64,000 nt of DNA. It comes from Alphaproteobacteria bacterium (lineage in GTDB: Bacteria; Pseudomonadota; Alphaproteobacteria; SP197). This document shows, piece after piece, positions 1-64,000 of this stretch. Position 1 is the first letter of the stretch, and every line of letters starts with the position of its first letter. Under the pieces are notes generated by a model. It searched no databases. It was not told where the DNA came from and saw nothing but the letters and a program-made list of their open reading frames with translations. Both the position numbers and the translations under genes were made by a program. The stretch covers positions 325,491 to 389,490 of the forward strand of contig CBDCEA010000005.1 in the NCBI GenBank assembly GCA_965215635.1, read 5' to 3'.

Positions 1-382
1 GGGCTACCATGCGATCAACCTTGGCATGATGAATGTGGACGCGCTCGAGCGCCGACCTCGGGGGGCGCCCGATCATGGGGAAATCCCGGTGCTCTTCCTG
101 GGCCAGGTCGCGGTGGACAAAGCAGAACAGGGCAGAAGTCTTGGTAGTATCCTCATGCACCATGTTTTCGAAAAGGCGTGCTTGGTTGCCGACGCGGCCG
201 AATGCCATGCAATCATTCTTGATGTCATCTCGGACGGCGGCGAGGCGGAGTTTTTGCGGCGCAAGGCATGGTACGAGAGTTTCGGTTTCGCGACCTTCCC
301 AAGCAACCCCGCGCGCATGTTCCTCGCAATGAAACAGGTGCGCGCCGTGTTTCAGGCAAGCTCCGAAGATGAGACCACGTAG
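1..382 (+). CDS. GNAT-family N-acetyltransferase, C-terminal part (5' end lies upstream of window)
   Basis: ORF 26-382 open to window edge; sequence ...GQVAVDKAEQGRSLGSILMHHVFEKA... resembles GNAT acetyl-CoA binding core; start cannot be seen. Confidence 0.5.
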   Translation, partial: GYHAINLGMMNVDALERRPRGAPDHGEIPVLFLGQVAVDKAEQGRSLGSILMHHVFEKACLVADAAECHAIILDVISDGGEAEFLRRKAWYESFGFATFPSNPARMFLAMKQVRAVFQASSEDETT

Positions 383-1410
383 TGTACTGCTGTTCGATGG
401 AGGTTTGATCGAAGAGCATTCACGCCGCGAATCGGAGAGGCTGCAGCAGAATGGCGAAGAGATGACGTTTCGGCTGTGATCTTGGCGCCGGGCATCCAGA
501 TCAGACACTTCCGGCCCTTGGGTATATCCGATCAACTATGCAACCGGCGCCATGGGCATGGCGCTTTCCGTCCTCAGCACGCCGAGGGCGGAAAGCGATC
601 TTCGAACAGGATCGCAAACTGCCCCATCGCGGCAGTCCACTTGATGGGTCGCCGCCTCATCGATGGGGAAGCTGCCCGACCTCCGCCAGCAACTCGGGAC
701 GCAGCGACACATGTTGTCCACCACCGTCTGGTACTCGTACTTCCTCTTGTCCGAGAAACTGACGAAGCGTCACGTGCTCGTTCACCGGTTCGTGAAGGCG
801 GTCGAAATCGCAAGTCCGGCCCCAGCATCGCCACACCCATCACCAGGATCCGCACAATCTCCATCCCCGGGCGGCATACCCGTGCAGTCGATGCCGGGAA
901 GCATATGCTCCTCGAGGGTGCGGGACTCCTCGGATGCTGAAGATCCGGCAACAACGCAGGAATGTCGTCCTGGGGTTTCGGGTTCGGTTCGATGTTCTCG
1001 ACCCGATTCAGGGCCATATGGCCCGATGACCACCTCAACGAATAATGTTCATTATCAACATCTAATATTATACTTGCTGGCACGAGATACATCCGGGAAA
1101 CAATGCCCCCAGGCGCCACTTGGCTGACAATGCCGATTGGAGTAGGATTCGCGCCGACCAGATCGTCCGGCAGCCAATGCTACGGGTGATTGAGGGAGGG
1201 TCGCGTGACAGTCTGCTATGCCAAGGACCCAGAGGTGGTCCATGCTGGGTTACTTCGTACCGCCATCGTTGCGGCAGGAAGAGTTGTCGCGTCGTTTCCA
1301 GACCGAATGGTCGGAGTCGGCGGGTGTTGACGACACCCGCATGCCGAGAGCCGGATTACCAACACGATACGGCAGTCTGTCACACGCCGTCAGATAAGGA
1401 GTCTGTCACC

Positions 1411-2988
1411 ATGCAACGAACCAGGAATCTTCCAGTATCCCTGAGCGCCCTGGCCATATCCGGGTTGCTCCTGATCCTGGGCGCATTTGCCTCCCCGGCG
1501 GTGAGTGCATCCGGTGGAACGATCACCTGGGCCAAGCCGGATGAAGCTCAGTCCCTGGACCCCCATACCGATTTCAACGGAAACACGTGGAAGTTCTTCT
1601 TTCCGGTCTACGACACGCTGGTGACAGTGGGTGAAACCGTCGATATCCAGCCCGGAATCGCGGAATCGTGGGAGCAGGTATCTCCCACAACCTACATCTT
1701 TCAGCTTCGCAGGAATGCGGCCTTCTCGAACGGGAGATCCGTTACCGCGAGCGATGTCGTCGGCAGCCTCGACCGCGTCCTCGATCCCGCAACCGGCTCG
1801 TGGTGGGCGCACATGCTGGGCCCTGTCAGTGAAATCGTGGCAGAGGACGATTACACGGTTCGTTTCGAGCTTGAAGAGCCGCACACGCAACTGCTCGCGG
1901 CGCTGGCCCATATCTCCGCGGCGATCATGCCGATGGAAGAGTACAATGCGGGAACATTCGACCCCGCCACGGAACTGATGGGTTCCGGACCGTTCATGGT
2001 GACGGAGCATTTGCAGGACCAGTCCTGGACCTACAGGGCCAACCCGCACTACTGGGACGAGGGTCTGCCTGTTGCCGATGAACTCAAGATCCTCATCATC
2101 CTCGACGAGGCGGCGCGCATTGCGGCGCTTCGCGACGGACGCGCAGATATCGGAACTTTCGTGAATCCGGACCTTCCGGTGCTGCTCCAGGGTGACGAGA
2201 ACATCACCGTCGCAACTCAGGAAACCGCGAGCTACTACAACCTCGACGTCAACGCCATGTCTGCCGATTCACCCTTCACCGACATCCGAATCCGCCAGGC
2301 GATGAATCTCGCCCTTGACCGCGAGGAGATCAGCCGCGTGGCGCTCGGCGGCATGGGCGCAGTCGACTATCCGTTGCCCCGTACATTCCCTTCGTCCCAT
2401 GCATGCACTGACGTTCCGTCATACACGGGATCGAGGGAGTCACGGCTCGAAAGTGCGCGGGCGCTTATGCGGGAGGCAGGAGCCGAGGGAGTTGAAATCG
2501 AGTTGTTGACGACATCCGATCTGGCTTCAATCGTGTCGATTGCCCAGGTGGTCAAGCAGCAGCTCGCGGACATCGACATGATCGCGAACATCAGTCAGCT
2601 TGGCTACGCGGAGTGGATTGATGCCGTATGGGTACGCGGAGATTTCGACCTCAATGTGACCTGGCTCACCGGCTTCGGTGATCCGGGGATATTGCTCGGA
2701 ACCTGGAATCCGGAAAAGACAGGATGGAACGCGCACTACCTGGTTCCGGTTCCCGAACTCAACGACAAGATAGCCGAGGCTCAGAAGACCCCCAATGGCA
2801 GCGAAAGGGATGTGCTGTTCGCCGAGATCTGCAGGCTGATCGACGACGGTGCGAACATGTTGGCGCTTGTCAACAAGAACAATATCATCGCCTATCGCAA
2901 TGACCGGATCGAAGTGAAGATTCACCCCGCCGAAGGCTATGAGGACGAACTCAGGTTCATCGAGGAGTTTGCGGTTATTGCACCATAG
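1411..2988 (+). CDS. ABC transporter substrate-binding protein, family 5 (peptide/nickel/opine type)
   Basis: ATG at 1411 preceded by AAGGAG; N-terminal signal peptide MQRTRNLPVSLSALAISGLLLILGAFASPAVSA; length and composition typical of DppA/OppA/NikA-family SBP; longer track ORF 1120-2988 has implausible N-extension. Confidence 0.85.
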   Translation: MQRTRNLPVSLSALAISGLLLILGAFASPAVSASGGTITWAKPDEAQSLDPHTDFNGNTWKFFFPVYDTLVTVGETVDIQPGIAESWEQVSPTTYIFQLRRNAAFSNGRSVTASDVVGSLDRVLDPATGSWWAHMLGPVSEIVAEDDYTVRFELEEPHTQLLAALAHISAAIMPMEEYNAGTFDPATELMGSGPFMVTEHLQDQSWTYRANPHYWDEGLPVADELKILIILDEAARIAALRDGRADIGTFVNPDLPVLLQGDENITVATQETASYYNLDVNAMSADSPFTDIRIRQAMNLALDREEISRVALGGMGAVDYPLPRTFPSSHACTDVPSYTGSRESRLESARALMREAGAEGVEIELLTTSDLASIVSIAQVVKQQLADIDMIANISQLGYAEWIDAVWVRGDFDLNVTWLTGFGDPGILLGTWNPEKTGWNAHYLVPVPELNDKIAEAQKTPNGSERDVLFAEICRLIDDGANMLALVNKNNIIAYRNDRIEVKIHPAEGYEDELRFIEEFAVIAP

Positions 2989-3049
2989 CGTGACCTGACC
3001 TTCTAAGCGGCATCCCGGTACCAGGGTACGCTAGGAACGGAGGAGCGGT

Positions 3050-4015
3050 GTGCGCGTCGTCCGGTTTGTCGCGTTTCGACTGTGTGTCGCGCTTGTCACG
3101 CTGTTGGGAGTTTCGATCATCGTCTTCGTGGCCATCCGCTTCGTGCCGGGTGGCTACGAGGATGTCATTCTCGGCCCCTTCGGAACTCCCGAGACGCGTG
3201 CGATCATCAGGGCCAAGTATGGTCTGGACCGTCCGGTGCTCGAACAGTTCCTTCACTGGCTCTCGGCGACGGCCACAGGCGATTTCGGAACCTCATTGAC
3301 GACGGGCCAGCCGGTCGCCTCCGAGATCATTCGCCGTGCTCCCGCCACGCTTCAACTTGCCGTCATGGCGACACTGCTGGCGGTCGCTGTCGGCGTGCCC
3401 ATGGGAATCGCTTCCGGCGTGACAAGCACCGGACGGTACTGGCGCGCCGTCGGCCGAATGGTTGGGGCATTGGGAGCGAGTGTCCCGGTCTTTGTCCTGG
3501 GCACCGTTTTCGTGTTCGTGTTTTCCATATGGTCGCTGGGCCTGACGGTCGGCGGCTATGTGCCGTTCTCCGAAGACCCTCTGACGAACATCCGCGCAAT
3601 GACACTGCCCGTCGTCACACTCAGTGTGTTCGGCATGGCCATCATCCAGCGCACGACACGCGATGCTGTTCTCGGCGTCACCACTGAAACACATGTCATG
3701 GCCGCCGTCGCACGAGGCGAGAGGCCACCGGACATCATTCGCGGCCATGTCCTTCGCAACGCCTCGATTCCCATCATCACCGTGACGACGGTGTATCTCG
3801 CCTATCTTCTCGGCGGCGCGGTCATCGTCGAACAGATGTTCTCCCTGCCCGGTATTGCCGTCTACGTTCTGCAAAGCGTCAAGAACAGGGACTACCTCGC
3901 AGTACAGTCAGGTGTCTTGTTGGCCGCGACCGTCTTTGTCTCGATCAATATCCTTGCCGATTTCGTCTATGCGCTGATCGACCCGCGGATCGGCGGAAAG
4001 CGGAGACAGTCGTGA
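3050..4015 (+). CDS. ABC transporter permease (DppB/OppB-like)
   Basis: GTG start after GGAGG; multi-TM protein with N-terminal pattern of DppB-type permeases; directly downstream of the SBP. Confidence 0.85.
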   Translation: MRVVRFVAFRLCVALVTLLGVSIIVFVAIRFVPGGYEDVILGPFGTPETRAIIRAKYGLDRPVLEQFLHWLSATATGDFGTSLTTGQPVASEIIRRAPATLQLAVMATLLAVAVGVPMGIASGVTSTGRYWRAVGRMVGALGASVPVFVLGTVFVFVFSIWSLGLTVGGYVPFSEDPLTNIRAMTLPVVTLSVFGMAIIQRTTRDAVLGVTTETHVMAAVARGERPPDIIRGHVLRNASIPIITVTTVYLAYLLGGAVIVEQMFSLPGIAVYVLQSVKNRDYLAVQSGVLLAATVFVSINILADFVYALIDPRIGGKRRQS

Positions 4016-4875
4016 GGCAACTCGTCAGAGGACCATTCTCCGGTGTGCTGGACTTCATCCGGCGTGACCGTCTTTCGGGTTTCGGGGCGGTTCTCTTCGC
4101 ATGCCTGGTGTTGCTCGGCCTGATGGGCCCATCATTGCCCATCGGTGATGCCGAGGAAATCGGGATCGGACCACGCCTGGCGGCGCCAGCGGCCGGCTGG
4201 TTGCTCGGAACCGACGAACTGGGCCGCTCCATTTTACCCCGCATTGTCGAAGGTCTGCGCGCGACGTTCCTTCTGGCGAGCCTCGCCGTCATCCTGACCG
4301 GAATCTTCGGCACCCTGATCGGACTGGCAGCCGCGTACGCCGGCGGAGTCCTGGACATGGTGGCCATGCGGATGGTTGACATCCTGTTTGCGTTTCCTCC
4401 ATTGCTGCTCGGTATCCTGATCGCCGCGGCGCTCGGTTCGGGAGGCACCTCGGCGATCATTGCGATTTCGCTCATCACCCTGCCGCTATTTGTTCGTGTC
4501 GTCCGCGCCGTGGCGCTCAGCGTTGCCGAACGCCCCTATGTGATCGCCGCGGAAGTCAGCGGCGCGGGTTTCATTCGTGTCGTTCTGCTTCATCTGCTGC
4601 CCAACGTGCTGGGTGCGGTCATCGTCCAACTCACCTACGCCTTGTCGATCGGCATGCTGGTCGAGAGCGAACTGAGCTTCCTGGGTCTTGGCGTTCAGCC
4701 GCCGGATGCATCTCTGGGTTCGCTCCTTCGCCTGGGAAGCGTCTATCTCACAGCGGCTCCCTGGCTGGTCTTTCCCGCCTGTCTGCTCCTTGCCGCAGCG
4801 ATCCTCTCCGTTAATCTGCTGGGAGACGGGCTGCGGGATCTGATGGATCCACTCAGGGGGCGACCCCTGCGATGA
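4012..4875 (+). CDS. ABC transporter permease (DppC/OppC-like)
   Basis: GTGA start/stop overlap with upstream permease; hydrophobic TM-rich protein typical of DppC. Confidence 0.85.
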   Translation: MRQLVRGPFSGVLDFIRRDRLSGFGAVLFACLVLLGLMGPSLPIGDAEEIGIGPRLAAPAAGWLLGTDELGRSILPRIVEGLRATFLLASLAVILTGIFGTLIGLAAAYAGGVLDMVAMRMVDILFAFPPLLLGILIAAALGSGGTSAIIAISLITLPLFVRVVRAVALSVAERPYVIAAEVSGAGFIRVVLLHLLPNVLGAVIVQLTYALSIGMLVESELSFLGLGVQPPDASLGSLLRLGSVYLTAAPWLVFPACLLLAAAILSVNLLGDGLRDLMDPLRGRPLR

Positions 4876-5840
4876 CACTGCTTCTCGACGTCAGGAATCT
4901 CGGTGTGGTGTACGATACGCCACGCGGGTCGGTGGTTGCACTGGATGGCGTAAACCTCGCTCTGAAATCCGGACAGACGCTGGGTGTCGTCGGGGAAAGC
5001 GGATCCGGCAAGAGTACCCTGGGCCTGGCAGTCGGCCGGCTGATGCCCGAGAATGCCCGCCGGCTGTCGGGTGATCTTGGCGTGCTTGGCACCTCCGTAT
5101 TCGAGGGCGAAGACGAGCATCTGCGCATCCTGCGTCGTGACGCGCTTGGCTACATTTTCCAGAATCCCATGGCCGCACTTGACCCGACCATGCGAATCGG
5201 GCGGCAGTTGACTCGAGCCATCGGACCGAAGGCAACGCACGACGGCATGTTCGCTCTGCTATCAAGGGTTGGACTGAGCAACAGGGGGCGGATTGACCGG
5301 AACTTTCCTCATGAACTTTCCGGCGGCATGGCGCAGCGGGTGGCCATCGCCATCGCCATCGCCCGAAATCCACGACTGATCATCGCCGACGAACCGACCG
5401 CCTCGCTTGACGCCTGGCTTCGCGACCAGATTCTCGAACTTCTGGTGTCGATGTGCCGGGCGGCACACGCGTCACTGCTGTTGCTCAGTCACGATCTGAG
5501 TGTGGTGTCCCGGTACTGCGAGCATGTCGCAGTCATGTATGGTGGCCGGATTGTCGAACACGCAGCAAGGGACCAGCTTTTTTACCGGCAGGCACATCCC
5601 TACACACACGCACTCCTGGAGGCCGCTCCGGGCGCCGAGCAGCCGGATGAGCGCCTCAGGCCGATACCGGGCGTCCCGCCCGTCCTCCTGGAAAGCAGTA
5701 CGGGATGCGCATTTGCGCCACGCTGCAAATGGGCCATCGATCTGTGCGGCGAAACGCGGCCTGAAGCGCAACGAATCGATGACCGATCGGTCGTCTGCCA
5801 CAGGGCCAGAGAGGTGCTGGCATGCGGTGCGGGCACCTGA
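4872..5840 (+). CDS. ABC transporter ATP-binding protein (DppD-like)
   Basis: ATGA overlap with the upstream permease gene; Walker A GESGSGKST, signature LSGGMAQR, oligopeptide-type C-terminal extension. Confidence 0.85.
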   Translation: MTLLLDVRNLGVVYDTPRGSVVALDGVNLALKSGQTLGVVGESGSGKSTLGLAVGRLMPENARRLSGDLGVLGTSVFEGEDEHLRILRRDALGYIFQNPMAALDPTMRIGRQLTRAIGPKATHDGMFALLSRVGLSNRGRIDRNFPHELSGGMAQRVAIAIAIARNPRLIIADEPTASLDAWLRDQILELLVSMCRAAHASLLLLSHDLSVVSRYCEHVAVMYGGRIVEHAARDQLFYRQAHPYTHALLEAAPGAEQPDERLRPIPGVPPVLLESSTGCAFAPRCKWAIDLCGETRPEAQRIDDRSVVCHRAREVLACGAGT

Positions 5841-5850
5841 TTTCGTACCC

Positions 5851-6792
5851 ATGACCCCACCGGTCATACATCTCGATAGCGTATCGGCGACGTACCAGCC
5901 GCGCAGGCTCCGGGATACAGTTGGCGTGCAGGCGGTTTCGGATGTGACGCTCACGATCGAACGCGGCCAGACGCTGGGACTCGTTGGCGAGTCCGGATCC
6001 GGAAAGACAACGCTTGGCAGGCTTTGCCTCGGAATGATGCGGCCAACGGAAGGGACCGTAACGTTCGACGGTGAGCCCTTGCCGAACAACCGGCGCAGCC
6101 TCAGGGGCCGCCTGGCGGTGGTCCTGCAGAATCCCGAATGGGCGCTCAATCCGCGATTGCGGGTTGGCGTTTCAGTTGCGGAGCCATTGCGCATTGCTCG
6201 TTCGCTGCCTTCCGGCAAAGTCGAAGCCACTGTCGCAGACTTACTGGCCAGGGTGGGCCTGGAACCGATTCTCGCGAATCGTTTTCCCCATGAACTCTCG
6301 GGCGGACAACGTCAGCGCCTCGCCATTGCCCGCGCACTCATCACGCATCCGCGGTTCGTCGTTTTCGATGAGGCTGTGAGCGCCCTCGACGTTTCCATCC
6401 AGAGCCAGGTGCTCAATCTGATCAGGGATCTTCAGGCAAGCGAGGGCTTCGCGGCGCTCTTCATTTCCCACGATATTGCGGTCACACGTTACATCGCCCA
6501 TGACATCGCGGTCATGTACCAGGGCGAACTGGTCGAGAAAGCGCCAGCCAGATCATTCTACTACAAGCCCAAACATCCCTACAGCCGGGCCCTGCGCCTC
6601 ACCATTGCCGAAGAGGATCGCGCCGCGTTCTCGTTCAATGATCTGATCACATCCCACACCACGGGAGGCTGCCTGTTCAGCAACCATTGTCCGTGGGCCA
6701 TCGACCGGTGCGTTGCCGACAAACCCGAACTGCGGGACGTCGAGGGAAGCCTCAGCGCGTGCCACCGGGCCGAAGAAGTTGGCAAGGCCTGA
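5851..6792 (+). CDS. ABC transporter ATP-binding protein (DppF-like)
   Basis: ATG at 5851, 10 bp after upstream stop; Walker A GESGSGKTT, LSGGQRQR signature; track ORF 5500-6792 contains spurious N-extension overlapping upstream gene. Confidence 0.8.
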   Translation: MTPPVIHLDSVSATYQPRRLRDTVGVQAVSDVTLTIERGQTLGLVGESGSGKTTLGRLCLGMMRPTEGTVTFDGEPLPNNRRSLRGRLAVVLQNPEWALNPRLRVGVSVAEPLRIARSLPSGKVEATVADLLARVGLEPILANRFPHELSGGQRQRLAIARALITHPRFVVFDEAVSALDVSIQSQVLNLIRDLQASEGFAALFISHDIAVTRYIAHDIAVMYQGELVEKAPARSFYYKPKHPYSRALRLTIAEEDRAAFSFNDLITSHTTGGCLFSNHCPWAIDRCVADKPELRDVEGSLSACHRAEEVGKA

Positions 6793-6841
6793 GCCATGGC
6801 AGCGGATGCACACCACGAACACGGCTCCTGAGGAGGCACCC

Positions 6842-8287
6842 ATGGCCGATACGGAACTCTGCTACCTGCCAGCGACCGAAGTGATGAAACGCTTCAGGGA
6901 CCATACACTTTCACCTGTCGAGTACCTCGACGCCCTCATCGCGCGCCACCGGGAGGTCGAACCCGCGATCAACGCCACGACCTACTCGTTTCATGAACAG
7001 GCTCTGGAACAGGCGCGCAAGGCAGAAACCAAATTCATGCGCACCGGCGCGTCGATCCGGCGCCTGGAAGGTCTGCCGGTCATGATCAAGGACCTGCATG
7101 CCATCAAGGGCCGCATCACCTCCCAGAGCTGCAGGATCTTCGCTGACCACCGCGACACCTTCACCTTGCCTACGGTCGAGCGTCTCCTGCGAGCCGGCGC
7201 GATCCTCTTCGCCCGTTCCACCAGTTCAGAACTCGGAATCGCCACGGTATGCCACAGCACACAATGGGGAATAACACGCAACCCCTGGAACCTGGCGATG
7301 AGTCCGGGCGGATCATCGGGAGGTTCGGGCGCGGCTCTTGCAGCGGGCATGACACCCCTTGCCGATGGATCCGACTATGGCGGTTCGATCCGGGTACCCG
7401 CATCGGCCTGCGGGGTATTCGGCTACAAACCGCCGTACGGACGCAATCCACAGGACACGACCGGATCATTCGACTCCTATTGCCATTATGGACCGATGAC
7501 CCGGACCGTCGCGGACGCAGCCGCAATGCAGAATGTCATGTCAGGCCAGCATCGGGATGATCTGACGACGCTGCCCGGACGCATTACCGTTCCCGACCGA
7601 CCGGGCTCGATAAGGGGCTGGAAAATCGCCCTCTCCATGAATCTGGGGTACAAGGAAATCGACCCCGAAGTCGAACATTGGACACGGCGGGCAGCCGAGG
7701 TGTTCCGAGACCTCGGTTGCGAGGTCGACGAAGTGGACCCCGGGTGGACTTCTGCTTCGGTGGTACCATGGGAGGTCCAGAGCAAGTCGGCGGTCGCGCT
7801 CTCTCTTGCGCCCCATCTGATGCACTGGCGTTACGATATCCTGGCGGATTCGGTGCGTGATGCGGAACAGGGCATGGCGATGAGCGCCCGCGAGCTGTTC
7901 GCCACCCACGAGATACGTGCGGAAATGTGGTTGAAGCTCTCTCCCATCATGCAACGCTACGATGTCATGCTCTGTCCGACGCTTGGCATCCCTTCGGTGG
8001 CAGCGGATCATTCGATCTTCGACACCAGGCTCGAGATCAATGGCAAGAGGGTCGATCCCTACATGGGATGGTGCCTGACTTATCCCTTCAACGCGTTGAG
8101 CCAACTGCCCGTGGCAAGCGTTCCCACGGGATTCGCTTCGAACGGGGTGCCGACCGGCATGCAGATCGTCGGCAGACCCTACGACGATGTCAGCGTGTTT
8201 CGCGCCGCGCTCGCCTTCGAGGAGTCACAGCCATGGTTCGCTCACAATTCACCGAGACCCGGGTTTCGCTATCCGGATGTCGACTGA
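6842..8287 (+). CDS. amidase (amidase-signature family)
   Basis: ATG at 6842 after GAGGAGG; Gly/Ser-rich AS signature GGSSGGSGAALAAG and the conserved Ser-cisSer-Lys region; about 480 aa. Confidence 0.85.
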   Translation: MADTELCYLPATEVMKRFRDHTLSPVEYLDALIARHREVEPAINATTYSFHEQALEQARKAETKFMRTGASIRRLEGLPVMIKDLHAIKGRITSQSCRIFADHRDTFTLPTVERLLRAGAILFARSTSSELGIATVCHSTQWGITRNPWNLAMSPGGSSGGSGAALAAGMTPLADGSDYGGSIRVPASACGVFGYKPPYGRNPQDTTGSFDSYCHYGPMTRTVADAAAMQNVMSGQHRDDLTTLPGRITVPDRPGSIRGWKIALSMNLGYKEIDPEVEHWTRRAAEVFRDLGCEVDEVDPGWTSASVVPWEVQSKSAVALSLAPHLMHWRYDILADSVRDAEQGMAMSARELFATHEIRAEMWLKLSPIMQRYDVMLCPTLGIPSVAADHSIFDTRLEINGKRVDPYMGWCLTYPFNALSQLPVASVPTGFASNGVPTGMQIVGRPYDDVSVFRAALAFEESQPWFAHNSPRPGFRYPDVD

Positions 8288-8426
8288 CACGGCAACCGAG
8301 GCCTTCAGCGCGGCGAACGCGCAGCCTCGCCCGCAATTGAGGTGCCACGGGGCCGGAAATCCGGACGCCGACACCGCAAACGCCGGATCAATCGGTCTCC
8401 GTTTCCGGTGTTTCTGGACCTGACGG

Positions 8427-10079
8427 TCAGGCGGCACATTCCATGCGGCAGTAGCACGACGCCCTGATGGGAACGTCGGCCCTTGCCGCTGCCAGATCGA
8501 GGCGCTGCCTGATGAGTGGAATCTCCGTGGATTCTCCCCTCCGCGTCAGACATTCGTGGAGCCCGTGCAGGCTCCAGACATTGTCCGGATGCTGACAGGG
8601 CCGGCGCAGTTTGCCGTCGAGTCCGAGATCGGCACGGTAGATCGCCTCGGCTTCGGCAATCCTTCCCTGCTCCATCAGAAGGGCTCCCAGAGCATGCCGG
8701 GTCGGCTGCATCCAGGCCCATGGTTCGTCGTACTCGAGATTGTCGTCGAGTTCGACGGAGCGCCAGAGATGGGCGAACGCCGCATCGTGGTTCCCCTTGC
8801 GGTATTCGAGTTCGCCCAGAAGCATCTGCTCGGCCACCTCGAGGATACTGAGGCAGGAATTGTGGAACAGTTTGCGGGTCTCCGGAACCCGGTCGCGCGC
8901 TTCCAGGAAACAGACCCGTTCAGCATCCGCTTCCGCGATCCGGTCGGTCGCGGAAAAGGCCACCGCACGGGCGTAGTGGATTGTGGCCGCAGTGACGCAA
9001 TAGAGCTCCTGATCGTCGGGCAGGGACTGTTCCAGAATGTCGTGCCAGCGGCCGAACCGGATCAGCACATGCTGCTTGACGGAAACGTAGCCCTCCAGCC
9101 AGTCGGCAAGCGGCGGGTCGCCCGACGCCAGAAGCTCGGCCGGCAGGGTCGAGACCATTTCATCGGCAGCCTCGATTGCGGGGCGAAACTGGCCGAGGAA
9201 CATCGCGCCATAGGCCTTGAAGTGGTAGTCGTGGGCGCGATAGCCCGAATAGAAATTGAAGACCCCCCGTCGGTCGACGAACCTCCGATTCGCGATGATC
9301 GCCCTGTGATTGCGCTCGACCACGGTCTGGTAGTTGCCGCACAGGACGTCGATATGGGTCGGCATGTGATGGAGATGGCCCGCATCGGGTATGAGGCCAT
9401 GGAGAGCATCGGCCGTCTTGAGGGCCCTTTCCGGATGGGGCGACATCTCCATCACATGGATATGCATGTGAAGGATTCCAGGATGCCGCCAGGCGCCTTC
9501 AATCCCATCGAGGGCGGTCTCGAGAACCTCGATGGCTTCCATCGTGTCCGATCCTTCCGTCGGCCTGGCGGCTTCGAGATCCCAGAGCTTCCAGGGCGTG
9601 CGGTTCATCAGCGCATCGGCATGCAGCGCACAGACATCCGGATGCTCGGGGTGTCTGCGATGGACACGGCGCATGGCCGCGGCATAGGCGTCGTTCCATG
9701 CGTCCCAGTCGTCGCTCCCGTCGAGAGGAAAGCGTTCGACCAGCGCAGCGCAGAGACCCTGTTCGAATTCCGTTGAGTCGGCTGCGCACCTCACGGCTTC
9801 CCGGCACTCCTCGCGGGCGCGCTTCATGCACACCATGCGCTCATCTTCGCCGAAATCGACCCACAACTTGTTGTAGTTGGGACCGGTCGCGAAGGCGACA
9901 CCCCAGTGGGCCATCGCACAGCCTGGATCGTGTTCGAGCGCCTTCCCGAAACAGTGGAGGGCCTCTTCGTGGTTGAACCCGTAGCACCAGGCGAGACCGC
10001 GGTCGAACCAGGTCCGGGCTTCCTGAGAGGATGTCGTGATCGGGCAGTGATACCCGCCTAGATCGAAATAGTCGTCCAT
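8427..10079 (-). CDS. tetratricopeptide-repeat-like helical protein of unknown function
   Basis: Long minus-strand ORF; probable start MDDYFDLGGY at 10079 after GGGGA; helical-repeat composition; no catalytic motif recognised. Confidence 0.6.
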   Translation of the reverse strand: MDDYFDLGGYHCPITTSSQEARTWFDRGLAWCYGFNHEEALHCFGKALEHDPGCAMAHWGVAFATGPNYNKLWVDFGEDERMVCMKRAREECREAVRCAADSTEFEQGLCAALVERFPLDGSDDWDAWNDAYAAAMRRVHRRHPEHPDVCALHADALMNRTPWKLWDLEAARPTEGSDTMEAIEVLETALDGIEGAWRHPGILHMHIHVMEMSPHPERALKTADALHGLIPDAGHLHHMPTHIDVLCGNYQTVVERNHRAIIANRRFVDRRGVFNFYSGYRAHDYHFKAYGAMFLGQFRPAIEAADEMVSTLPAELLASGDPPLADWLEGYVSVKQHVLIRFGRWHDILEQSLPDDQELYCVTAATIHYARAVAFSATDRIAEADAERVCFLEARDRVPETRKLFHNSCLSILEVAEQMLLGELEYRKGNHDAAFAHLWRSVELDDNLEYDEPWAWMQPTRHALGALLMEQGRIAEAEAIYRADLGLDGKLRRPCQHPDNVWSLHGLHECLTRRGESTEIPLIRQRLDLAAARADVPIRASCYCRMECAA

Positions 10080-10090
10080 TGTCCCCCTGT

Positions 10091-10867
10091 TCAGTGCTGC
10101 ATGCGTGATTCCAGATAGGCGCGGCACAACGACTCGAGCCGCTTCCTGCCGAAGCTTGGGTCGTGACCGGCATGAACAACCGTCACCGGCAGTGTCATCA
10201 GCCTTTCCATGGTGCGGCAGTAGACCTCTATGTCGGACTCCGGGAGCTGGTCGAGCAACGGCCCGTCGTAGACCGCATCACCGGAGAAGAGCGTGCCCGT
10301 TTCCTTCTCCCAGAGGCCCACGCTGCCCGGTGAATGGCCGGGAAGATGCAAAACCTCGAAACGGCGGTTGCCGATGGAAACCTCGTCGCCTTCGTCAACG
10401 ATGCGTGTCGGCCGCGCAGGTTCGACGCGATAGGCTCTTGCATCATAGTCGGCACGGGGAAGCGCATCGATCAGGCACTCGGGCAGGACATATCCGGCAT
10501 TCTCGAGCGAGGTAACGATTTCGGGGTCCATGTCCTCGCGATAAAGTGAGAAGCGGTTGTCGCCCTTTTCCATGATTGCAGCTTCCTGGCGGGCGACGAT
10601 CCGGTTCTCGAATTCGTGCAGGCTTCCGACGTGGTCGAAATGCGTGTGTGTGGCAAAGGCGATGACACCGTGGCCGAAGAGGTCCTCAATGGCCGGCTTC
10701 AGTTCGGCAAGCCCCATGCCGGTATCGACGAGGAGATCCGTTTCCGATCCCCGGACATGCCAGATATTGCAGCGCCCGAGGGGGGCGACATGAGGTTCCC
10801 AGATCAGCGTGATGTCGTCATCGATACGCTTGCGATCGAACCAGGTTTCAGCGATCCGGAAGGTCAT
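10091..10867 (-). CDS. MBL-fold metallo-hydrolase
   Basis: HTHFDHVG (HxHxDH) metallo-beta-lactamase motif; start MTFRIAETWF at 10867 after GGGGA; 11 bp upstream of the TPR gene, same strand. Confidence 0.8.
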   Translation of the reverse strand: MTFRIAETWFDRKRIDDDITLIWEPHVAPLGRCNIWHVRGSETDLLVDTGMGLAELKPAIEDLFGHGVIAFATHTHFDHVGSLHEFENRIVARQEAAIMEKGDNRFSLYREDMDPEIVTSLENAGYVLPECLIDALPRADYDARAYRVEPARPTRIVDEGDEVSIGNRRFEVLHLPGHSPGSVGLWEKETGTLFSGDAVYDGPLLDQLPESDIEVYCRTMERLMTLPVTVVHAGHDPSFGRKRLESLCRAYLESRMQH

Positions 10868-10939
10868 GATGATGTCCCCGGGAGGTGTCGAATGCCATGA
10901 TGGCAGGTCATGCCCGCATGGCAAGAGCCTCGGACGCAA

Positions 10940-11340
10940 TTCAGACCCGTTCATCCGCAGCCGCTGCGACAACAGCAGAACACCCTGATCGGCACGTCGG
11001 CCTCGGCTGCCGCCGGATCCAGGCGTTGCCCGATGATCGGTGCTTCCAGGTATTCGTGCAGACCGCGCAGGCTCCAGACATTGTCAGTGTGCTGAACAGG
11101 GCCGGCGCAGCTTGCCGTCGAGACCCGGATCGGCGCGGTAAACCGTTTCGGTCTCTGCAACCCTTTCCCGCTCCAGCAGCAGTGCCCCGAGAGCATGCCG
11201 GGTCGTCTGCATCCAGCCCCACGGTTGGTCGTAATTGAGACCGTCGTCGAGTTCGGCCGAGCACCGGAGGCGGGTAAACGCCGCATCGTGGTTCCCCTTG
11301 CAATATTCGAACGCCCCTTCAGGCATCTCATCGACCACGA
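10940..11340 (-). pseudogene. decayed duplicate of the 3' end of the TPR gene (frameshifted fragment)
   Basis: Nucleotide stretch 10960-11340 is clearly similar to 8441-8830; translations in two frames (…EYCKGNHDAAFTRLRCSAELDDGLNYDQPWGWMQTTRHALGALL… and …HTDNVWSLRGLHEYLE…DVPIRVFCC…) match the C-terminal 130 aa of the 8427-10079 product. Confidence 0.55.
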
Positions 11341-11459
11341 CAAGGAGGCTGAGGCAGGTACTGTGTCAAAGAACTTGCGTGCCTCCGGAAACCGGTCCTG
11401 CCCGGCTTCGGCGTCCACGATACGACCCGCAAAAAAGTGGCGGCAACGTGCGCGGTACC

Positions 11460-12089
11460 CTATCCGATGATCTGGATGCGTATCGGGGTCGGCCTTCCTC
11501 CCGCTGCGGGATTGTTGACCTGCGGACAATTGGAGATGACGGCCAGCGCATCACACTCGGCCCTGAGGTCGACATGGTCTCCGGGCATCGAGGGACCATC
11601 CACGAACGTGCGTTCCGCAAGGAGGCCGCCTTCATAGACAGGCACCCGGCAGAAGAAGTTTACGTTGGGAACGATGTCGGTCCAGCCCAGACCGTGCCTT
11701 GCCAGCGCGACAAGGAAATTCTCCCGGCATCCCGGCACGCCCTCGATACCATAGAGCATCGCGTTGCTGGGCTCGCTGCAGCAGCCGGCGATGGTGTCGT
11801 GATGGCCGCAGGTATCGGCCACGAAGCTGAACAGGGGCCTTGCGCGGTCGGAATAGAGCGTGTGGCCCTCGGTAAGGTACAGGGTGCCGCTCTTCTTGAT
11901 GGTATTGGGGGCATGATAGCGTTCGGCAGGATCGGCGGCGTTGTAGCAGAGGAAGTCAACGCCCTGTTTTCCCTCGAGGTCGACAATGCGCAGCACCTGG
12001 CCCTGCTGAACAACAGCCGACCACGGAGCTCCCGGCGGCACGATCTCGTCACGCACCACGTTAGGGACATCGTCAGTGATCATAGGCAT
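11460..12089 (-). CDS. DUF1989 family protein (urea-carboxylase-associated family)
   Basis: Family resemblance across the length; start chosen at ATG after GGAGGG (12089); earlier in-frame Met codons lack an RBS. Confidence 0.65.
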   Translation of the reverse strand: MPMITDDVPNVVRDEIVPPGAPWSAVVQQGQVLRIVDLEGKQGVDFLCYNAADPAERYHAPNTIKKSGTLYLTEGHTLYSDRARPLFSFVADTCGHHDTIAGCCSEPSNAMLYGIEGVPGCRENFLVALARHGLGWTDIVPNVNFFCRVPVYEGGLLAERTFVDGPSMPGDHVDLRAECDALAVISNCPQVNNPAAGGRPTPIRIQIIG

Positions 12090-12336
12090 GCCCTCCATCT
12101 GGCATTCGCAACAATCGGATACGGGTAGCCCGTTCATGACATTCTATCCGTTGAACCTGACGCCACCCAATCCCGGACCCATGTTCTCGGGCGTGGGCCC
12201 TGCGCCGTGACCGATACGTCAAGCATACAAGCGGATGCATTGCCCTCTCCTTCGGTCCTGATCCGTTCCGGAGCGGATCAGGACCACCTTCTTGAACCCC
12301 TTCAAGGCGCTTGTGCCGGACCGTGGTATCTCCCGG

Positions 12337-13095
12337 TCAGACAAGAGTCATGCCGCCGTCGACGGGAATGACGGCGCCGGTGACGTAGCCGCCGTCCCTC
12401 GAGACGAGGAAGGCGACGCAGCCGGCGATTTCCTCGGGGAGCCCCAGACGGCTCAGGGGGATGAAGCGCTCAAGCCAGTTCCTTCGCTCGACGGGATCGT
12501 CGAGCCACCCCTCGAGCATGCCGGTATCGATGGGCCCGGGCAGTATGGCATTCACCCTGATCTTCGGAGCGAGTTCGGCGGCGAACTGCATCGTCAGACC
12601 CAGTTGCCCCGCCTTGGCAGCACTGTAGGCACTGCACGCCGAGACCTTGTCCCCCATGACGGCATTGACAGACGAGATGTTGACGATCGATCCCCCTTTG
12701 TCCGCCATGGCCCCGGCTGCGGCCCTCGAGGTGCGCATCACGGCGCTGAGATTGATGGCGAGCGCGTCGTCCCAATCCCTGTCATCGATCCCGTCGACCG
12801 GCGTATAGGGGAAGGTTCCGGCCGCATTCACGAGAATGTCGAGCCTGCCTCCCCACGCCACCGCGGCAGAAACGGCATCGCTTCCCCCTTCCCTTTCCAT
12901 GAGATCGACGGCCTTGCCCGACGCGCTACCGTCATGGTCCACGATACGGTCGATGACGCGATCGAGACGGTCACGCCTGCGCCCGACGATGAAGACCTTT
13001 GCCCCCTCCCGGGCGAGGCGCATGGCCGTTGCCTCTCCGATGCCCGATCCTCCTCCCGTGACGAGGGCGACCTTGCCTTCAATTCCGCGTTTCAT
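12337..13095 (-). CDS. SDR-family oxidoreductase
   Basis: N-terminal Rossmann motif VTGGGSGIG; start MKRGIEGKVALVTGG at 13095 after GGAGG. Confidence 0.85.
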   Translation of the reverse strand: MKRGIEGKVALVTGGGSGIGEATAMRLAREGAKVFIVGRRRDRLDRVIDRIVDHDGSASGKAVDLMEREGGSDAVSAAVAWGGRLDILVNAAGTFPYTPVDGIDDRDWDDALAINLSAVMRTSRAAAGAMADKGGSIVNISSVNAVMGDKVSACSAYSAAKAGQLGLTMQFAAELAPKIRVNAILPGPIDTGMLEGWLDDPVERRNWLERFIPLSRLGLPEEIAGCVAFLVSRDGGYVTGAVIPVDGGMTLV

Positions 13096-13234
13096 GAACA
13101 TCCTCCCTTCCCGACTGCAAGACATGGTGCGACTTCGGTGAGCCGGTCGCAACGGGCTTCGACAGGGCGGCAGTTGTCGGTCGACCTCTCCCTGCCCTAT
13201 CGTCGGCAGACTCTGGCGGGAGGCGCGATCGGGA

Positions 13235-13996
13235 ATGGGACGACTTCAGAATGGCACGGCGCTGGTGACTGGCGCCGCTTCGGGCATCGGATTCCTCACC
13301 GCCCGGCGCATGATCGAGGAAGGCGCAAGGGTGGCGATGACCGACATCAACGAAGCCGGTCTTGCGGTCGCAGCCGGTCCCCTGGGAGATTCGGTTCTGA
13401 CCATCCGGCACGACGTGACAAGCGAGGAGTCCTGGATCCATGCCATCAGACAAGCCGTTGCGGTGTTTGGACGGCTTTCGATCCTCGTCAACAGCGCCGG
13501 GACGGGTCGGTCCACCAATGTCGAGGAGACGACCCTCGAGGACTGGCGAAACGTCATGGCCGTCAACGCCGACGGGACCTTTCTGGGCTGCAAGCACGGG
13601 GTGCTTGCCATGAAGCAGTCGGGCGGCGGCTCGATCGTCAATCTCTCGTCTGTCTCCGGCCTTGTCGGCGGCCACAATCTTGCCGCCTACAACGCCAGCA
13701 AGGGCGCGGTGCGCCTTCTCACCAAGTCCGTAGCCCTCCATTGCGCCCGCAAGAGGTACAACATCCGCTGCAATTCGGTGCATCCGGCGTTCATCGAGAC
13801 GCCGATGGTGGAGTCGCTGATCGAGAACAGCCGGGACCCTTCGAACACCCGCGCAAGACTCGAGGCCCAGATACCGCTTCGCCGCCTCGGCACGGCAAGG
13901 GAGGTCGCCGACATGATCGTCTATCTTGCCGGCACCGAAAGCGCCTTCGTGACCGGTGCCGAATTCGTGATCGATGGCGGCCTGACGGCAGGCTGA
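13235..13996 (+). CDS. SDR-family oxidoreductase
   Basis: TGAASGIG Rossmann motif, catalytic YxxxK (YNASK). Confidence 0.85.
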   Translation: MGRLQNGTALVTGAASGIGFLTARRMIEEGARVAMTDINEAGLAVAAGPLGDSVLTIRHDVTSEESWIHAIRQAVAVFGRLSILVNSAGTGRSTNVEETTLEDWRNVMAVNADGTFLGCKHGVLAMKQSGGGSIVNLSSVSGLVGGHNLAAYNASKGAVRLLTKSVALHCARKRYNIRCNSVHPAFIETPMVESLIENSRDPSNTRARLEAQIPLRRLGTAREVADMIVYLAGTESAFVTGAEFVIDGGLTAG

Positions 13997-14005
13997 ATCG
14001 ACGGT

Positions 14006-14758
14006 TCAGGTCCGCCAGTCGGTTCCCCGGGCTCTCTCGAGCTGGGTCATGAGGGAGGACCATTCCATGCCCGAACGGGCGTGGCCCTTCGAGCCGAGGA
14101 TGCGACGGCCCTGCTCGATGGTCTTCTCCTGCACGTCAAGGGATGGGTAGCGAAGCGAAGCGCCACCTGCCATGCCGTCGATCTGATAACGGCAGGCTGC
14201 TTCCATGCGGTGCATCCAGACAAAGGCGGCGCCGATGCTCTCTCCGCAGGTGAGCAGTCCGTGGTTGCGCAGAACGAGGATCATGTTGTCCCCGAGATCC
14301 CGGACGAGACGCTCCTGCTCGTCGGCGTCGAGGACGACACCCTCGAAATCGTGATACGCGATCCAGCCCATCAGGATGAGGGCCTTCTGGGTGAGCGGCA
14401 GGAGTCCGGCCTCCTGCATGGCCACGGCATTGCCGGCCCGCGTGTGGGTATGAAGCACGCAGTGGACATCCGGACGCGCATCGTGGACCGCGCGGTGAAT
14501 CAGGAAACCGGCAGGATTGATGTCGCCGTCGCCACCTGCATCGACCCTGACGAGGGAACTGGCCGTAATCTGGTCGAACAGCACTCCATAGGGATTGAAA
14601 AGCAGGTAATCGGTCCCCGGAATGCGGGCCGAGATGTGGGTGCTTGAAAGATCCGACCAGCCGTAGAGATCGACGAGCTGGTAGCATGCCGCGAGTTCGC
14701 AACGAACCTGCCACTCCTCGAGTGACATGGTGTCAGGGACGGGCCGTGGTTTCGACAT
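14006..14758 (-). CDS. class II aldolase/adducin-family protein
   Basis: Conserved metal-binding His motifs (HTHT, NHG) and family-wide similarity; paralogous to 57362-58120. Confidence 0.85.
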   Translation of the reverse strand: MSKPRPVPDTMSLEEWQVRCELAACYQLVDLYGWSDLSSTHISARIPGTDYLLFNPYGVLFDQITASSLVRVDAGGDGDINPAGFLIHRAVHDARPDVHCVLHTHTRAGNAVAMQEAGLLPLTQKALILMGWIAYHDFEGVVLDADEQERLVRDLGDNMILVLRNHGLLTCGESIGAAFVWMHRMEAACRYQIDGMAGGASLRYPSLDVQEKTIEQGRRILGSKGHARSGMEWSSLMTQLERARGTDWRT

Positions 14759-14889
14759 GGCATACCTTCGTCTGAAAAGCCGACGGCAAGTCTACCGCAT
14801 TGTCAGTCGCTCGCCGTACCAAAAAATTGTTACGGATGCGCGAAATTCTGTTCACGGGCCGAGAAATCCGGTGACAGATTCCTGATGCC

Positions 14890-15500
14890 GATTCTCAAGG
14901 GCAGACCGCCATGGATGGCGTCGCCTCAAGGTCGCGGTACAAGATCACATGCATCGACAATGCCGGTGACCGGGTGGTTGTCCACTGGGAAGATGCACCG
15001 AAGCCGTTTCGACGCGGTCTGGTCGCGCAGCCGTTGCAACAGCACCGAGGAACGCCGGCATCGTCGCTGAAAGCCCGTGCTGTGGGACAATGATCTCGAG
15101 GGCCGTCCCCCCGAAGCGCGCTACCGTGCCTGCATCGAGGAAAAGGCAGCGCATCCTGGCATGCTGGCACTGCGGGATTACGGTTTCGTTCTCGTGTGCG
15201 GCATCCCCGCGGATCCCGACCGAACCGAGGCCATCGCGTCCCTTGCAGGGCCTCTTCGAATCACGAACTACGCAAGATTTTCCTGCAAGCCGGACACCCT
15301 GGCTTTCGGCGACCTGCCCGATGACGGGATCCGCCCCTTCTACCGTGCCCTGCGCCTCCTGCAGAAAATGCTCTTCGATCCGGTGCACCGGATCACCGTC
15401 CCGTCGCTTCCGGCGAGGCGCTGTTCTTCAACAACCAGCGCGTGCTGCATGGCCGATCGCAGTTTGCGGTCGACAGCAACCGCCAGATGAGGTCGTGCAA
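14890..15500 (+). pseudogene. gamma-butyrobetaine-dioxygenase-like (DUF971 + TauD/TfdA fold) pseudogene, frameshifted with internal deletion
   Basis: Pieces in three frames: VVVHWEDAPKPF / RFDAVWSRSRC (cf. WLRDNCPC zinc motif) / GFVLVCGIPADPD…LRITNY… / IRPFYRALRLL… / NNQRVLHGRSQF (cf. C-terminal RLLHGR motif); the central 2OG/Fe core (HTD region) is absent. Confidence 0.5.
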
Positions 15501-15525
15501 CGTCGAATCGGGGGTTCCTTCCGGA

Positions 15526-17541
15526 TCAGCCTGTTCCGCTGGCGTTCGCCCGAAGATCGGCGCGCAGCACGGACAGAATGCGTGCGACACACGACAGTGT
15601 CACAACCTCTCCATCCCCGAGGCGTCTGCGAACCTCGTTTTCAAGACGTCGGTGAACAAATTGCCGCAGCTGGACGGGAAGGTCCGATGCGGCAGTTGCG
15701 ATGGCATCCTCAAGCGCGTCGCTCCAGAGCGCCGAATGGGCTTTGCGGGCCGGTCCGAATCCGTAAAGCGGCGGTTCGGTCCAGCCCCTTTCCTCCCGGA
15801 TTGCCGTGCGTCGCCGTATCGTCGCCGCAACATCGACCCCACCGTCCTTCCCGATCACGACCCCGTAGTGGCGCTCGGCACTCTCGCAATGGACAACACC
15901 GTTCGCGACGTCCTCGGTCACACTCTCCGCCGGCCGTTCGAGAGGATCACCGAAGCCTCCGCCTCCCTGGGTTCCGATCTTCAGCACATCGCCGGGTTCC
16001 AGTTCGAGCACATCGATTTTGCCGAGATCGCGTTCCTGCGACGTCCCGGGATTGAGCGTCGTGTAGCCCGTGGCGCCCATGTGGCCACCGAGCCTCCCGG
16101 GAGGTCCGAAGATATAGCGTTCCATGCATCGCGATGTGATCGAGGTGTAGGGCGAGGAGGTCTCGAACTCGATCTCGATGCCGGTGCCGCCGCGATAGCG
16201 GCCCGGGCCTCCGGAATCCTCCCTCAGTCCGTAGTGGCGGATCAGGATTTCCGGCATCTCGTTCTCGAAGATCTCCGTCGGGATGTTCTTCAGGAAGTTC
16301 AGGATCACCATGGTGCCGTCGACGCCGTCGGCCACTGGGCGGCCCCCGGATCCACCGACGATGGGCTGGATGACCGATACCCTGTTGCCGCCGGTCTCGA
16401 AATCCGGAACCGAAACCAGGAGGATGGAGCCCTGCCCCGAATCGGTTGCGGGAAGCTCCATTGGCACGGCCTGGGCAAGCGCGCCCACGGTGACATCGCA
16501 GACCTTGTGGCTGGTCGCATAGCGCGCGCCGCAAGCGGCCCCCGGTTCGGGATTGAGGATCGTTCCCTTCGGAATCTCCACCTTCATCGGGCGCACCAGC
16601 CCGGCGTTGTAGGCGATACGGGAGTCCTGTGTGCAAAGCCAGTTCACCAGCCCGGTGATGAGCATCCAGTGCCCGTCGTGGTTGTAGGTCGGAATATTGA
16701 GCGCGGCCCTCACCTGGGGCGCCGAGCCCGTGAAGTCGAGCAGCATTTCGTCGCCGCGGACTGTCAGGGTGACGTGAATGCGCACCAGGTCGAGGCCCAC
16801 CATGTCGGCCTCGATGTAGTCGGTGTAGCGGTAGCTCCCGTCGGGAACATGGGAAATCACGCGGCGCGCCTGGGCCTCGGCGTAGTCGAGAACCTGATCG
16901 ATCGTCTCATCGATCGCCGCATGGCCGTACTGGCCGACGAGTTCACGGACCCTGCGGTCCGCCGTCGCCAGTCCGGCAAGACAGGCTTTCATGTCGCCCC
17001 AGTTCTGGTCAGGTGTCCGGCAGTTGGCGAGGATCGTGTCGAGCAGGGGCCGGTTGAGCACGCCGCCGCAGGAGAGCTTCTGCGGCGGAATGCGCAGGCC
17101 TTCCTGGATCATCTCGTGACTTGAGGGCGCGATCGATCCCGGAACGCGGCCGCCGATATCGGAGACATGGATGAAGGTCCAGGCCCAGCACAACAGTTCG
17201 CCTTCGATGAAGACCGGTGTCCACAGATAGACATCGGAAAGATGCGTCGCCATGCCCCGGGTGGCGTCCGGATCGTTGGAGATGAAGATGTCGCCTTCGG
17301 CCACATCGTCGCCGATGCGTTCCAGCGCCCCTTCCATGGGCATGCCGATCATCATCAGCACGCCGTAGCGGCGCGGCGCGGCGAACACCTCACCGGAGCG
17401 CGAAACGAGGACCGAACCGTAGTCCTGAGTCTCCTTGACGAACACGGTATGCGCCGTGCGCGAGACGACCTGCGCCATCTCGTCGACGATGGCCTGGAAA
17501 CGGTTGAGGAGAATCTCGAGGCGAACGGGATCATCCATCAT
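15526..17541 (-). CDS. hyuB: hydantoinase B / 5-oxoprolinase subunit (HyuB family)
   Basis: 671-aa ORF with characteristic HyuB/OplaH B-domain sequence; ATGA overlap with upstream hyuA. Confidence 0.9.
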   Translation of the reverse strand: MMDDPVRLEILLNRFQAIVDEMAQVVSRTAHTVFVKETQDYGSVLVSRSGEVFAAPRRYGVLMMIGMPMEGALERIGDDVAEGDIFISNDPDATRGMATHLSDVYLWTPVFIEGELLCWAWTFIHVSDIGGRVPGSIAPSSHEMIQEGLRIPPQKLSCGGVLNRPLLDTILANCRTPDQNWGDMKACLAGLATADRRVRELVGQYGHAAIDETIDQVLDYAEAQARRVISHVPDGSYRYTDYIEADMVGLDLVRIHVTLTVRGDEMLLDFTGSAPQVRAALNIPTYNHDGHWMLITGLVNWLCTQDSRIAYNAGLVRPMKVEIPKGTILNPEPGAACGARYATSHKVCDVTVGALAQAVPMELPATDSGQGSILLVSVPDFETGGNRVSVIQPIVGGSGGRPVADGVDGTMVILNFLKNIPTEIFENEMPEILIRHYGLREDSGGPGRYRGGTGIEIEFETSSPYTSITSRCMERYIFGPPGRLGGHMGATGYTTLNPGTSQERDLGKIDVLELEPGDVLKIGTQGGGGFGDPLERPAESVTEDVANGVVHCESAERHYGVVIGKDGGVDVAATIRRRTAIREERGWTEPPLYGFGPARKAHSALWSDALEDAIATAASDLPVQLRQFVHRRLENEVRRRLGDGEVVTLSCVARILSVLRADLRANASGTG

Positions 17542-19568
17542 CTGCGTTCCCCGATCAGGTTGCCGTGGTCATCCACCGTGATGTCGAAACCGGCCGGAAC
17601 CCATGTCGTGGTGTCGTACTGCTCGATCACGACAGGCCCCGAATAGACCCTTCCTCTTCCGAGATCCTCGCGGCGCCACACCGCCGCCTCGAAGACTTCG
17701 CCGTGTTCGTGGACGAGGCGCACGCCCCCGGGGGCCCCCTCCCGGGAACTGGAAACCGCACCGACCGGAGGTTTCGGCGTCACACCGACAATCTGGAGTC
17801 GCGCCTCCAGCATGCGCACGGGAGCCTCCGGGTCGTGGTAGCCGTAGATCCGCTGGTAGCGGTCGAGAAACCACATCTCGAGGTCGGCCGCGCCGAAGTC
17901 CCTGGTATCGGGGAACGGGACGTTCACCTCGTAGGACTGCCCGACATGGCAGAGATCCGCCGAACGCAGGACATGGACCTCCTTCATTCCGACGTCCTGT
18001 TCGGCAAGCCAGTCGCCGGCCTCCGACTCGAGGCGGCCGAAGATGTCGCGAAGTTCGTCGTCGGGGCAGGCGTCGAGATCGCGCCAGACGCTCTGCACGA
18101 AATCGGCGCGAAAGTCTGCAACCAGGCACCCCAGAGCACACAGGGTCCCGGGGGACGGCGGCACGATGATGCGCCGCATGTCGAGTTCCCGCGCGAGCAT
18201 GAAAGCCTGGGTCGGACCGGCGGCACCATAGGCGAGCAAGGAGAATCCTGCCGTGTCGATGCCCCGCCTCGCCATCTGCGGCATCAGCTGCGAATAGATG
18301 TTCGCTGTCGTGACCTGAAGGATGGCATCGGCGGTCTCGCTTCGCGTGCGGCCCAGGACCGGCGCCAGCGTATCGATGGCGGCATGGGCCCTTGCGCCTT
18401 CCAGAACCATCGTGCCATCGAGAAAACTCTTCGCAGCGATGATCCCCGCCGTGAGGTAGGCGTCGGTGACGGTCGGCCGCGTGCCTCCTTTCCCGTAGCA
18501 GGCCGGACCCGGCGAGGCGCCCGCGCTTTCCGGTCCGACCTTGAGGACACCTTCCGCATCCGTCCAGGCGACCGAACCGCCGCCGGCGCCGACAGCCGAC
18601 ACATCGACGGCCGGCATGATGACGGGAATGTCCCCGATCGTGTTGTCCGTGGCATGACCGATCGACCCGTGAACGATCGACACATCGACGCTGGTGCCGC
18701 CCATGTCGAGCGTGACGACATCCTCGTCACCGATCGCCGCTGCAACGTGGTGGGCACCGATGACGCCGGACGCCGGGCCCGAGAGCAGGGTCTCGACCGG
18801 ACGCCGGGCTGCGGACGCCGCACTCATCACCCCACCGTTCGACTTCGTCGAGAAAACGCGGCAGGTCATGCCGAGATCGGCGGTCCGCTTCTCCAGGGTC
18901 GTGAAGTAGGTCTTCATGCGATCGCCCACATAGGCGTTGATGACGCAGATCAGAGAGCGTTCGTATTCGCGCTGCTGGGGCCACACCTGCGAAGACGTGG
19001 TGACGTAGAGTCCCGGAAAACTCTCGGCGATCCAGCGGCTGGCCAGCCATTCGTGCTGCGGATTCCGGTGGGCGTGGAGGAAGCACACCGCGACGGTTTC
19101 CACGCCCTCGTCGAGCAGGAAACGTACCTGGGCTTCCACATCGTCGCGCCGGACCGGATGCCTGACCTCGCCGTTCGACAGCATCCTCTCGTCGACCGCA
19201 CGCACCAGCCGTCTGGGAACCAGCGGCACGGGTTTCGGCACAAAAAAATCGTTGGCCTTCGGCAGGCGCAGCCGGCGCAATTCAAGGGTATCGGTGAACC
19301 CCCGGGTCATCAGAACCCCGGTCCTTGCGCCGTTCCGTTCGAGAAGCGTGTTCACCGCAAGTGTCGTGCCATGCGCGAAGTAACGGATATCGGCCGGATC
19401 GACGCCGTGGCGACCGGCGATTTCCGCGATACCGTTGGCGACGGCAAGGGAGGGGTCTTCGGGAGTCGACGGGGTCTTCAGCGCGATCACCTCTCCCGAC
19501 TGCTCGTCCATGAGCTGGAAATCGGTGAAAGTCCCGCCGATATCGACGCCGAGACGGTAACGGGTCAC
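17538..19568 (-). CDS. hyuA: hydantoinase A / oxoprolinase subunit (HyuA family)
   Basis: N-terminal GVDIGGTFTD ATPase motif; probable GTG start at 19568 after AAGAGGGG (track ORF extends to 19634). Confidence 0.85.
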   Translation of the reverse strand: MTRYRLGVDIGGTFTDFQLMDEQSGEVIALKTPSTPEDPSLAVANGIAEIAGRHGVDPADIRYFAHGTTLAVNTLLERNGARTGVLMTRGFTDTLELRRLRLPKANDFFVPKPVPLVPRRLVRAVDERMLSNGEVRHPVRRDDVEAQVRFLLDEGVETVAVCFLHAHRNPQHEWLASRWIAESFPGLYVTTSSQVWPQQREYERSLICVINAYVGDRMKTYFTTLEKRTADLGMTCRVFSTKSNGGVMSAASAARRPVETLLSGPASGVIGAHHVAAAIGDEDVVTLDMGGTSVDVSIVHGSIGHATDNTIGDIPVIMPAVDVSAVGAGGGSVAWTDAEGVLKVGPESAGASPGPACYGKGGTRPTVTDAYLTAGIIAAKSFLDGTMVLEGARAHAAIDTLAPVLGRTRSETADAILQVTTANIYSQLMPQMARRGIDTAGFSLLAYGAAGPTQAFMLARELDMRRIIVPPSPGTLCALGCLVADFRADFVQSVWRDLDACPDDELRDIFGRLESEAGDWLAEQDVGMKEVHVLRSADLCHVGQSYEVNVPFPDTRDFGAADLEMWFLDRYQRIYGYHDPEAPVRMLEARLQIVGVTPKPPVGAVSSSREGAPGGVRLVHEHGEVFEAAVWRREDLGRGRVYSGPVVIEQYDTTTWVPAGFDITVDDHGNLIGERR

Positions 19569-19605
19569 GCCGTCCCACCCCTCTTGATGACGACCGGGAT
19601 GCGGT

Positions 19606-20619
19606 TCAGTCGCCGGCACCGGGCGCCGGCGCATCCTTCGACCGGCGGCCGAGCAGCTGGTAGAGTTCGTGCTCGCGGCGAACCAGTTCGTGGTCGTTGT
19701 TCTCCTGCCTGACGGCTTCGACCGACTTGCGGTTCTTCTGGTGTTCCGCCTTCAGCGCGCGGATGAAGCTGCCATCCCTGATATTGGCGATCATTTCGCG
19801 CATGCCCTCGAGGGTCTTCTCCTCGTCGAAGTACTTCTTCGACCAGACGAGATGGCCGAACTGGGCCGTGGAACTGGTCCGTTTCATGCGCTCGAATGCG
19901 CCGAGATCCCGTCCGTATTCGGCGAACTTGACGCTTTCTCCCGAAGCATAGAGATCAAGCATCACCGCTTCCGGCGAACAGCCGGCCTCGACAAGAGCGG
20001 TATACATGGCGCGCAAGGCGTAGAGGCCCGGCTGGTGTTCCTCGAAGAGATCGATCAGGACCTCTTCCTCGAAGCTCGACTCGAGTGCTCCCATCCTCGT
20101 CGTACCGATCGCCTTGGAGATCGCAAGACACCGTTCGAGCGCCTTCCCGCTGGCATTCTGCGCCACGGCGATCAGGCTCGGAAAACCCCGCCCCTCGAGA
20201 AACGTCGCTCTTACGCCTTCGCCGAGCATGCGGGGTGCCACCATCACGACATCGATGTCAGGGACGGGGACGATCTCCCGGTAGTGGATGTTGAAACCGT
20301 GCGCGAAACTCATGACATCGCCCGGCTTGAGGCTCTTCTTCACCTGGTTCTCGTAAACGTCAGGCTGGCTGTCGTCGGAGGTCAGCATCATCAGGACATC
20401 GGCCCTTGCAGCCGCATCCTCGATTGTGAGCAGGTCCCAGCCGTCCGCACGGGCAATGTCGGCATACTCGTCCTCGATGTTGCCGACGACCACATCGACG
20501 CCCATGTCCTTCATGTTGAGCGCCTGGCTGCGTCCCTGGTTACCGTAGCCGATGACCGCAACACTCCTGCCGTCAAGCAGTGAAAGGTCGGCATCATCAT
20601 CAAAGAAAAACCTGCTCAT
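19606..20619 (-). CDS. ilvC: ketol-acid reductoisomerase-like NAD(P)H oxidoreductase (class I KARI fold)
   Basis: Start MSRFFFDDDADLSLLDGRSVAVIGYGNQG at 20619 after GGAGA; about 337 aa; N-terminal Rossmann plus C-terminal knotted domain typical of class I KARI; physiological substrate uncertain. Confidence 0.7.
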   Translation of the reverse strand: MSRFFFDDDADLSLLDGRSVAVIGYGNQGRSQALNMKDMGVDVVVGNIEDEYADIARADGWDLLTIEDAAARADVLMMLTSDDSQPDVYENQVKKSLKPGDVMSFAHGFNIHYREIVPVPDIDVVMVAPRMLGEGVRATFLEGRGFPSLIAVAQNASGKALERCLAISKAIGTTRMGALESSFEEEVLIDLFEEHQPGLYALRAMYTALVEAGCSPEAVMLDLYASGESVKFAEYGRDLGAFERMKRTSSTAQFGHLVWSKKYFDEEKTLEGMREMIANIRDGSFIRALKAEHQKNRKSVEAVRQENNDHELVRREHELYQLLGRRSKDAPAPGAGD

Positions 20620-20669
20620 GACATCTCCACAAACTTGCTCCAGAAGGAACTGTAGCACATACATGACCC

Positions 20670-41366: not shown

Positions 41367-41729
41367 TCAGCTCTCGTCGACCCTGGCCATCTCGTCTTCT
41401 TCGATGGTGCCGTATGATTCGTGGATGCGGACGATCAGGGCAAGCGCCAGCGACATGGTGGCCACCGACACCACGATGGCGGTCAGGATCAGAACATGGG
41501 GAAGCGGATTGGAATAGAGCGTGGCTTCTTCGTGAAGAATGGGCGCCGTTCCGCCGCGGACATAGGCGACAGAGATGTAGAAAAGGAAGACTGCGGTCTG
41601 AAAGATATTGAGACCCACCACCTTTTTGATGAGGTTGCCGCGCGTCATGACGATGTAGAGCCCGATCACCAGAAGAATGATCGCACCCCACTGCAACGCG
41701 TGAGCGGTCACGAACCCGAGGACGTCCAT
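41367..41729 (-). CDS. mrpC: MrpC/NuoK-like subunit
   Basis: Start MDVLGFV at 41729 in TAATG overlap with mrpB stop; matches MrpC length and TM pattern (…PLPHVLILTAIVVSVATMSLALALIV…). Confidence 0.8.
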   Translation of the reverse strand: MDVLGFVTAHALQWGAIILLVIGLYIVMTRGNLIKKVVGLNIFQTAVFLFYISVAYVRGGTAPILHEEATLYSNPLPHVLILTAIVVSVATMSLALALIVRIHESYGTIEEDEMARVDES

Positions 41730-42151
41730 TACCGTTCCCTGCGTTCGGCAAGGACGAGGAAGATAGCTGTCAGGACCCCGGCGACGGTAATGCCGACCCC
41801 GAGTTCGACGATGATGATGCCGACATGCTGGCCATCGACGGGAGAATGGCTGTCGAAGACACTGTAGTTGAGGTACTCGCCGCCCAGCGCCAGTGCCGCA
41901 AAACCGGTGGCGGCATAGAGGATCAGTCCCAGGCACACCATGGCGATCACGAGAGCCATGGGAAGAACCCGCATCGTTTTCCTGATACCGAAGACGATGG
42001 TGTAGACAATGATGCCCGTGGCAAAGATGACGCCCGCCTGAAAGCCGCCTCCCGGTCCGTAGTCACCGTGCATCTGGACATAGAGCGCGAAGAGCAGAAT
42101 GAACGGCAGCAGGATCTTCACGACCACGCGAACGATGATGAACTCGCTCAT
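41729..42151 (-). CDS. mrpB: MrpB subunit
   Basis: …GPGGGFQAGVIFATG… conserved MrpB block. Confidence 0.8.
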   Translation of the reverse strand: MSEFIIVRVVVKILLPFILLFALYVQMHGDYGPGGGFQAGVIFATGIIVYTIVFGIRKTMRVLPMALVIAMVCLGLILYAATGFAALALGGEYLNYSVFDSHSPVDGQHVGIIIVELGVGITVAGVLTAIFLVLAERRER

Positions 42152-42693
42152 GCGTCGCCTCCGCGCCAGCGCCTCAGCAGCGCGATCACGCAGATTCCTG
42201 CGGTGAAGATCACGGCAACCTCACCCAGGGTATCGTAGCCCCGGTAGCTTGCCAGAATGGCCGTCACCATGTTGGGAACGCCGGTGCTCGACGGACCTTC
42301 GGTGATATAGCGATCCGCAACATGCAGATTGACCGGCGCCGCCGGATCGCCCAGTCCCGGCATGTCGAAGGTTGCGTAGACCAGGGCAACGCCCGTGGCC
42401 ACGGCCGCCAGAAGTGCAAGGGTACGTTCCACCGGTCTCTTCGGGACCGGCGCTTCGTCCTGTGTCGTCAGCGATATCGCCGACAGCATGAGAGTGAGTG
42501 TAATGCCGGCACCCACCACTGCCTCCGTGAATGCGACATCGACGGCATGAAGCAGCGTGTAGACGACCGCCAGAATGAGACTGTAGGCGCCGGTCAGAAT
42601 AGCCACGGCGACCAGACTCCCCAGCCTGACGAGTACCAGCGCCACCGCGATCAACAGCACGACAAGAAGGATGATGTTGAAATCGTCCGTCAC
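42148..42693 (-). CDS. MrpB-related DUF4040 membrane protein (equivalent to MrpA C-terminal domain / MbhD-F-like)
   Basis: Hydrophobic 181-aa protein positioned between mrpG and mrpB as in Mbh/Mbx-type clusters. Confidence 0.65.
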   Translation of the reverse strand: MTDDFNIILLVVLLIAVALVLVRLGSLVAVAILTGAYSLILAVVYTLLHAVDVAFTEAVVGAGITLTLMLSAISLTTQDEAPVPKRPVERTLALLAAVATGVALVYATFDMPGLGDPAAPVNLHVADRYITEGPSSTGVPNMVTAILASYRGYDTLGEVAVIFTAGICVIALLRRWRGGDA

Positions 42694-43022
42694 GAACCGG
42701 CACTTTCCCTGTCGTCCGGCTCGGGCGCATCTGGTGAAACGCCTCCCAGGAGTGCCGAGTGCGCAACCGCGTGGCTTGCGGTCGGTGCGGTCAGGAACAG
42801 CACGATACCGATCAGGACAAGCCTCACCGAATTGAGTCCGAACTCCGTCTGCAGCAGCATGCCGAAAAGCAGCAGGGCAGCACCTCCGGTATCGGCGAGG
42901 CTGCCGGCATGGAGTCTTGTGAAGAGATCGGGCAGACGCACCATGCCAAGCGCGCTCGTCACCATCAGCAGACCACCCGCAACCATGGCGATCCAGCTCA
43001 GCACGTCGATCACGACGCTCAC
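42690..43022 (-). CDS. mrpG: MrpG subunit
   Basis: …GMVRLPDLFTRLHAGSLADTGGA… matches MrpG …RFPDVYGRLHAATKSATLG…. Confidence 0.75.
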   Translation of the reverse strand: MSVVIDVLSWIAMVAGGLLMVTSALGMVRLPDLFTRLHAGSLADTGGAALLLFGMLLQTEFGLNSVRLVLIGIVLFLTAPTASHAVAHSALLGGVSPDAPEPDDRESAGS

Positions 43023-43282
43023 GGCTCTTCCCCGAGATGGCCGAACCTGAAGTACTTCAGTGCCGCGAGGGTTCCGACAAAGTTGAGAAAAGCATAGGCG
43101 AGCGAAAGATCCAGAAAGTCCGGACGGTCCGTCAGGTAGCCTGCCACCGCGATCAGGAGAACCGTCATGGTCCCGTGGACATTGACCGCGAGGATGCGAT
43201 CATAGGGTGTCGGACCGCGCACAGCGCGCACGAGGGTCAGCGCCATCGCCACCACCAGACATGCCGTCGCGACCGTGAACAT
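43019..43282 (-). CDS. mrpF: MrpF subunit
   Basis: …RGPTPYDRILAVNVHGTMTVLLIAV… matches MrpF …IGPTMSDRIVALDTFGIN…. Confidence 0.75.
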   Translation of the reverse strand: MFTVATACLVVAMALTLVRAVRGPTPYDRILAVNVHGTMTVLLIAVAGYLTDRPDFLDLSLAYAFLNFVGTLAALKYFRFGHLGEEP

Positions 43283-43767
43283 CAGGGCCTGCCCTCCATG
43301 GCGCAGACCCGGCGGTCCATTTCGCCCTCTTCCAGATCCTCGAGGCCCTTCCTCGAGAGCGCGTGAACATGAATGCGGTCCGGCAGCACCGACAGGGAGA
43401 CCGTTCCCGGCGTGAGCGTGATCGAATTGGCGAACGCGACAAGGCCCGCCGGTGTCTTCTGGTGCGCGGCCACCCAGCCGGAACCTGGATCAAGCTTCAT
43501 CCTCGGCGACAGGATGGTACGCGCAACGGTGACGTTGGCGATGCCGATCTGCCACACCAGCCACGGCAGATAGAGAACCAGACCCCCAGCCAGGTGGATC
43601 GGAAACCCCTCCTCGTCGATCGCTCCCATGCGATGGGCGATGACCACAACAAGCACGCAGGCGACCGCACCCGACGCAAGAAGGAAGGGATCCCAGTGCC
43701 CGGAAAGGACAAGCCATGTCCCCGCAAGCAAGACAAGAAGACCGATCACACGAACCAACGCACCCAC
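43282..43767 (-). CDS. mrpE: MrpE subunit (start approximate; GTG/TTG)
   Basis: C-terminal …ILSPRMKLDPGSGWVAAH…ITLTPGTVSL… matches MrpE …IVLSPKMNIQPG…ISLTPGTLS…; the long track ORF to 44343 is an N-terminal over-extension. Confidence 0.6.
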   Translation of the reverse strand: MGALVRVIGLLVLLAGTWLVLSGHWDPFLLASGAVACVLVVVIAHRMGAIDEEGFPIHLAGGLVLYLPWLVWQIGIANVTVARTILSPRMKLDPGSGWVAAHQKTPAGLVAFANSITLTPGTVSLSVLPDRIHVHALSRKGLEDLEEGEMDRRVCAMEGRP

Positions 43768-44130
43768 TCCATCACCACGAATCCAGCAACGCGCGGCACC
43801 GCAAACCACGCCTTTCTTCGAGTATGCCCAAGAGTGAACCGCGAACAAGATTGCCAGGATCAATAACGTCAGCACCGGGGATTCATTCACACAAATCCGC
43901 CACCGGATTGCCGGTCCCGACGCGATAGACGTGAACGGGAAGGAAGCAGCGGGCGTCGTAATGGGCGTGGAACTGCGACAGTTGCTGGGTAGCGCGCCTG
44001 ATCGCAGATATCGCCGATGCCGGGGGTGATAGCGGCAGAAGAGATCGACCAGCGCCGTCGTCGTGCGCGAGAGCCCGTTCTCCAGACGGCTGATGGTCGG
44101 TTGCGAACAGAGTGCGCGGCCAATTTTAAC

Positions 44131-44180
44131 AGGGGGTCGGGGCGCAGCGCGTCGCAGGGGGTCGGGGCGCAGCGCGTCGT
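44131..44180. repeat. perfect 25-bp tandem duplication (AGGGGGTCGGGGCGCAGCGCGTCGC x2) in the leader region upstream of the mrp-cox operon
   Basis: Read directly: 44131-44155 and 44156-44180 are identical. Confidence 0.9.
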
Positions 44181-44326
44181 CCTCGTATCGGCAGGCGATC
44201 GCGAACATGCAATAGCACAGCATCGCCGACAACGTATGGACCACTCCTCGCCGGGTCGCGCATGCAGCCCGCCAGGGTGTCGGCCAGACGCAAGCGGCGT
44301 CCTGTGTCAACGGGGCAGCCTCCTGT

Positions 44327-45190
44327 CTACAGTGGCGGTACATCCAATGTCACAGCGACCGGGCAATGGTCTGACAGAAATTCCTGCATGCTCTCGTTCT
44401 CGGCATATACAAGCTGCTCGAAGCTTCCCGGCACGACCCACTTGCCGACCTGAACGTCGTAGACGATGTGATCGATGTAGCGGGGGTATTTCCCAGACCA
44501 GCACTCCGAAGACCTGCCCTCGGTCGCTCGGGACAAGTCCAATCCATTGGGCTCTCCATCGTCGATCTCGGACCAGAAGTCGTCTCCGGGCTTGTCAAAG
44601 CGCCGGTTGAAGTCCCCGAGGACGATGAACGGGGTTCCGTTTGCCGCCCTTTGGTCGATCCACTGCTCCAGCACAGGCACCTGGGATGCCAGTTTCTCGC
44701 AATGGTTGCCTTCGATGGATGGTTCGGGAAGGGGTTTCTGGAAGCAGAAAGATTTCAGATGTACCACGAGGAATCGAATGGACGTCTTGCCTGCCATGAT
44801 CTCGATGTCGACACCGTGACGCAGGCGGCCTGTGGTGTTCATCTCCTCCAGGTCCGGATGGCGCCTTACCGGAACTGTTATCCTGACGGCGAAGGCGGTT
44901 CGTTGTTTGGCCTTCCCTCCTCGCTCTGAAACGAAGAATCTGTAGAGATCGGGATCGAATATTTTCGCCAGGGCCTGCTCGTTCTCGATTTCCTGAAGCG
45001 CCACAACGTCGGCATTCAGCAACGCCGCATATCCCTTCAAGCGAAGAAAATCTTCAGCGTTTCTTGGATTTCTTCCCTTGCCTGGAGAGGCCTCCAGATT
45101 CTCGATGTTCCAGGTTGCAATCTTGATCGTGTCGGCCGATGCAGGCAAAACGAGAAACAGTGCCACAACAAGAATAAGGAGCGCCTTCAT
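44327..45190 (-). CDS. secreted endonuclease/exonuclease/phosphatase (EEP) family protein
   Basis: Signal peptide MKALLILVVALFLVLPASA; EEP catalytic blocks (…IATWNIENL…, …ALQEIEN…, …LGDFN…, …SDHCPV…); noticeably lower GC and A/T-ending codons than neighbours. Confidence 0.8.
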   Translation of the reverse strand: MKALLILVVALFLVLPASADTIKIATWNIENLEASPGKGRNPRNAEDFLRLKGYAALLNADVVALQEIENEQALAKIFDPDLYRFFVSERGGKAKQRTAFAVRITVPVRRHPDLEEMNTTGRLRHGVDIEIMAGKTSIRFLVVHLKSFCFQKPLPEPSIEGNHCEKLASQVPVLEQWIDQRAANGTPFIVLGDFNRRFDKPGDDFWSEIDDGEPNGLDLSRATEGRSSECWSGKYPRYIDHIVYDVQVGKWVVPGSFEQLVYAENESMQEFLSDHCPVAVTLDVPPL

Positions 45191-46261
45191 CGCGTGTCCC
45201 CCGAGGGTCGTAGAGGCAACGTGCCCGCAGTGTGGCGGGGTGGAACGGGAACGTCGATCCTACTCGCCCGAGAAGGCGCAGCGGGAGATCGATCTGGACA
45301 TCGAGCTTCACGGGTAACCGGACGGATTGTACCAGGAATATTGTCACCAACCCGTGATGAAGTCCGTCGACAGACATCCCAGGCTGGCCTGCGCACCGCT
45401 TCCGGATTTTGCCGCGACGACATCATGGCCTGGTGCGAGGAAGAGGCAAATTTTGGCTCTGCGCCCGGTCCGGCAAAGAACAGCAGACTCGAAGGGGTTG
45501 AGCGTCGACGCGATGGCCCAGGAGGACCGCCGGGCGCTGGCTCGTGCGGGCTGTGTGGGACCCGCCATCTGATTGACAGGCTCAGGACCGACCCGACGCT
45601 GCTCCGACTGTGTGGCTGGTCGCGTGACGTGGAGGAGCGAGGCGAATTTTTCGCGGGTGTGTGCCTGGTTATGTTGGTCGCGTGTTCCGGAGAGGATACA
45701 CCGGGTGACGAGCCTATCGGACACGTGTCAAGGGGCCACGGGCTGCATCTCGATACGGCGGTTGAGGTGTACCGCCCTCCCATCGACATCCCTCCATGAG
45801 GTGCCGAGTCGCGGTCCCGCTGGCGACGATGACCGCCGGGCGTGTGACGAACCTCCGATATCCACCAGACAAACGAACGCCTTGACCATGTCCCTCAACC
45901 TGCGCCGGGACAAGGAAGCTCAAGGAGGAACTGGCCCGGGACCGTGCGGCGGGCATTCCAGGATCATCTGCCATCTACCTCCGACCAGTTGATACCTCTC
46001 GCCCTCGGCTCCGGCAGGCTGTTTCGACTTTTCGAAGAGAGTGGCATGGTGAGGCTTGCCCTGGCACCCGAAACATTCCCGGTTTGTTCACATTGGCTCG
46101 GGAGAGACACCGCAAGTTGACGGATTCCGGCTATCCTGCGCAGGGGTGTCCGTGATCAAATGCCTGATCCGGGCTCACCGGCCCCTGGGATCGGGAATAT
46201 TGCAAGAGCCTCTGTCGCCATTCATTCGTCGCACCGAACGACTGTCTTTGCGGAGCGTTGC

Positions 46262-46792
46262 ATGATCCTCGCCATCCCTGGACTGGGCCGAATGTGTTCC
46301 AAGACGTTCGCGCGGGCGGTGTTGTGGCTGATTCCTGCCGTCTTCCTGGTGACGCCGTTCCTTGCAGTGGGCAGTGACATCACCTTTGCCAGGGATACCC
46401 TGGAGATCGTCACACGGGACAACCGGACCCATACCTTCGAAGTAGACCTTGCCGTCACCCCCGCACAGCGTGCGCATGGCCTGATGTTCCGGCAGGACAT
46501 GGCCGAAGACGAAGGCATGCTCTTCCTGTTCGACCGGGAGGCGCCCCGCAGCTTCTGGATGAAGAACACCTACCTTGCGCTCGACATCATCTTTCTCGAT
46601 CAACACGGCACCATCGCGAGAATCGCACCCGATGCCATACCTTTCGACGAGACGACCATTCCATCGATCGTGCCGGCCGCCGCCGTCCTCGAGGTCCTTG
46701 CCGGCACCACACAAAGGCTGGGCCTTGGACCCGGGGACCGTGTGCTTCACAGGGCCTTCGACGCGCAACCGGAGGAGGAGACCGGACCATGA
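46262..46792 (+). CDS. DUF192 domain-containing protein, probably exported
   Basis: Hydrophobic N-terminus, family-typical …GLMFR…LFLFD…[16 protein letters not shown]… core; start uncertain (46160/46262/46292). Confidence 0.6.
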
Positions 46793-47484
46793 TGCTCACA
46801 CCTGCCGAGATCGATCGGCTGACCCTCTACACGGCAGCGGAACTCGCGCGCAAACGAAGAGCCCGCGGTCTGAAACTGAACCATCCCGAAGCCGTCGCGC
46901 TGATCTCGGATGAAATCATGGAAGCGGCACGCGACGGCCGAACGCTTGCGGAGGTCACCAGCTTCGGTTCGACAATTCTCACCACGGATGACGTGCTTGC
47001 GGGCGTGGCCGACATGATCGACCTCATCAATGTCGACGCCCAGTTCGACGACGGGCTGAAGACCGTGACTGTCTGGCAACCCGTGCGCCCCGGACGGGAG
47101 GTCCCCGAAACCGCGCGCAAGGCCGGCGAGATCCTTGTCGGCGACGGCGAGATCACACTCAATGCCGCAGGCGCCAAGACCGCCATCATTGTCCTCAATA
47201 CGGGAGACCGTCCCGTTCACGTGGCGAGCCACTTCCATTTCTTCGAGGCCAACAGGGAACTCGAGTTCGACCGTGAAGCCGCCTTCGGCATGCGTCTCGA
47301 TCTTCCCGCAGGTGCAAGCGCCAGATTCGATCCGGGTGAACATCGCGAGGTCGCGCTGACGGCCATCGCGGGAACCGGAGACATCTCGGGCCTCAATCGC
47401 CTGACCGAGGGCAACATCCACGACCCCCAAGTCAGAAACAGGGCTCTGGAACGGGCCCGCCAACGCGGGTTCAGGGGGGCCTGA
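46789..47484 (+). CDS. ureAB: urease gamma/beta fused subunit (UreAB)
   Basis: N-terminal [39 protein letters not shown] = UreA(gamma); C-terminal …[24 protein letters not shown]… = UreB(beta); single 231-aa ORF. Confidence 0.9.
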
Positions 47485-47486
47485 AC

Positions 47487-49196
47487 ATGGCAACGATGAC
47501 GCGGGAACGCTACGCGGCAATGTTCGGGCCCACGGCGGGCGATCGTATCCGTCTGGGCGATACGAGTCTCATCGCCATGATCGAACATGATCACGGGACC
47601 TATGGCGAGGAAGGCATCACGGGTGTCGGCAAGACCCTTCGCGCCGGAGCCGGCATGGATGGCGGGATTCGCCTCGACGAGGGTGCGCTCGAAATCGTCT
47701 TCTGCAATGTCGTGGTCATGTGCCCGGTCACGGGCATCTTCAAGTGTGACATCGGCGTTCGTGACGGTCGGATCAGCGCCATCGGCAAGGCCGGCAATCC
47801 TGCGGTCATGGCCGGCGTTTCGCCAAGTATGATCGTCGGCCCGGGAACCAAGCACGTCAACGGTCAGGGGATGATCGCCACGCCGGGAGGCATCGACGTC
47901 CACGCCCACTACCTGCAGCCTGCCGAAGTGTGGCACGCCCTCTCGTCGGGCCTCACCACCATGATCGGCGGCGGCTTCCCGGGATGCTGGGCCGTCGACA
48001 GCGGCGGCGACTGGGCCAATGCCCGCATGCTGAAGGCGACCGAGAGGTTCCCGATGAACTTCGGCCTCTTCAGCCGCGGCGGCGCCAGCAGGCCCGAGGC
48101 CATCGAGGAGCAGCTGGCTTCGGGTGTGATCGGCGTCAAGATCCATGAGGATATCGGTGCCATGCCCGCGGTGATCGACACCTGCCTGACCGTCGCTGAC
48201 CGGCTGGACTTCCAGGTCCAGCTTCACACCGATTCGATGAACGAATCGGGTTTCTACGAGACGACGATGGAAGCCATCGGCGACCGCACCATCCACATGT
48301 ACCACACGGAAGGTGCCGGCGGAGGACACGCACCGGACATCATAAGGTGCAACGGCGAACCCCATTGCCTTCCCTCTTCCACCTCGCCCACCAATCCCTT
48401 CACCCTCAATGCCCTGGGCGAACACATGGACATGATGATGCTGTGCCATACTCTCAGAGGCGATATCCCCGAGGATGTCGCCTTTGCGGAGAGTCGGCTG
48501 CGTCCGCAGTCCATGGCGGCCGAAGATGTCCTGCACGATCTCGGAGCGATTTCCATGGCTGGTTCGGATGCGCAGGGCATGGGGCGCGTGATGGACGTGA
48601 TCGCCGGAATGTGGCGCCTTGCATCGGCCATGAAGGACCGCCAGGGTCCGCTCGAAGGAGAGCCCTTCGGCAATGCGGACAATGCCCGGATCCTGCGCTA
48701 CCTCGCCAAGTATACGATCAATCCGGCCATCACTTTCGGCATTGCGCAGCATGTCGGGAGCCTGGAGGTCGGCAAGATTGCCGATATCGTGCTGTGGCGC
48801 CCCGGTTTCTTCGGGGTCAAGGCCCAGCAGGTGTTCAAGGCCGGTGTCGAGGTCTGGAGCCCGTTCGGAAATGCCGCGGCGTCGATCCCGATGAGCGAGC
48901 CCCTGGCCTTCCGTGAAAGCTGGCCATCCTGCGGCAGTGCTCCGGATCTCGTCTCTTTCGTGTTCGTCCACCCCCGTGCCATCGACGAAGGCCTGGACAG
49001 CAGGCTGAAACTCACCAAGCCGCTGTTGCCCGCAAGAGGAACGCGAGGTCTCGGCAAGGCGGACATGATCCGCAACGATGCCGTGCCGTCCATCACGGTC
49101 GACCCCCAGACATTCGAGGTCTTTGCGGACGGCACATTGCTGGATGTTCCTGCCGTGAGGCACGTCGCTCTTGGAAGGCGCTATTTCCTCATCTGA
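47487..49196 (+). CDS. ureC: urease alpha subunit
   Basis: MATMTRERYAAMFGPTAGDRIRLGDTSL… N-terminus, nickel-ligand His blocks (GGIDVHAHY…, …KIHEDIGA…, …HTDSMNE…, …MYHTEGAGGGHAPD…). Confidence 0.9.
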   Translation: MATMTRERYAAMFGPTAGDRIRLGDTSLIAMIEHDHGTYGEEGITGVGKTLRAGAGMDGGIRLDEGALEIVFCNVVVMCPVTGIFKCDIGVRDGRISAIGKAGNPAVMAGVSPSMIVGPGTKHVNGQGMIATPGGIDVHAHYLQPAEVWHALSSGLTTMIGGGFPGCWAVDSGGDWANARMLKATERFPMNFGLFSRGGASRPEAIEEQLASGVIGVKIHEDIGAMPAVIDTCLTVADRLDFQVQLHTDSMNESGFYETTMEAIGDRTIHMYHTEGAGGGHAPDIIRCNGEPHCLPSSTSPTNPFTLNALGEHMDMMMLCHTLRGDIPEDVAFAESRLRPQSMAAEDVLHDLGAISMAGSDAQGMGRVMDVIAGMWRLASAMKDRQGPLEGEPFGNADNARILRYLAKYTINPAITFGIAQHVGSLEVGKIADIVLWRPGFFGVKAQQVFKAGVEVWSPFGNAAASIPMSEPLAFRESWPSCGSAPDLVSFVFVHPRAIDEGLDSRLKLTKPLLPARGTRGLGKADMIRNDAVPSITVDPQTFEVFADGTLLDVPAVRHVALGRRYFLI

Positions 49197-49335
49197 CCGG
49201 GTTCCCCGGAGTCGGCCAGCCTGCCGTTTGGCGGACATTCCGGAACTGCACGGCAGCCCTGCAAGCCCGTGAGGGGTCGAGCCTTTCTTCCCACTGGATT
49301 CGTCCGGCATTATCAGGCATACGCGGCCGTCCTTC

Positions 49336-50610
49336 TTGTCGTGGAACCGGACCATGATTGCAGCGCTGTTCGGTGTCTGGGCCCTGATCGTCGGCATCTG
49401 CGCCCTGATGGCAGGCAGTGCGCTTCAGGGTTCCCTGCTGGGTCTGCGTGCATCGGCCGCCGGTTTTCCGGATCTTGTGACCGGTTTCGTGATGTCGAGC
49501 TATTACTTCGGGTTCGTGTTCGGCGCACTGATGGCACCCCGTCTTGTCAGGCGTGTCGGCCATATACGGGTGTTCGCGGCACTCGCCTCGCTCGCTTCGA
49601 TATCAGCGCTGGTGCACGCCGTCTTCATCGATCCCTTCGTGTGGACCTTCCTGCGCGTTCTGACCGGTTTCTGCTATATCGGCCTCTACATCATCGCCGA
49701 AAGCTGGCTCAACGATCGTTCGACGAACCGGACACGCGGCCAGCTTCTCGCCGTCTACATGATCGCCATGAGCGGCTCAATGGCACTGGGCCCCCTGCTC
49801 CTCAATGTGGCGAATCCTTCCGGCTATGATCTCTTCATCATCGCCTCCGTTCTCGTCTCGCTTGCCGTGCTGCCGGTATCGCTCACAACCTACCCCGCAC
49901 CGCGTTTCGAGAATCCGGACCGCTTCAGCATCCGGGAACTGGTGAGGGCGTCGCCTCTGGGGGTCGCGGGGTGCTTCGCCAACGGTGCCACCTCCAGTGC
50001 ACTGGTATGGCTTGCATCGCTCTATGGATCGGGACTCGGCATGTCCATCGAGGATGTTTCCCTCTTCACCTCGGCGTCCATCGTCGGCGGCACGATCCTG
50101 ATCTGGCCGATAGGCCGGCTGAGCGACCGATTCGATCGCAGGAAAATCCTGACGATCATTGCCTTCACCGGTGGCTTGTGTTCCTTCGTGGCCGCACTCG
50201 TCGCCCGCCCCGATCCTGTGGTCCAGATCATTGCCGTTGCGGCGGTCGGTTGCTTCACTTCCCCCCTCTACTCGCTCTCGATAGCGCACACAAATGATCG
50301 CCTGAGGCCCGAACAGATGGTCGCGGCCTCAAGCGGGTTGCTGCTCGCGGCAGGTGTCGGCGGGATGCTCGGCCCTTCCGCGGCAGGCGCCATGATGCAG
50401 ATCGCCGGTCCCGCGGGGTACTTCTGGTTCCCGTCCATTGCCATGCTGCTCCTGGGCTTGTTCGCTCTCTACAGGATGACAAGGCGTGCACCGATTCCCA
50501 ACGAGGAGCAGCACGATTTCGTGACCCTGCTCAGGACATCCCAGGTTCTCACCGACACCGCCCTGCGCGACCATATGGACCGTGATCTCGGGCGCATGGC
50601 CAAGCGGTAG
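49336..50610 (+). CDS. MFS transporter
   Basis: 424-aa polytopic protein with MFS-like 6+6 TM organisation. Confidence 0.75.
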   Translation: MSWNRTMIAALFGVWALIVGICALMAGSALQGSLLGLRASAAGFPDLVTGFVMSSYYFGFVFGALMAPRLVRRVGHIRVFAALASLASISALVHAVFIDPFVWTFLRVLTGFCYIGLYIIAESWLNDRSTNRTRGQLLAVYMIAMSGSMALGPLLLNVANPSGYDLFIIASVLVSLAVLPVSLTTYPAPRFENPDRFSIRELVRASPLGVAGCFANGATSSALVWLASLYGSGLGMSIEDVSLFTSASIVGGTILIWPIGRLSDRFDRRKILTIIAFTGGLCSFVAALVARPDPVVQIIAVAAVGCFTSPLYSLSIAHTNDRLRPEQMVAASSGLLLAAGVGGMLGPSAAGAMMQIAGPAGYFWFPSIAMLLLGLFALYRMTRRAPIPNEEQHDFVTLLRTSQVLTDTALRDHMDRDLGRMAKR

Positions 50611-50838
50611 GGGCAGGTCAAGCGACGGCGCCTTCAGGGAAACAGGCTCTGCTCCGGCCGGCTGAAGACGAGCCTTCACGGGGCGTTGTTTCGGCTTCCC
50701 GGATGCCGTAATCCTTGCGATCGGAAGACCATCCGGAGTTACCGGATGAGCACGTGTCCCCGGCGACACAACGTGTGATGGTTCGGGTCGCGGCAGTCTT
50801 CCGCTGACCTTCCTTTCGTCTTCAGGGAACCCTCCTGG

Positions 50839-52935
50839 ATGCCTCTTTCGACCCTCTTGACGAATCTTCGGCGCGCACTCTATCCGGAAAGCATCTGTTA
50901 CATCGGCGGTTCCTTTCTCGAGCCCGCCATCAGGGCGACCAGGAGGCTGGGATTCGACGGGGATGTCCGGATCATCAATCCGAACAGGAACGAGATCGCG
51001 GGCGAGCCCTGCCTCGATTCCATCGACGATCTCGATGCCCCGCCCGATGTCGCTTTCCTGGCGGTCAACCGGGAGGCCACCAACGCGCTCATCCCGAAAC
51101 TCGACGCCATGGGTGCAGGCGGTGCCGTCTGCTACGCGGCAGGCTATGCAGAGGTTGGAGGCGAAGGACTGGCGTTTGAAAGCGAACTGAAGGAACGGGC
51201 GGGCGATCTCGCCGTCATCGGACCCAACTGCTACGGATTCAACAATTTTGCCACCGGTGCCCTTGCGATGGCCACACCGACCCTGGGAGAGAGGACGGCA
51301 AGGGGTTGTGCCTTCATCGGACAGAGCGGCAACATCTGCATCAGCATCGCCAACGGGCGGCGCGGAACCCCGCTCACGCACGTCATCTCGTGCGGCAACC
51401 AGGCCGTGCTTGATTTTGCCGATTACATCGAGGTGCTGGTCGACGATCCGGCGGTGACCTCGTTTGCCCTCTTCATGGAAACTCTCCCCGATGTTGCGGG
51501 GTTCAGCCGGGCGGCCGTACGGGCTCTCGAGGCCGGCAAGCCGATCATCGTCCTCAAGGCGGGTGTCTCCAGGATGGGGGCGAACATGGCCATGAGCCAC
51601 ACCGCGTCCCTTGCCGGCGATGACGGATTCTATCAGGCGCTCTTCGACAGGCTGAACATCATCCGCGTGGAAACGCCTGTCGATCTCGTCGAAACGGCAA
51701 AGGTGGTCACGGTGACGGGCATTCCCGAAGGGCGCCGCCTCGCCGTCTTCACGTGTTCGGGCGGTGATTCGGAATGTGTCGCCGATATCGTCGAACCACT
51801 GGGCATGGAATTCCCGGAACTCGACCAACGTCAGCGCGAGGACATCGCCGGGCACATGCAGGTCTTCACCACCATCGCCAATCCCCTCGACTACAACACT
51901 TCCAACTGGGGACGAAGGGACGTTCTGGAGAATATGTTTCCGGTCCTGCTTCGCGAAAGGGTCGATGCCGGACTGCTGGTGGTCGATACGATTTCCGATT
52001 CGGAACTGCCTCCCGGGATGAAGGGCGACGGGGCCGAAGCAGCCATGCTGGCGCTCAGGGACTCGGCGCACCAGCACGATGTTCCCTGTGTCATCACCTC
52101 CTCCCTGCCGGACAACATATCCCTCAAACTCCGCAGGGAGATGCACGACGCCGGCATCGCCATGACGCATGGCATTCGGGCCGGAACGCTTGCCCTTGCG
52201 AGGACCTGCCTCTATGGCGAAGCGCGACAGCGTCTGGCGGCCCGGAAATCTCCGGATGATCTTGCGTTAGCGCCTGTCGCGCCCATCCGCGGCAGCGTGC
52301 GGACCTGCGACGAACAGGAAAGCAAGCAATACCTCGCCAACGCGGGACTCCGGGTGCCGGAAGGCGAGGTCACCACGGCCGCAACCGCATCTGCAGCCGC
52401 CGAACGAATCGGCTTTCCCGTCGCGCTGAAGGTGCTGTCGGCCGATATCGCCCACAAGACCGAAGCCGGGGGCGTTGCCCTCGATCTCCACACTCCCGGA
52501 GACGTGGAACGTGCTGCACACGACATCGGGGCCCGGACAGGCGTCGATCGCCTTCTGGTCGAATCCATGGTGAAGGGCCATGTGGCGGAGATGATCGTCG
52601 GCATCACGCGTGACGACGCGTTCGGACCGGTGCTCGTCATCGGTGCCGGCGGCACGTTCGTCGAACTCTACAGGGATTCGGCGACCCTTTTGCTCCCGGT
52701 CGTCGAGGACGATGTCCGCAGCGCCGTCGACCGCCTCAAGGTCGCACGCCTTCTCGACGGCTACCGGGGGGCACCGCGGGGCGATCGCGAAGCCCTTGTC
52801 GAAGCCGTCATGGCGGTGGCGTCCCTTGCCGAAGTAGAGCGCGACCGGCTTGTGGAACTCGATATCAACCCGCTCCTTGTCATGCCCGAGGGCATGGGCG
52901 TGATCGCGGCCGACGGCCTTCTTAGAATGATCTGA
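50839..52935 (+). CDS. ADP-forming acyl-CoA synthetase (fused CoA-binding/succinyl-CoA-synthetase-like alpha + ATP-grasp beta domains; Acd family)
   Basis: N-terminal CoA-binding Rossmann domain (…VIGPNCYGFNN…), C-terminal ATP-grasp; 698 aa. Confidence 0.85.
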   Translation: MPLSTLLTNLRRALYPESICYIGGSFLEPAIRATRRLGFDGDVRIINPNRNEIAGEPCLDSIDDLDAPPDVAFLAVNREATNALIPKLDAMGAGGAVCYAAGYAEVGGEGLAFESELKERAGDLAVIGPNCYGFNNFATGALAMATPTLGERTARGCAFIGQSGNICISIANGRRGTPLTHVISCGNQAVLDFADYIEVLVDDPAVTSFALFMETLPDVAGFSRAAVRALEAGKPIIVLKAGVSRMGANMAMSHTASLAGDDGFYQALFDRLNIIRVETPVDLVETAKVVTVTGIPEGRRLAVFTCSGGDSECVADIVEPLGMEFPELDQRQREDIAGHMQVFTTIANPLDYNTSNWGRRDVLENMFPVLLRERVDAGLLVVDTISDSELPPGMKGDGAEAAMLALRDSAHQHDVPCVITSSLPDNISLKLRREMHDAGIAMTHGIRAGTLALARTCLYGEARQRLAARKSPDDLALAPVAPIRGSVRTCDEQESKQYLANAGLRVPEGEVTTAATASAAAERIGFPVALKVLSADIAHKTEAGGVALDLHTPGDVERAAHDIGARTGVDRLLVESMVKGHVAEMIVGITRDDAFGPVLVIGAGGTFVELYRDSATLLLPVVEDDVRSAVDRLKVARLLDGYRGAPRGDREALVEAVMAVASLAEVERDRLVELDINPLLVMPEGMGVIAADGLLRMI

Positions 52936-52948
52936 AGGGAAGTTTTTC

Positions 52949-53764
52949 ATGAGTGACGTGGTGCGTGTCGAACGCCGGGGCAAGGTTCTGGAGATCACCA
53001 TCGACAACCCGCCGGCCAACGCCATCAGCCGCAAGGTGACGGCAGGCCTCTCCGAAGCCTTCGTGAGGTTGCGAGACGATCCCGATCTTCTGGTCGGCAT
53101 CGTCACGGGCGCCGGAGAGAAGTTCTTTTCGCCCGGCTGGGACCTCAAGGAGGGCGCTGCGGAATTCGATGCCCTGGAAGCCGGCGAGATCACGCAGGAG
53201 GATCGTGAGCACGTGGTCGAAGGCGGTTTCGCCGGACTCACGGAAATGTGGGATCTCTACAAGCCCGTCATCGCCGCCATCAACGGTTACGCGGTCGGCG
53301 GCGGCTGGGAAATCGCACTCGCCAGCGACATCCAGTACGCGGTACCCCATGCCACCTTCTTCATTCCCGACGTTCACATGGGATTCATCGCCGATGCCGG
53401 TGCTCTTCAGATCCTGCCGCGGCGCCTGCCCCACTCGATCGCCATGGAAATCCTCCTGACTGGCCGGCGCATGGGCGCCGAGGAGGCCCTGAAATGGGGG
53501 CTCGTCAACGAGATCGTGGAACCCGACCGGCTGATGGCGCGCGCCCGCGAAATCGCGGACCATCTCGCCGAGGGCGGACCGCTGGCGCTTCAGGCCACCA
53601 AAGAGGCCGTCCGCCACACGATGCACATGTCGATACCTGACTGCTTCAGGGCGCTGCGTCCTGGTGGACTTCCCGTCTACACGCGTATGCTCTCCAGCGA
53701 GGATGCCAGGGAAGGCCCCCGTGCCTTCGCGGAGAAGCGCAAACCCCGGTTCAAGGGCCGATAG
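52949..53764 (+). CDS. enoyl-CoA hydratase/isomerase (crotonase) family protein
   Basis: …TGAGEKFFSPGWDLKE… oxyanion-hole region, …INGYAVGGGWEIALASD…. Confidence 0.85.
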   Translation: MSDVVRVERRGKVLEITIDNPPANAISRKVTAGLSEAFVRLRDDPDLLVGIVTGAGEKFFSPGWDLKEGAAEFDALEAGEITQEDREHVVEGGFAGLTEMWDLYKPVIAAINGYAVGGGWEIALASDIQYAVPHATFFIPDVHMGFIADAGALQILPRRLPHSIAMEILLTGRRMGAEEALKWGLVNEIVEPDRLMARAREIADHLAEGGPLALQATKEAVRHTMHMSIPDCFRALRPGGLPVYTRMLSSEDAREGPRAFAEKRKPRFKGR

Positions 53765-53936
53765 GCAATTCCCCCTGTTTTTGGCTGTCTCCCGTTCATT
53801 GCCGGATCCAGCCGCCATGACGCGAACCATACCAGGAAATTGACAACGGCTGGGAACACCAGGAATGCAACCGGGCCGATCAGTCCTGCTGGCACTCAGC
53901 CCACAATGAGGGAACCGGACAGAACAGCGTCGATCG

Positions 53937-54710
53937 TCAGCCGCTACGCACGAAGGTTTCGCGGCCTCCGCTGACGTTGAGAATGGCGCCTGTGACATAG
54001 GCCGCCTCTTGGGAGCACATCCACAGGACGGCGCCTGCGATGTCGTTGACCTCGCCGATCCGGCCGATCGGAACCGCGCGCCTGCCGAGTTCCGTGACCT
54101 CGTCCTGGCCCATGCCGTCGTCCCAGATTTCTGTCTTGATGAGACCGGGGCGGATGCAGCAGACACGGATGCCCTCGCCCGCCACTTCCTTGGCAAGACC
54201 CAGCGTGAAGGAATCAAGACCGCCTTTGGTGCCGGCATAAACGACGTCGCCGGGCAGCCCGCCGTAGACGCCGGAGATCGACGAGATGTTGATGATGACA
54301 CCTCCGGTGCCACCTCGCGCTGTCGACATGCGGCGGATCGCCTGGCGGCTGGTGAGCGCCGGACCGAGCAAGTTGGTATCGATGATCCGCCGGACCGTGT
54401 CGACCTCGTGGTCGGCCACCGGCACCTCGATGGAAATGCCCGCATTGTTGACCAGCACGGCCGGTGATCCGAGCAGGCGGTCCGTCTCCGCGAAGAGGAA
54501 TTCGATGTCTTCCGGCTTCGAAACATCGGCCCTGATGGCCGCGGCGCGCCTGCCATGCGAACGGATCGCTTCAGCGACCGCTTCGGCACGGTCGGCCGAC
54601 GCCGAATAGTTCACCGCGACGTCATAGCCCCTCTTTGAGGCGAGCAGGGCGATCCCGGCTCCGATGCCCCGGCTCCCGCCGGTGACGATCATGATCGGTG
54701 CAGCTGGCAT
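53937..54710 (-). CDS. SDR-family oxidoreductase
   Basis: Start MPAAPIMIVTGGSRGIG at 54710 after GAGGCAG; YxxxK (YAGTK). Confidence 0.8.
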   Translation of the reverse strand: MPAAPIMIVTGGSRGIGAGIALLASKRGYDVAVNYSASADRAEAVAEAIRSHGRRAAAIRADVSKPEDIEFLFAETDRLLGSPAVLVNNAGISIEVPVADHEVDTVRRIIDTNLLGPALTSRQAIRRMSTARGGTGGVIINISSISGVYGGLPGDVVYAGTKGGLDSFTLGLAKEVAGEGIRVCCIRPGLIKTEIWDDGMGQDEVTELGRRAVPIGRIGEVNDIAGAVLWMCSQEAAYVTGAILNVSGGRETFVRSG

Positions 54711-54720
54711 GGGAACTGCC

Positions 54721-55632
54721 TCAGGCGGCTTTGCGGCGCAGCGACTGCGCCATGCAGTGAACACCGCCGCCACCGCGCGTGTAGCAGTCGACATCGGGAT
54801 CGTAGACGGTGAATCCAAGAGCCTTCAGACGCGCCACGAGATCCTTCGCACGGGCCGGTGCGATGACCCGATCATTACCCAGCGACACGACATTGCAGGC
54901 AAGTGCCATCGTGTCCTGGTAGTTCACCGGAACGATCTCGATCTTCCTTGCCTTCAGCCAGTCGATGGTCTCCGGATCGGTCGTATCGAGACAGACCGCG
55001 CACAGCTTCTCGGCCAGCATGCAGACCATCAGGTCGATATGGACGTAGTGCTCGGCGATCGGTGTGACGCGGACCTCCCAGCCTTCCTTTTCGAACCAGC
55101 GCCGCACCTGGTGCGCCGACTGTTCCTGGGTGCGTTCGCCGCACCAGCCGATGAGGACACAACCCGGTTCGATGATGTCGAAATCACCGCCTTCGAAGGA
55201 TCCGGCGGTCACCATGTCGAAGATCGGGATGCCCTTCTCCATGTAGAACCGGATCACCGGTCCGTACTCGCCACGGCGCCACCACTGGGCCATCTGTGTG
55301 ACGACCGCACCGTAGGGTGTCATGAAAGACGAATCCCGCGCGAACACCTGATAGGGGAGTTCCTCGTCGGCCTCCAGCCAGTGAACCGTCACACCGGCCT
55401 CCTCGTAGGCATCGACCATCTCGCGGTGCTGCTTCATGGCAAGCTGGTGATCAAAGTGGTCGCCGCGCTTGAGAGTGGCCCTCGAGATCGAACTCGTGGG
55501 CAGCCAGCGGAAATTGTCGGCGGGCCCCAGCAGCACATCTGTCAGGACCCCGTATTCGGAGTTGCATCCCCAGTCTTTCAGAACCGGCGTGTTGCCGTTC
55601 TCGTCGCGGCAGCGAAGCGAATTTGCGGCCAT
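54721..55632 (-). CDS. amidinotransferase/DDAH-superfamily hydrolase (dimethylarginine dimethylaminohydrolase-like)
   Basis: Start MAANSLRC at 55632 after GGGAAG; C-terminal catalytic …GGGGVHCM… cysteine motif typical of the guanidino-group modifying enzyme superfamily. Confidence 0.7.
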   Translation of the reverse strand: MAANSLRCRDENGNTPVLKDWGCNSEYGVLTDVLLGPADNFRWLPTSSISRATLKRGDHFDHQLAMKQHREMVDAYEEAGVTVHWLEADEELPYQVFARDSSFMTPYGAVVTQMAQWWRRGEYGPVIRFYMEKGIPIFDMVTAGSFEGGDFDIIEPGCVLIGWCGERTQEQSAHQVRRWFEKEGWEVRVTPIAEHYVHIDLMVCMLAEKLCAVCLDTTDPETIDWLKARKIEIVPVNYQDTMALACNVVSLGNDRVIAPARAKDLVARLKALGFTVYDPDVDCYTRGGGGVHCMAQSLRRKAA

Positions 55633-55735
55633 GGCGGCATCTTCCCGTTCACGAAAGAGTTGCGGGACGGCCCCTCGCCTTCCCGCAGGCGGGACGCTAC
55701 CATCCGCATTTCGCACACTTCAAGGAGTTCCTTAA

Positions 55736-57358
55736 ATGGCGGGTGGCAACCTCACGCGGGGACAGGCGCTGATGCAGCTCGTGAAGGCCTACGGCATCGA
55801 CACGGTGTTCGGCATGCCGGGCGTTCACACCCTGGAGTACTACCGAGGCATTGCCGATGCCGGCATGCGCCATGTCCTGTTCCGTCACGAACAGGGCGGC
55901 GGTTTCATGGCCGACGGCCATGCCCGGATTTCGGGCAAGCCCGCGGTGTGCTGTGTCATCACGGGCCCCGGGGTAACCAATATCGCAACAGCCGTCGGCA
56001 ATGCCTACGCCGACAGTCAGCCCATGCTGGTGATCGCCAGCACCAACGGTTCTGCCGATCTCGGCGCCGGACGCGGCCGCCTCCACGAAATCACCGATCA
56101 ACTGGCGACGATCCGGCCGCTGACCGCATTCGCCCAGACCATCTTGGACGGCCGCCAGATTCCCGGCGCCATCAACCGTGCCTTCGCCACCTTTTCGGCC
56201 GGAAGACCCCGGCCCTGCTATATCGAGCTTCCCATCGACAGGATCGCCGAGACCGCAGAATTCGCGGTCAGGACCTCGCCGGTCGCCGGCCCGATGCGTC
56301 CCGATGAATCCTCCGTCGAGAAAGCTGCCGCGGTGGCCGCGCGCGCGGAACAGCCGGTCATCATCGCAGGAGGCGGTGCGCTCGATCATGGCGAAGCGTT
56401 GCGGAGGCTCGCCGAAAAACTGGGTGCTGCAGTGATCCTCACCATCGCCGGCAAGGGCGCGATCGCGGAAGATCATCCGCTCAACTGCGGGGCCTGCCTG
56501 CTCTCGCCCGTCACCCACGAATTCGTCGAGAATGCCGATCTCGTCATTGCGGTCGGTACGGAACTTTCCGAAACCGACATCTGGAAGGAGTCGGACTTCC
56601 TGGAACTCACGGGCAGGCTCATCCGCATCGATGTCGATCCGGGCAATCTCTCGAGGGACTACGTGCCTGACGCAGCGCTCCTGGGCGATGCGGGACTTGC
56701 CATGGTGATGCTGACCGAGGCCCTCCCCGATGGCGGGCCGAAACCCGGCTTCGCCGGTTCCGGCACGGTTGCGAAACTGCGCCGCCGGCTGAAGGAAAGC
56801 CTTCTCGAGCGCCCGCGCGCCGCGAAGTTCACATCCGTGCTCGATGCACTGCGCAAGGCCATTCCCGAAGACGGCTGGCTTGTAACCGACGCAACCCAGA
56901 TCGCCTATTTTGCCAACGAGTACTGGCCGACCTCGCACCCACGCAGCTACACCCATCCCAACGGGTACTGCACCCTGGGCTCGGCCATGCCTTCGGCCAT
57001 CGGCGCGAAGCTCGGTTCACCGGCGAGGAACGGTGTCGCACTGGCGGGCGATGCCGGGTTCCTCTTCAGCGCGACGGAACTGGCGACCGCCGTCGACGAG
57101 GGCGTGAGCCTTCCCGTTGTCATCTGGAACAACGACGGCCTGGGCCAGATACGCGACGACATGCTGGAAGACGACATCACGCCGACCGGTGTCACGCCCG
57201 GACGCAACCCCGATTTCATGGCGCTGGCAAGGGCTTTCGGGGCTCACGCGGTCAGGCCGGAATCCCTCGAAGGCCTGACGGGTGCAATCCGCGAAGCGTT
57301 CGATGCCGGCGGCCCGACCCTCATCGAGGTCCGCGAGGACGCGGAATTCGTCGGCTGA
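55736..57358 (+). CDS. thiamine-pyrophosphate-dependent enzyme (acetolactate synthase / benzoylformate decarboxylase-like)
   Basis: N-terminal Pyr domain …GIDTVFGMPGVHTLE…, C-terminal PP domain …GDAGFLFS…NNDGLG…. Confidence 0.85.
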   Translation: MAGGNLTRGQALMQLVKAYGIDTVFGMPGVHTLEYYRGIADAGMRHVLFRHEQGGGFMADGHARISGKPAVCCVITGPGVTNIATAVGNAYADSQPMLVIASTNGSADLGAGRGRLHEITDQLATIRPLTAFAQTILDGRQIPGAINRAFATFSAGRPRPCYIELPIDRIAETAEFAVRTSPVAGPMRPDESSVEKAAAVAARAEQPVIIAGGGALDHGEALRRLAEKLGAAVILTIAGKGAIAEDHPLNCGACLLSPVTHEFVENADLVIAVGTELSETDIWKESDFLELTGRLIRIDVDPGNLSRDYVPDAALLGDAGLAMVMLTEALPDGGPKPGFAGSGTVAKLRRRLKESLLERPRAAKFTSVLDALRKAIPEDGWLVTDATQIAYFANEYWPTSHPRSYTHPNGYCTLGSAMPSAIGAKLGSPARNGVALAGDAGFLFSATELATAVDEGVSLPVVIWNNDGLGQIRDDMLEDDITPTGVTPGRNPDFMALARAFGAHAVRPESLEGLTGAIREAFDAGGPTLIEVREDAEFVG

Positions 57359-57361
57359 CGA

Positions 57362-58120
57362 TCAGGTCGCGTAGTCGGGGTCCGTCCTGTCGAGTGACCG
57401 TCGCACGGCTTGCCATGTCGAGTCGGCAACCATGAATTCGGGATCTTCGGCCATAGCCGCGGTCCGTGCCACGGTCTTTCCATCGGGCACGATGATCTCC
57501 TGGCCGGATGCCAGGACATCCACCTGTACCTTGCAGGCGACCTCCAGATTGTAGAGCAGCGAGAAGGCAGTACCCGGAGTCGGACCGCAGGTGAGCAGAC
57601 CATGGTTCTCGAGAATGAGGACATTGTTGCCCGCAAGATCTGCCACCAGCCTGTCGCACTCTTCCTGTCCGGCGGTCTGGATATCCCAGGGGTGATACGA
57701 CACGCGTTCGTGGAAGAACATGGCCTGCTGGGAGATGGGCAGGAGGCCGCACTTCATGCAGGAGACCGCCATGCCCGCCCGGGTGTGGGAATGGAGCACC
57801 CAGTTGACGTCGGAACGCTCCTTGAGGATGGCATGATGGATGGCATGGCCCGCCTCGTTCACCGGCCAGTCGCCGCTGACGAGATTGCCGTCGTAATCGA
57901 CAACGATCAGGCTCGACGCGGTGATTTCCTCGAACATCAGCCCGAAAGGATTGATGAGATAGCGGCCAGGCTCATCGGGATGGCGGGCGGATATGTGCGT
58001 GTAGATGAGGTCGGTCCAGCCGTAGCGGACGAACGCGCGGTAGAGTGCCGCGAGATCGCAGCGGATATCCCATTCCTGAGGGCTGACTTCGGCGGGGTGA
58101 AGCCGGGAAACGACTGCCAT
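57362..58120 (-). CDS. class II aldolase/adducin-family protein
   Basis: Start MAVVSRLHP at 58120 after GAGGAGAA; paralog of 14006-14758 (shared …THISAR…HSHT…ENHGLLTCG… blocks). Confidence 0.85.
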   Translation of the reverse strand: MAVVSRLHPAEVSPQEWDIRCDLAALYRAFVRYGWTDLIYTHISARHPDEPGRYLINPFGLMFEEITASSLIVVDYDGNLVSGDWPVNEAGHAIHHAILKERSDVNWVLHSHTRAGMAVSCMKCGLLPISQQAMFFHERVSYHPWDIQTAGQEECDRLVADLAGNNVLILENHGLLTCGPTPGTAFSLLYNLEVACKVQVDVLASGQEIIVPDGKTVARTAAMAEDPEFMVADSTWQAVRRSLDRTDPDYAT

Positions 58121-58339
58121 GGGGTATTCTCCTCGATGTCCTGAGCACCGGAAGCCGAAGGCTACGACGGGACGGCGCAACTTTCCACAATGCGTTCTTC
58201 ACCCATCGGGCTTGCGGGAGCAGCGTTTGCGAGCCCCGAAATCATTGTCGACCTCTTCGAATCGGTCGCCGGGACATTGCGATGCCGACCGGGAAAGGGT
58301 TTCATGGCTCAACCGAAACCGGCAGCCGGAGGACATGCC

Positions 58340-60400
58340 ATGGCCCGCGACCCGCGTTACGACATCCTGTTCGAACCCGTCAGAATCGGGCCTGTGACGG
58401 CGCGCAACCGCTTCTACCAGGTGCCCCACTGCAACGGCATGGGGCGCACGCATCCCACGGCCATGGCGGTGATGCGCGGCATCAAGGCTGAAGGCGGTTG
58501 GGCGGTGGTCTGCACCGAACAGTGCGACATCCACGTCACCACCGACGTGGAACGGGAAGTCCGGCTGTGGGACGATCGCGACATCCCCTATCTGGCGCGC
58601 ATGGCCGACCAGGTTCACCGGCACGGTGCCCTGGCCGGACTCGAACTCACCCACATGGGGTACTACACCGCCAACTATATGGGGCGTGAAATCCCCATGG
58701 CGCCGTCGGCAAGGCCGGTTCACGGCATCGATCCGTTCCACGCCCGGACCATGGACCGGACCGATATCGCCAACTACCGGCGCTGGCATCGCAATGCGGC
58801 CCTGAGAGCAAAAAAGGCCGGTTTCGACATCGTCTATGTCTACGCTGGACACAGCCTGTCACTGTGCATGCATTTCCTTTCGCCGCGCCACAACCGCCGC
58901 ACCGACGAATACGGCGGCTCCATCGAGAACCGGGTACGACTCCTGCGCGAGGTCATCGAGGACACGAAGGACGCGGTGGGCGACACATGCGGCGTGGCGG
59001 TGCGCCTTGCGGTCAACGAGCTCCTCGGGCCGAAGGGCATAACGCCCGAGGAGGAAGGCCGTGCGGTGATCGAGATGCTGGGCGAGTTGCCTGACCTGTG
59101 GGATGTCAATGTCAGCGAATGGGAGAACGACAGCGAAACCTCGCGGTTCAAGGAGGAGGGTTTCCAGGAGGAGCACATCTCGTTCGTCAAGTCGCTGACC
59201 TCGAAGCCGGTCGTCGGCGTCGGCCGCTACACCAGTCCGGACCGCATGGCCTCGCTCGTGAAGAACGGCATTCTCGACATGATCGGTGCCGCCCGGCCCT
59301 CGATCGCCGATCCCTTCCTGCCGAAGAAGATCGAGGAAGGCAGGCCCGAGGACATCCGCGAATGCATCGGATGCAACATGTGCGTCGGCACGGCGAACCA
59401 GCCGAGCTATCTGCGGTGCACGCAGAACCCGACCCAGGGCGAGGAGTGGCGCCGGGGATGGCATCCCGAAGTCGTACCGCCGAAGGAGTCGGACGAACGC
59501 ATTCTCGTCGTCGGCGCGGGTCCGGCCGGCCTCGAGGCGGCAAGGGCGCTGGGCCAGCGCGGTTACGAGGTCATGCTCGCCGAAGCGGGTCAGGAGCCGG
59601 GAGGGCGTGTCGCGCGCGAATGCCGGCTGCCGGGACTTGCCGCCTGGGGCCGTGTACGCGACTGGCGCATGACCCAGCTTCACAAGCTTCCCAATGTGGA
59701 GATCTTCATGGATTCGGCGATGACCGCCGAAAGCGTGCGAGAGACAGGAGCCAATCTCGTCGCCGTCGCGACGGGGGCGAAGTGGCGGCGTGACGGCAGT
59801 GGACGCTATCACGATTTTCCGCTCGAGACCGCCGCCGGAAGCATCTTCACGCCCGACGACATCATGGCGGGAGCCCGGCTCGAGAGTCCCGTCGTGGTAT
59901 TCGACGACGACCATTACTACATGGGTGGCGTGATCGCAGAAAAACTGGTGCGCGACGGCCATGACGTCGGCATCGTGACTCCCGCGGACGCCGTTTCCTC
60001 ATGGACCGGATTCACACTCGAACACGAACGCATCCAGGCCCGCATGCGCGAACTCGGCATCGCGCGCCATCTTGCCTTCGCGGTGAAGGGAATCGAGGCG
60101 GAACGTATCGAGATCGAGGATGTCTACACGGGCAAGAGCGAATGGATTCCCTGCCGGAGCCTCGTCATGGTAACGGCCCAGGATCCTGTCGACGAGCTCT
60201 ATCACGAGCTCATGGCCGATGAGCAAGCCAACCGGGAGGCGGGTATCCGCCGCGTGTCGCGAATCGGCGACTGCTACGGCCCGGGGCCGATTGTAGCCGC
60301 CGTCTTCGGCGGCTACCGCTATGCGCGCGAACTCGGCGAGGCCATCGGCGACGGCGTCCCCTGGAAGCTCGAGATCACCGAACTCGCTGTGGAAGTCTGA
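58340..60400 (+). CDS. trimethylamine/dimethylamine/histamine dehydrogenase-family flavoprotein (OYE-like FMN barrel + 4Fe-4S + ADP-binding domains)
   Basis: Start MARDPRYDILFEPVRIGPVTARNRFYQVPHCNGMG after GGAGGA, closely matching the TMADH N-terminus; 4Fe-4S cysteine cluster CIGCNMCVG…C; C-terminal GAGPAG dinucleotide fold. Confidence 0.85.
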   Translation: MARDPRYDILFEPVRIGPVTARNRFYQVPHCNGMGRTHPTAMAVMRGIKAEGGWAVVCTEQCDIHVTTDVEREVRLWDDRDIPYLARMADQVHRHGALAGLELTHMGYYTANYMGREIPMAPSARPVHGIDPFHARTMDRTDIANYRRWHRNAALRAKKAGFDIVYVYAGHSLSLCMHFLSPRHNRRTDEYGGSIENRVRLLREVIEDTKDAVGDTCGVAVRLAVNELLGPKGITPEEEGRAVIEMLGELPDLWDVNVSEWENDSETSRFKEEGFQEEHISFVKSLTSKPVVGVGRYTSPDRMASLVKNGILDMIGAARPSIADPFLPKKIEEGRPEDIRECIGCNMCVGTANQPSYLRCTQNPTQGEEWRRGWHPEVVPPKESDERILVVGAGPAGLEAARALGQRGYEVMLAEAGQEPGGRVARECRLPGLAAWGRVRDWRMTQLHKLPNVEIFMDSAMTAESVRETGANLVAVATGAKWRRDGSGRYHDFPLETAAGSIFTPDDIMAGARLESPVVVFDDDHYYMGGVIAEKLVRDGHDVGIVTPADAVSSWTGFTLEHERIQARMRELGIARHLAFAVKGIEAERIEIEDVYTGKSEWIPCRSLVMVTAQDPVDELYHELMADEQANREAGIRRVSRIGDCYGPGPIVAAVFGGYRYARELGEAIGDGVPWKLEITELAVEV

Positions 60401-60482
60401 ACGAAAAGACAGTCTGCGGGAGGCTATGCATGCCCGGAAATCTGGTTCAGGATATCGAATGAGGTAACCGGAGGATCTCGTC

Positions 60483-61589
60483 ATGTCCACATTCAGCAAA
60501 GTATCCCGCGGCTGGCATCTCGACCGTCGGCGTTTCGCTTCCCTTGCCGCGTCTGCAGGTGTTGCCAGTTTCATGATTCCCGTGGCCTTCAGACCGGCAC
60601 AGGCTGCAGGCAGTGATCTCAAGGTCTTCGAATGGGCAGGATACGATCTCCCCGAGTTTCACGAAGACTACATCACCCAACACGGCGGCTCTCCCGAATT
60701 CAGCATGTTCGGCGAACTCGAGGAGGCCCTGCAGAAACTGCGCGGCGGCTTCGTGGCCGATGTCACCCATCCCTGCACGAGCAGCATCGGACGCTGGGCC
60801 GATGCCGGGATCATTCAGTCCGTGGACACGGACCGGCTCGTCCACTGGAACGACATCTTCCCGAGCATGCGCGAGATCAGGGCGATCCACTACAACGACA
60901 CCATCATCGGCGTGCCGGCGGACTGGGGGAACTCGTCGATTCTCTACCGCTCCGATCTGGTGGAACCCATGGAGAACTCGTACAACCTGTTCCTTGACGA
61001 GCGCTACGCGGGGAAGATGGCATTCTTCGATTCGGCCGACGCCTTCGCCCAGGTCTGCGGACTTATCCTGGGCGTCCATCCCTTCACGATGGATGAAAAG
61101 GAGATCGCCGAGGCCGCCAACATCATGCGGCGCATCCACGCCAATCTGCGGTTCTACTGGACCGATCCCACCCAGATCGAGCAGGCGCTTGCTGCCGGCG
61201 AGATCGTGCTTGCGTATTCCTGGAATGGTTCCGCAAAGAACCTCAAGTCCCAGGGTCTGGAAGTCACGTTCATGGACCCGCGGGAAGGAATTCTCACCTG
61301 GGTGTGCGCGCTGGCTCTGGGCAACGGCGATCCCGGCAGTCTCGATCTTGCCTACGACTTCCTCGATGCCTGGACCTCGCCGGAGGCCGGCAAGAACCTG
61401 ATCGAGATGTACGGTTACGGGCATTCCAACATGAAGGCGTTCCCGCTGGTTGCCAATGAAGTCCTGGATTCCCTGGGAATTTCGGATCCGGATGCCATGA
61501 TGGCCAAGGGTACCTTCATCGAGGAGATGTCGCCTGATACGCGTGAAGCGGTCATCCGGACGTTCGACGACGTGAAAGCCGGCATCTGA
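60483..61589 (+). CDS. ABC transporter periplasmic substrate-binding protein, family 1 (polyamine PotD/PotF-like), Tat-type signal
   Basis: RRRFASLAASAG twin-arginine leader; family-typical fold-length and aromatic-rich binding region. Confidence 0.8.
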   Translation: MSTFSKVSRGWHLDRRRFASLAASAGVASFMIPVAFRPAQAAGSDLKVFEWAGYDLPEFHEDYITQHGGSPEFSMFGELEEALQKLRGGFVADVTHPCTSSIGRWADAGIIQSVDTDRLVHWNDIFPSMREIRAIHYNDTIIGVPADWGNSSILYRSDLVEPMENSYNLFLDERYAGKMAFFDSADAFAQVCGLILGVHPFTMDEKEIAEAANIMRRIHANLRFYWTDPTQIEQALAAGEIVLAYSWNGSAKNLKSQGLEVTFMDPREGILTWVCALALGNGDPGSLDLAYDFLDAWTSPEAGKNLIEMYGYGHSNMKAFPLVANEVLDSLGISDPDAMMAKGTFIEEMSPDTREAVIRTFDDVKAGI

Positions 61590-61641
61590 CGGTAATGGAT
61601 GAGGGCCCCGACGTCGGCATGATCGGGGCCCTCCACTTTCC

Positions 61642-64000: not shown

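What the first reader, a model, noticed from the sequence alone, without database searches (positions are those of the whole stretch)
46789..49196. Two-gene urease (fused gamma/beta UreAB + UreC) with no ureD/E/F/G accessory genes within at least 15 kb either side
A gamma-beta fusion (single 231-aa ORF) is the architecture known from Helicobacter and a minority of other bacteria, whereas most proteobacteria have separate ureA, ureB and ureC. The structural genes stand alone (flanked by DUF192 and an MFS transporter), whereas nickel-urease maturation normally needs ureDEFG close by. The same window holds other urea/amide-related genes (DUF1989 urea-carboxylase-associated family, amidase, hydantoinases) and a family-5 ABC importer of the peptide/nickel type 40 kb away. 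Possible explanations are accessory genes elsewhere, an acquired structural-only cassette, or non-canonical maturation.
Basis: partly seen in the sequence, partly recalled or inferred. Interest (0 to 1): 0.55.

Follow-up and report, generated by a model that had tools for sequence, protein, structure and literature searches.

The report
Two-gene urease lacking helper genes
This is a real, intact urease made from two genes, and it belongs to a lineage of alphaproteobacterial ureases that has lost the usual nickel-loading helper genes from its operon, so it either borrows helpers encoded elsewhere or no longer needs them.

Summary
Window 46789-47484 encodes a 231-aa gamma/beta fusion and 47487-49196 a 569-aa urease alpha subunit. 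No ureD/E/F/G homologue lies anywhere in the 64-kb window.

The pair is not a one-off or an artefact. It belongs to a monophyletic "orphan" clade (NJ bootstrap 100/100) found here and at 28 related loci from alphaproteobacterial MAGs, in at least four genomic contexts. None has an accessory gene within about 10 kb. Its sister lineage (97/100) and every other surveyed member of the same short-loop urease clade carry ureE-ureF-ure(AB)-ureC-ureG-ureD.

All metal ligands and catalytic residues are invariant in 53 orphan sequences, and dN/dS is 0.06-0.12. Sixteen orphan-specific residues cluster around the active site (Fisher p = 7e-4).

ure(AB)C-only clusters are already described in Streptomyces, and Helicobacter mustelae UreA2B2 is an accessory-independent iron urease. 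I therefore file this as a new member of a known kind.

How the enzyme gets its metal is unresolved. I lean slightly towards accessory-independent assembly (0.42) over trans-maturation by ureDEFG elsewhere (0.38). The genomes of the close relatives (the window's own source is unidentified) could not be searched with these tools.

The parts
46262..46792 (+). DUF192 (COG1430) gene with a predicted signal peptide. The mechanical ORF starts at 46160; the likely start is the ATG at 46262. Its stop (46790-46792) overlaps the ureAB start codon. It is a conserved upstream neighbour only in the closest relatives, so it is context rather than a core part.
   Evidence: Pfam PF02643, E 2.3e-31. Sequence read. 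It lies about 50 bp upstream of ureAB in L001, L003-L010, L027 and L036, is separated from it in L002 and L011/L030, and is absent from other orphan contexts.
46771..46780 (+). GGAGGAGGAG ribosome-binding site, 8 nt upstream of the ureAB ATG.
   Evidence: Read directly from the sequence.
46789..47484 (+). ure(AB): fused urease gamma (aa 1-99) and beta (aa 113-208) subunits with a 23-aa C-terminal tail, 231 aa in total.
   Evidence: Pfam and NCBIfam NF009671. Full-length alignment to H. pylori UreA, E 3.1e-59. dN/dS 0.11 against L011.
47080..47130 (+). Gamma-beta linker (aa 98-114, [17 protein letters not shown]). It is in frame, with no stop or frameshift.
   Evidence: The linker is present, variable in sequence but in frame, in all related loci.
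47473..47479 (+). AGGGGGG ribosome-binding site for ureC, inside the end of ureAB. This indicates translational coupling: the ureAB stop is at 47482-47484 and the ureC ATG at 47487.
47487..49196 (+). ureC: urease alpha (catalytic) subunit, 569 aa. All metal ligands and catalytic residues are present: window H139, H141, K218, H220, D222, H247, H273, C320, H321, R337 and D361. These correspond to K. aerogenes H134, H136, K217, H219, D221, H246, H272, C319, H320, R336 and D360.
47967..48020 (+). Active-site loop GGGFPGCWAVDSGGDWAN (aa 161-178). It is four residues shorter than the canonical GGGTGPAxGTxATTCTPGPW loop. The PGCW and WAN motifs are diagnostic of the orphan clade.
49354..50610 (+). 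MFS transporter (418 aa from the ATG at 49354; the mechanical ORF starts at TTG 49336). It is a conserved downstream neighbour in the marine or host-associated part of the orphan clade only. Its substrate is unknown.
   Evidence: Pfam MFS_1. Best NCBIfam match is PRK03633, 128.7 bits against a cut-off of 361. Adjacent or within 4.5 kb in L001-L006, L008-L014, L016, L027 and L030; none found near L015, L017, L018 or L034, and L007 ends too soon after ureC to tell; L048's called genes include no MFS.

Best explanation
The two genes encode a working urea amidohydrolase that uses the standard urease machinery: a binuclear metal centre bridged by a carbamylated lysine, and a His/Cys flap.

The enzyme belongs to an old alphaproteobacterial lineage that arose once from the ureEF(AB)CGD type of urease cluster by losing both accessory-gene flanks.

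My preferred reading is that this lineage no longer depends on UreD/E/F/G. On this reading the metal centre is loaded spontaneously or by general cellular metal handling, possibly with a metal other than nickel. This is the logic of the Helicobacter mustelae iron urease UreA2B2.

**Shown:** gene content, intact catalytic residues, purifying selection, monophyly, clade-wide absence of accessory genes nearby, and remodelling of the residues around the active site.

**Inferred:** urea as the substrate, and the route and identity of metal loading.
For: 1. **Clean split by locus type.** The window and 28 distinct related loci carrying the PGCW loop have no UreD/E/F/G hit within about 10 kb. Every other short-loop locus has them. 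Gene maps showing E-F-(AB)-C-G-D are.
2. **At least four orphan contexts.** These are mrp|DUF192-ureAB-ureC-MFS; variable marine contexts; mutL-ureAB-ureC|His_Phos; and FMO-ABC_membrane_3-ureAB-ureC|GNAT. Only the ureAB-ureC pair is constant.
3. **Single origin.** NJ bootstrap gives orphans monophyletic 100/100, and orphans plus the accessory-linked sisters P0047/P0048 97/100.
4. **Functional genes.** All 6 metal ligands plus H219, D221, G277, C319, H320, R336 and M364 are invariant in 53 orphan sequences. dN/dS is 0.06-0.12 for unsaturated pairs.
5. **Remodelled active-site surroundings.** Sixteen residues are conserved in at least 90% of orphans and present in at most 5% of other ureases: Ka 117K, 118H, 139Q, 142E, 160-163 PGCW, 176A, 177N, 250M, 316M, 337L, 361A, 362E, 368M. 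Eleven lie within 6 residues of active-site residues, against 79 of 299 other conserved positions (Fisher p = 7e-4). Several replace residues that are near-invariant in accessory-linked ureases (S361, Q362, L250, I337, G160, P161).
6. **Some erosion of nickel-delivery positions.**
   - The tunnel acid Ka E334 (H. pylori D336, needed for activation per PMC10121161) is Gly in the Dongiaceae-like orphans. It is Glu in 76 of 79 accessory-linked short-loop sequences.
   - H. pylori UreA H97 is Trp, and E177 is Asp or Asn, in the marine orphans including the window.
   - The accessory-independent UreA2 has lost R62, H97 and E177.
7. **No cognate accessory genes detected on the same contigs.** Among the 120 closest UreG and UreF relatives of the sister lineage, none sits on an orphan-bearing chromosome or large contig.
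Against: - The genomes could not be searched, so a canonical ureDEFG set elsewhere is not excluded. All published genomes with ureEF(AB)CGD or ure(AB)C clusters also carry a canonical cluster (PMC2492869, PMC3293853).
- Most UreD-contact residues of the alpha chain remain invariant in orphans: D314, E328, V330, R336, R338 and the Gly-rich loop.
- In the window's own protein the interface is essentially compatible with docking. E334 is kept. E177D also occurs in the accessory-linked L019. Position 97 is Phe in the accessory-linked L019-L021.
- The erosion signals amount to only two or three evolutionary events.
- Proximity of the signature residues to the active site was judged along the sequence, not in 3D.
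- The enzyme is no closer to the iron urease (3qga_C, 566 bits) than to nickel ureases (1ejw_C, 586 bits).
Confidence: 0.42

Rival explanations
1. This is an ordinary nickel urease paralogue. Its apoprotein is carbamylated and loaded with nickel in trans by UreD/E/F/G encoded elsewhere in the genome, most likely beside a canonical ureDABCEFG-type cluster. The orphan pair would then be a second, differently regulated or kinetically distinct urease.
For: - It is the default for separated ure genes. All described genomes with ureEF(AB)CGD or ure(AB)C clusters also hold a canonical cluster: Bradyrhizobium BTAi1, P. syringae B728a and Streptomyces (PMC2492869; SCO1231-1236 together with SCO5525-5526 in PMC3293853).
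- All nickel ligands and catalytic residues are intact.
- Alpha-chain UreD-docking and tunnel residues are conserved in the window's protein: D314, D325, E328, V330, E334, R336, R338, D537 and the Gly-rich loop (contact list from PMC10121161).
- The beta-domain acidic contact is kept as Asp, unlike in the iron urease UreA2, which has Gly there.
- Canonical-loop ureC genes without nearby accessory genes also exist (L043, L044).
Against: - The clade-wide remodelling of otherwise near-invariant residues around the metal ligands coincides with the loss of the accessory flanks. A same-metal, same-chaperone enzyme does not predict this.
- One orphan subgroup has lost the tunnel acid E334.
- No cognate (sister-type) UreF or UreG was seen on the orphan-bearing chromosomes (weak test).
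- A canonical-type UreD would have to dock on a protein about 50% divergent. The gamma-domain contacts of that protein (Hp R62, H97) are not canonical-like.
Confidence: 0.38
2. This is a neofunctionalised urease-fold amidohydrolase. The shortened, rebuilt active-site loop and the smaller residues at Ka 222 (Trp to Ile or Leu) and Ka 321 (His to Thr or Ser) open the pocket for a substituted urea or small amide rather than urea. The neighbouring MFS transporter would supply or export the compound.
For: - The orphan-specific residues line the active site.
- The loop that carries the substrate-binding backbone carbonyl (Ka A167) is rebuilt.
- An MFS transporter of unknown specificity is a conserved neighbour in part of the clade.
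- The TIGR01792 score is only just above its cut-off (713 against 680).
Against: - The W222L and H321N changes and the short loop are shared with sister and other short-loop lineages that keep full urease accessory sets. One of these sits next to a Urt/Fmd-like ABC transporter.
- Every residue known to bind or activate urea is invariant: H219, D221, H320, R336, G277 and M364.
- No conserved partner enzyme points to another pathway.
- The MFS gene was not found near L015, L017, L018 or L034, and L048's called genes include none.
Confidence: 0.12
3. This is a non-functional remnant or an assembly artefact: a decaying operon fragment, or a false gamma/beta fusion created by a sequencing error.
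For: IS-type transposase fragments lie 1-3 kb upstream. The accessory genes are missing.
Against: - dN/dS is 0.06-0.12.
- The reading frames are intact in the window and 28 independent loci.
- NF009671 matches end to end.
- All catalytic residues are invariant.
- Ribosome-binding sites and translational coupling are in place.
Confidence: 0.03

Closest known systems
ureEF(AB)CGD-type urease clusters (Bradyrhizobium sp. BTAi1 Bbta_1962 and Bbta_4442; Pseudomonas syringae B728a Psyr_2197), described in PMC2492869
   Same: - Fused gamma/beta gene followed by ureC.
- The window's UreC nests inside the short-loop clade whose sampled members have exactly this gene order (L019, L031, L033, L035, L047).
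- Both share the shortened active-site loop, Phe at Ka 541 and the EHDH-type N-terminal motif.
   Different: - ureE and ureF upstream and ureG and ureD downstream are missing here and throughout the orphan subclade.
- Sixteen orphan-specific residues surround the active site.
- I did not compare sequences with the named Bradyrhizobium or Pseudomonas proteins. The link rests on gene order.
Streptomyces coelicolor / S. avermitilis ure(AB)C-only clusters (SCO5525-5526), PMC2492869 and PMC3293853
   Same: - A two-gene cluster of fused ure(AB) plus ureC with no adjacent accessory genes.
- In the published tree it groups with the ureEF(AB)CGD type.
   Different: - The host is an actinobacterium that also has a canonical ureABCFGD cluster. 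Whether the window's genome has one is unknown.
- The orphan clade here is alphaproteobacterial, with an accessory-linked alphaproteobacterial-type sister. The loss is therefore probably independent, but I did not test this against Streptomyces sequences.
- No functional data for the Streptomyces pair was found in the papers searched.
Helicobacter mustelae UreA2B2 iron urease (PDB 3qga). That it is iron-containing, oxygen-labile and accessory-independent is from my own knowledge of Carter et al. 2011 and Stoof et al. 2008, which I could not read here.
   Same: - A two-gene urease (fused gamma/beta plus alpha) standing apart from accessory genes.
- All canonical ligands are retained.
- It is the functional precedent for accessory-independent, nickel-free urease.
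   Different: - It is not a specific relative: 3qga_C scores 566 bits against 586 for K. aerogenes UreC.
- UreA2 has lost the UreD contacts R62, H97 and E177 (V, N, G). The window's protein keeps an acidic residue at 177 and an aromatic residue at 97.
- The Helicobacter host is known to carry a full nickel urease cluster as well.
Canonical nickel urease UreABC with UreDEFG (Klebsiella aerogenes, PDB 1ejw/1fwj; Sporosarcina pasteurii)
   Same: - About 50% identity over the full alpha chain.
- Identical metal ligands, carbamylated-lysine position, catalytic His/Asp/Arg and Cys-His flap.
   Different: - Gamma and beta are fused here.
- The GGGTGPAxGTxATTCTPG loop is replaced by a loop four residues shorter.
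- HEDWG becomes HEDIG, and CHH becomes CHT.
- There are no accessory genes in 64 kb.

Membership tests
Urease (EC 3.5.1.5; TIGR01792 UreC, NF009671 UreAB) | Gamma, beta and alpha urease domains are present and score above curated cut-offs. | tested here: met
   Pfam Urease_gamma, Urease_beta and Urease_alpha plus Amidohydro_1. NF009671 scores 321.8 against 243; TIGR01792 713.1 against 680; NF009686 752.4 against 354.
Urease (EC 3.5.1.5; TIGR01792 UreC, NF009671 UreAB) | Binuclear-centre ligands H134, H136, K217 (carbamylated), H246, H272 and D360, with catalytic H219, D221, H320, R336 and flap C319 (K. aerogenes numbering). | tested here: met
   All are present in the window's protein and invariant in 53 orphan-clade sequences. 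Carbamylation itself cannot be tested from sequence.
Urease (EC 3.5.1.5; TIGR01792 UreC, NF009671 UreAB) | Canonical active-site loop GGGTGPAxGTxATTCTPG (Ka 156-173). | tested here: not met
   It is replaced by GGGFPGCWAVDSGG, four residues shorter. The short loop is shared with accessory-linked ureEF(AB)CGD enzymes, so it does not by itself exclude urease function.
Urease (EC 3.5.1.5; TIGR01792 UreC, NF009671 UreAB) | Urea hydrolysis and nickel content. | not testable with these tools
   Needs an enzyme assay and metal analysis.
Nickel-urease gene cluster with accessory genes ureD/E/F/G | Accessory genes are in or near the structural-gene cluster. | tested here: not met
   There are no hits in 64 kb of the window or within about 10 kb at 28 related loci. 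Pfam scans of window genes agree.
Nickel-urease gene cluster with accessory genes ureD/E/F/G | Accessory genes are present somewhere in the same genome. | not testable with these tools
Indirect contig-length matching of UreG and UreF hits found none, but only the best 120 hits are visible.
Nickel-urease gene cluster with accessory genes ureD/E/F/G | UreD-docking and nickel-tunnel residues on the urease (PMC10121161, Table S1) are conserved. | tested here: inconclusive
   Alpha-chain contacts are kept. E334 is Gly in one orphan subgroup. Hp H97 is Trp and E177 is Asp or Asn in the window's subgroup. R62 is not kept in any short-loop urease.
ureEF(AB)CGD-type urease (PMC2492869) | Fused ure(AB), and phylogenetic placement within the clade. 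| tested here: met
   The fusion is shown. The short-loop clade has bootstrap 100/100, and orphans plus the accessory-linked sister 97/100.
ureEF(AB)CGD-type urease (PMC2492869) | ureE-ureF upstream and ureG-ureD downstream. | tested here: not met
   DUF192 lies upstream and an MFS gene downstream. Compare L031, L033, L035 and L047.
ure(AB)C-only urease cluster (Streptomyces type) | A two-gene cluster of fused ure(AB) plus ureC without adjacent accessory genes. | tested here: met
ure(AB)C-only urease cluster (Streptomyces type) | Common descent with the Streptomyces pair. | not tested
The nearest hits are all alphaproteobacterial MAGs.
Iron urease UreA2B2 (Helicobacter) | Specific sequence relationship to UreA2/UreB2. 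| tested here: not met
   3qga_C scores 566 bits against 586 for K. aerogenes UreC. 3qga_A scores 178.6 bits against 203.5 for H. pylori UreA.
Iron urease UreA2B2 (Helicobacter) | Activity independent of UreDEFG and nickel; iron in the active site. | not testable with these tools
   Needs expression, activity and metal analysis.

The most novel reading that the evidence does not exclude
The orphan ure(AB)C clade may be a second, independently evolved family of chaperone-independent and possibly nickel-free ureases. Its members are spread through marine, invertebrate-associated and soil alphaproteobacteria. The rebuilt shell around the metal ligands (PGCW loop, Q139/E142, M250, M316, L337, A361/E362, M368) would let the centre assemble without UreDEFG. 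Urea use in these bacteria would then be uncoupled from nickel supply.
Probability: 0.4. Interest if true: 0.7.

Novelty: new member of a known kind. Interest (0 to 1): 0.45.

Why it matters
Urease is the textbook case of an enzyme that needs dedicated chaperones to receive a toxic metal. The only proven exception is the Helicobacter iron urease.

This analysis defines a clean natural experiment. A monophyletic urease lineage lost all four accessory genes from its operon in a single event. It then stayed under strong selection for a long time and fixed a specific set of changes around the metal site. Its sister lineage still has the full accessory set.

That gives 16 concrete residues to swap, and a ready pair of enzymes (orphan versus sister) to compare. 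With these one can ask what makes a urease chaperone-dependent and nickel-specific.

If the enzymes prove nickel-independent, urea-nitrogen budgets inferred from ureC surveys in nickel-poor marine settings would need rethinking. If instead the genomes carry ureDEFG elsewhere, the finding is an ordinary second urease and mainly an annotation note.

Tried and rejected
1. **Exact look-up of the window's UreC.** It is not on record, so the source genome was not identified. The closest relative is P0001 at 96% identity.
2. **50%-identity representative search.** Ureases are so conserved that the whole clade collapses into one or two representatives. This was of no use for a tree.
3. **Finding accessory genes on orphan-bearing chromosomes by contig length.** I matched the "longest contig" of UreG and UreF hits from the sister lineage.
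   - There were no true matches.
   - Two apparent matches (8753 bp and 14685 bp) were coincidences between different contigs.
   - The method does recover same-contig UreG for accessory-linked types (contigs of 1018080 and 35571 bp). Only 120 hits are visible, however, so absence is weak evidence.
4. **Rfam at gathering thresholds over the whole window.** No riboswitch or other RNA was found.
5. **Promoter and terminator scan of 45-51 kb.** Nothing exceeded the shuffled expectation.
6. **Sigma-54 pattern upstream of ureAB or DUF192 in 21 loci.** None was found. A GCAACAC motif is conserved only among the closest relatives.
7. **Conserved extra neighbours that might act as a metal transporter or chaperone.** Neighbours of the more distant orphans are SDRs, ATP-grasp enzymes, a PLP decarboxylase and a restriction methylase. 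None is shared across contexts.
8. **An orphan-specific His-rich motif.** The N-terminal EHDH motif is a trait of the whole short-loop clade, not of orphans.
9. **Y541F as a sign of lost UreD docking.** This was rejected. Phe is found in accessory-linked short-loop ureases and in half of the canonical ones.
10. **Literature searches** for accessory-less or nickel-independent ureases in alphaproteobacteria or sponge symbionts. Nothing specific turned up. The Carter et al. 2011 iron-urease paper is not held.
11. **Structure prediction was not run.** At 50% identity to solved ureases the fold is not in doubt, and the tool returns no coordinates for measuring distances.


Full report
**1. What is there**

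Window 46789-47484 (+) is a 231-aa ORF. It contains Pfam Urease_gamma (residues 1-99) and Urease_beta (113-208). It matches the NCBIfam model for bifunctional gamma/beta subunits end to end (NF009671, positions 1-230 of 231, 321.8 bits against a cut-off of 243). It also aligns over its whole length with H. pylori UreA (E 3.1e-59).

Two bases after its stop codon, behind an AGGGGGG ribosome-binding site, the ATG at 47487 opens a 569-aa ORF ending at 49196. This ORF contains Urease_alpha and Amidohydro_1. It passes TIGR01792 (713 bits against 680). It is about 50% identical to K. aerogenes UreC (E 1.2e-174).

A DUF192 gene ends in an ATGA overlap with the ureAB start. An MFS transporter gene follows ureC after about 155 nt.

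The gamma/beta fusion is not a sequencing artefact. The same in-frame fusion is present in all related loci.

**2. No accessory genes**

I took UreD, UreE, UreF and UreG sequences from related loci and verified them with Pfam. I searched them with phmmer against every stop-to-stop frame of at least 60 aa in the window and in all fetched loci. The window gives no hit.

Pfam scans of most window genes show no ure accessory gene, HypA/B, NiCoT or UreJ either. The window covers 46.8 kb upstream and 14.8 kb downstream of the pair.

**3. The pair belongs to a distinct lineage**

The 120 best database relatives of the alpha subunit (58-96% identity) all lack the universally conserved urease loop GGGTGPAxGTxATTCTPG. 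They have a loop four residues shorter.

Within this short-loop clade, the window groups with the sequences that share the signature GG[GS][FWY][PA]GCW..DSGG.WA, HED[LI]G and CH[TS]L. An NJ tree with 100 bootstraps gives:

| Grouping | Bootstrap support |
|---|---|
| Orphan group monophyletic | 100/100 |
| Orphans plus sisters P0047/P0048 | 97/100 |
| Whole short-loop clade | 100/100 |

Gene maps separate the groups cleanly.
- The sister P0048 (L033) carries ureE-ureF-ure(AB)-ureC-ureG-ureD, as do the more distant short-loop enzymes L019, L031, L035 and L047.
- The window and 28 distinct loci with the GCW loop have no accessory gene within about 10 kb.

The orphan loci fall into at least four contexts:
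- mrp antiporter | DUF192-ureAB-ureC-MFS-acyl-CoA synthetase-enoyl-CoA hydratase. This covers the window and about a dozen close relatives, several of them complete MAG chromosomes and one a sponge MAG.
- Variable marine contexts, usually with the MFS gene within 0.2-4.5 kb.
- mutL-ureAB-ureC | histidine phosphatase, in Dongiaceae- or Rhodospirillaceae-labelled MAGs.
- FMO-ABC_membrane_3-ureAB-ureC | acetyltransferase.

Only the two urease genes are constant. The simplest history is one loss of the EF and GD flanks at the base of the clade, for example by copying only the (AB)C segment.

**4. The enzyme is alive and looks catalytically complete**

The following residues are invariant in all 53 orphan sequences examined:
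- the six metal ligands: Ka H134, H136, K217, H246, H272, D360;
- H219, D221, G277, C319, H320, R336 and M364.

Pairwise dN/dS for pairs with unsaturated dS is 0.06-0.12 for both genes. A pseudogene or an artefact is therefore excluded.

**5. What changed when the accessory genes were lost**

Sixteen positions are conserved in at least 90% of orphans and carry a residue found in at most 5% of all other ureases sampled. In K. aerogenes numbering they are 117K, 118H, 139Q, 142E, 160-163 PGCW, 176A, 177N, 250M, 316M, 337L, 361A, 362E and 368M.

Eleven of the 16 lie within six residues of an active-site residue. Among the other orphan-conserved positions the figure is 79 of 299 (Fisher p = 7e-4, odds ratio 6.1).

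Several of these positions replace residues that are near-invariant in both canonical and accessory-linked short-loop ureases: G160, P161, L250, I337, S361 and Q362. The window's own protein has Q rather than E at 362.

This proximity was measured along the sequence, not in 3D, which is a limitation.

**6. Test of the nickel-delivery interface**

The cryo-EM study of urease with UreFD and UreD lists the contacts and the tunnel residues needed for activation (PMC10121161).

Alpha chain:
- Orphans keep D314, E328, V330, R336, R338, D537 and the Gly-rich switch loop. These residues also lie in the catalytic flap, so their conservation is not diagnostic.
- The tunnel acid E334 (H. pylori D336) is Gly in the Dongiaceae-like orphan subgroup. 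It is Glu in 76 of 79 accessory-linked short-loop sequences.

Gamma/beta chain:
- H. pylori H97 is His in five accessory-linked loci (Phe in three others). It is Trp in all marine orphans, including the window.
- E177 is Asp (Asn in two loci) in the marine orphans.
- The Dongiaceae-like orphans keep His and Glu at these positions.
- The accessory-independent iron urease UreA2 (3qga_A) has lost R62, H97 and E177.

So different orphan sublineages show different, limited erosion. That fits relaxed constraint on the interface, but it rests on two or three events. The window's own protein remains largely docking-compatible. I score this test as inconclusive.

**7. Are accessory genes elsewhere?**

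This is the crux, and I could not answer it.

As a substitute, I searched the UreG and UreF of the sister lineage. I then looked for hits whose longest contig matches the length of an orphan-bearing chromosome or large contig.
- No true match was found.
- Two apparent matches were coincidences.
- The approach does recover same-contig UreG for accessory-linked types.
- Only the 120 best hits are listed. The result therefore argues only weakly against relocated cognate accessory genes.
- It says nothing about a canonical ure cluster elsewhere.

**8. Comparison with what is known**

- PMC2492869 (2008) already describes a third urease cluster type, ureEF(AB)CGD, in Bradyrhizobium BTAi1 and P. syringae B728a.
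- The same paper notes that Streptomyces coelicolor and S. avermitilis have clusters consisting only of ure(AB)C.
- S. coelicolor also has a canonical cluster, SCO1231-1236 (PMC3293853).
- Helicobacter mustelae UreA2B2 is an iron urease that works without accessory proteins. That statement is from my own knowledge; the structure 3qga is among the matches.

The architecture is therefore a known kind.

What is new is the following:
- an alphaproteobacterial orphan clade with a single origin;
- a clean contrast with an accessory-linked sister;
- a defined residue signature.

The window's enzyme is no closer to the iron urease than to nickel ureases (566 against 586 bits). Any functional similarity to UreA2B2 would be convergent.

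**9. How it most likely works**

Shown:
- a complete urease catalytic apparatus encoded by two translationally coupled genes;
- purifying selection;
- clade-wide absence of accessory genes in cis;
- remodelling around the metal site.

Inferred:
- that it hydrolyses urea;
- how the metal centre is assembled.

| Explanation | Probability |
|---|---|
| Accessory-independent assembly, possibly with another metal | 0.42 |
| Plain nickel urease matured in trans by ureDEFG elsewhere | 0.38 |
| Shift to a urea analogue as substrate | 0.12 |
| Non-functional remnant or artefact | 0.03 |

The lean towards independence rests on two things. First, the loss of the accessory flanks coincides with fixation of new residues at otherwise near-invariant second-shell positions. 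Second, there is patchy erosion of nickel-delivery residues.

The lean is slight, for two reasons. Every published genome with this type of cluster also has a canonical cluster. And the window's own docking surface is mostly intact.

**10.

- The family-5 ABC importer (1120-6792) is closest to nickel-type Opp/Nik models but far below their cut-offs: 141 bits against 600, 236 against 350 and 208 against 300.
- It is followed directly by an amidase.
- DUF1989 (11460-12137) scores below the UAAP2 cut-off.
- Hydantoinase A/B genes lie at 15526-19634.
- These genes lie 27-45 kb from the urease, beyond the ±10 kb flanks fetched for the relatives, so synteny could not be checked. I treat them as unrelated.

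**Verdict**

This is a new member of a known kind, the ure(AB)C-only ureases. It carries a testable and moderately interesting possibility of chaperone-independent maturation.

Noticed in passing
window 43760-46160: An insertion of about 2.4 kb lies between mrpE and DUF192; close relatives such as L001 have only a ~0.6-kb spacer there. It holds an Exo_endo_phos family gene (44327-45190, minus strand). The gene is flanked by fragments of an IS1380-type DDE_Tnp_1_4 transposase (about 44.05-44.25 kb and 45.34-45.5 kb) and roughly 1 kb without a convincing ORF.
   Followed up: partly
window 24932-33710: An apparently mobile region. It contains an IS66-family transposase (24932-26158), a Fic/DOC protein with an HTH domain (32433-33710), a phosphoribosyltransferase-domain gene (30862-31491) and several stretches without clear genes (about 26-30 kb).
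   Followed up: no
window 1120-8287: A family-5 ABC importer whose best NCBIfam matches are nickel-type (Opp5A_nikA, Opp2B, Opp2C, NikE). All are well below cut-off. An amidase gene (6713-8287) follows directly, so the substrate could be a metal, a metallophore or an amide/peptide.
   Followed up: partly
window 11460-12137 and 15526-19634: A stand-alone DUF1989 gene (UAAP2-like, 233.8 bits against a cut-off of 284.7) has no urea carboxylase next to it. A hydantoinase B/A (oxoprolinase or acetone-carboxylase-like) pair sits a few kb away among SDR and class II aldolase genes.
   Followed up: no
L035 5627-7570 and L047 13426-14244: In two unrelated ureEF(AB)CGD loci, a CbbQ/MoxR-type AAA+ gene directly follows ureD. 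In L035 a VWA-domain gene comes next. This resembles the NorQ/NorD or CbbQ/CbbO type of metalloenzyme activase, and may be an extra maturation factor for this urease type.
   Followed up: no
L047 1487-7553: An ABC transporter with a Peripla_BP_6 binding protein (Urt/Fmd-like), plus a CN_hydrolase (formamidase or aliphatic amidase family), lies immediately upstream of a ureEF(AB)CGD cluster. This supports a urea or short-amide role for the short-loop urease clade.
   Followed up: no
L043 and L044 (metagenome contigs Ga0214480_101357 and Ga0214477_100002): These carry a ureC with the canonical long loop (49% identity to the window's) but no UreD/E/F/G hit within the fetched flanks. Accessory-less arrangements therefore also occur outside the orphan clade.
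   Followed up: no
L001, L003-L011, L027 and L036: the 20-40 nt upstream of ureAB: A conserved CGCAACAC (or TTGCAACAC) motif sits just upstream of the ribosome-binding site in the DUF192-ureAB spacer of the closest relatives. It is absent from the window, where DUF192 overlaps ureAB. More distant orphans instead show a TAnAnT -10-like box 25-35 nt upstream of the start.
   Followed up: partly
window 49354-53764: Downstream of ureC, three genes are syntenic with the urease pair in the closest relatives: the MFS transporter, an ADP-forming acyl-CoA synthetase (50839-52935) and a CaiD-like enoyl-CoA hydratase (52949-53764). They may form one transcription unit. No terminator-like site occurs before 50672.
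   Followed up: partly
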